NCBI GenBank assembly: GCA_964016885.1
Contig: OZ024740.1
Coordinates: 12,214,001-12,278,000 of the forward strand
From: Eledone cirrhosa
Taxonomy: Eukaryota
Length of the DNA: 64,000 bases
Direction of reading: 5' to 3'
The notes below the pieces were generated by a model. It was not told the DNA's origin and did not search any database. It saw only the letters and a list, made by a program, of their open reading frames with translations. The translations under genes and the position numbers were made by a program. Positions 1 to 64,000 of this stretch are shown in pieces (position 1 is the stretch's first letter; each line of letters starts with the position of its first letter).

Positions 1-3000
1 CTCACTACTGCCACAACCACCAACACCACTACCACCATCACCACCACCACTACCACTGACACCACTCACTACTGCCACAACCACCAACACCACTACCACC
101 ATCACCACAGCCACTACCACTGACACCACTCACTACTGCCACAACCACCAACACCACTACCACCATCACCACAACCACTACCACCATCACCACCACCACT
201 ACCACTGACACCACTCACTACTGCCACAACCACCAACACCACTACCACCATCACCACGGCCACTACCACTGACACCACTCACTACTGCCACAACCACCAA
301 CACCACTACCACCACCACCAACACCACTACCACTACCACCACCACCACTACCACTGACACCACTCACTACTGCCACAACCACCAACACCACTACCACCAT
401 CACCACCACCACTACCACTGACACCACTCACTACTGCCACAACCACCAACACCACTACCACCATCACCACCACCACTACCACTGACACCACTCACTACTG
501 CCACAACCACCAACACCACTACCACCATCACCACCACCACTACCACTGACACCACTCACTACTGCCACAACCACCAACACCACTGCCACCATCACCACCA
601 CCACTACCACTGATACCACTCACTACTGCCACAACCACCAACACCACTACCACCATCACCACCACCACTGCCACTGACACCACTCACTACTGCCACAACC
701 ACCAACACCACTACCACTACCACCACCACCACTACCACTGACACCACTCACTACTGCCACAACCACCAACACTACTGCCACAACCACCAACACCACTGCC
801 ACTGACACCACTCACTACTGCCACAACCACCAACACCACTACCACCATCACCACTACCACTGACACCACTCACTATTGCCACAACCACCAACACCACTAC
901 CACCATCACCACCACCACTACCACTGACACCACTCACTACTGCCACAACCACCAACACCACTACCACCATCACCACAACCACTACCACCATCTCCACCAC
1001 CACTACCACTGACACCACTCACTACTGCCACAACCACCAACACCACTACCACCATCACCACCACCACTGCCACTGACACCACTCACTACTGCCACAACCA
1101 CCAACACCACTACCACTACCACCACCACCACTACCACTGACACCACTCACTACTGCCACAACCACCAACACTACTGCCACAACCACCAACACCACTGCCA
1201 CTGACACCACTCACTACTGCCACAACCACCAACACCACTACCACCATCACCACTACCACTGACACCACTCACTATTGCCACAACCACCAACACCACTACC
1301 ACCATCACCACCACCACTACCACTGACACCACTCACTACTGCCACAACCACCAACACCACTACCAACATCACCACAGCCACTACCACCATCTCCACCACC
1401 ACTACCACTGACACCACTCACTACTGCCACAACCACCAACACCACTACCACCATCACCACCACCACTGCCACTGACACCACTCACTACTGCCACAACCAC
1501 CAACACCACTACCACTACCACCACCACCACTACCACTGACACCACTCACTACTGCCACAACCACCAACACTACTGCCACAACCACCAACACCACTGCCAC
1601 TGACACCACTCACTACTGCCACAACCACCAACACCACTACCACCATCACCACTACCACTGACACCACTCACTATTGCCACAACCACCAACACCACTACCA
1701 CCATCACCACCACCACTACCACTGACACCACTCACTACTGCCACAACCACCAACACCACTACCACCATCACCACAACCACTACCACCATCTCCACCACCA
1801 CTACCACTGACACCACTCACTACTGCCACAACCACCAACACTACTGCCACAACCACCAACACCACTACCACCATCTCCACCACCACTACCACTGACACCA
1901 CTCACTACTGCCACAACCACCAACACCACTACCACCATCTCCACCACCACTACCACTGACACCACTCACTACTGCCACAACCACCAACACCACTACCACC
2001 ATCACCACAACCACTACCACTGACACCACTCACTACTGCCACAACCACCAACACCACTGCCACCATCACCACCACCACTACCACTGACACCACTCACTAC
2101 TGCCACAACCACCAACACCACTACCACCATCACCACCACCACTACCACTGACACCACTCACTACTGCCACAACCATCAACACCACTACCACCATCACCAC
2201 CACCACTACCACTGACACCACTCACTACTGCCACAACCACCAACACCACTACCACCATCACCATCACCACTGCCACTGACACCACTCACTACTGCCACAA
2301 CCACCAACACCACTACCACCATCACCACCACCACTGCCACTGACACCACTCACTACTGCCACAACCACCAACACCACTACCACCATCACCACAACCACTA
2401 CCACTGACACCACTCACTACTGCCACAACCACCAACACCACTGCCACCATCACCACAACCACTACCACTGACACCACTCACTACTGCCACAACCACCAAC
2501 ACCACTACGACCATCACCACCACCACTACCACTGACACCACTCACTACTGCCACAACCACCAACACCACTACCACCATCACCACAACCACTACCACTGAC
2601 ACCACTCACTACTGCCACAACCACCAACACCACTGCCACCATCACCACCACCACTACCACTGACACCACTCACTACTGCCACAACCACCAACACCACTAC
2701 CACCATCACCACCACCACTACCACTGACACCACTCACTACTGCCACAACCACCAACACCACTACCACCATCACCACCACCACTACCACTGACACCACTCA
2801 CTACTGCCACAACCACCAACACCACTACCACCATCACCACCACCACTGCCACTGACACCACTCACTACTGCCACAACCACCAACACCACTACGACCATCA
2901 CCACCACCACTACCACTGACACCACTCACTACGGCCACAACCACCAACACCACTGCCACCATCACCACCACCACTACCACTGACACCACTCACTACTGCC

Positions 3001-6000
3001 ACAACCACCAACACCACTACCACCATCACCACCACCACTACCACTGACACCACTCACTACTGCCACGACCACCAACACCACTACCACCATCACCACCACC
3101 ACTGCCACTGACACCACTCACTACTGCCACGACCACCAACACCACTACGACCATCACCACCACCAGTACCACTGACACCACTCACTACTGCCACAACCAC
3201 CAACACCACTGCCACCATCACCACCACCACTGCCACTGACACCACTCACTACTGCCACAACCACCAACACCACTACCACCATCACCACCACCACTGCCAC
3301 TGACACCACTCACTACTACCACAACCACCAACACCACTACCACCATCACCACCACCACTACCACTGACACCACTCACTACTGCCACAACCACCAACACCA
3401 CTACCACCATCACCACAGCCACTACCACTGACACCACTCACTACTGCCACAACCACCAACACCACTACCACCATCACTATCACCACGGCCACTGACACCA
3501 CTCACTACTGCCACAACCACCAACACCACTACCACCATCACCACCACCACTACCACTGACACCACTCACTACTGCCACAACCACCAACACCACTACCACC
3601 ATCACCACCACCACTGCCACTGACACCACTCACTACTGCCACAACCACCAACACCACTACCACCACCACCACCACCACTACCACTGACACCACTCACTAC
3701 TGCCACAACCACCAACACCACTACCACCATCACCACCACCACTACCACTGACACCACTCACTACTGCCACAACCACCAACACCACTACCACCATCACCAT
3801 CACCACGGCCACTGACACCACTCACTACTGCCACAACCACCAACACCACTACCACCATCACCACCACCACTGCCACTGACACCACTCACTACTGCCACAA
3901 CCACCAACACCACTACCACCATCACCACAACCACTACCACCTTCTCCACCACCACTACCACTGACACCACTCACTACTGCCACAACCACCAACACCACTG
4001 CCACCATCACCACCACCACTACCACTGACACCACTCACTACTGCCACAACCACCAACACCACTACCACCATCACCACCACCACTACCACTGACACCACTC
4101 ACTATTGCCACAACCACCAACACCACTACCACCATCACCACAACCACTACCACCTTCTCCACCACCACTACCACTGACACCACTCACTACTGCCACAACC
4201 ACCAACACCACTGCCACCATCACCACAACCACTACCACTTACACCACTCACTACTGCCACAACCACCAACACCACTACCACCATCACCACCACCACTACC
4301 ACTGACACCACTCACTACTGCCACAACCACCAACACCACTACCACCATCACCTCCACCACTACCACTGACACCACTCACTACTACCACAACCACCAACAC
4401 CACTGCCACCATCACCACAACCACTACCACTGACACCACTCACTACTGCCACAACCACCAACACCACTACCACCATCACCACCACCACTACCACTGACAC
4501 CACTCACTACTGCCACAACCAACAACAACACTACCACCATCACCACCACCACTACCACTGACACCACTCACTACTGCCACAACCAACAACAACACTACCA
4601 CCATCACCACCACCACTACCACTGACACCACTCACTACTGCCACAACCACCAACACCACTACCACCACCACCACTACCACTGACACCACTCACTACTGCC
4701 ACAACCACCAACACCACTACCACCACCACCACTACCACTGACACCACTCACTACTGCCACAACCACCAACACCACTACCACCATCACCACCACCACTACC
4801 ACTGACACCACTCACTACTACCACAACCACCAACACCACTACCACCATCACCACCACCACTACCACTGACACCACTCACTACTGCCACAACCACCAACAC
4901 CACTGCCACCATCACCACAACCACTACCACTGACACCACTCACTACTGCCACAACCACCAACACCACTACCACCATCACCACCACCACTACCACTGACAC
5001 CACTCACTACTGCCACAACCACCAACACCACTACCACCATCACCACAACCACTACCACTGACACCACTCACTACTGCCACAACCACCAACACCACTACCA
5101 CCATCACCACCACCACTACCACTGACACCACTCACTACTACCACAACCACCAACACCACTACCACCATCACCACCACCACTACCACTGACACCACTCACT
5201 ACTGCCACAACCACCAACACCACTACCACCATCACCACCACCACTACCACTGACACCACTCACTACTACCACAACCACCAACACCACTACCACCATCACC
5301 ACCACCACTACCACTGACACCATTCACTACTGCCACAACCACCAACACCACTACCACCATCACCACCACCACTACCACTGACACCACTCACTACTACCAC
5401 AACCACCAACACAACTACCACCATCACCACCACCACTACCACTGACACCACTCACTACTGCCACAACCACCAACACCACTGCCACCATCACCACAACCAC
5501 TACCACTGACACCACTCACTACTGCCACAACCACCAACACCACTACCACCATCACTACCACCACTACCACTGACACCACTCACTACTGCCACAACCACCA
5601 ACACCACTACCACCATCACCACAACCACTACCACTGACACCACTCTCTACTGCCACAACCACCAACACCACTACCACCATCACCACCACCACTACCACTG
5701 ACACCACTCACTACTGCCACAACCACCAACACCACTACCACCATCACCACCACCACTACCACTGACACCACTCACTACTGCCACAACCACCAACACCACT
5801 ACCACCATCACCACAACCACTACCACTGACACCACTCACTACTGGCACAACCACCAACACCACTACCACCATCACCACCACCACTACCACTGACACCACT
5901 CACTACTGCCACAACCACCAACACCACTACCACCATCACCACAACCACTACCACTGACACCACTCACTACTGCCACAACCACCAACACCACTACCACCAT

Positions 6001-9000
6001 CACCACCACCACTACCACTGACACCACTCACTACTGCCACAACCACCAACACCACTACCACCATCACCACCACCACTACCACTGACACCACTCACTACTG
6101 CCACAACCACCAACACCACTACCACCATCACCACAACCACTACCACTGACACCACTCACTACTGCCACAACCACCAACACCACTACCACCATCACCACCA
6201 CCACTACCACTGACACCACTCACTACTGCCACAACCACCAACACCACTGCCACCATCACCACCACCACTACCACTGACACCACTCTCTACTGCCACAACC
6301 ACCAACACCACTGCCACCATCACCACAACCACTACCACTGACACCACTCACTACTGCCACAACCACCAACACCACTACCACCATCACCACCACCACTACC
6401 ACTGACACCACTCACTACTGCCACAACCACCAACACCACTGCCACCATCACCACCACCACTACCACTGACACCACTCTCTACTGCCACAACCACCAACAC
6501 CACTGCCACCATCACCACAACCACTACCACTGACACCACTCACTACTGCCACAACCACCAACACCACTACCACCATCACCACCACCACTACCACTGACAC
6601 CACTCACTACTGCCACAACCACCAACACCACTGCCACCATCACCACCACCACTACCACTGACACCACTCTCTACTGCCACAACCACCAACACCACTGCCA
6701 CCATCACCACAACCACTACCACTGACACCACTCACTACTGCCACAACCACCAACACCACTACCACCATCACCACCACCACTACCACTGACACCACTCACT
6801 ACTGCCACAACCACCAACACCACTGCCACCATCACCACCACCACTACCACTGACACCACTCTCTACTGCCACAACCACCAACACCACTGCCACCATCACC
6901 ACAACCACTACCACTGACACCACTCACAACTGCCACAACCACCAACACCACTACCACCATCACCACCACCACTACCACTGACACCACTCACTACTGCCAC
7001 AACCACCAACACCACTGCCACCATCACCACCACCACTACCACTGACACCACTCTCTACTGCCACAACCACCAACACCACTGCCACCATCACCACAACCTC
7101 TACCACTGACACCACTCACTACTGCCACGACCACCAACACCAGTACCACCATCACCACCACCACTACCACTGACACCACTCACTACTGCCACAACCACCA
7201 ACACCACTGCCACCATCACCACCACCACTACCACTGACACCACTCACTACTGCCACAACGACCAACACCTCTACCACCATCACCACCACCACTGCCACTG
7301 ACACCACTCACTACTGCCACAACCACCAACACCACTACCACCATCACCACCACCACTACCACTGACACCACTCACTACTGCCACAACCACCAACACCACT
7401 GCCACAACCACCAACACCACTACCACCATCACCACCACCACTACCACTGACACCACTCACTACTGCCACAACAACCAACACCACTGCCACCACCACCAAC
7501 ACCACTACCACCATCACCACCACCACTACCACTGACACCACTCACTACTGCCACAACCACCAACACCACTGCCACCATCACCACAACCACTACCACTGAC
7601 ACCACTCACTACTGCCACAACGACCAACACCACTACCACCATCACCACCACCACTACCACTGACACCACTCACTACTGCCACAACCACCAACACCACTAC
7701 CACCACCTCCACCACCACTGACACCACTCACTACTGCCACAACCACCAACACCACTACCACCATCACCACCACCACTGCCACTGACACCACTCACTACTG
7801 CCACAACCACCAACACCACTACCACCATCACCACCACCACTACCACTGACACCACTCACTACTGCCACAACCACCAACACCACTGCCACCATCACCACAA
7901 CCACTACCACTGACACCACTCACTACTGCCACAACCACCAACACCACTACCACCATCACCACCACCACTACCACTGACACCACTCACTACTGCCACAACC
8001 ACCAACACCACTGCCACCATCACCACAACCAGTACCACTGACACCACTCACTACTGCCACAACCACCAACACCACTACCACCATCACCACCACCACTACC
8101 ACTGACACCACTCACTACTGCCACAACCACCAACACCACTGCCACCATCACCACCACCACTACCACTGACACCACTCACTACTGCCACAACCACCAACAC
8201 CACTGCCACCATCACCACAACCACTACCACTGACACCACTCACTACTGCCACAACCACCAACACCACTACCACCATCACCACCACCACTACCACTGACAC
8301 CACTCACTACTGCCACAACCACCAACACCACTGCCACCATCACCACCACCACTACCACTGACACCACTCACTACTGCCACAACGACCAACACCACTACCA
8401 CCATCACCACCACCACTGCCACTGACACCACTCACTACTGCCACAACCACCAACACCACTACCACCATCACCACCACCACTACCACTGACACCACTCTCT
8501 ACTGCCACAACCACCAACACCACTGCCACCATCACCACAACCACTACCACTGACACCACTCACTACTGCCACAACCACCAACACCACTGCCACCATCACC
8601 ACCACCACTACCACTGACACCACTCACTACTACCACAACCACCAACACCACTGCCACCATCACCACAACCACTACCACTGACACCACTCACTACTGCCAC
8701 AACCACCAACACCACTACCACCATCACCACCACCACTACCACTGACACCACTCACTACTGCCACAACCACCAACACCACTACCACCATCACCACCACCAC
8801 TACCACTGACACCACTCATTACTGCCACAACCACCAACACCACTACCACCATCACCACCACCACTACCACTGACACCACTCACTACTGCCACAACCAAAA
8901 ACAACACTACCACCATCACCACCACCACTACCACTGACACCACTCACTACTGCCACAACCACCAACACCACTACCACCATCACCACAACCACTACCACTG

Positions 9001-12000
9001 ACACCACTCACTACTGCCACAACCACCAACACCACTGCCACCATCACCACAACCACTACCACTGACACCACTCACTACTGCCACAACCACCAACACCACT
9101 GCCACCATCACCACAACCACTACCACTGACACCACTCACTACTGCCACAACCACCAACACCACTGCCACCATCACCACAACCACTACCACTGACACCACT
9201 CACTACTGCCACAACCACCCACACCACTGCCACTATCACCACAACCACTACCACTGACACCACTCTCTACTGCCACAACCACCAACACCACTACCACCAT
9301 CACCACCACCACTACCACTGACACCACTCACTACTGCCACAACCACCAACACCACTACCACCATCACCACAACCACTACCACTGACACCACTCACTACTG
9401 CCACAACCACCAACACCACTGCCACCATCACCACCACCACTACCACTGTACCACTCATTACTGCCACAACCACCAACACCACTACCACCATCACCACCAC
9501 CACTAGCACTGACACCACTCACTACTGCCACAACCAAAAACAACACTACCACCATCACCACCACCACTACCACTGACACCACTCACTACTGCCACAACCA
9601 CCAACACCACTACCACCATCACCACAACCACTACCACTGACACCACTCACTACTGCCACAACCACCAACACCACTGCCACCATCACCACAACCACTACCA
9701 CTGACACCACTCACTACTGCCACAACCACCAACACCACTACCACCATCACCACCACCACTACCACTGACACCACTCATTACTGCCACAACCACCAACACC
9801 ACTACCACCATCACCACCACCACTAGCACTGACACCACTCACTACTGCCACAACCAAAAACAACACTACCACCATCACCACCACCACTACCACTGACACC
9901 ACTCACTACTGCCACAACCACCAAACCCACTGCCACCATCACCACAACCACTACCACTGACACCACTCACTACTGCCACAACCACCAACACCACTGCCAC
10001 CATCACCACAACCACTACCACTGACACCACTCACTACTGCCACAACCACCAACACCACTACCACCATCACCACAACCACTACCACCATCTCCACCACCAC
10101 TACCACTGACACCACTCACTACTGCCACATCCACCAACACCACTGCCACCATCACCACAACCACTACCACCATCTCCACCACCACTACCACTGACACCAC
10201 TCACTACTGCCACATCCACCAACACCACTACCACCATCACCACAACCACTACCACCATCTCCACCACCACTACCACTGACACCACTCACTACTGCCACAA
10301 CCACCAACACCACTGCCACCACCACCACCACCACTACCACTGACACCACTCACTACTACCACAACCACCAACACCACTACCACCATCACCACCACCACTA
10401 CCACTGACACCACTCACTACTGCCACAACCACCAACACCACTACCACCATCACCACAACCACTACCACTGACACCACTCACTACTGCCACAACCACCAAC
10501 ACCATTACCACCATCACCACCACCACTACCACTGACACCACTCACTACTGCCACAACCACCAACACCACTACCACCATCACCACAACCACTACCACTGAC
10601 ACCACTCACTACTGCCACAACCACCAACACCACTACCACCATCACCACAACCACTGCCACTGACACCACTCACTACTGCCACAACCACCAACACCACTAC
10701 CACCATCACCACCTCCTCTGCCACTGACACCACTCACTACTGCCACAACTACCAACACCACTACCACCATCACCACCACCACTACCACTGACACCACTCA
10801 CTACTGCCACAACCACCAACACCACTACCACCATCACCACTACCACTGACACCACTCACTACTGCCACAACCACCAACACCACTGCCACCACAACCACTG
10901 CCACTGACACCACTCACTACTGCCACAACCACCAACACCACTACCACCATCACCACCACCACTGCCACTGACACCACTCACTACTGCCACAACCACCAAC
11001 ACCACTACCACCATCACCACCACCACTGCCACTGACACCACTCACTACTGCCACAACCACCAACACCACTACCACCATCACCACAACCACTACCACTGAC
11101 ACCACTCACTACTGCCACAACCACCAACACCACTGCCACCATCACCACAACCACTACCACTGACACCACTCACTGCTGCCACAACCACCAACACCACTAC
11201 CACCATCACCACCACCACTACCACTGACACCACTCACTACTGCCACAACCACCAACACCACTACCACCATCACCACCACCACTACCACTGACACCACTCA
11301 CTACTGCCACAACCACCAACACCACTGCCACCACAACCACTGCCACTGACACCACTCACTACTGCCACAACCACCAACACCACTACCACCATCACCACAA
11401 CCACTACCACTGACACCACTCACTACTGCCACAACTACCAACACCACTACCACCATCACCACAACCACTACCACTCACACCACTCACTACTGCCACAACC
11501 ACCAGCACCACTGCCACCATCACCACAACCACTACCACTGACACCACTCACTACTGCCACAACCACCAACACCACTACCACCATCACCACCACCACTACC
11601 ACTGACACCACTCACTACTGCCACAACCACCAACACCACTGCCACCATCACCACCACCACTGCCACTGACCCCACTCACTACTGCCACAACCACCAACAC
11701 CACTACCACCATCACCACCACCACTACCACTGACACCACTCACTACTGCCACAACCACCAACACCACTACCACCATCACCACCACCACTACCACTGACAC
11801 CACTCACTACTGCCACAACCACCAACACCACTACCACCATCACCACCACCACTACCACTGACACCACTCACTACTGCCACAACCACCAACACCACTACCA
11901 CCATCACCACCACCACTACCACTGACACCACTCACTACTGCCACAACCACCAACACCACTACCACCATCACCACCACCACTACCACTGACACCACTCACT

Positions 12001-15000
12001 ACTGCCACAACCACCAACACCACTACCACCATCACCACCACCACTACCACTGACACAACTCACTACTGCCACAACCACCAACACCACTACCACCATCACC
12101 ACTACCACTACCACTGACACAACTCACTACTGCCACAACCACCAACACCACTACCACCATCACCACCACCACTGCCACTGACACCACTCACTACTGCCAC
12201 AACCACCAACACCACTGCCACCATCACCACAACCACTACCACTGACACCACTCACCACTGCCACAACCACCCACACCACTACCACCATCACCACCACCAC
12301 TGCCACTGACACCACTCACTACTGCCACAACTACCAACACCACTACCACCATCACCACAACCACTACCACTGACACCACTCACTACTGCCACAACCACCC
12401 ACACCACTACCACCATCACCACCACCACTGCCACTGACACCACTCACTACTGCCACAACTACCAACACCACTACCACCATCACCACAACCACTACCACTG
12501 ACACCACTCACTACTGCCACAACCACCAACACCACTACCACCATCACCACCACCACTGCCACTGACACCACTCACTACTGCCACAACTACCAACACCACT
12601 ACCACCATCACCACAACCACTACCACTGACACCACTCACTACTGCCACAACCACCAACACCACTGCCACCATCACCACAACCACTACCACTGACACCACT
12701 CACCACTGCCACAACCACCCACACCACTACCACCATCACCACCACCACTGCCACTGACACCACTCACTACTGCCACAACCACCAACACCACTACCACCAT
12801 CACCACAACCACTACCACTGACACCACTCACTAGTGCCACAACCACCAACACCACTACCACCATCACCACAACCACTACCACTGACACCACTCACCACTG
12901 CCACAACCACCAACACCACTACCACCATCACCACCACCACTGCCACTGACACCACTCACTACTGCCACAACCACCAACACCACTACCACCATCACCACAA
13001 CCACTACCACTGACACCACTCACTACTGCCACAACCACCAACACCACTGCCACCATCACCACCACCACTGCCACTGACACCACTCACTACTGCCACAACC
13101 ACCAACACCACTACCACCATCACCACCACCACTACCACTGACACCACTCACTACTGCCACAACCACCAACACCACTACCACCATCACCACCACCACTACC
13201 ACTGACACCACTCACTACTGCCACAACCACCAACACCACTGCCACCATCACCACCACCACTACCACTGACACCACTCACTACTGCCACAACCACCAACAC
13301 CACTACCACCATCACCACCACCACTACCACTGACACCACTCACTACTGCCACAACCACCAACACCACTGCCACCATCACAACCACCACTACCACTGACAC
13401 CACTCACTACTGCCACAACCACCAACACCACTACCACCATCACCACCACCACTACCACTGACACCACTCACTACTGCCACAACCACCAACACCACTGCCA
13501 CCATCACCACCACCACTACCACTGACACCACTCACTACTGCCACAACCACCAACACCACTGCCACCATCACCACCACTACCACTGACACCACTCACTACT
13601 GCCACAACCACCAACACCACTACCACCATCACCACCACCACTACCACTGACACCACTCACTACTGCCACAACCACCAACACCACTACCACCATCACCACC
13701 ACCACTACCACTGACACCACTCACTACTGCCACAACCACCAACACCACTACCACCATCACCACCACCACTACCACTGACACCACTCACTACTGCCACAAC
13801 CACAACACCACTACCACCATCACCACCACCACTGACACCACTCACTACTGCCACAACCACCAACACCACTACCACCATCACCACCACCACTACCACTGAC
13901 ACCACTCACTACTACCACAACCACCAACAGCACTACCACCATCACCACCACCACTACCACTGACACCACTCACTACTGCTACAACCACCAACACCACTGC
14001 CACCATCACCACCACCACTACCACTGACACCACTCACTACTACCACAACCACCAACAGCACTACCACCATCACCACCACCACTACCACTGACACCACTCA
14101 CTACTGCCACAACCACCAACACCACTACCACCATCACCACCACCACTACCACTGACACCACTCACTACTGCCACAACCACCAACACCACTACCACCATCA
14201 CCACCACCACTACCACTGACACCACTCACTACTGCCACAACCACCACCACCACTACCACCATCACCACAACCACTACCACTGACACCACTCACTACTGCC
14301 ACAACCACCAACACCACTACCACTACCACCATCACCACCACCACTGACACCACTCACTACTGCCACAACCACCAACACCACTACCACCATCACCACCACC
14401 ACTACCACTGACACCACTCACTACTGCCACAACCACCAACACCACTACCACCATCACCACCACCACTACCACTGACACCACTCACTACTGCCACAACCAC
14501 CAACACCACTACCACCATCACCACCACCACTACCACTGACACCACTCACTACTGCCACAACCACCAACACTACTGCCACAACCACCAACACCACTACCAC
14601 CATCACCTCCACCACTACCACTGACACCACTCACTACTACCACAACCACCAACACCACTACCACCATCACCACCACCACTACCACTGACACCACTCACTA
14701 CTGCCACAACCACCAACACCACTGCCACCATCACCACCACCACTACCACTGACACCACTCACTACTGCCACAACCACCAACACCACTACCACCATCACCA
14801 CCACCACTACCACTGACACCACTCACTACTGCCACAACCACCAACACCACTACCACCATCACCACCACCACTACCACTGACACCACTCACTACTGCCACA
14901 ACCACCAACACCACTACCACCATCACCACCACCACTACCACTGACACCACTCACTACTGCCACAACCATCAACACCACTACCACCATCACCACCACCACT

Positions 15001-18000
15001 GCCACTGACACCACTCACTACTGCCACAACCACCAACACCACTACCACCATCACCACCACCACTACCACTGACACCACTCACTACTGCCACAACCACCAA
15101 CACCACTACCAGCATCACCACCACCACTACCACTGACACCACTCACTACTGCCACAACCACCAACACCACTACCACCATCACCACCACCACTACCACTGA
15201 CACCACTCACTACTGCCACAACCACCAACACCACTACCACCATCACCACCACCACTACCACTGACACCACTCACTACTGCCACAACCATCAACACCACTA
15301 CCACCATCACCACCACCACTGCCACTGACACCACTCACTACTGCCACAACCACCAACACCACTACCACCATCACCACCACCACTACCACTGACACCACTC
15401 ACTACTGCCACAACCACCAACACCACTACCACCATCACCACCACCACTACCACTGACACCACTCACTACTGCCACAACCATCAACACCACTACCACCATC
15501 ACCACCACCACTGCCACTGACACCACTCACTACTGCCACAACCACCAACACCACTACCACCATCACCACCACCACTACCACTGACACCACTCACTACTGC
15601 CACAACCATCAACACCACTACCACCATCACCACCACCACTGCCACTGACACCACTCACTACTGCCACAACCACCAACACCACTACCACCATCACCACCAC
15701 CACTACCACTGACACCACTCACTACTGCCACAACCACCAACACCACTGCCACCATCACCACAACCACTACCACTGACACCACTCACTACTGCCACAACCA
15801 CCAACACCACTGCCACCATCACCACAACCACTACCACTGACACCACTCACTACTGCCACAACCACCAACATCACTACCACCATCACCACAACCACTACCA
15901 CCATCTCCACCACCACTACCACTGACACCACTCACTACTGCCACATCCACCAACACCACTGCCACCATCACCACAACCACTACCACCATCTCCACCACCA
16001 CTACCACTGACACCACTCACTACTGCCACATCCACCAACACCACTACCACCATCACCACAACCACTACCACCATCTCCACCACCACTACCACTGACACCA
16101 CTCACTACTGCCACAACCACCAACACCACTGCCACCACCACCACCACCACTACCACTGACACCACTCACTACTACCACAACCACCAACACCACTACCACC
16201 ATCACCACCACCACTACCACTGACACCACTCACTACTGCCACAACCACCAACACCACTACCACCATCACCACAACCACTACCACTGACACCACTCACTAC
16301 TGCCACAACCACCAACACCATTACCACCATCACCACCACCACTACCACTGACACCACTCACTACTGCCACAACCACCAACACCACTACCACCATCACCAC
16401 AACCACTACCACTGACACCACTCACTACTGCCACAACCACCAACACCACTACCACCATCACCACAACCACTGCCACTGACACCACTCACTACTGCCACAA
16501 CCACCAACACCACTACCACCATCACCACCTCCTCTGCCACTGACACCACTCACTACTGCCACAACTACCAACACCACTACCACCATCACCACCACCACTA
16601 CCACTGACACCACTCACTACTGCCACAACCACCAACACCACTACCACCATCACCACTACCACTGACACCACTCACTACTGCCACAACCACCAACACCACT
16701 GCCACCACAACCACTGCCACTGACACCACTCACTACTGCCACAACCACCAACACCACTACCACCATCACCACCACCACTGCCACTGACACCACTCACTAC
16801 TGCCACAACCACCAACACCACTACCACCATCACCACCACCACTGCCACTGACACCACTCACTACTGCCACAACCACCAACACCACTACCACCATCACCAC
16901 AACCACTACCACTGACACCACTCACTACTGCCACAACCACCAACACCACTGCCACCATCACCACCACCACTACCACTGACACCACTCACTGCTGCCACAA
17001 CCACCAACACCACTACCACCATCACCACCACCACTACCACTGACACCACTCACTACTGCCACAACCACCAACACCACTACCACCATCACCACCACCACTA
17101 CCACTGACACCACTCACTACTGCCACAACCACCAACACCACTGCCACCACAACCACTGCCACTGACACCACTCACTACTGCCACAACCACCAACACCACT
17201 ACCACCATCACCACAACCACTACCACTGACACCACTCACTACTGCCACAACTACCAACACCACTACCACCATCACCACAACCACTACCACTGACACCACT
17301 CACTACTGCCACAACCACCAGCACCACTGCCACCATCACCACAACCACTACCACTGACACCACTCACTACTGCCACAACCACCAACACCACTACCACCAT
17401 CACCACCACCACTACCACTGACACCACTCACTACTGCCACAACCACCACACCACTGCCACCATCACCACCACCACTGCCACTGACCCCACTCACTACTGC
17501 CACAACCACCAACACCACTACCACCATCACCACCACCACTACCACTGACACCACTCACTACTGCCACAACCACCAACACCACTACCACCATCACCACCAC
17601 CACTACCACTGACACCACTCACTACTGCCACAACCACCAACACCACTACCACCATCACCACCACCACTACCACTGACACCACTCACTACTGCCACAACCA
17701 CCAACACCACTACCACCATCACCACCACCACTACCACTGACACCACTCACTACTGCCACAACCACCAACACCACTACCACCATCACCACCACCACTACCA
17801 CTGACACCACTCACTACTGCCACAACCACCAACACCACTACCACCATCACCACCACCACTACCACTGACACAACTCACTACTGCCACAACCACCAACACC
17901 ACTACCACCATCACCACTACCACTACCACTGACACAACTCACTACTGCCACAACCACCAACACCACTACCACCATCACCACCACCACTGCCACTGACACC

Positions 18001-21000
18001 ACTCACTACTGCCACAACCACCAACACCACTGCCACCATCACCACAACCACTACCACTGACACCACTCACCACTGCCACAACCACCCACACCACTACCAC
18101 CATCACCACCACCACTGCCACTGACACCACTCACTACTGCCACAACTACCAACACCACTACCACCATCACCACAACCACTACCACTGACACCACTCACTA
18201 CTGCCACAACCACCCACACCACTACCACCATCACCACCACCACTGCCACTGACACCACTCACTACTGCCACAACTACCAACACCACTACCACCATCACCA
18301 CAACCACTACCACTGACACCACTCACTACTGCCACAACCACCAACACCACTACCACCATCACCACCACCACTGCCACTGACACCACTCACTACTGCCACA
18401 ACTACCAACACCACTACCACCATCACCACAACCACTACCACTGACACCACTCACTACTGCCACAACCACCAACACCACTGCCACCATCACCACAACCACT
18501 ACCACTGACACCACTCACCACTGCCACAACCACCCACACCACTACCACCATCACCACCACCACTGCCACTGACACCACTCACTACTGCCACAACCACCAA
18601 CACCACTACCACCATCACCACAACCACTACCACTGACACCACTCACTAGTGCCACAACCACCAACACCACTACCACCATCACCACAACCACTACCACTGA
18701 CACCACTCACCACTGCCACAACCACCCACACCACTACCACCATCACCACCACCACTGCCACTGACACCACTCACTACTGCCACAACCACCAACACCACTA
18801 CCACCATCACCACAACCACTACCACTGACACCACTCACTACTGCCACAACCACCAACACCACTGCCACCATCACCACCACCACTGCCACTGACACCACTC
18901 ACTACTGCCACAACCACCAACACCACTACCACCATCACCACCACCACTACCACTGACACCACTCACTACTGCCACAACCACCAACACCACTACCACCATC
19001 ACCACCACCACTACCACTGACACCACTCACTACTGCCACAACCACCAACACCACTGCCACCATCACCACCACCACTACCACTGACACCACTCACTACTGC
19101 CACAACCACCAACACCACTACCACCATCACCACCACCACTACCACTGACACCACTCACTACTGCCACAACCACCAACACCACTGCCACCATCACAACCAC
19201 CACTACCACTGACACCACTCACTACTGCCACAACCACCAACACCACTACCACCATCACCACCACCACTACCACTGACACCACTCACTACTGCCACAACCA
19301 CCAACACCACTGCCACCATCACCACCACCACTACCACTGACACCACTCACTACTGCCACAACCACCAACACCACTGCCACCATCACCACCACTACCACTG
19401 ACACCACTCACTACTGCCACAACCACCAACACCACTACCACCATCACCACCACCACTACCACTGACACCACTCACTACTGCCACAACCACCAACACCACT
19501 ACCACCATCACCACCACCACTACCACTGACACCACTCACTACTGCCACAACCACAACACCACTACCACCATCACCACCACCACTGACACCACTCACTACT
19601 GCCACAACCACCAACACCACTACCACCATCACCACCACCACTACCACTGACACCACTCACTACTACCACAACCACCAACAGCACTACCACCATCACCACC
19701 ACCACTACCACTGACACCACTCACTACTGCTACAACCACCAACACCACTGCCACCATCACCACCACCACTACCACTGACACCACTCACTACTACCACAAC
19801 CACCAACAGCACTACCACCATCACCACCACCACTACCACTGACACCACTCACTACTGCCACAACCACCAACACCACTACCACCATCACCACCACCACTAC
19901 CACTGACACCACTCACTACTGCCACAACCACCAACACCACTACCACCATCACCACCACCACTACCACTGACACCACTCACTACTGCCACAACCATCAACA
20001 CCACTACCACCATCACCACCACCACTGCCACTGACACCACTCACTACTGCCACAACCACCAACACCACTACCACCATCACCACCACCACTACCACTGACA
20101 CCACTCACTACTGCCACAACCACCAACACCACTACCACCATCACCACCACCACTACCACTGACACCACTCACTACTGCCACAACCATCAACACCACTACC
20201 ACCATCACCACCACCACTGCCACTGACACCACTCACTACTGCCACAACCACCAACACCACTACCACCATCACCACCACCACTACCACTGACACCACTCAC
20301 TACTGCCACAACCACCAACACCACTACCACCATCACCACCACCCCTACCACTGACACCACTCACTACTGCCACAACCACCAACACCACTACCACCATCAC
20401 CACCACCACTACCACTGACACCACTCACTACTGCCACAACCACCAACACCACTACCACCATCACCACCACCACTACCACTGACACCACTCACTACTGCCA
20501 CAACCACCAACACCACTGCCACCATCACCACAACCACTACCACTGACACCACTCACTACTGCCACAACCACCAACACCACTACCACCATCACCACCACCA
20601 CTACCACTGACACCACTCACTACTGCCACAACCATCAACACCACTACCACCATCACCACCACCACTGCCACTGACACCACTCACTACTACCACAACCACC
20701 AACACCACTACCACCATCACCACCACCACTACCACTGACACCACTCACTACTGCCACAACCATCAACACCACTACCACCATCACCACCACCACTGCCACT
20801 GACACCACTCACTACTGCCACAACCACCAACACCACTGCCACCATCACCACCACTACTGACACCACTCACTACTGCCACAACCACCAACACCACTACCAC
20901 CATCACCACCACCACTACCACTGACACCACTCACTACTGCCACAACCACCAACACCACTACCACCATCACCACCACCACTACCACTGACACCACTCACTA

Positions 21001-24000
21001 CTGCCACAACCACCAACACCACTACCACCATCACCACCACCACTACCACTGACACCACTCACTACTGCCACAACCACCAACACCACTGCCACCATCACCA
21101 CCACCACTACCACTGACACCACTCACTACTACCACAACCACCAACACCACTACCACCATCACCACCACCACTACCACTGACACCACTCACTACTGCCACA
21201 ACCACCAACACCACTGCCACCATCACCACCACCACTACCACTGACACCACTCACTACTGCCACAACCATCAACACCACCACCACCATCACCACCACCACT
21301 GCCACTGACACCACTCACTACTACCACAACCACCAACACCACTACCACCATCACCACCACCACTACCACTGACACCACTCACTACTGCCACAACCATCAA
21401 CACCACTACCACCATCACCACCACCACTGCCACTGACACCACTCACTACTGCCACAACCACCAACACCACTGCCACCATCACCACCACTACTGACACCAC
21501 TCACTACTAGCCACAACCACCAACACCACTACCACCATCACCACCACCACTACCACTGACACCACTCACTACTGCCACAACCACCAACACCACTACCACC
21601 ATCACCACCACCACTACCACTGACACCACTCACTACTGCCACAACCACCAACACCACTGCCACCATCACCACCACCACCATCACCACCACCACTACCACT
21701 GACACCACTCACTACTGCCACAACCACCAACACCACTGCCACCATCACCACCACCACTACCACTGACACCACTCACTACTACCACAACCACCAACACCAC
21801 TACCACCATCACCACCACCACTACCACTGACACCACTCACTACTGCCACAACCACCAACACCACTGCCACCATCACCACCACCACTGCCACTGACACCAC
21901 TCACTACTGCCACAACCACCAACACCACTGCCACCAGCACTGACACCACTCACTACTGCCACAACCACCAACACCACTACCACCATCACCACCACCACTA
22001 CCACTGACACCACTCACTACTGCCACAACCACCAACACCACTACCACCATCACCACCACCACTACCACTGACACCACTCACTACTGCCACAACCACCAAC
22101 ACCACTACCACCATCACCACCACCACTACCACTGACACCACTCACTACTGTCACAACCACCAACACCACTACCACCATCACCACCACCACTACCACTGAC
22201 ACCACTCACTACTGCCACAACCACCAACACCACTACCACCATCACCACCACCACTGCCACTGACACCACTCACTACTGCCACAACCACCAACACCACTAC
22301 CACCGTCACCACCACCACTGACACCACTCACTACTGTCACAACCACCAACACCACTACCACCATCACCACCACCACTACCACTGACATCACTCACTACTG
22401 CTACAACCACCAACACCACTACCACCATCACCATCACCACTGCCACTGACACCACTCACTACTGCCACAACCACCAACACCACTACCACCATCACCACCA
22501 CCACTGCCACTGACACCACTCACTACTGCCACAACCACCAGCACCACTACCACCACCACCACTACCACTGACACCACTCACTACTGCCACAACCACCAAC
22601 ACCACTACCACCGTCACCACCACCACTACCACTGACACCACTCACTACTGTCACAACCACCAACACCACTACCACCATCACCACCACCACTACCACTGAC
22701 ACCACTCACTACTGCCACAACCACCAACACCACTACCACCATCACCACCACCACTACCACTGACACCACTCACTACTGCCACAACCACCAACACCACTAC
22801 CACCACCACCACTACCACTGACACCACTCACTACTGCCACAACCACCAACACCACTACCACCATCACCACCACCACTGCCACTGACACCACTCACTACTG
22901 CCACAACCAGCAACACCACCGCCACTACCACTGACACCACCACCACTGCCACAACCACCAACACCAACACCACTACCACCATCACCACAACCACTACCAC
23001 TGACACCACTCACTACTGCCACAACCACCAACACCACTACCACCATCACCACCACCACTACCACTGACACCACTCACTACTGCCACAACCACCAACACCA
23101 CTACCACCATCACCACCACCACTGCCATTGACACCACTCACTACTGCCACAACCACCAACACCACTACCACCATCACCACCACCACTACCACTGACACCA
23201 CTCACTACTGCCACAACCACCAACAGCACTACCACCATCACCACCACCACTACAACTGACACCACTCACTACTGCCACAACTACAAACACCACTGCCACC
23301 ATCACCACCACCACTGACACCACTCACTACTGCCACAACCACCAACACCACTGCCACCATCACCACAACCACTACCACTGACACCACTCACTACTACCAC
23401 AACCACCAACACCACTACCACCATCACCACCACCACTACCACTGACACCACTCACTACTGCCACAACCACCAACACCACTACCACCATCACCACCACCAC
23501 TACCACTGACACCTCTCACTACTGCCACAACCACCAACACCACTACCACCACCACCACTACCACTGACACCACTCACTACTGCCACAACCACCAACACCA
23601 CTACCACCATCACCACAACCACTACCACTGACACCACTCACTACTGCCACAACTACCAACACCACTGCCACCATCACCACCACCACTACCACTGACACCA
23701 CTCACTACTGCCACAACCACCAACACCACTACCACCACCACCACTACCACTGACACCACTCACTACTGCCACAACCACCAACACCACTACCACCATCACC
23801 ACTCACTACTGCCACAAACACAAACACCACTGCCACCATCACCACCACCACTACCACTGACACCACTCACTACTGCCACAACCACCAACACCACTACCAC
23901 CATCACCACCACCACTACCACTGACACCACTCACTACTGCCACAACCACCAACACCACTGCCACCATCACCACCACCACTACCACTGACACCACTCACTA

Positions 24001-27000
24001 CTGCCACAACCACCAACACCACTGCCACCATCACCACCACCACTACCACTGACACCACTCACTACTGCCACAACCACCAACACCACTACCACCATCACCA
24101 CCACCACTACCACTGACACCACTCACTACTGCCACAACCACCAACACCACTGCCACCATCACCACCACCACTACCACTGACACCACTCACTACTGCCACA
24201 ACCACCAACACCATTGCCACCATCACCACCACCACTACCACTGACACCACTCACTACTGCCACAACTACCAACACCACTGCCGCCATCACCACCACCACT
24301 ACCACTGACACCACTCACTACTGCCACAACCACCAACACCACTGCCACCATCACCACCACCACTACCACTGACACCACTCACTACTGCCACAACTACCAA
24401 CACCACTACCACCATCACCACCACCACTACCACTGACACCACTCACTACTGCCACAACCACCAACACCACTACCACCATCACCACCACCACTACCACTGA
24501 CACCACTCACTACTGCCACAACCACCAACACCACTGCCACCATCACCACCACCACTACCACTGACACCACTCACTACTGCCACAACCACCAACACCACTG
24601 CCACCATCACCACCACCACTACCACTGACACCACTCACTACTGCCACAACTACCAACACCACTGCCGCCATCACCACCACCACTACCACTGACACCACTC
24701 ACTACTGCCACAACCACCAACACCACTGCCACCATCACCACCACCACTACCACTGACACCACTCACTACTGCCACAACCACCAACACCACTACCACCATC
24801 ACCACCACCACTACCACTGACACCACTCACTACTGCCACAAACACAAACACCACTGCCACCATCACCACCACTACTACCACTGACACCACTCACTACTGC
24901 CACAACCACCAACACCACTACCACCATCACCACCACCACTACCACTGACACCACTCACTACTGCCACAACCACCAACACCACTGCCACCATCACCACCAC
25001 TACTCCACTGACACCACTCACTACTGCCACAACCACCAACACCACTACCACCATCACCACCACCACTACCACTGCCACCACTCACTACTGCCACAACCAC
25101 CAACACCACTGCCACCATCACCACCACTACTACCACTGACACCACTCACTACTGCCACAACCACCAACACCAGTACCACCATCACCACCACCACTACCAC
25201 TGACACCACTCACTACTGCCACAACCACCAACACCACTGCCACCATCACCACCACCACTGCCACTGACACCACTCACTACTGCCACAACCACCAACACCA
25301 CTGCCACCAGCACTGACACCACTCACTACTGCCACAACCACCAACACCACTGCCACCATCACCACCACCACCACCACTGACACCACTCACTACTGCCACA
25401 ACCACCAACACCACTACCACCATCACCACAACCACTACCACTGACACCACTCACTACTGCCACAACCACCAACACCACTGCCACCATCACCACCACCACT
25501 ACCACTGACACCACTCTCTACTACCACAACCACCAACACCACTACCACCATCACCACAACCACTACCACTGACACCACTCACTACTGCCACAACCACCAA
25601 CACCACTGCCACCAGCACTGACACCACTCACTACTGCCACAACCACCAACACCACTACCACCATCACCACCACCACTACCACTGACACCACTCACTACTA
25701 CCACAACCACCAACACCACTACCACCATCACCACCACCACTACCACTGACACCACTCACTACTGCCACAACCACCAACACCACTGGCACCATCACCACCA
25801 CCACTACCACTGACACCACTCACCACTGCCACAACCACCAACACCGCTGCCACCATCACCACCACCACTACCACTGACACCACTCACTACTGCCACAACC
25901 ACCAACACCACTACCACCATCAACACCACCACTACCACTGACACCACTCACTACTGCCACGACCACCAACTCCACTACCACCATCACCACCACCACTACC
26001 ACTGACACCACTCACTACTGCCACAACCACCAACACCACTACCACCATCACTGACACCACTCACTACTGCCACAACCACCAACACCACTACCACCATCCC
26101 CACCACCACTACCACTGACACCACTCACTACTGCCACAACCACCAACACCACTGCCACCATCACCACCACCACTACCACTGACACCACTCACTACTGCCA
26201 CAACCACCAACACCACTGCCACCATCACCACCACCACTACCACTGACACCACTCACTACTGCCACAACCACCAACACCACTACCACCATCACCACCACCA
26301 CTACCACTGACACCACTCACTACTGCCACAACCACCAACACCACTACCACCATCACCACCACCACTGCCACTGACACCACTCACTACTGCCACAAACACA
26401 AACACCACTGCCACCATCACCACCACCACTACCACTGACACCACTCACTACTGCCACAACCACCAACACCACTACCACCATCACCACAACCACTACCACT
26501 GACACCACTCACTACTGCCACAACCACCAACAGCACTACCACCATCACCACCACCACTACCACTGACACCACTCACTACTGCCACAACCACCAACACCAC
26601 TGCCACCATCACCACCACTACTACCACTGACACCACTCACTACTGCCACAACCACCAACACCACTGCCACCATCACCACCACCACTACCACTGACACCAC
26701 TCACTACTGCCACAACCACCAACACCACTACCACCATCACCACCACCACTGCCACTGACACCACTCACTACTGCCACAACCACCAACACCACTACCACCA
26801 TCACCACAACCACTACCACTGACACCACTCACTACTGCCACAACCACCAACACCACTGCCACCATCACCACCACCACTACCACTGACACCACTCACTACT
26901 GCCACAACCACCAACACCACTGCCACCATCACCACCACCACTACCACTGACACCACTCACTACTGCCACAACCACCAACACCACTGCCACCATCACCACC

Positions 27001-29047
27001 ACCACTACCACTGACACCACTCACTACTGCCACAACCACCAACACCACTACCACCATCACCACCACCACTGCCACTGACACCACTCACTACTGCCACAAC
27101 CACCAACACCACTGCCACCATCACCACCACCACTACCACTGACACCACTCACTACTGCCACGACCACCACCACCACTACCACCATCTCCACCACCACTAC
27201 CACTGACACCACTCACTACTGCCACAAACACAAACACCACTGCCACCATCACCACCACTACTACCACTGACACCACTCACTACTGCCACAACAACCAACA
27301 CCACTGCCACCACCACCAACACCACTACCACCATCACCACCACCACTACCACTGACACCACTCACTACTGCCACAACCACCAACACCACTACCACCATCA
27401 CCACCACCACTACCACCATCTCCACCACCACTACCACTGACACCACTCACTACTGCCACAAACACAAACACCACTGCCACCATCACCACCACTACTACCA
27501 CTGACACCACTCACTACTGCCACAACAACCAACACCACTGCCACCACCACCAACACCACTACCACCATCACCACCACCACTACCACTGACACCACTCACT
27601 ACTGCCACAACCACCAACACCACTGCCACCATCACCACAACCACTACCACTGACACCACTCACTACTGCCACAACCACCAACACCACTACCACCATCACC
27701 ACCACCACTGACACCACTCACTACTGCCACACCACCCAACACCACTACCACCATCACCACCACCACTGACACCACTCACTACTGCCACAACCACCAACAC
27801 CACTGCCACCATCACCACAACCACTACCACTGACACCACTCACTACTGCCACAACCACCAACACCACTACCACCACCACCACCACCACTGACACCACTCA
27901 CTACTGCCACAACCACCAACACCACTACCACCATCACCACCACCACTGACACCACTCATTACTGCCACAACCACCAACACCACTACCACCACCACCACTA
28001 CCACTGACACCACTCACTACTGCCACAACCACCAACACCACTACCACCATCACCACCACCACTACCACCACCACCACCACCACTACCTCTGCCACCATCA
28101 CCACCACCACAACCACCAACACCACTACCACCACCACCACCACCACTACCACTGACACCACTCACTACTGCCACAACCACCAACACCACTACCACCATCA
28201 CCACTACCACCACCACCACTACCACTGCCACCATCACCACCACCACAACCACCAACACCACTACCACCACCACCACCACCTCTACCACTGACACCACTCA
28301 CTACTGCCACAACCACCAACACCACTACCACCATCACCACCACCACCACCACCACTACCACTGCCACCATCACCACCACCACAACCACCAACACCACTAC
28401 CACCACCACCACCACCTCTACCACTGACACCACTCACTACTGCCACAACCACCAACACCACTACCACCATCACCACCACCACTACCACTGCCACCATCAC
28501 CACCACCACAACCACCAACACCACTACCACCACCACCACCACCTCTACCACTGACACCACTCACTACTGCCACAACCACCAACACCACTACCACCATCAC
28601 CACCACCACTACCACTGCCACCATCACCACCACCACAACCACCAACACCACTACCACCACCACCACCACTACCACTGACACCACTCACTACTGCCACAAC
28701 TACCAACACCACTGCCACCATCACCACCACCACTACCACTGACACCACTCACTACTGCCACAACCACCAACACCACTACCACCATCACCACTGCCACTGA
28801 CACCACTACCACCACAACCACTACCACTGACACCACTCACTACTACGACAACCACCAACACCACTACCACCACCACCACTACCACTGACACCACTCACTA
28901 CTGCCACAACCACCAACACCACTACCACCACCACCACTGCCACTGACACCACTACCACCACCACCACTACCACTGACACCACTCACTACTGCCACTACCA
29001 CCATCACCACTACCACCATCACCACCACCACTACCACCATCACCACT
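1..29047. repeat. 64-bp CA-rich tandem satellite (runs off the left edge)
   Basis: Unit ctcactactgccacaaccaccaacaccactaccaccatcaccaccaccactaccactgacacca recurs with period 64 (positions 1, 65, ...). It is built from ~21/22-bp CCA-derived subunits, has 85-bp and shortened variants, and degenerates after ~27900. Confidence 0.98.
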
Positions 29048-29170
29048 GTGTGTGCGTGTGTGTACATATGTACATGTGCACACGCGTGCACACAGGTATA
29101 CACATGTGTATCTGCAGGTGCATACATGTACATACATACACATGCGTATGCACATGTATGTATGTGTGTG

Positions 29171-29205
<35 letters not shown>

Positions 29206-29306
29206 ATGTATATATGTGTGTTTGTGTGGTTCTCTGAGTGTATTTATATATGTGTGTATGTGTGCATATATGTGTATATATGTGTGTATGTGTGTGTGTG
29301 TGTATA

Positions 29307-29359
<53 letters not shown>

Positions 29360-29522
29360 GTATATATGTATGTGTGTACATGTATATGTGTATATGTGTG
29401 TATGTGTGTATATGTGCATATGTAGGTGTATGTATGTATGTGTGTGTATATGTATATGTATGTGTGTATGTGTGTACGTATATATGTGTATATATGTGTG
29501 TGTATATATATATATATGTATA

Positions 29523-29573
<51 letters not shown>

Positions 29574-29710
29574 ATATGTATGTGTATATATATGTGTGTG
29601 TATATGTATATATGTATGTATATGTATGTGTGTGTGTATATATATATATATGGATATATGTATGTGTGGGTGTATGTGGGTGCACACAAGTGTGTGAGTG
29701 AGTGTGTTTG
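29048..29710. repeat. Compound (TA)n/(TG)n/(TATG)n microsatellite
   Basis: Alternating purine-pyrimidine runs read directly. Confidence 0.95.
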
Positions 29711-30375
29711 TGAATGTGTCTGTTGATTTTTGGAATATAGTTGAATAGTTTAAGAGAAATTTGAAGATAATGGTATGATATTCACTCAATATTTTGAATT
29801 GGTCTATAGAATTCTCTAGGCCTTTGTCACTTAGTAGAACCTTAAAGAATTTAGCTTTTAAAGAATCTCCCTTTTCCTTAAATCCATCAGTTTGCTCTAA
29901 TCTAGACATTTTTGAATGTATTCTTGGCGCGATCACTTTGGAAAATTTATTGTCTAGATTAGAGCAAACTCCTGAAGAGTCCGGTGCTCGAGTTTCCGAA
30001 GTTATTGGAAATCTCAAAATGCGGACGAAACCATGGTCGAGGTAAATAAATGTATTCTCTTTTCTCCTAGTTTATTTTACACCTAATTCTGTTTAATTAA
30101 CTGTATATCTGGGCGATTACGCTGTCGAAATATTCGATAAATATTCCGTCGCAGCCGACGCGAAGGGCTAGTTTCGGTTATTTGTTGGAGATTTCTTCAT
30201 AGAAGCCTTATTCTTATAGCCTGGTCTATTCGATTTTTTATATGGTTGATTATGCTAATTGGGAGAGGAAATGGTATATATTTTATCTGGTGATTCTATA
30301 GACATGTTTTATGATATATAGTCTGATTATTTAATTTATTAACTTTTCATTGAGCCACAAAGTGACCCGTTGCAA
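29711..30375 (-). pseudogene. Decayed coding-like fragment of unknown repeat origin
   Basis: About 100 complex-sequence codons (RFPITSETRAPD...NYSTIFQKS) run into the microsatellite. Upstream reading is broken by stops. No recognisable motif. Confidence 0.25.
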
Positions 30376-30700
30376 AACACGTATATGTATATATGTATAT
30401 ATATATATATATGTAAACCTTTATATATATATATATATATATATATCCTGTGATTATTCATGTTTATTTATGTTAATCAATTTCTAGTTATTATATATAT
30501 ATATATATATTCCCTATTCCAACGGCTTAATTTAAATGTACTGGGGTTTAAACCTCTCGGACACTAATTTGCATAATAGACCAATAATAAAATTAGTAAC
30601 CCCACTATCCGGGAGCTTCCAACCAACATGGTCGCATTCTTTAAGGGTATGTCAATATTTGTTTATAAAACTGATCTATATTATATTATATTATATATTA

Positions 30701-30765
30701 TATTTTATCTGATGAAAGCGCACCATAATTTGCTTTGGTATCCTTGAAATATGTATAATGAAATA
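30701..30765 (+). ncRNA. Minimal type I hammerhead ribozyme motif in a PLE-like 3' fragment
   Basis: tattttat-CTGATGA-(aagcgcacca..tggtatcctt, imperfect stem II)-GAAA-tatgta-TA-atgaaata. Stem I has 8 bp including one G-U pair, and stem III is near-palindromic. Confidence 0.6.
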
Positions 30766-30895
30766 AATATGGTTTTATAAATATAGTTTCCATTTGTTAA
30801 TATATTGTATTTTTACTCCAATAATTTGTTGAGTGATTTATATCAGTTATAAAAATATTTGCTTGTTGTGTCCCAACAAATTAAATATAACTTCT

Positions 30896-30967
<72 letters not shown>

Positions 30968-30974
<7 letters not shown>

Positions 30975-31322
30975 TGTATTTGCATTTATGTGTGTATATA
31001 TATGCATATATATGTATGCAGGTAAACAGAAATAACAAAGTAAATGACACGGTACAATGAAGAAATATATTAGTTTTATGCTTCATATAGTAGGGAAAGG
31101 ATATTAACGTTTCGGACGCTAGTCCTTCATCAGAAAATAGAATGAGAAATTAAAGATGAAGAACTAGTGTCCGAGATGTTAAGAAAGTTTCACTACTATA
31201 TCAAGCATAAAACTAATATATTTCTTCATTGTATCATGTCGTTTGCTTTTTTATTTCTGTTTACCTGCATACATATATATATACATATATATACACACAT
31301 AAATGCAAATACAAACATATAT
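30968..31322. mobile_element. Short inverted-repeat element with a hammerhead motif in the spacer (PLE pLTR-like)
   Basis: Arms ~30968-31097 and ~31189-31322 are diverged reverse complements. The element is preceded by (TA)n. Confidence 0.65.
31100..31140 (-). ncRNA. Hammerhead ribozyme core (degenerate stem I)
   Basis: Minus strand reads CTGATGA-a-ggac-tagc-gtcc-GAAA-cgtta, with an AACGTT palindrome at stem III. Confidence 0.55.
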
Positions 31323-31560
31323 CCTAAACGGACGGTAGTCCGTTTAGTAATATTGTTGTGGTCGTGTTTTCGTTGGCAATCGTCTGTTTACTACAGTACA
31401 GCGCGGCTCTACCTTATTTAACTGAGATAAAACTTATATGAGCATGAACAGTAGATCATTACGCATCTTTTGGCTTAAAAATCTAGAAATTTGGTCCAGC
31501 GGGAAAAAGTTTATAATCAAAGTTTGCTGATAAATATTGTGTTCAAGTGAGTGAGTAGTA
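31320..31560 (+). mobile_element. Helentron/HINE(DINE-1)-like terminus
   Basis: Terminal hairpin ctaaacggac-ggta-gtccgtttag, followed by HINE-core-like phrases (gaaatttggtccagcgggaaaaagtttata). No matching far end was found. Confidence 0.35.
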
Positions 31561-31604
31561 AGCGTGACGCTAGGGGAGGTAATTACGAGTCTCTCTCTCT
31601 CTAC

Positions 31605-31728
31605 GGGGTCATCCAGAAATGACGAATTTTTTTCGGCGGAACTCTTGTGATTGTGATTACGTTAGTCAAATGTAGTCAAATCGCCGAATCCCCTCCTCCT
31701 AATTGACTACGTCATTTCTGAACGGCCC
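31605..31728. mobile_element. MITE with GGG termini and 3-bp TSD (Zator-like)
   Basis: TIRs ggggtcatccagaaatgacg / cgtcatttctgaacggccc, with tac directly on both sides. Confidence 0.65.
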
Positions 31729-32174
31729 TACTTGCGTCAGTGTGAAACATTAATTCACTTTTCACTGCTAAAATGCTTTTTAAATACTTCGTTAAAAATT
31801 TATGTTTATTATCAAAGCTATTTTTTGTACCAATCTATCAATAGTTTGCGAAAATATAGGTAAACATGTGAGTTAAATTTTTTTTAATCGCATCGATCGC
31901 TTTGTCGCACCGACTGTGACACTGTCTGACTGTCTGTCTGACTGACACCTTTGTCGGACCGACACCTTTGTTCAAGCGAACAACTTTGTGTCACTGACAC
32001 CTTTGTTCGTGCCGGCATCTCTGCGAAACACCGATGACAACAACCAGACCAAAATTTCACTTCATTCTTCATTCTTCTTCAAGACCGATCGCCGACCGAT
32101 CGTATCGGTTGCTCTTCATATACCAGGTATTCAACAGATAGTTTACACTTCTAGTATTATTAACAGTCGTGCGA

Positions 32175-32290
32175 TTTTTTGTACCGATAGGTGCGAATAG
32201 TGCGCTATATTTTTGTACCGATAGGTGCGAATAGTGCGCTATATTTTTGTATCAATAGGTGCGAATAGTGCGATAGGTGCGAATAGTGTA
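32175..32290. repeat. ~34-bp tandem repeat (3+ copies) upstream of the SGNH gene
   Basis: tttttgtaccgataggtgcgaatagtgcgctata repeated. Confidence 0.85.
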
Positions 32291-32335
32291 CAATATTTTC
32301 TGAGATTTGCATCCACTAATTTCGCTTAATTAAAA

Positions 32336-33131
32336 ATGATGTTTCGCGGCTTTTTGATCGGCTTATTCATTTTTTCCATGGCACGGAAATGGAGTATTTC
32401 CATTTCGAATCAAAACTTTTCACTAAAATCGGGCAATTGGACTGATCAAATTCACATTCATGCCAGTTTTTACAAATTCATAATTAGAAATGTGGCGAAA
32501 TCGAATGACCAGAAGGTATAAAAATATTAATTCAAATGTATTTACTTATCATACCAACAAAAATACTTAGATATTTTGTATACCTGGGGCCCGTCAGGGC
32601 CAGGTAATGTTAATCGCCAACATTGTTATCTGTTGTCCTTTTGTGAAAGTATTGGTGGTTCATGTCGGCTCTAATGATCTGAATCCTCGTCGCACCGTTG
32701 GCACTACAAAGCTGTGCAAAGTAATACAATAATTTTTGCCCAAGTATATTTTATTAATCATTTATTTGTAAATTAAGGACAAAGTGCCCGTTCGAGGCAC
32801 AAAACCGGAAAAACAGGGGAAGAGTCTCTTTGCAAGGCTACAGAAAATAGCGGAAAAGCACTACTGTACACCCATTTTCTACAGTGGTGTCATTCCACGT
32901 CCACAAAGTGTAATTGAAAATAAAAATGACTTGGGCAAGAGAAATTCTCGTTTGGAAAAGTTTAATTACTGCATGAAAGAAATGATTCAAAAATTGAACT
33001 TACCCAATCTTCACAACATTGAAAATTGGTCAAAATTTGACAAATCTGACTTCAAACCAGATATGATTCATTTGAACAATGTTGGAAATCTTAAATTGAC
33101 ACAAATTTTTGCCAATGTTTTTGCCACCTGA
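32336..33131 (+). CDS. Spliced SGNH/GDSL-hydrolase-fold protein, 227 aa, exons 32336-32515, 32571-32720, 32778-33131
   Basis: Two phase-0 GT..AG introns (55 and 57 nt) join an open frame. It contains CIPGAR (block II), LVVHVGSNDL (block III), YSGVIPR and DMIHLNNVG (block V). AATAAA follows the stop. Block I reads LIGLF rather than GDS. Confidence 0.75.
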
Positions 33132-33311
33132 TCCTTGTTCTATGGCTGACTGACTAATTTTGTGACTTAATAAAATGTCATCATACTAGTAATGCACAAT
33201 GGTCATTTTTAAATTTAAATTTTATTAAATAGTTGTTGCTTGCATTGCCTTAAAATAGTAACAAGAATGTACACATACTTTTTAAAAATACATCATTATC
33301 AGTCAAATCAG

Positions 33312-33671
33312 TCAAATGTCACTAAAAGCCAGGTGGTCGATAACAACTTCTATAAGATTAGTTACATGCTCACACATTGGATCACCTCTCATCAATGGCA
33401 TTGGGTGTCTGAGATAATCGTGGAGATAACTGATGAAGTCACAAATGAAGTGATGGTCTTCCAGTGTGAACAACTCCCTATATCCATTGATATATGTGAT
33501 GGCTTCTGATTCATAGGTGCATTTTATGAGGAATTCCATGCATCCGATTTTCAGTGATTCAATGGGCATTTTATCAGAGATGATAAGGTATTTGACCACG
33601 TTTTGCTTTTTAAGTAAATTGGAGAGAATCACTGCAGTCAAAGTCATTTCTTTGCATGGGTTTTTGTCCAT
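33312..33671 (-). CDS. 119-aa protein with a BACK/SPOP-C-terminal-like helical motif
   Basis: LKKQNVVKYLIISDKMPIESLKIGCMEFLI matches the L..eNv...l..ad......Lk..c..fi pattern. Candidate 43-nt introns lie in both UTRs (33673-33715 with gtaagt..tttttag; 33249-33291). Confidence 0.5.
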   Translation of the reverse strand: MDKNPCKEMTLTAVILSNLLKKQNVVKYLIISDKMPIESLKIGCMEFLIKCTYESEAITYINGYRELFTLEDHHFICDFISYLHDYLRHPMPLMRGDPMCEHVTNLIEVVIDHLAFSDI

Positions 33672-33946
33672 TCTAAAAAGTTAAAATGATAAAGTATTAC
33701 TACTATATAACTTACATCTATTGTTGTAACACCATTGAAATGCACAAGTTTCACCAATTCACTATTATGTACTAATCATCTCAAATGCATTCATGATTTA
33801 CTAGCTTTGTCATTAAGCCAGTTGCCTCAACTAGATTGCAATTATACTCAAAAGAACTTTAAAATGTCAATCACTTGTCAGTAATTCACTATGATCATTT
33901 AATTATTAGATAGTTGTTGCTTGCATTGCCTTAAAAAATAGTAGAC

Positions 33947-35180
33947 CAGATAGAAAAATGCGTACAGCAAAAAAAAATAATATTGTTGGAATATAAACCT
34001 TTAAAAATACAGGACAAGAAACTAAAATAAAACTTTAAAAGAATTGGACAAGAAACTAAGATAAAACTTTAAAAGAATAGGACAAGAAACTAAGATAAAA
34101 CTTTAAAGAATTGGACAAGAAATAAAAAGTTTTACAATAATATTAGTGGCAAAATTTTTTTATTCGTTTCCTGTGCTATGCCCCAGTATCTTCTTGATTA
34201 GTGCATAATAATTGTCATGCTCTCTCTCATTGTGCGCTGCCCCTGAGCGGTTGGTTCTGGTTGGGGTTGGTTGGCTGAGCAGTTCTGCTCCGTCAGAATG
34301 ACCATTGCAAGAAGAATTGGCCGATGCAGCTGCAGGTCTCCTCCAAGAATGCACTTCTGGTCCCGCAACACCAGACGAAGATGGAGAAGACGACCGGGAC
34401 AAGATGTCGACTCTGACCACCGACTACGGCACCTCCCTCAACCACCGGTCCTCCCTCCCTCTGTCCCGTCATCCCTCCAGTCCTCCTGCTCCCCCTTCCT
34501 GTACCAGAAAGCTGTGGCACGCATTCATCTGGACTGCCGGACTTGAACTCAAGGACAAGATGCAAGGAGAAGATGGACGGGTTGGTCAAGATCAAGGATG
34601 AGCGGGACGACAAGACCGTCCGCTGCTGCTCAAGATCTGTGCTCATGGGCCCATGGGTCCATTCACATTATGCATGACACATGAGGCGTGTCGCCGAATG
34701 ATGAAATAGGGGTATGGTTATGGCCCAATTGGTGTTCAAACCAGGATCAAATGATCCCCCCCCCGGTCTGACGACGACCTCTGAATGTGGAACTCAGAGC
34801 CTATGAATGTGGAACTCGATTTTTTACCAATAAAAATTTTGCCACTAATATTATTGTAAAATTTTTTATTTCTTGTCCAATTCTTTAAAGTTTTATCTTA
34901 GTTTCTTGTCCTATTCTTTTAAAGTTTTATTTTAGTTTCTTGTCCTATTCTTTTAAAGTTTTATTTTAGTTTCTTGTCCTATTCTTTTAAAGTTTTATTT
35001 TAGTTTCTTGTCCTATTCTTTTAAAGTTTTATCTTAGTTTCTTGTCCTATTCTTTTAAAGTTTTATCTTAGTTTCTTGTCCTATTCTTTTAAAGTTTTAT
35101 TTGAGTTTCTTGTCCTGTATTTTTAAAGGTTTATATTCCAACAATATTACTTTTTTTTGCTGTACGCATTTTTCTATCTG
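33947..35180. repeat. Foldback inverted repeat (arms 33947-34164 and 34829-35180) with internal 34-bp tandem units
   Basis: The arms are near-perfect reverse complements. The unit ggacaagaaactaagataaaactttaaaagaata occurs 3 times on the left and 7 times on the right. Confidence 0.92.
34160..34646 (-). pseudogene. Decayed Ser/Pro/Arg-rich ORF in the GC-rich spacer
   Basis: Frame ends ...YYALIKKILGHSTGNE* with the stop inside AATAAA. Upstream TGA/TAG stops are explicable as C>T changes. A competing + strand ORF exists (34305-34601). Confidence 0.3.
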
Positions 35181-35192
35181 TATATATATATA

Positions 35193-35225
<33 letters not shown>

Positions 35226-35229
<4 letters not shown>

Positions 35230-35325
35230 AAAATGTAAGACCCCGACGGCAGAGCTCAAGCCGTTTCGATGGCTATTTCTGCGTTATGGTCCATCTGGTT
35301 CCTTACCACAACTCCTTCATTATTA
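35226..35325. repeat. Fragment of the same short repeat family as 55035-55213
   Basis: Shares gaccccgac.gcagagctcaagccgtttcga and gcgttatggtccatctggttccttaccacaa. Flanked by (TA)n. Confidence 0.8.
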
Positions 35326-35336
35326 TATATATATAT

Positions 35337-36411
35337 ATGTAGGAGGTGAGTTTTATTGTAGTACAATAAAGCAATGCAGATATCGGATAAGAAGCACTCT
35401 ACAGTTTGTAGGACTGGAGTATACATAATATATAAGATCAAAAGATGGTTAAAAGAGTTCCATGTATTTTATTATGCGCATTTCAAAAACAAATGTCATC
35501 ATGCAATAATATTTGTGACTTCATCAGATAAAATAGGAAGACATGATATGAAGGTTAAAAAACACCTGTGAATAGTGCAGTTTTGAATCAACATATGAAA
35601 AGTAGTTTTAGATTGATGTGTGATATTGGGAAAACATATTTTTGAGTGGAGGGGGGTGGAAAGGATGAAAAAGAGGAGGAGATGAGAGTAAAAAGTAGAG
35701 GGGGGAGTATAATGAGGAAGGATGAGATAGGAGGAGAGATGGGTGATAGAGAGAGAGAGATAGCTTTTATAACTGAGAAAAATATATTGTTTTACATAGA
35801 GAGGTTGAAAAACCGTTGGAAGATAATGTATAAATTAAAATAATTTGAAAATTAACGAAGAGAAAAATAATGTAAAGTTAAGGTTTGTATATTGAAGGGT
35901 TTAATAATATGTGCGATGAAAAGAAAATGTTAATATGTATTAAGAATAATATTTAAGGGTTTAATAATATGTGCGATTGAAAGAAAATGTTAATATGTAT
36001 TAAGAATAATATTTAAGGGTTTAATAATATGTGCGATGGAAAGAAAATGTTGATATGTGTTATTTAAAAAAACAAAAGTAATGTAAGTAAGGATATATTG
36101 TGAGATGAGCATGAGTAAGTTAGATGAAAGGGAGAAAAAAATAATGAATTGAGGATGAATAATCTAACGTCAAAAAAATGTGTTTATGTTTACGAAGGAT
36201 TTTTTCAAGGTGATATAAGGTAAGAATATATTGTATTGTGTAATAATTGTTTCTATGTTAGGCACAGTGAGAAAAGGTACAGATTAGGGGTTAGAAATTA
36301 AAAGAAAAAGAAAAGAAAAGGAAAAGGAAGAAAGGGAAGTGATAAATAGGAGTGATATAGAATGAGTAACAAGTATTATATAATGTATAATAAATAACTT
36401 TGAAATAAGGT
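35337..36411 (-). repeat. 3' pseudo-LTR of the Naiad element
   Basis: Highly similar to 39046-40185. Contains 3 copies of a 60-bp unit. Confidence 0.93.
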
Positions 36412-36437
36412 AGAAAGATGGGTATATTTTTAAAGAA

Positions 36438-36527
<90 letters not shown>

Positions 36528-36566
36528 CTTTGAGAAAAGGATTCTAAATTGATAAAGTATTGGATA

Positions 36567-38963
36567 TTAGCTGTATACTTTGTGGAATGTTCTGTGGAAT
36601 TTATGCAAGCAGAGAGAAAACAAGTCAGTGCGTCTATTTATTATAGAATCTAAATTAGATATAATGGTAAATTTTTCATTTAGACAGAGATTGCAAGTCT
36701 TGGATAGAGAACTGTTCAAGTTTGAAGAAGCAAAAGAAACCTTTTTCCAAGAGATGTTATATTTAATATTTTTGTCTTTCAAGGACCATATGAGTTCTGA
36801 GAGAGCCGTGTTGGTTCTTTTAAGTTGGTATTTAAAAGACGAATGATGATTATAAAGACGAGCTTTAAAGGAGGTGGAAGTGGAGCCAAAATAGGTGAAG
36901 GAATTGGTGTCAGTTATAACTTTACATTCGTAGATTAAGTTTTTATCAAGACAATGGTTGTTGAGAGGACATTTATTTTTAACAGGGCAATTGCAATTGC
37001 GATTAGAGAGATTATTAACGAGTGACCTAGTGTTATCTATAGAAGGAATTGGATTGGAGAAGTTATTTGCGATAGGAATAATAGTTTCTTGATTTAGAAT
37101 GGGATTAAGAACATTTAGCGAAGTTGTGTTTGACGTTGTATTTGGGTTTGCAGAAATTAGCCTAGAGTTTACAATGACGTCGGGAGTACTATTACTATTA
37201 TTATGATATTCAGTGTTGGAAGGAAGAGATTTAGTATTTAGTATTTTATTGTTGTGTTTAGAGATAATGTTGGAAATGTTGGAGGATGTCGAATAGGAAA
37301 ATTTTATAGTGTGTTTGTTAAATATTTTACTATAGATATGTGAGGGAAGGAAGCATTTATTTAAGGCACTAAAGAATAATTTAGGAATATTATTATTAAT
37401 AGAGATGGAGAAAGGAGCATTATACCAGATTATGTTTTTGTATCTAGGTCTTTTATTAAAGTTATTGGAATGATCATGATTAATTATTCTACTGTGAGAT
37501 CTTCTAGAATTTATTTCTTTACTATATTTGATTTTATCAGGATAGCCGGCTTTAGAAAGCGCGTTATTATAGTAATTGGCGTTAGCATCAAAGATATTTT
37601 TATTAGAAGATAGGTTAGATATTCTTTTTCCAATATTACTAACTATAGCATTCTTAATATTAGTGGGGTGGTTAGATCTAAAATTAACATAATTTAGGTT
37701 CTCATTGTTTTTATGGTAAGGGTAATATAGGCCAGTGTCAAGATTAAGAGATACATCCAAGAAATTAGCTAGTTTGATGCTGTTATCAAATTCAATTTTT
37801 AAGTTATGTTGGTTAAAGAGATTACGTATATTGTTCTTAATAATATTAAGGTTAACTATGTTGCAATTTAAGATAGTAAAGAGTCCATCGTCACGATAAA
37901 TTCCACCGCGAAGTTGAGGAATTTTCCGACTCAAAGAGTTCGAAATAAAGATACCAATTAAATCTGTCAATTGGGATGAATCGGATGCTCCCATTGTGAT
38001 GTCGAAGTTGTTAGAGGTATCAGCTCTGGTCCAATATTCATTGTTGAATTCTAGGATGGTTTTAGGTGCGGTGAGAATGATGTGAAGTTCATCTGTGATG
38101 TCAGAATATTTAAATGCGAAAGATAGAGCATTGTTGAGAAGTGAAGGCGAAATAGAAGAATAGTAGCTGGCAATATCAAATTGAACAAATTTTAGTTTGT
38201 TTTTCTTATTCAATTTGTTGAACCAGCCAATCACTTCAGAAGTACCAAACCATAAATTTAAGTTCAAAGAAGAGCAATTAGAACGAACCTGTGGGATAAT
38301 TCTATCCAAGATGGCTTTACTAACAACCCCCAGATCGGATTTAGAGGGGGCGATTAATCTAACAGGTAGTTCAGTACGAAAATTGTTTTTGTGATCCTTG
38401 AGATTTATCCTCGGAGTTCTTGGGAGGAATGGTTCGGTCTTTTTTCCGATGCCAAGTTTTGACATAATCTCAGAGGCTTCAAAGTTTATGTATTCTAAAT
38501 TGTCATGGTTGGTTTTACGATATTTTTTCCTAAGTTCCTTTACGATAAGGTTGTTATAATTATCCTTGGAAATACCATATAAGTTATTGGTTTTGTCAGA
38601 GTGGACTAAAACATTTTTTGAGGAATTTAGGTTTGAAATTGTGTTCTTGAGATTTACAAGGTGCTCTTGTCCTTTGTAAGGGTATCTCTTGAATTTAAGA
38701 TTTTTTATAATTTTTGTTAACTCTTCCTCGAATTGCACTAGATTTTTGTTGGAAGGAGGATTTCTTTTAGAATTAAATAGATGATCGAGGAAGTTATGTT
38801 CTTTGGTATAGAAGTTCCCTTTTAGGCGCTGGTCATAGAAATAGGCTATCCATCTAAGTCTTCTTACAAAGGAGTCAGTTTTTTCAATTAGAAGTTTGGT
38901 GAATTCAGATTTACCAGGTATAGGAATGTCTTTAGTTGAATTGGTTATGTTGTAATAATCCAT
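36567..38963 (-). CDS. PLE reverse transcriptase with C-terminal GIY-YIG endonuclease (798 aa, uninterrupted)
   Basis: STKDIPIP N-terminus, SDKTNNLY, FDIASYYSSI, TMGASD, GIYRDDGL, FLDV, CxCx5Cx5C linker (CNCPVKNKCPLNNHC), LIY..YFG GIY-YIG, CNLCLNEK. Confidence 0.95.
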   Translation of the reverse strand: MDYYNITNSTKDIPIPGKSEFTKLLIEKTDSFVRRLRWIAYFYDQRLKGNFYTKEHNFLDHLFNSKRNPPSNKNLVQFEEELTKIIKNLKFKRYPYKGQEHLVNLKNTISNLNSSKNVLVHSDKTNNLYGISKDNYNNLIVKELRKKYRKTNHDNLEYINFEASEIMSKLGIGKKTEPFLPRTPRINLKDHKNNFRTELPVRLIAPSKSDLGVVSKAILDRIIPQVRSNCSSLNLNLWFGTSEVIGWFNKLNKKNKLKFVQFDIASYYSSISPSLLNNALSFAFKYSDITDELHIILTAPKTILEFNNEYWTRADTSNNFDITMGASDSSQLTDLIGIFISNSLSRKIPQLRGGIYRDDGLFTILNCNIVNLNIIKNNIRNLFNQHNLKIEFDNSIKLANFLDVSLNLDTGLYYPYHKNNENLNYVNFRSNHPTNIKNAIVSNIGKRISNLSSNKNIFDANANYYNNALSKAGYPDKIKYSKEINSRRSHSRIINHDHSNNFNKRPRYKNIIWYNAPFSISINNNIPKLFFSALNKCFLPSHIYSKIFNKHTIKFSYSTSSNISNIISKHNNKILNTKSLPSNTEYHNNSNSTPDVIVNSRLISANPNTTSNTTSLNVLNPILNQETIIPIANNFSNPIPSIDNTRSLVNNLSNRNCNCPVKNKCPLNNHCLDKNLIYECKVITDTNSFTYFGSTSTSFKARLYNHHSSFKYQLKRTNTALSELIWSLKDKNIKYNISWKKVSFASSNLNSSLSKTCNLCLNEKFTIISNLDSIINRRTDLFSLCLHKFHRTFHKVYS

Positions 38964-39045
38964 GTTGTAGAAGAAGAAAGAAGTAAAAGACCATCAAAAG
39001 GTATCCAATATGAGAGTTAGCGTTCAACCGTTAAGGAGCAAGTTA

Positions 39046-40185
39046 ATGTAGGAGGTGAGTTTTATTGTAGTACAATAAAGCAATGCAGATATCGGATAAG
39101 AAGCACTCTACAGTTTGTAGGACTGGAGTATACATAATATATAAGATCAAAAGATGGTTAAAAGAGTTCCATGTATTTTATTATGCGCATTTCAAAAACA
39201 AATATCATCATGCAATAATATTTGTGTTTTCATCAGATAAAATAGGAAGACATGATATGAAGGTTAAAAAAACACTTGCGAATAGTGCAGTTTTGAATCA
39301 ACATATGAAAAGTAGTTTTAGATTGATGTGTGATATTGGGAAAAAAAAATTTTGAGGGGGGTGGGGGGGTGGAAAGGATGAAAAAGAGGAGCAGATGAGA
39401 GTAAAAAGTGGAGGGGGGGAGTATAATGAGGAAGGATGAGATAGGAGGATAGATGGGTGATAGAGATAGAGAGATAGCTTTTATAAATGAGAAAAATATA
39501 TTGTTTTACATAGAGAGGTTGAAAAACCGTTGGAAGATAATGTATAAATTAAAATAATTTGAAAATTAACGAAGAGAAAAATAATGTAAAGTTAAGGTTT
39601 GTATATTGAAGGGTTTAATAATATGTGCGATGAAAAGAAATTGTTAATATGTATTAAGAATAATATTTAAGGGTTTAATAATATGTGCGATGGAAAGAAA
39701 ATGTTAATATGTATTAAGAATAATATTTAAGGGCTTAATAATATGTGCGATGGAAAGAAAATGTTGATATGTATTAAGAATAATATTTAAGGGCTTAATA
39801 ATATGTGCGATGGAAAGAAAATGTTGATATGTATTATTAAAAAAAACAAAAGTAATGTAAGTAAGGATATATTGTGAGATGAGCATGAGTAAGTTAGATG
39901 AAAGGGAGAAAAAAATAATGAATTGAGGATGAATAATCTAACGTCAAAAAAATGTGTTTATGTTTACGAATGATTTTTTCAAGGTGATATAAGGTAAGAA
40001 TATATTGTATTGTGTAATAATTGTTTCTATGTTAGGCACAGTGAGAAAAGGTACAGATTAGGGGTTAGAAATTAAAAGAAAAAGAAAAGAAAAGGAAAAG
40101 GAAGAAAGGGAAGTGATAAATAGGAGTGATATAGAATGAGTAACAAGTATTATATAATGTATAATAAATAACTTTGAAATAAGGT
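39046..40185 (-). repeat. 5' pseudo-LTR of the Naiad element
   Basis: Direct repeat of 35337-36411. Contains 4 copies of the 60-bp unit. Confidence 0.93.
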
Positions 40186-42872
40186 CTCACCGGGAATTGG
40201 GATCGCCGGAAATCGAACGGGATATCTGACGCCGAGGGGAAAAGCTTCATCCTTGGGATGAAAATATTTTCCCCTCTTCCGCACCACGTTACAATGGTGG
40301 CCTCAATCAAGTGGGGCGTCAGTGACTTGACGACTATGCGAGTACCGTTGCAATGCTTTGGTGGATGCAAGTTCCTTATTAGCATAATAGGACAGCCAAT
40401 CCTAAGCTTAAGAATGTGAGGTGGGAGCCCTAGGAGTTCAAGGGAATTTCATAACTCAACCGGATAATTAACGATATCGTCGGGGTCTGATGTCCGGTAG
40501 ATAGATTTGAAGAGGTGCTCTTTACCGGGAATCTTCTCAATCAGTTGCTCGTTAATAAAATTAACCATGGTATTTTTCGGAGCAAGGATGGCTCTTTCGC
40601 TGAGCCAATCGAGGTTTTTAAAGTTAGATGAGGCATTAGGAAATACTGCCTCCCAAAGGTCAGAAGGGCTGCTCACAATGTTGCACAGGGAGTCGATTGC
40701 TATGCCGCCCTTGTCATCCGCAGGGATCTTGTCCTCACCGAGTGCTAAAATGTTCTGAGCAAATGCTGCAGACATGTTGTCACCATGCAATTGAGCACAC
40801 ATATTTGTGCTCAGGTACAAACACTTCACCTGGAGCCACAACATGGACGACTTAAGGCAGGCACGCACTTCATCAGCTTTTGTCCCTTTGGGGATGATAG
40901 GCAGCGTTTGCCGAAAATCTCCTGATAGCAGAAGGGTTACGCCACCCATAGGAGCCGTAGAATTCCTAATGTCTTTCAGGGTCCTGTCCAATGCCTCAAG
41001 GGCACCCTTGTGTGCTATTGTGCACTCATCCCAAACAATGAGGCAACATTGTTTGAGAACCAGAGCTTCGTGTGAACTCTTGCTGATATTGCATGTTGGT
41101 GTCTCAGTTTTTACTAAATCCAAGGGGTGTTTAAAGGTTGAATGTGATGTCCTACCTCCCGGCAGCAAAGTAGCAGCGATCCCGGACGATGCAACGGCCA
41201 ACGCAATTTTTTTCTCCTGACGAATCTTAGCGAGAATCAATTTCGTTACAAAAGTTTTTCCGGTACCCCTAGGAGCATCAAGAAAGTAAATAACCCCAGT
41301 CTGATTTTGAACCGCGTCAATGATAGTTAAATAGGCCAACCTTTGGTCCGACAGAAGTTTGGGCTCATTTTCCTCTAAGTATTGGGAAAGAGATTCGATG
41401 TCATATGCTGTTCCTCGCATCAAATCCGGGGCCAACGTGTTAGCTTACTCTCTGACGGTTGACGGCAAGCCATTCATCGCCAACTCACTCCCACTCGTGT
41501 CAAGGAGGGCGTCCTCGATATCAATGAGTGCCCTGTTGTAGATAATGTCGCTGTAACCAACTTCCACTGAAGGATACTGCAGATGAGCCAGGCGCAGGAA
41601 GTCCTCAGACATGAAGTCTCTGTACTTGACCCATAAAGATTTGGGATCACCCAATTCACACTTTTGAAGCAAAATAGCAAAGAGTTCCCGTAGACCTTTA
41701 GGTGATTTCAACAAAGCACCCTCTGCTAAAGTGGAATCCCATTGCAAATCATCTTCCAAAAGACCACGCTTAAAGCAGGCTTCCCGGTACGTATCACATA
41801 TTTCTCCATCAACAGTTTTGACGTCCTGAAAACTTTGTGGGCCTACAACTTCATGCAGAAGAAGGTGGAGATGAAAGCATTCATGCTGACTTGGGGGCAC
41901 ATTGTAAACCCTTCCAAGACAGCTGTCAAATTTTACACCAGGATGTCTTTCAACAGTTTGACCTGACTTTCTTCGCACCCAAGTGCTTTTCGACCATATA
42001 AAGTAGGATGGAACCTGGGGTACACAATTGTTTGCGCAAATGTATCGAACTGGCAAAGTTTGAAGAAACCCGTCAGAGTGGTCTCTTTCGGATCGGCGGC
42101 CAACTTGGCGGCGGTTTGGTCCGTAAAGTAAACACTTTGCCCATTTTCCAAATGTACCGCAAGCTGTACAATGGCGGGGTGACGCTGATGTACTGCCCCG
42201 CCAGGTATTGTGACCTCGTCCCTGCTATTTTCAGCTTAAAATGCGAACATTGCGGCATCAGAACCCATATTTACATATTTATATATGTATTTTATCGGCT
42301 TGACGGAGTTGCAAAACTCAACGTTGATGTGGTGCCTTACTGCCCGCTTCTTCAAGAGAAGCGAGAAGTAAGGGACCACCCATCTATTGTCGACTTGACC
42401 TCCCTTTACTGTTGTGGTGAAGCCACCGCTCTCGGGCCGTCTCCGCCTGTACAGGGGGTACACGTCGCCACCAGTCTGAGTCTGGTCAACAAATTTTTGG
42501 AGGTATCCCTTACTGCACGACCCCCCCCCCCCCTTTCAGACACGTGTGATGCTCATTAGGACCCGACGCACACGGACCATGTTAGCTTTGACGATGTCAT
42601 GTAATTCCTGGTCAGTTGCTGGGTTGGGGATTTCAGCCGAAATGAAGCTGTCTATGGCATTTGAATTGATTTTATCAGCTAACCAAATCAAAATGTGAGC
42701 ATGTGGCAGCCCTCGTTTTTGCCATTCGACGGTGAACATGTCACATTTTACAGCCCCAAATACCTGACCCTTTTTGATTAAAGCCATGAGTTTAGCCAGT
42801 TTCAGTCTGAACACTCTGGCAATGAGGTCGTGTCTGTTCGAATAATTTTGCCCAAGAAAAAGTTCGCGGGTT
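40186..42872 (-). mobile_element. Decayed Helitron RepHel (HUH Rep + Pif1 helicase), truncated at both ends
   Basis: VEWQKRGLPHAHILIW, DNRWVVPY, FLDAPRGTGKTF, IVWDE, GDFRQTLP, CNGTR and QFPVRP are spread over several frameshifted ORFs. Confidence 0.95.
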
Positions 42873-43118
42873 ACATTCCGATTCGTATGTCTATAGCATT
42901 AATCTGTTATATGAAGTGTTATTTTGCGAGTTGTTATTTGCAATAAGCCGATTGAAAATACCCCAGATAAACTGTATGTCAATACGGAACGCTCCACTGC
43001 AGTGTTGTCATATAGGGATCGAAGAGCGACAGAGAGAGTAAAGCAGTTAAATTATAGGGAGAGGGAATGATCATGATCGATTTTTGCCCTTATTGTTGAA
43101 GCAGACGCAAGGGGGACA

Positions 43119-43162
43119 ACCGTCTATGCATTTCAGGCTTAACTGGCCTTCGTCAGGACGGT
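43119..43162 (-). ncRNA. Minimal type I hammerhead ribozyme
   Basis: accgtc-CTGACGA-aggc-cagttaa-gcct-GAAA-tgca-TA-gacggt. Stems I and II are perfect. Confidence 0.88.
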
Positions 43163-43592
43163 CCCTCCCACCACTTGCGACTGTTGGACTAGAAGACAGG
43201 CGAGAATATATACTTTTCTCGTCTGTGTAAATGAGGTGATTAATCTCATTTGCATATGAAGCCGTATAAGTTGGCTCAACTTATAATAAAAAAGGAATAG
43301 GATTTCGCCTCAAGCATAGCTTTATACAATATGTATAAATATTTCGTATCTCCAAAGAAATACAGTTTTAGGAAGCCGTAGCTATGCAAACACCGGAGGG
43401 CTAACGCTCTCTGGTTTTATACATATTGTATAAAGCTATGCTTGAAGCGAAATCCTATTTCTTTTTTATTATAAGTTGGGCCAACTTATGCAGCTTCATA
43501 TGCAAATGAGATTAATCACCTCATTTACACAGACGAGAAAAGTATATATTCTCGCCTGTCTTCTAGTCCAACAGTCGCAAGTGGTGGGAGGG

Positions 43593-43636
43593 ACCGTCCT
43601 GACGAAGGCCAGTTAAGCCTGAAATGCATAGACGGT
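43593..43636 (+). ncRNA. Minimal type I hammerhead ribozyme (identical inverted copy)
   Basis: Same 44-nt sequence on the + strand. Confidence 0.88.
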
Positions 43637-43746
43637 TGTGCCCCTTGCTTCTGCTGGGCATCACCCCCCGGTGTTTGCATGGCTACGGCTTCCTAAAACT
43701 GTATTTCTTTAGAGATACAAAATATTTATGGATATATATATATGTG

Positions 43747-44366
43747 TAATAACTATAAATTGATTAACATATAAATAAACATGAATAATTACAGGAGATA
43801 ATTTTTACAAGTGTGTAACCACACATAGCTAGGTAGGTAACTAAATAAAGTTGACCAGAACTTCAAAAATAGATACCTTATAATATGATTAATCTTCCCT
43901 GTATATATTCCATTAAAGAAATATATTTCACCAATTAATCGGATGGTAAACCACAGAAGGGGACACTTGGATTTTCAACAAGGAAGAAATTTCCAGCTAT
44001 CCGTGTTTACACTTCAAGTTCAAATCTGCGACTACTATGATGTGTGTATTTCTAGTAAATACTACACGTGGTGATGGCCAGTCGCAGTTTTGAACTTGTT
44101 GTGTAAACACGGATAGCTGGAAATTTCTTCCTTGTTGAAAATCCAAATCTCCACTTCTGTGGTTTACCATCCGATTAATTGGTGAAATATATTTCTTTAA
44201 TGGAATATATACAGGGAAGATTAATCATATTATAAGGTATCTATTTTTGAAGTTCTGGTCAACTTTATTTAGTTACCTACCTAGCTATGTGTGGTTACAC
44301 ACTTGTAAAAATTATCTCCTGTGATTATTCATGTTTATATATATGTTAATCAATTTATAGTTATTA
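43747..44366. repeat. ~620-bp palindromic element
   Basis: Arms 43747-44033 and 44080-44366 are near-perfect reverse complements. The arm tip recurs at ~30447-30495. Confidence 0.92.
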
Positions 44367-44555
44367 TAAAATGCTCGGACCTACTCGTTAGAATCTTAGA
44401 GCTTATTTTGCGGGTGATATAGCGCATGTCTTTCTGGCATGACACCCATAATTTTGATTTAGATTAAATTCATCTAATTTATCTTAATTTGGGATATAGA
44501 TATATATATGTATATACATATATGTGTGAGTGTTTATATATATATATATATATAA

Positions 44556-45041
44556 AATAATAATGAAAATATTGTGTACAGTGCCCAGGTGCACTACAAC
44601 TCATCAAAAGTGTATTTATAGTACATAGGGTAATGTACAAACATCAGGAAAATGAACAGTGAATGAGTCATGATATACACATGTGTGCATGTGTATGGAA
44701 GGGGTACATCAGGTGTAGTTTGGGCGTATTTCGGGAAGCATGAGTGTCTTAAAGGATGCAGTGCCTCAGCAGCTAACAACTGACGCAGGCAGTTTGTTCC
44801 ATGCTTCAGCAACTCTGAGCGGGAAAAAATGTTTCCGAAAGTCATGGGAGCTGTGCTGTTTTCTGACTTTGTAGGCATGTCCACGTGTGTTAGACACATG
44901 GAGATCAAAAAGGTGCTCAGGGTTGTTGTTGGCAAGATGGTTAATAACTTTGTGGGTGATTATCAAGTCCATTGCCAGACATTGGAGCTTCAATGAATCC
45001 ATGCCCAGGGAAGCAAGGCGTTCAGAGTATGGTAGGTGTCT
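44556..45041 (-). mobile_element. 5'-truncated CR1-like LINE 3' end
   Basis: TRGHAYKVRK..RKHFFPLRVAEAWNKLP and an (ATT)n tail. Same family as 47271-50254. Confidence 0.9.
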
Positions 45042-45089
45042 TTAAACATGACACTGGTAATGAAAACACTAACATCTACGTATCTTTAC

Positions 45090-45200
45090 GATTGTTCTGT
45101 GGAATAGGAGGTTAATTATGTCTAAACTTTCTAAACGATTGTCAGCAATAAAATGTTTTGAACATAGTTTTGATTATTGTGTAATTTATATTCCGGCTCT
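45090..45200 (-). pseudogene. Possible THAP zinc-finger remnant
   Basis: Minus strand reads SKLCSKHFIAD (CS.HF signature) next to a stop. The N-terminal cysteines are not seen. Confidence 0.25.
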
Positions 45201-45372
45201 GTAAAACATCTGATGTATTTACATTGAGCTATTTTTCTTACTGGTAATAAGGTGATAATGAATTACTGACCTTTCCTGTTTATAGTTGTATATAGTATAT
45301 ATAATGTATAAATAATATTATTATTATTGTACATATACATACATACATATATATATATATACATACATTTAA

Positions 45373-45592
45373 CCCTTTAGCATTCATATTACTCTATACA
45401 TACTATTATATTTTCATGGTAAAAGCTTTATCTCACATAATTATCTCACATAATATCAAATCTATCAGATTTTGAAAGTATTTATTTTGAAAACAATACC
45501 TTAACATCAGTTTGAGCGACCAGTTACAGCCAGTTTCAACAGAAAGAAGTAGAGAATTCTGGCCGGTTTGGGCTGGTTTGAACATTAAAGGG
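45373..45592. mobile_element. piggyBac-like MITE
   Basis: ttaa|ccctttagcattca ... tgaacattaaaggg|ataa. Confidence 0.75.
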
Positions 45593-45608
45593 ATAAATAT
45601 ACTTATAA

Positions 45609-45706
45609 ACATACATACATACATGCATACATACATACATACATACATACATACATACATACATACATACATACATACATACATACATACATACATACAT
45701 ACATAC
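45609..45706. repeat. (CATA)n microsatellite
   Basis: Read directly. Confidence 0.95.
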
Positions 45707-46736
45707 TTGAAGCAACACCTTCAACAGAGGAAAAAGGTTGGCAACCATCTTGCCCATGTTTATGAGCATGAAAAAAAAAAATATCATTAGAATAGCGACT
45801 GATCTGGAGGAGAGATATGGAATAAAGCCTGATATAAATCTCTCACCCAGAGAAATCGGAAGATCCTATTCAATGTTCAAACAAGATTAAAAAATTGACC
45901 AATTTACAGAAAAAGTTGTACATGGATACTTGAGGCATAAAACACAAACCATAGAGGGGATAAACCACTCAAAAAGCCTGGCATGGAGTTCCGACAAGTT
46001 TATGACATCACACCTTGAGGGATATCTCTATGCAATACAGGAACAAGAACTCCCTACCAAATATCTGCTGCACAAAAGAGGAAGGCCAGCAGCTGACAAT
46101 AAATGTAGGCTATGTAAAACAAAGATTGAGGATGTAAGCCACATTGTTGCCAGCTGCGAAAGAATGTCATCTCGCTACTACCTCCCCATGAGACACGATG
46201 GGATAGCTAGAACCATCTGGAACGCACTTCGGAAAACAAAATTAACAACAAACGAGGAAGAATATATTGAGACAGATGGCACTAAGGAATACTGGTGGAA
46301 CCTGAAAATAAAAACACCAAATTAAAGCACAACCGGCCTGATTGTTGTTTGGGACCACACATTGAAAACGTGTTCTGTTGTGGAGATCAGCTGCCCACTT
46401 GATGTAAACGTTGTCAGAAAAATACAGGAGAAGGAGGACATCTACGGACCATTGATGAGGAGTTTACAAATCCAGTATCCAAGATACACCTTTAGCTTCA
46501 TACCCATCATTATTGGAGCTACGGGTTATATACAAGTATGACTGAACTTGGATTTGCGGACAAAGAGCGCAGCTCCCTAATTCATAGTCTACAAATGGCT
46601 GCGATAGCTGGCACCTTCAAAATTTGCAAAACATTCTTGCGATTCAAGGGATGACAATTTCTTTTCTTTTACAAGCTTGCCACCAGGAAGGTGGCCGGTC
46701 AAAAAAAATATACTCGAAATTAAGAGAAAGAGATAA
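45707..46736 (+). mobile_element. R4/Dong-like RLE LINE, 3' fragment A
   Basis: AIQEQ, CRLC..EDVSHIVASC zinc knuckle, RHD, HNRPD..VVEISCP restriction-like endonuclease. Frameshifted. Confidence 0.85.
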
Positions 46737-46749
46737 CATACATACATAC

Positions 46750-49700
46750 AATGAACCTCCAAATGTAGGAGCCTATCTATTGGGCAAGTCTGTCTGAATG
46801 AGACAGATAAGATCATGAGAGTTGGGAAGGAACTCCTTGAAAATACTCCCTAGATGATAATCAAAGCTCACACCCAGGGAAATTGCCCAGCAATACCGCA
46901 GCGAATCTATGAATGAAGAACTGCATGCTTGTTAGCAAAAAGTCATGCAGAGTGAGAGTAATATAGATAAGCAAAGTAGTTTATCTTGGACCAACAACCG
47001 CTATATTGACTCCCACTTTGAGGGATATACTTTTGTAATCCAAGAAAAGGAAATCAATATAAAATACCTGATTCACAAAAGAGATAGGGATGCAGGCAAA
47101 ACACCTAGATGTGACAAGAAATGCAGACTCTGCAGAATTAACATCGAAGCTGTCACCCATGTCATAAGCAGCTGTCCAAAGATGTCATCATGGTACTATC
47201 TACCTATGAGGCATGATGTAGCGGCCAAAACACTGTACAATGCAATCCATAGAAAAGATAGTCCCGACAACCTGCCATCCCCTGCACATAATCATAGACT
47301 GGAATCAAGGTACAAATTGTTGTCCTTGAATGCACGTAGTATATGCAATAAGATACATCTTTTTGATTCCTATGTCAAAAGTATCAACCCTGACTTCATT
47401 ACAGTCACAGAAACATGGGCACATTCCTTACTCTGTGATGGGGTTTTCTAAAGACTGCATTAATTGTCGTTGTGGTGGTGTAATGGTCTACATTCGGTCA
47501 AAATTTTCGGCAATTCCTTGTGTTGATTTGAACCGGCAGGAAGTATTTTTCTCCGATATACGTTTGACCATGTCAACACTGCTACTTGGAGTTGTTTACC
47601 ATCCCCCAAATTACTATCAGGACACTAAACTTTGTGATATCCTCAGAGTTGCTGCCAAGAAAAAAGCCACTTATGTTTTTATTGCAGGAGACTTCAATCA
47701 CCATGAGAGTTACTGGGAAACCTTTCGTTGGCTGCAAAGTGCAAATGACTTCCTTGAGCTAGTGCTGGACTCAAGCTGGTCCCAAGTAGTCCCCTCCCCA
47801 ACAAGAGGTGACAACACTTTGGATCTACTCTTCACCACTACTCCTGAAACGGTTATTAGTGTTACAACTGAGGAACCTTTAGGTGACTCTGAGCATGCTA
47901 TGATCATTGCCAATCTGTCCCTCATGGGCAGTAACAAAAACCACAACCATCTCCAAACTGCTCACTTTGACTGGAATAAAGCAGACTGGAACTGTTACTG
48001 CACCGAGTTGCAACGTCCAAACTGGCTTGAGTTCTATGACTCTGGAGATGTCAACACTGTACTCCAGAACATCCTGAGCTCAATATAGACAGCTTGTGCA
48101 ATATCGGTGCCACGTAAGCAGAAAAAACATCCCAAAAGTGCAATTTCGGAGACTGCAGCAGTCCGTCTTGCCAGAAAAGAATGTTGTAATGCTGAACATG
48201 AGTACAAACTGCATAAATCAGATATCAATAGGAAGAGGCGAAATAAATCATCCAACCATCTCAAACAGGTGACCAAAAAGGCAGTGCTTCAATTTGAGCA
48301 GTGCATAGCAACCAGCCCTGACAGTAAGGTGTTCTGGAAGTATGTTCACTCAAAGCAGAGGCCTCACTCTCCAGTTGGTCCTCTTCGCAATCCCCACACA
48401 AGCCAGGTTACTGACGACTCCAAGGAATGCGCAAAACTCATTGCTGAATGCTATGCAGGCATTTTCACTATTGAAGACCAGAGTGTACCATCTCCACCAC
48501 CTATGACACCGGACTCTATTACAACCATGGAATTTACACCTGCAATGCTGCGACGTCACCTTAAAAATAAACGCAACCATGCCTCTCCTGGTCTTGATGG
48601 TGTTATGTACCTGCTTCTCAAACGTGGTGGGTACTTCCTTCTGCACCAGCTATTACGCTTCTTCCAATTCTGTCTGAACAACGGTGCTACTCCGGAGCAG
48701 TGGAAAACTGCCAATGTCATTCCTCTGTTCAAAAAGGGTGACCACACATCACCTGTGAACTATCGTCCAGTCAGTCTTATTAGTTGCATCGCCAAACTGA
48801 TGGAATCCTGTGTCAGAGAAACACTTTGGAACTTCTGGAGCTCTCACAGTCTTATCTGGCCCTCGCAAATTGGATTTATCCCTAACTCCAGCTGCTGTGA
48901 TCAGTTTATCGAGTTCCTTGAAGACATCACCCGGATCACTGACAGCGGCTCATGGGTGGATGTTGTTTACCTTGACTTTGCTAAAGCCTTCAATTCTGTG
49001 CCACACAAAAGACTTATGGCAAAACTTTCTGCAATGGGTGTGAAGGATGATCTTTTTAACTGGTTGAAGTCCTTCATTCTCAGTTGAAGAGAGGTAGTCA
49101 CGGTTCTAAGACAGCATTCTTCACTATATGAGATGTCATCTGGTGTACCACAGGGATCTGTTCTTGGCCCCCTTTTGTTTGTGGCCTATATTAATGACAT
49201 AGACGCCAACTTAAAGAATGCCACAGCACTGGAATATGCAGATGACATCAAGCTGTACCTTGAGATAAAAAGGACAGATCCTGAACACTATAGATCTTGC
49301 CTGCAATCTGACCTGGACACAATGCAACAATAGATCACAGACTGGCAACTCAAGCTAGCTGTGGACAAGTGCACCACCATGCATTTTGGGAGTAAAAACC
49401 CAGTGCCCACGTACTCCCTCCACAGCACTAATATCAAGAAGTCTTGTGAACGTGACCTGGGCATTATGGTCAGCAGCGATTTGCATTGGACGAAGTACGT
49501 CTCTAAAATTGTCAAGAAGGCTGAGGGTGTCTTAGCATCACCCAGCAAGACCTTTGTCAGCCACTCTCCAGCTATCTATTTAAAGCTGTATATAGCTATG
49601 GTGCGGCCACACTTAGAATTTGCATCACCAGTCTGGAACCCCTACTTGCTCAGAACATTGACCGCCTGGAAACTGTTCAGAGATGTGCAACCAAGCACAT

Positions 49701-50957
49701 ACCCTCCATCAGACACCTACCATACTCTGAATGCCTTGCTTCCCTGGGCATGGATACATTGAAGCTCCAACGTCTGGCAACTGACTTGGTAAACACCCAC
49801 AAAATTATTAACCATCTCGCTAACAACAACCTTGAGCACCTTTTTAATTTCCATGTATCTAAAACACGTGGGGATGCCCACAAAGTCAGAAAACAGCACA
49901 GCTCCCATGACTTTCAGAAACATTTTTTCACGCTCAGAGTTGCTGAAGCATGGAACAAACTGCCTGTATCAGTTGTTAGCTGTCGAGACACTGATCCTTT
50001 AAAACCTCCATGGAACAAACTACCTGCGTCAGTTATTAACTGTCAAGACACTGCATCCTTTAAAACCTCCATGCTTCCTCAGATTCGCCAACACTACACC
50101 TGATGTTCCCCCTCCATACACACGCACACATATATATCATGACTCATACACTATTCACTTCCCTGACATTTGTGTATTATTCTATGTACTATACATACAC
50201 CTTTGATGAGTTGTAGTGCACCTGAGCACTGTACACAATAATTTCATTATTATTACAATAAACACATTAAAAGCTACAGCAATGTGGAAGACATCCATGT
50301 ACATAATATGAAAGAGTACTGGTGGAATGTTCCAGCCAAAACCCCATAAAATGCAGGCATAACAGACAGACCAGATATTATGATATGGGACAGGGAAAAG
50401 AAGGTATGCACAGTAGTGGAAATTAGCTGTCCAGCAGATGCCAATATAATATCAAAGATTAGTGAAAAGGAGAATATTTATGCAGAACTGATGAGAAATC
50501 TGCAGATACTCCACCCTGACTATACCTTCAGATTTATGCCTGTGATTATTGGGGCACTGGGGTATGTTAGTAACTGCCTCAATACAAATCTTGAGAAGCT
50601 AGGCTTCAGAGAAACAGAAAGAACACAACTAGTTAGGAAACTACAAATACAATCCATTAATGGAACAGTAAAAATATGTAAAACATTCCAAAAATTCTGC
50701 ATCTAATAATTGCATATACACATGTACAATAACTGCATATACACATGTACAGATACAAAGCATTTACACATGTACAGATACAACTCAAAACATACACATC
50801 CACACATACAATAACATCCATATCGACACATGCAGACATACATACATATCTACCTAGTTGATGTTGTGTAAATTCTCATGAGAGAGTCTTGTGTCTATGT
50901 TAGAACCCGAGTCACTCTCTATTGGGAAACATTTGTGAAATTATAAAACCAGAAGAA
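46750..50957 (+). mobile_element. R4/Dong-like RLE LINE, 3' fragment B, split by a CR1 (parts 46750-47270 and 50255-50957)
   Basis: CRLC..HVISSC, RHD, then RPD..VVEISCP..IIGALG. Removing the CR1 and one acaa restores the frame SPDNKHIKS..EYWWN. Confidence 0.88.
47271..50254 (+). mobile_element. CR1-clade LINE ORF2 (APE + RT), pseudogenised, with acaa TSD
   Basis: LNARS, VTETW, GDFN, PTRGDNTLDL, NYRPVSL, YLDFAKAF, SGVPQGSVLGPLLF, YADD. (ATT)n tail. acaa at 47267-47270 and 50255-50258. Confidence 0.93.
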
Positions 50958-51011
50958 CATACATACCTATATACATACATATCATACATACATACAGACA
51001 TATATACTTAC

Positions 51012-51610
51012 ATGGTGGCTGCCAACTCGTTTTTGAGTACGGCCACTACTTTATATCCATGTAGGAGAACCCCCACCGATGCGCTGAACGAGTGTGACTT
51101 TTTAGTCCAGCCAGCGACTTGAAAACTCTGGTACAAACACTACACTTGTGACAATTATTGACACATAGTGCTGGGCCCATGGTACCATGTGACGACAAGT
51201 GCAGAGAGATCTCCAGATATAAAGCAATGCCTGTGCCGTGAAGCTTTTGGCACTGCACAAAGCCAGTCCCACTCTCTTAACCAAGATGATATTTACCAAA
51301 AAGAAGAACAAGTCAACATCATTGGATACCATCAGGGTTGCAGGTGTTATATCAGAGTTTTCTTTCTCCTAGAATTCTGCCTTGACAAAGGCTAAGGGGT
51401 CATCTCTCCCGGTGATTTTGGATGGCCATTGACTCTTAAGAGGTCCTTTACCCGTTAACAGGTTTTGTTTTTAGTCCTGCAGGATGTCCAAAGTCACCCT
51501 CCTCACCAAGAAACCTTGGTGGGGTTGCCAGTTTAGTCGCCAACGACCCGATCATGAGACAGGTTGTACTGGGATACATATTACCAGTAGCACCAAGTGG
51601 TGACCTGACA
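51012..51610 (-). mobile_element. ~600-bp non-autonomous bipartite RTE-like element, copy 1
   Basis: RTE-like 5' UTR joined to a 3' end encoding CSVCTRVFKSLAGLKSHTRSAH (C2H2), with a (GTAT)n tail. Confidence 0.65.
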
Positions 51611-51631
51611 CATACATACATACATACATAT

Positions 51632-52242
51632 ATGGTGGCTGCCAACTCGTTTTTGAGTACGGCCACTACTTTATATCCATGTAGGAGAACCCCCACCGAT
51701 GCGCTGAACGAGTGTGACTTTTTAGTCCAGCCAGCGACTTGAAAACTCTGGTACAAACACTACACTTGTGACAATTATTGACACAAAGTGCTAGGCCCAT
51801 GGTACCATGTGACGACAACTGCAGAGAGATCTCCAGATATAAAGCAATGCCTGTGCCGTGAAGCTTTTATAGGGAGCAAAGGCACTGCACAGAGCCAGTC
51901 CCACTCTCTTAACCAAGATGATATTTACCAAAAAGAAGAACAAGTCAACATCATTGGATACCATCAGGGTTGCAGGTGTTATATCAGAGTTTTCCTTCTC
52001 CTAGAATTCTGCCTTGACAAAGGCTAAGGGGTCATCTCTCCCGGTGATTTTGGATGGCCATTGACTCTTTAGAGCTCCTTTGCCCGTTAACAGGTTTTAT
52101 TTTTAGTCCTGCAGGATGTCCAAAGTCACCCTCCTCACCAAGAAACCTTGGTGGGGTTGCCAGTTTAGTCACCAACGACCCGACCATGAGACAGGTTGTA
52201 CTGGGATACATGTTACCACTAGCACCAAGTGGTGACCTGACA
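51632..52242 (-). mobile_element. ~600-bp non-autonomous bipartite RTE-like element, copy 2 (tandem)
   Basis: Near-identical to copy 1 with a 12-bp indel. Separated from it by (CATA)n. Confidence 0.65.
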
Positions 52243-52384
52243 TATTTACCATACATACATACATACATACATATAAATCTATAATGGAAAGTGGGACAAC
52301 ATTGACAACATTGTACAGTGATGAGAGTAGCTTTGTAAGTAGGGTGGGTTGGGGATGGTGGGGGAGGGGCACTCAGAACACCGC

Positions 52385-53412
52385 TCCAACACCACCACCA
52401 CCACCTCCACTGCCAACACCACCACTACCACCACCACCACCACCACTGCCACAACCACCACCACCACTACCACCACCGCCACCACCACCGCCGCCACCAC
52501 CACTGCCACCACCACCACCACCACCACCACCTCCAACACCCCCACCACCTCCACCACCTCCACCACCACCACCAACACCTCCAACACCACCTCCACTACC
52601 AACACCACCACTACCACCACCATTGCTGCCACCACCACCACCACCACCACCTCCACCACCACCACCAACACCTCCAACACCACCTCCACTACCAACACCA
52701 CCACTACCACCACCACCGCTGCCACCACCACCACCACCACCACCTCCACCACCACCACCAACACCTCCAACACCACCACTACCACCAACACCTCCAACAC
52801 CACCTCCACTACCAACACCACCACTACCACCACCATTGCTGCCACCACCACCACCACCACCACCTCCACCACCACCACCAACACCTCCAACACCACCTCC
52901 ACTACCAACACCACCACTACCACCACCACCGCTGCCACCACCACCACCACCACCACCTCCACCACCACCACCAACACCTCCAACACCACCACTACCACCA
53001 CCACCACCACCACCAGCACCTCCACCACCACCACCAACACCTCCAACACCACCACTACCACCACCACCACCACCACCTCCACCACCAACACCTCCAACAC
53101 CACCTCCACTACCAACACCACCACTACCAACACCACCACTACCACCACCACCACCACCACCACCACCACCACCACCACCTCCACCACCAACACCTCCAAC
53201 ACCACCTCCACTACCAACACCTCCAACACCACCACCACTACCACCACCACTGCTGCCACAACCACCACCACCACTGCCACCATCACTGCCGCCACCACCA
53301 CTGCCACCACCACCAGCACCACCACCACCTCCAACACCACCACCACCTCCGCCACCACCACCACCTCCCCCACCACCTCCAGCACCACCACCACCACTAC
53401 CATCACCACCAC
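52385..53412. repeat. (CCA)n-derived low-complexity repeat
   Basis: CCA/CTA/CAA triplets with an internal 213-bp duplication (cattgctgcc at 52621 and 52834). Confidence 0.93.
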
Positions 53413-53420
53413 TTTTACCA

Positions 53421-53596
53421 CTGTTACCATGGAAACAGTATTGACTTAATGGTAGAGCTATTGTTACCATGGAAACAGTATAGAGTTAATGGTAGAGTTA
53501 TTGTTACCATAGAAACAGTGTAGATTTAATGGTAGAGCTATTGTTACCATGGAAACTGTATAGAGTTAATGGTAGATATTGTTACCATAGAGATAG
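53421..53596. repeat. 40-bp minisatellite carrying RFX X-box motifs
   Basis: gttaccatggaaac or variants at 53423, 53463, 53503, 53543 and 53581. Confidence 0.85.
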
Positions 53597-53669
53597 TTTT
53601 GACGTAATCCTTTCGGTAGCTAACCACCTGAAACAGTCCCTGGTTCTATAACACTGTTTTAAAGTGTTT

Positions 53670-53960
53670 ATCATCATCATCAACATCATCATTGTTTAAT
53701 GTCTATCTTCCACGCTAGCATGGGTTAGACGGGAGATGTCCCACTCGAGGCAAAGTTGGTCGGGTGACCATGTCTCGCTCATATAGGACTGTCTAGCAGG
53801 TTTGCTACAGCTGGATGCCCTTCCTAACACCAACCACATTTACAGTGTGTACTAGGAGGTTTTTACCGTGTTACCTACATGACCACATTACAGTGTGGAC
53901 TGTGTGTTTTTTGTTGTGACACCTACACGACCTCATTAGTTTGGACTGAAAGTTGTGGTA
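53670..53960 (-). mobile_element. SINE with RTE-type body and (GAT)n tail
   Basis: (atc)n-gtttaatgtc..gcatgggttagacgg and gctggatgcccttcctaacaccaaccac, motifs recalled from octopus SINEs. Confidence 0.6.
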
Positions 53961-54057
53961 CCAACATAACTTCACAGATATTTATTTAAAAACCTTCCAA
54001 TGAAGAGTAGTTGTAAAACGATGATGATGATGCTTCCACCAACCTACATATACATAT

Positions 54058-54330
54058 AAGGTCTCAAATAAGGCTAGGGCTACCCCAGGCTAGGGCTTAC
54101 CCCAGTTTCATGGTGTGAAGCAACCGAGACTCCAATACTCCCCCCTGGACAGGACACCAGTCCATCGTAGGGTTAAACCTTCCAGTTATTACTGGTACTC
54201 ATTTACAGCTGAGTATACTGGAGCAATGTGAAATGAAGTGTTTTGCTCAAGAACACAACACCCAACCCAGTCCAGGAATCAAACCCGCAACATTCTGATC
54301 GTTAGTCCAACACCCTTACCACTAGGCCAT
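54058..54330 (-). mobile_element. tRNA-derived CORE-type SINE
   Basis: A box TGGCCTAGTGG and B box GGTTTGATTCC, then gtgttcttgagcaaaacactt..cagctgtaaatgagtacc. Confidence 0.8.
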
Positions 54331-54403
54331 GATACATACATCATCATTTTACAGACACCTTTCCATACTTGAATAGGTAGGACAAGTCTTCTCTGAAGAA
54401 CAC

Positions 54404-54811
54404 CACACACACATTCAGACACACCTACACACACATTCAGACACACCCATACACACATTCAGACACACCTACACACACATTCAGACACACCCAAACACAC
54501 ATTCAGACACACCCATACACACATTCAGACACACCCACACACACATTCAGACACACCCACACACACCCATACACACATTCAAATACACCACACACACATT
54601 CAGACACACCCACACACACATTCAGACACACCCATACACACATTCAAATACACCACACACACATTCAGACACACCCACACGCACATTCAGACACACCCAC
54701 ACGCACATTCAGACACACCCACATACACATTCAGACACACCCACACACACATTCAGACACACCCATACATATTCAGACACACCCATACACACATTCAGAC
54801 ACACATACACA
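54404..54811. repeat. 22-bp minisatellite (acacacattcagacacacccat)
   Basis: Tandem copies read directly. Confidence 0.92.
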
Positions 54812-54898
54812 TTGCAGTATAACAACATATTTCCCACACACCTCATACAGTCCTTTCTACATTTACACATGTTTCACTACATACAACACACATCTTAC

Positions 54899-54904
54899 AC
54901 TACA

Positions 54905-54998
<94 letters not shown>
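54899..54998. repeat. (ACT)n/(ACC)n microsatellite
   Basis: Read directly. Confidence 0.95.
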
Positions 54999-55034
54999 TC
55001 ACCAGGACCACCATATATGCATATATATATATAT

Positions 55035-55213
55035 AACAAAGGAATTGTGGTAAGGAACCAGATGGACCATAACGCACCAGAGTACTCAATACTTAGGGTA
55101 GTAGAGTGGGAAATAGGAAAAAGTATGACCCCGACTGCAGAGCTCAAGCTGGAGCCCAGAAATAGCCGTCGAAACGGCTTGAGCTCTGCAGTCGGGGTCA
55201 TACTTTTTCCTAT
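55035..55213. mobile_element. Short (TA)n-embedded element with a perfect 37-bp inverted repeat
   Basis: Arms 55113-55149 and 55177-55213. A relative lies at 35226-35325. Confidence 0.75.
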
Positions 55214-55577
55214 ATATATATATATACACACACACATATATATGTGTGTGTACATATGTGAAGACACACATGTACACATTTAGAGAGAGAGAGAGGGAGA
55301 AAGAGAGGGGGGTTATAATAATATTTTCTTAATAGTTAGTCTCAAGAAGTGGGACATTACTTTTGATATTTCTAGACTCCTACATTCATTGTTTATGTCT
55401 CAGTAGCACACATCACACATCTCTTACACCACGTTAGTATGGTGGTGTGATGGGTTATTGTAGTGAAACATGGACACTGAATGTAATAGACAATATCTAC
55501 TGTATTACTATGGATATGTAGTGTGCATGGATCCATTGAAGCCCCTACCTCATTGAAGGATTAATTTTACATTCTAT

Positions 55578-55905
55578 CTTTTCTTCTTCTTCTTCTTTGC
55601 CCACTTAATCCCGGGAGGCTCATAGGGCTAGAGTCCTCAAACACTCCTTCCAGTTGGTCCTGTCTGAATCAACCGGCTCCAATTGATGCAACTGGATCCT
55701 CAAGTAAGACCAGCCAAGCTCATGAATGTTAACCAACCATTTTGCTCGGGGTCTACCTCTGGGTCTCCTGCCATTTGGTTTTTCCTGTAAAATCTGTCCA
55801 GCGAGGCTTTCCTGAGAGATTCTAGTATTGGAGCTGTGATCCTCAATTTGGAGAAGTAGCAGCTCTCTCATCTCCAAGCTATGTACTCTATTGAGTAACG
55901 TTATT
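55578..55905 (-). mobile_element. RTE LINE 3' fragment
   Basis: GRRPRGRPRAKW..DRTNW C-terminus and a (GAA)n tail. Confidence 0.8.
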
Positions 55906-56681
55906 CTTTAATCCATTAATAAACATTGCTGATTTCATTACATAATATAACAATACACACTTCAATATGTTTAACTCCCTTATATTAATTACCTTGCTCA
56001 TTTATATATAGAAGAATGGTTCAATACTTATCTATTCATTAGAATCACTCAAGGCCTCTTTCAGACTTTACAACCCACGACTGCCATTCTCTTGCTATAA
56101 ACAATAATACAGTCTTAAATAACCGTACTTATTTCTTTATACTTGTATATTCCCATCCATTCTTACTTTATCCTGCACACCCACCTTTTCTTAAGCCATC
56201 TTTTATGCTCACCATTTAATATCAGTCTTTTCCTGATTATAAATCACAAAACACTCTGAGCTTTTGGCTACTTCCTGTAGAAGAGAAAATGTAAAACGTC
56301 AAAAAAACTTCAAACTTGAAATTTATGAATTAAACAATGAAAAAGTAAAATCCCAAATAGTATCCTAGATATGGTATTTTATAATCAGGGAAAGACTTTA
56401 TAATCACCCTATATAGTTTTTAACTATCCAAGGGAAAGAACTCTCTCTTAATAATATCAGAATAAAAGGAGTTATGTCCCTTATAATATATTTTACCCAG
56501 AATGCAATAACGGAAATTCTACACACTAACAACAAATATCTCGTGGAAATTTTTATAGGGTCATTGTATTTTACCATCTGATAATTGCTTAGTATTAGCT
56601 AAGTATGAAGTTTGAGGTTACGATGTATTTTCACTCACGGACTATATATTTAACTCTACTTTTGTATTGAGTATTCTTGTA

Positions 56682-57022
56682 CGAGATTCGGCTGAAAAGT
56701 TCATAGGTTCACTATGAAGGAGTGATGCTAGGGCTGTGAAATCTTGCATGCATTAATTTCAACTATTCTTATTAATAACTGCATTGTTTCTTTCCAGGGA
56801 CTATGTTGATAAATAAAGCTCATTTGGTCATTCCATGAGAGTATCTTGGTCAGTCTTTGAAGGAGTGATGCTAAAGCTGTGAAATCTTGCATGCATTAAT
56901 TTCAACTCTTCTTATTAATAACAGCATTGTTTCTTTCCAGGGACTATGTTGAAAAATAAACCTCATTTCGTCATTCTATGAGAGTACCATGGTCAGTCTA
57001 TGAACTTTTCAGCCAACCCTCG
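56682..57022. mobile_element. Tc1/mariner MITE with an internal ~143-bp duplication
   Basis: ta|cgagattcggctgaaaagttcatag ... ctatgaacttttcagccaaccctcg|ta. Confidence 0.85.
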
Positions 57023-57311
57023 TATAGATAATTTTTGTTTATGTAAACACACACAAACATACATATATATTAATTCATATTTATTTATATAAAAAATATT
57101 CGTACAAAAGTAATTTCCGTGTAAAATGTATCATATCAAACGTACTTACTTTATCGACCTCGGTCATTTGTTGACTGCCAAGTTATGGCAAATGAAATTA
57201 ACTTTTGTGTTTAGATCAGTCTAACCCCCCCCCCCTCCATATATGATAAAGTTCTGCAGTTTCTGTAAAAATTTGCTCTCAAACCATTAGTCAACGCGAA
57301 GAAATAGTAAA

Positions 57312-57747
57312 GTCTGGGGCGTCACTGTTAGTGACTCTTTTGCTCTTTCCTACATCCTGAATGCTGCGGTTAGGACGAGAGCCACAGCTTCCACAGCTGA
57401 GCGGAGTAAGACCCTCAAATACTCTGATCTGTCGGCCAGCTACATTTTTCAGCCTGTGGCTTTCGAGACGTTTGGGGGAGTCGGGCCGCTGACTGCGAGG
57501 TTCCTTTCCTCACTGGCGGCTAGCCTAATAGAGGTAACTGGCGAATCTCGTGAGGGCGCTTGGTTGTTCCAGCGCATTAGCCTCGCCATCACCTGAGGCA
57601 ATGCTGCGAGTGTGCTGGCTTGCCTCAAAAATTATTAGAGAGGTTGCTCGGTACTCCTCGCGCCGCCGCTGTCTTCACCCTTTCCTTTACATTTTCTTTA
57701 ATATTGCAATATTAAAATAATATATCCTTCTGAAAAAAAAATAAAAA
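57312..57747 (+). mobile_element. CRE-clade RLE LINE 3' fragment
   Basis: Manual translation gives AERSKTLKY..YIFQPVAFETFG..WLFQRISLAIT*GNAASVL, followed by an A-rich tail. Confidence 0.8.
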
Positions 57748-57964
57748 GGTTAGAACAATTCTCAAGTGATGTGAGATTGAATCTGGAGTTAAATTGTTTC
57801 ATCCTTAAACATATTCTATAGTGAAGGAAAAGAGACTAGTTTTGTGTGGAGCGTTAAAAAAATAGAAAGAAATACATTGACACAGCTTGTAGGTATTGAG
57901 TACTTTGTCTTACTTGTGTCTCTTGTTTTGTTTTAAATACGGAAAACATCAGATAATGTATAAC

Positions 57965-58326
57965 TATCTGGACTCCGTACTGCCGAGCTCCTCCACAAGA
58001 TCAGAACATCAGCAGCTCGTCTGCAGAAGGAGCCCCGTGAGGTGGTGTAGCTCTTGCAGCGGGTGTCGCTGGCCATTGTCCGCAGGAATGCTTTTGTGGT
58101 CTTGTCCGCGGGGCGCAGCCCCATTACCACCAGGCCCTGGGCCCAGAGCCCAATCTCCCTCCCCTTTCTTCAGTGACATTAGAGCCCTTGCCTTTCTCTT
58201 CCTTTTCGTTTTTCTTTATATTTTTCTTATTTTACATTCCATTTTTTCTTCTCAATCTCATTTTTTTTTATTTTTCTATTAAATTGTTTTTACTATTATA
58301 AATATCAATTTACTATTGTAAATAAA
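57965..58326 (+). mobile_element. Second, divergent CRE-like 3' fragment
   Basis: EPREVV*LLQRVSLAIVRRNAFVVL, a pyrimidine-rich 3' UTR and AATAAA. Confidence 0.65.
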
Positions 58327-58622
58327 TGTTTTTATATTTTTACAGTAAAGTAGCATGTATAATTAACCAAATGGCAGTTCCTCTTTATCCATGTTTTTTC
58401 TGCAGACTTCGGCTTACAAAAGGTTCGATGGATCTCATCAGTTTAACCAGAATCGTAGAACATATGTCACGTACACTTCCCCCTTCTCACATCTCGACAA
58501 AACCACCAACATTACAACTGGCCTATCAAATGCTACCTGCTAATATCTGATTTATTAAGTGTTTAAAAAAGACCTCAAACCAAACAAAAAAACATATATC
58601 TTTCTCTGCCTCTTGCTTTTTA

Positions 58623-61600
58623 TAGAACTGTATTACTATAGGACATAGAACTGTATTACTATAGGACATAGAAGTGTATTACTATAGGACATAGAACTGT
58701 ATTACTCTAGGACATATAAGTGTATTACTGTAGGACATAGAAGTGTATTACTATAGGACAGAAGTGTATTACTATATGACATAGACGTGTATTACTATAG
58801 GACATAGAAGTGTATTACTATAGGACATAGAAGTGTATTACTGTAGGACATAGAAATGTATTACTATAGGACATAAAAGTGTATTACTATAGGACATATA
58901 AGTGTATTACTATAGGACAGAAGTTATTACTATAGGACATAAAAGTGTATTACTATAGGACATAGAAGTTATTACTATAGGATATAGAAGTGTATTACTG
59001 TAGGACATAGAAGTGTATTACTATAGGACATAGAAGTGTATTACTATAGGACATAGAAGTGTATTACTACAGGACATAGAAGTGTATTACTATAGGACAT
59101 AGAAGTCTATTACTATAGGAGATAGAACTGTATTACTATAGGACATAGAAGTGTATTACTATAGGACATAGAAGTGTATTACTATAGGACATAGAACTTA
59201 TTACTATAGGACATAGAAGTGTATTACTATAGGACATAGAAGTGTATTACTATAGGATATAGAAGTGTATTACTGTAGGGCATAGAAGTGCATTACTGTA
59301 GGACATAGAAGTGTATTACTATAGGACATAGAAGTGTATTACTATAGGACATAGAAGTGTATTACTATAAAACATAGAAGTGTATTACTATAGGACATAG
59401 AAGTGTATTACTGTAGGACATAGAAGTGTATTACTATAGGACAGAAGTGTATTACTATAGGACAGAAGTGTATTACTATAGGACATAGAAGTGTATTACT
59501 GTAGAATATAGAAGTGTATTACTACAGGACATAGAAGTGTATTACTATAAGACATAGAAGTGTATTATTATAGGACATAGAAGTGTATTACTATAGGACA
59601 TAGAAGTGTACTACTATAGGACATAGAAGTGTATTACTATAGGACATATAACTGTATTACTATAGGACATAGAAGTGTATTACTACAGGACATAGAAGTG
59701 TATTACTATAAGACATAGAAGTGTATTATTATAGGACATAGAAGTGTATTACTATAGGACATAGAAGTGTACTACTATAGGACATAGAAGTGTATTACTA
59801 TAGGACATAGAAGTGTATTACTATAGGAGATAGAACTGTATTACTATAGGACATAGAAGTGTATTACTATAGGACATAGAAGTGTATTACTATAGGACAT
59901 AGAACTTATTACTATAGGACATAGAAGTGTATTACTATAGGATATAGAAGTGTATTACTATAGGACATAGAAGTGTATTACTATAGGATATAGAAGTGTA
60001 TTACTGTAGGGCATAGAAGTGCATTACTGTAGGACATAGAAGTGTATTACTATAGGACATAGAAGTGTATTACTATAGGACATAGAAGTGTATTACTATA
60101 GGACATAGAAGTGTATTACTATAAAACAGAAGTGTATTACTATAGCACATAGAAGTGTATTACTGTAGGACATAGAAGTGTATTACTATAGGACATAGAA
60201 GTGTATTACTATAGGACATAGAAGTGTATTACTATAGGACATAGAAGTGTATTACTATAAAACAGAAGTGTATTACTATAGCACATAGAAGTGTATTACT
60301 GTAGGACATAGAAGTGTATTACTATAGGACAGAAGTGTATTACTATAGGGCATAGAAGTGTATTACTGTAGAACATAGAAGTGTATTACTATATGACATA
60401 GAAGTGTATTACTACAGGACATAGAACCGTATTACTATAAGACATAGAAGTGTATTACTATAGGACATAGAACTGTATTACTATAGGACATAGAACTGTA
60501 TTACTATAGGACATAGAAGTGTATTACTATAGAACATAGAAGTGTATTACTATAGGACATATAACTGTATTACTATAGGACATAGAAGTGTATTACTACA
60601 GGACATAGAAGTGTATTACTATAAGACATAGAAGTGTATTATTATAGGACAGAAGTGTATTACTATAGGACATAGAAGTGTACTACTATAGGACATAGAA
60701 GTGTATTACTATAGGACATAGAAGTGTATTACTATAGGACATAGAAGTGTATTACTATAGGACATAGAAGTGTATTACTATAGGACATAGAAGTGTATTA
60801 CTACAGGACATAGAAGTGTATTACTATAGGACATAGAAGTGTATTACTATAGGACATGGAAGTGTATTATTATAGGGCATAGAAGTGTATTACTATAGGA
60901 CATATAACTGTATTACTATAGGACATAGAACTGTATTACTACAGGACATAGAAGTGTATTGCTATAGGACATAGAAGTGTATTGCTATAGGACATAGAAG
61001 TGTATTACTGTAGGACATACAAGTGTATTACTATAGGAGCTAGAACTGTATTACTATAGGACATAGAACTTATTACTATAGGACATAGAAGTGTATTACT
61101 ATAGGACATAGAAGTGTATTACTATAGGACATGGAAGTGTATTTCTATAGGACATAGAAGTGTATTACTGTAGGACATAGAAGTGTATTACTATAGGACA
61201 TAGAACTGTATTACTATAGGACATAGAAGTGTATTACTGTATGACATAGAAGTGTACTACTATAGGACATAGAGGTGTATTACTATAGAACATCGAACTG
61301 TATTACTATAGGACAAAGAAATGTATTACTATAGGACATAAGTGTATTACTGTTGGACATGGAAGTGTATTACTATAGGGCATAGAAGTGTATTACTATA
61401 GGCCATAGAACTGTATTACTATAGGACATAGAAGTGTATTGCTATAGGACATAGCAGTGTATTGCTATAGGACATAGACGTGTATTACTGTAGGTCATAG
61501 AAGTGTATTACTATAGGACATAGAAGTGTATTACTATAGGACATAGAAGTGTATTACTGTAGGACATAGATTTGTATTACTATAGGAGCTAGGACTGTAT

Positions 61601-64000
61601 TACTACAGGACATAGAACTGTATTACTGTAGGACATAGAAGTGTATTACTATAGGATATAGAAGTGTATTACTATAGGACATAGAAGTGTATTACTATAG
61701 GACATAGAAGTGTATTACTATATGACATAGAAGTGTAGTACTATAGGACATAGAAGTGTATTACTGTAGGACATAGAAGTGTATTACTATAGGACATAGA
61801 CGTGTATTACTATAGGACATAGAACTGTGTTACTATAGGACATAGAACTGTATTACTATAGGACATAGAAGTGTATTACTGTAGGACATAGAAGTGTACT
61901 ACTATAGGACATAGAAGTGTATTACTATAGAACATCGAACTGTATTACTATAGGACATAGAAATGTATTACTATAGGACATAGAAGTGTATTACTGTTGG
62001 ACATGGAAGTGTATTACTATAGGGCATAGAAGTGTATTACTATAGGACATAGAACTGTATTACTATAGGACATAGAACTGTATTACTATAGGACATAGAA
62101 GTGTATAACTATAGGACATAGAAGTGTATTACTGTAGAACATAGAAGTGTATCACTATAGGACATAGACGTGTATTACTATAGGACATAGAACTGTGTTA
62201 CTATAGGACATAGAAGTGTATTACTATAGGACATAGAAGTGTATTACTATAGGACATAGAAGTGTATTACTACAGGACATAGAAGTGTATTACTATAGGA
62301 CATAGAAGTGTATTACTGTAGGACATAGAAGTGTATTACTATAGGACATAGACGTGTATTACTATAGGACATAGAACTGTGTTACTATAGGACATAGAAG
62401 TGTATTACTATAGGACATAGAAGTGTATTACTATAGGACATAGAAGTGTATTACTACAGGACATAGAAGTGTATTACTGTAGGGCATAGAAGTGTATTAC
62501 TATAGGACATGGAAGTGTATTACTATAGGACATAGAAGTGTATTACTATAGGATATAGAAGTGTATTACTATAGGGCATAGAACTTATTACTATAGGACA
62601 TAGGAGTGTATTACTATAGGACATATAAGTGTATTACTATAGGATATAGAAGTGTATTACTGTAGGGCATAGAAGTGCATTACTGTAGGACATAGAAGTG
62701 TATTACTATAGGACATAGAAGTGTATTACTATAGGACATAGAAGTGTATTACTATAGGACATAGGAGTGTATTACTATAAGACAAAAGTGTATTACTATA
62801 GGACATAGAAGTGTATTACTATAGGACATAGAACTTATTACTATAGGACATAGAAGTGTATTACTATAGGACATAGAAGTGTATTACTATAGGACATGGA
62901 AGTGTATTACTATATGACATAGAAGTGTATTACTATAGGACATAGAACTTATTACTATAGGACATAGAAGTGTATTACTGTAGGACATAGAAGTGTATTA
63001 CTATGGGACATAGAAGTGTATTACTATAGGACATAGAAGTGTATTACTACAGGACATAGAACTGTATTACTATAGGATATAGAACTGTATTACTATAGGA
63101 CATAGAAGTGTATTATTGTAGGACATAGAACTGTATTACTATAGGACGTAGAAGTGTATTACTATAGAACATCGAACTGTATTACTATAGGACATAGAAG
63201 TGTATTACTATAGGACATAGAAGTGTATTACTATAGGACATAGAACTGTATTACTATAGGACATAGAAGTGTATTACTATAGGACATAGAACTGTATTAC
63301 TACATGACATAGAAGTTATTACTATAGGATATAGAAGTGTATTACTGTAGGACATAGAAGTGTATTACTATAGGACATAGAAGTGTATTACTACAGGACA
63401 TAGAAGTGTATTACTATAGGACATAGATGTCTATTACTATAGGAGATAGAACTGTATTACTATAGGACATAGAAGTGTATTACTATAGGACATAGAAGTG
63501 CATTACTATAGGACATAGAACTTATTACTATAGGACATAGAAGTGTATTACTATAGGACATAGAAGTGTATTACTATAGGATATAGAAGTGTATTACTGT
63601 AGGGCATAGAAGTGCATTACTGTAGGACATAGAAGTGTATTACTATAGGACATAGAAGTGTATTACTATAGGACATAGAAGTGTATTACTATAGGACATA
63701 GGAGTGTATTACTATAAGACATAAGTGTATTACTATAGGACATAGAAGTGTATTACTATAGGACATAGAACTTAGTACTATAGGACATAGAAGTGTATTA
63801 CTATAGGACATAGAAGTGTATTACTATAGGACATAGAAGTGTATTACTATATGACATAGAAGTGTATTACTATAGGACATAGAACTTATTACTATAGGAC
63901 ATAGAAGTGTATTACTGTAGGACATAGAAGTGTATTACTATGGGACATAGAAGTGTATTACTATAGGACATAGAAGTGTATTACTACAGGACATAGAACT
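58623..64000. repeat. 23-bp tandem satellite (runs off the right edge)
   Basis: Unit agaagtgtattactataggacat, period 23. Confidence 0.98.

Follow-up and report, generated by a model that had tools for sequence, protein, structure and literature searches.

A young Helitron2-type element with internal deletions and a long 3′ foldback in Eledone cirrhosa

Introduction

HLE2, or Helitron2, elements have been described by Bao and Jurka 2013 (PMC3627910) and with HELIANO (PMC11417382). The element reported here shares with them a DUF6570-bearing RepHel that lacks an EN domain, a 5′ hairpin, 13-bp asymmetric terminal repeats and non-autonomous deletion derivatives, and its UCH domain is a reported HLE2 add-on. 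Unlike canonical Helitron2, it lacks a 3′ hairpin, carries a long 3′ foldback, and has an A^T target with TC...CTRR ends rather than T^T/C. In its 5′-TC, CTRR-3′ and A^T target it resembles HLE1, the canonical Helitron, whereas it lacks both the HLE1 RepHel and the hairpin of 16-20 nt that HLE1 carries some 11 nt before its 3′ end. The combination of an HLE2 transposase with Helitron1-type ends is unusual: according to PMC11417382, a survey of 404 genomes did not turn it up, and the sources cited below report it from Phytophthora, with similar ends in Fusarium.

As described, the Phytophthora infestans proto-Helentron (PMC4067079; PMC11417382) has an HLE2-clade RepHel without EN, a CTAG 3′ end, an A^T target, a 5′ stem-loop and short inverted repeats, as the Eledone element does. 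The latter differs in starting with TC rather than TT, in its animal host and cargo, and in a stem-loop directly beside the left repeat rather than 3.6 kb away; no foldback is mentioned in the cited sections on the oomycete element. Fusarium oxysporum FoHeli3-5, or 'HLE2-reverse' (PMC5148889), are likewise described with a hairpin at the 5′ end only and with a 3′ inverted repeat that lies 20-40 bp before the end, and are unlike in starting TGCCT and ending CTCCTGT; the cited portion of their description mentions no UCH, comparable cargo or long foldback. Helentrons and HINE/DINE-1 elements (PMC4067079, PMC7492417) have in common with it subterminal repeats, an inverted partner close to one end, tandem repeats in the interior and an F/Y-W-R Rep signature. 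Unlike this group, the present element has no AP endonuclease, RGAPH in place of RGSPH and a target other than TT, and its inverted partner measures 130-350 bp and lies about 1 kb off, versus 7-12 bp and a few bases off. Finally, the fish Helitron texim (PMC4021074) is described as carrying an intron-containing SGNH hydrolase; here the SGNH domain is fused behind a NADAR domain, downstream of RepHel.

Results

Ends, target site and copy number

The window analysed comprises 64,000 nucleotides of Eledone cirrhosa contig OZ024740.1 (12,214,001 to 12,278,000, forward strand). A first-pass annotation had read one island in it as a fragment of a large, undescribed, cargo-carrying mobile or virus-like element, and had called for a search for termini and a linked gene such as RepHel. 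That search yielded both fixed ends and a RepHel-encoding parent, and the island proves to be a complete, non-autonomous internal-deletion copy of a young rolling-circle transposon, running from terminus to terminus (Table 1). Cargo-carrying mobile element was thus an apt description, and the Helentron lead pointed to the correct branch. On the direct evidence of its fixed ends, A^T target, parent, deletion junction, copy numbers and domain content, the island is very probably an HLE2 (Helitron2-type) copy whose parent resides in the same genome, and which likely spread by rolling-circle replication through RepHel supplied by another copy.

Table 1. Coordinates of the element and its parts within the window
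Feature	Position	Strand	Remarks
Whole non-autonomous HLE2 Helitron copy	31322..35180	+	A-TC ... CTG(G)-T
5′ terminal hairpin, 10-bp stem, 4-nt loop	31324..31347	+	fold versus shuffles
5′ asymmetric terminal inverted repeat, 13 bp	31346..31358	+	matches 35139-35151
CpG-rich block, 17- and 34-bp repeats	31860..32335	+	directly upstream of RepHel start in parent
First 47 codons of RepHel ORF	32336..32476	+	98-100% identical to ORF start, four parent loci
Internal deletion junction, ~9 kb	32476..32480	+	
SGNH hydrolase remnant	32480..33131	+	predicted exons 32480-32515, 32571-32720, 32778-33131; introns 55 and 57 nt
119-aa BTB/BACK-like ORF (lead only), convergent	33312..33671	-	predicted 43-nt intron just upstream (33673-33715)
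Motif beside inner arm	33908..33945	.	second copy 33228-33262; partial conservation in two further families
Inner arm, inverted copy of 3′ terminus, four 34-bp repeats	33946..34159	-	
GC-rich loop between arms	34160..34831	.	family-specific, no recognisable gene
Outer arm and 3′ terminus, eight 34-bp repeats, 3′ asymmetric inverted repeat	34832..35180	+	

Copies of the family begin with TC, end with CTGG and are flanked by A on the left and T on the right; the window copy lacks the last G. TC follows A at 62 of 63 left ends, CTRR precedes T at 63 of 70 right ends, and every copy with both ends intact (47/47) has A before and T after it. Four informative empty sites are all joined without duplication, and the family has no regular target-site duplication. 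Flanking direct repeats of at least 4 nt are nevertheless in excess (19/47, versus 13.2 +/- 1.8 for shuffled pairs); most reflect (TA)n context, and the 6-8-nt non-TA repeats at three of the 47 copies may be occasional target duplications. The (TA)n tract at the right end, earlier taken as part of the element, is host target sequence.

The hairpin terminus seen in the first pass was borne out: its z-score is -4.5, none of 200 shuffles was equally stable, and the sister family's hairpin shows one compensatory pair change. The 3′ asymmetric repeat lies 29 nt from the element end, and beyond it we found no significant hairpin in the window copy (z -1.1) or in a second family (z +0.4); a 5′ hairpin without a 3′ one is unusual. 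An Rfam scan returned only microsatellite-driven miRNA matches, below cut-off.

Exact genome-wide counts gave 361 left ends, 393 inner arms of the foldback and 407 outer (right) ends, with none for reversed-pattern controls, and the deletion junction of the window copy occurs in 95 genome copies. Aligned copies diverge by 0.5-1.4%, and 37 of 40 scored matches span nearly all of 31320-33300 at 93-100% identity. The family is young, with hundreds of recent transposase-deleted copies. Deletions fall into recurrent size classes, every one of which breaks upstream of the inner arm.

The parent element and its RepHel

The parent is 12,628 bp long. It encodes RepHel, after which come a NADAR-SGNH gene, predicted to have five exons, and a BTB/BACK-like ORF. 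About 9 kb of this parent is missing from the window copy. A DUF6570 search led to RepHel loci sharing the left end of the window copy. Searching by PF14214 gave 150 matches, and among those listed none lay beside a listed left end; the four placed in the tree were HLE1. The RepHel domains are DUF6570, Helitron_like_N, PIF1, UvrD_C_2 and a C-terminal UCH, with no Exo_endo_phos match that would signal an AP endonuclease in a scan of all but the last ~30 codons. Its Rep motif 2 contains FWR, and the position of A in RGAPH is taken by S in Helentrons and by L in Helitrons. In a tree without a named Helitron2 reference, the Rep region clusters with HLE2 proteins and apart from HLE1 (100/100) and from EN-bearing oyster proteins; the HLE2 placement is based on DUF6570, the Rep motif and EN-bearing homologues, within a set of 22 homologous proteins that does not include those of the Phytophthora and Fusarium elements. 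With its HLE2 RepHel lacking EN and its 5′ stem-loop upstream of the left repeat, the element shows features of proto-Helentrons and of 'HLE2-reverse'. The element belongs to a known superfamily, of which it is a variant, and is neither the undescribed system first suspected nor a new gene system.

Against this explanation counts that none of 18 RepHel loci of the window copy's own subfamily is intact. Two sister-family loci share a stop; intact RepHel ORFs occur in a family with different ends, and one related family includes several copies, nearly identical to each other, in which a 2,230-aa transposase is open. An Atlas search with the N-terminal part of RepHel gave no usable match. A metagenome scan gave 24 loci, of which the four examined had no long inverted repeat; the two closest are contigs of 8-9 kb that may lack ends.

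The 3′ foldback

Foldback arms had been proposed before, and they are present: 33947-34159 and 34832-35180 are 95-98% complementary in the window copy, with 210 of 213 inner-arm bases pairing with the outer arm in the predicted fold. A duplicated motif of ~33 nt, at 33228 and 33908, was likewise confirmed. The decayed S/R-rich ORF of the first pass falls in the loop (34160-34830), and its coding nature was not confirmed: it has neither a Pfam match nor homology to the sister family's loop. Across lineages the foldback consists of the 3′ end repeated in inverse orientation some 1 kb further in. It is present in four lineages, with RepHel proteins about 85%, 48% and 50-55% identical to that of the sister family; in the fourth, represented by one decayed locus, the inner arm ends about 3 nt short of CTAG. 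The last 90 nt of the arms are 96-100% alike within a family and 88-90% and 59-62% alike between families. Among two-ended copies, a non-random sample selected on similarity or on missing patterns, the inner end is kept in 47 of 52, and two of the five without it were counted genome-wide. Two other readings of the foldback were discarded. As a stand-alone MITE it would conflict with the three end counts, which are near 1:1:1, and two candidate pairs proved to be variant inner arms; loop flip-flop was not seen, orientation being constant in 62/62.

The same element could carry a foldback without any role in transposition, as a relic of inverted self-insertion or end duplication whose arms stay alike through gene conversion or hairpin repair, and we give this a substantial chance, somewhat short of even. 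Self-insertion in opposite orientation has been proposed for Fusarium Helitrons in the cited part of PMC5148889, long inverted repeats are common among unrelated repeats of the Eledone cirrhosa genome, and private mutations are not common to both arms of a copy. Against a relic stand the constant position of the foldback across four lineages that have diverged and whose loops are unrelated, the recurrent deletion classes, all broken upstream of the inner arm, and the armless junctions, both of those tested being single copies that did not amplify.

A less likely alternative inverts the polarity: the element would be DINE-1/HINE-like (subterminal repeat, its inverted repeat, second subterminal repeat, 3′ stem-loop) with a reversed RepHel, as known in some Helitron2 and Helentron elements, and the foldback would be an overgrown 5′ inverted repeat. 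The order of signals on the minus strand indeed fits the DINE-1 layout as given in the cited portion of PMC4067079. However, the plus strand also encodes RepHel, CTRR precedes T in all four lineages, and TC follows A at the plus-strand start in the three lineages with multi-copy left ends, whereas a minus-strand element would begin CC and finish GGA; the target is A^T rather than TT.

Promoter block and cargo remnants

The CpG-rich, repeat-laden block of the first-pass annotation was upheld, with a CpG observed/expected ratio of 1.32-1.48 versus 0.31-0.81 in five other stretches; it is likely the transposase promoter and 5′ UTR. SGNH hydrolases have four conserved blocks, GDS, G, GxND and DxxH. 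All four are visible across parent and window copy taken together; the window copy retains GxND and DxxH and lacks GDS, the deletion junction having removed its G-D and the adjacent Ser codon reading Phe. The three-exon SGNH gene proposed earlier thus survives as exons resembling SGNH, with a sub-threshold Pfam match to Lipase_GDSL_3 (E 0.0045), and not as a single gene: because the window copy lost about 9 kb, the former first exon consists mostly of RepHel codons, joined in frame to a headless SGNH domain. Exons 2-3 gave no match in a homologue search, and in a PDB sequence search exon 2 alone weakly matched 'ORF1-encoded protein' (4c1b, E 0.46), which we take to be a LINE esterase. The candidate GT-AG introns measure 55, 57 and 43 nt, all three being GT-AG in 26 of 29 copies; the earlier range of 43-81 nt holds at its lower end, and no 81-nt intron is among the three defined. 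No spliced joints were found in four sequencing contig sets, which says nothing on expression. Of the convergent BACK-like gene, the ORF stands, and its likeness to BTB/BACK falls below the reliable level: its closest clusters in the Atlas are of BTB/BACK type (0.90-0.93), neither Pfam nor PDB gave a relevant match, a homologue search gave none, and a single-sequence fold (pLDDT 49.7) was not taken into fold search.

Since the deletion took its N-terminus and NADAR domain, the SGNH remnant is likely a passenger, as is the BACK-like ORF. Expression of the RepHel-leader/SGNH fusion or of the BACK-like ORF to the benefit of the short copies or the host is improbable. The fusion sits behind the likely transposase promoter, is open in 16 of 29 copies and has Ser at the nucleophile position in 24 of 29, and the BACK-like ORF is open in 21 of 29. 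Yet dN/dS among copies, uncorrected for transition bias, is 0.89 for SGNH (53 changes) and 0.62 for the BACK-like ORF (21 changes), so that the changes look neutral; the motif loss described above also weighs against a useful fusion, and derivatives shorter than the window copy, without either ORF, were amplified too.

An identity as a Penelope-like/Terminon retroelement or as a piece of an endogenous virus, both leads of the first pass, has next to no probability and is ruled out by the RepHel-encoding parent: GDSL esterases are Terminon cargo according to the cited part of PMC6431247, and Penelope-like repeats with hammerhead-like cores flank the window copy, but these repeats are not common to other copies, the element contains no such core, its ends are fixed to the nucleotide and retained by internal deletions, no RT gene, 3′ hammerhead motif or 5′ truncation was found, and a viral-contig scan found no relative of the Rep region.

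Discussion

Following established Helitron biology, RepHel would nick the element at its 5′ T and the helicase would peel off the plus strand, which, once cut behind CTGG, would form a circle and insert between A and T. Given the lack of a short 3′ hairpin, we propose that the displaced strand may fold back through its arms of 200-350 bp, forming a stem with the last nucleotide at its base. Such a stem, together with the 13-bp asymmetric repeats, could mark the end point of copying, a suggestion we hold tentatively; at present the foldback is tied to transposition by correlation. The long folded-back tail may be a stop signal undescribed in the open-access literature.

It is conceivable, if rather doubtful, that these elements form an undescribed animal HLE2 subtype (RepHel-UCH, TC...CTRR, A^T) in which a long co-evolving foldback cassette takes the place of the short 3′ terminator hairpin, a kilobase-scale stem-loop formed by the displaced strand terminates copying, and the NADAR-SGNH cargo counters host ADP-ribosylation or acylation marks on element ssDNA or proteins.

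The island itself is a passenger that lacks a transposase, and finders based on element ends would likely miss or mis-orient elements of this kind. The foldback lends itself to a clear deletion and compensation experiment, and with young elements present in hundreds and an open 2,230-aa transposase in a related family, end recognition by HLE2 becomes directly testable.

A young non-autonomous HLE2 Helitron

The compact multi-gene island that the first-pass annotation had read as a candidate cargo-carrying mobile or virus-like element is a real, young, non-autonomous HLE2 Helitron. Searched against the genome, its modules proved to be multi-copy, with common ends and, in longer parent elements, a linked RepHel (Rep-helicase transposase). 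The query 31320-33300 gave 959 candidates in the 3.0-Gb genome; among the 40 scored, 37 span almost all of it at 93-100% identity, and the copies share the bases at which similarity ends. By exact pattern, the left end occurs 361 times, the inner inverted end 393 times and the outer end 407 times; the reversed-pattern controls gave 0. Across 29 copies, 28 full-length ones and that of the window, divergence from the majority state is 0.5-1.4%.

Boundaries read A^TC at 62 of 63 left ends and CTRR^T at 63 of 70 right ends, and the element lies between an A and a T in every one of the 47 copies whose ends and flanks are intact. Empty-site matches were obtained for nine of the 47, and the four informative ones, outside simple repeats, all show a junction without duplication. 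Flanking direct repeats of at least 4 nt are in excess in these copies (19 versus 13.2 +/- 1.8 in shuffled pairs), mostly because (TA)n is a frequent target; 6-8-nt non-TA repeats flanking three of the 47 may be rare target duplications.

The features first described in the island are present. The hairpin terminus is at 31324-31347, the CpG-rich block contains repeats, and there are reading frames that resemble SGNH. The convergent ORF is 119 aa long, its BACK label being a lead only, and the foldback end on the right side is a large inverted repeat.

Parent elements and relatives

DUF6570, an HLE2 marker in the available text of HELIANO (PMC11417382), has 54 matches in the genome, several of which follow a listed left end at ~3 kb. 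Among the 21 regions retrieved, RepHel is of the window's lineage in 17 and of a second family in 4. RepHel comprises DUF6570, Helitron_like_N, PIF1, UvrD_C_2 and a C-terminal UCH domain; the domain scan found no endonuclease. A parent with both ends is 12,628 bp long; its first 1,165 bp and its sequence from 10,134 onward align to the window copy, in which ~9 kb are deleted. A tree was built from 29 Rep-region rows, leaving out one homologue that lacks the motif. It places the window's family among HLE2 proteins and separates it from four HLE1 rows (100/100) and from the oyster proteins with an RGSPH motif; the family's neighbours are RGAPH proteins, often with UCH, Rhodnius prolixus records among them.

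No intact RepHel was found among 18 loci of the window's subfamily; two sister-family loci have one stop in common. Open frames of 2,230-2,245 aa contain seven of the DUF6570 matches; the four inspected are all from the second family. That family (~12.8 kb, copies ~99% identical, open 2,230-2,245-aa RepHel-UCH ORF) has ends A^TC...CTAG^T, a long 5′ hairpin and a 220-bp foldback, and is the leading candidate for an active element.

A predicted NADAR-SGNH cargo gene and its remnant

In the parent, the SGNH exon opens with a canonical GDS motif, and upstream exons resemble NADAR, a domain with a role in ADP-ribose removal. Pfam matches to NADAR lie below cut-off, both in the parent (E 0.0032 and 0.075, to consecutive profile parts) and at two other loci (5.7e-4 and 0.0019). 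With five predicted exons (introns of 55, 217, 54 and 57 nt), one of two parents examined would encode an uninterrupted 335-aa NADAR-SGNH protein. In the window family a deletion fuses RepHel codon 47 to the SGNH exon just past G-D; 95 copies carry this junction, where Ser is retained in 24 of 29 copies and the window copy has Phe. Among copies dN/dS is 0.89 (SGNH) and 0.62 (BACK-like ORF), and changes appear near neutral. Contigs from four sequencing runs, which belong to one study, possibly of the source sample, and are not independent, carry sequence of the parent as a loose end at 32480. Other breakpoints in them are at 32949, 33533, 33726 and 33802, and depth increases toward the inner arm. 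SGNH genes on Helitrons have a precedent in fish (PMC4021074, available text), and NADAR domains are reported from Gypsy and Tx1 retrotransposons (PMC12477816, available text); our open-access literature search, partly of incomplete texts, found no report of NADAR in Helitrons.

Terminal structures and the long 3′ foldback

Three families have a significant 5′ hairpin (z -4.5, -4.1, -8.4), and one of its base pairs shows a compensatory change in the sister family. At the 3′ end, the final 60 nt are no more stably folded than shuffled sequences (z -1.1, +0.4). A 13-bp asymmetric repeat is common to both ends. In the accessible portions of the sources, Helitron2 likewise has an asymmetric repeat joining its ends (PMC3627910), FoHeli3-5 a 5′ hairpin without a 3′ one (PMC5148889), and a Phytophthora proto-Helentron a CTAG end and A^T target (PMC4067079).

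An inverted copy of the right end sits ~1 kb inside that end in four lineages: the window's, the sister (RepHel ~85% identical to the window's family), the second family (48% identical to the sister) and, fourth, a single decayed locus (50-55%). The final 90 nt of the arms match at 96-100% within families and at 88-90% or 59-62% between them, which argues for homogenisation or rebuilding of the arms since the families diverged; the intervening loops are unrelated across families. In a DNA fold, pairing with the outer arm takes in 210 of the 213 bases of the inner arm and extends to the terminal base. Derivative size classes recur near 1.5, 1.95, 2.35 and 3.6 kb, mapped derivatives have breakpoints upstream of the inner arm, and the inner end is retained in 47 of the 52 copies that have both ends. 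Two of five armless junctions were counted in the genome, each as a single copy, and none of 62 copies has an inverted loop. This fits a signal that the element needs, short of proof. The short inverted partner of one subterminal repeat in DINE-1 and oyster HINEs (PMC4067079; PMC7492417, available text) may be a miniature of this foldback; our open-access literature search found no description of a long version, and the accessible parts of PMC6431247, PMC13085455 and PMC12273014 contain nothing on a long foldback.

Three individual loci are recorded separately. A single-copy 1-kb derivative (L179) is deleted from the 5′ 13-bp repeat to its direct inner-arm copy. A sister-family loop (L132:1971-2585) holds a 205-aa open frame between the arms, with a Cys/His pattern that we take to be PHD-like and no relevant Pfam match. 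At L145:3605 a RepHel fragment is capped directly on its left by an inverted 3′ terminus, which gives two outward-facing 3′ ends ~10 kb apart.

Other repeats

Other repeats occupy 29700-31322, left of the element. To its right, 35230-39960 is probably a Penelope-like element; its ORF has what we take to be RT- and GIY-YIG-like motifs and no RT match in Pfam. The decayed HLE1-type RepHel is unrelated to the island. Elsewhere in the genome, near-identical HLE1 Rep matches recur every ~100-200 kb (contigs C20:3.5-5.2 Mb, C27:13-15.5 Mb, C19 and C16), which hints at a very large repeat, either a tandem array or a segmental one.

Coordinates of features in the window and of second-family loci
Feature	Position	Strand	Remarks
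Satellite	1-29045		64-bp unit x455, extreme strand skew
Hammerhead-like core	30709	+	left of element
168-bp inverted repeat	30964-31322		left of element
Hammerhead-like core	31133	-	left of element
Hammerhead-like cores	35527 and 39236		in direct repeats flanking 808-aa ORF
808-aa ORF of Penelope-like candidate	36567-38993	-	between long direct repeats
Decayed canonical RepHel, HLE1-type	40065-42898	-	RGLPH; PIF1 and Helitron_like_N matches
LINE remnants	45891-50100		zf-RVT, endonuclease, RVT_1 matches
Satellite	58622-63998		23-bp unit x235
Second HLE2 family	G000 (own genome) C5:5.37 Mb, C14:27.66 Mb, C2:253.9 Mb, C3:72.98 Mb		fetched loci L151/L152, L153-L158

For the element itself, superfamily and cargo type are already known; what is unusual is its set of ends together with the conserved long 3′ foldback.
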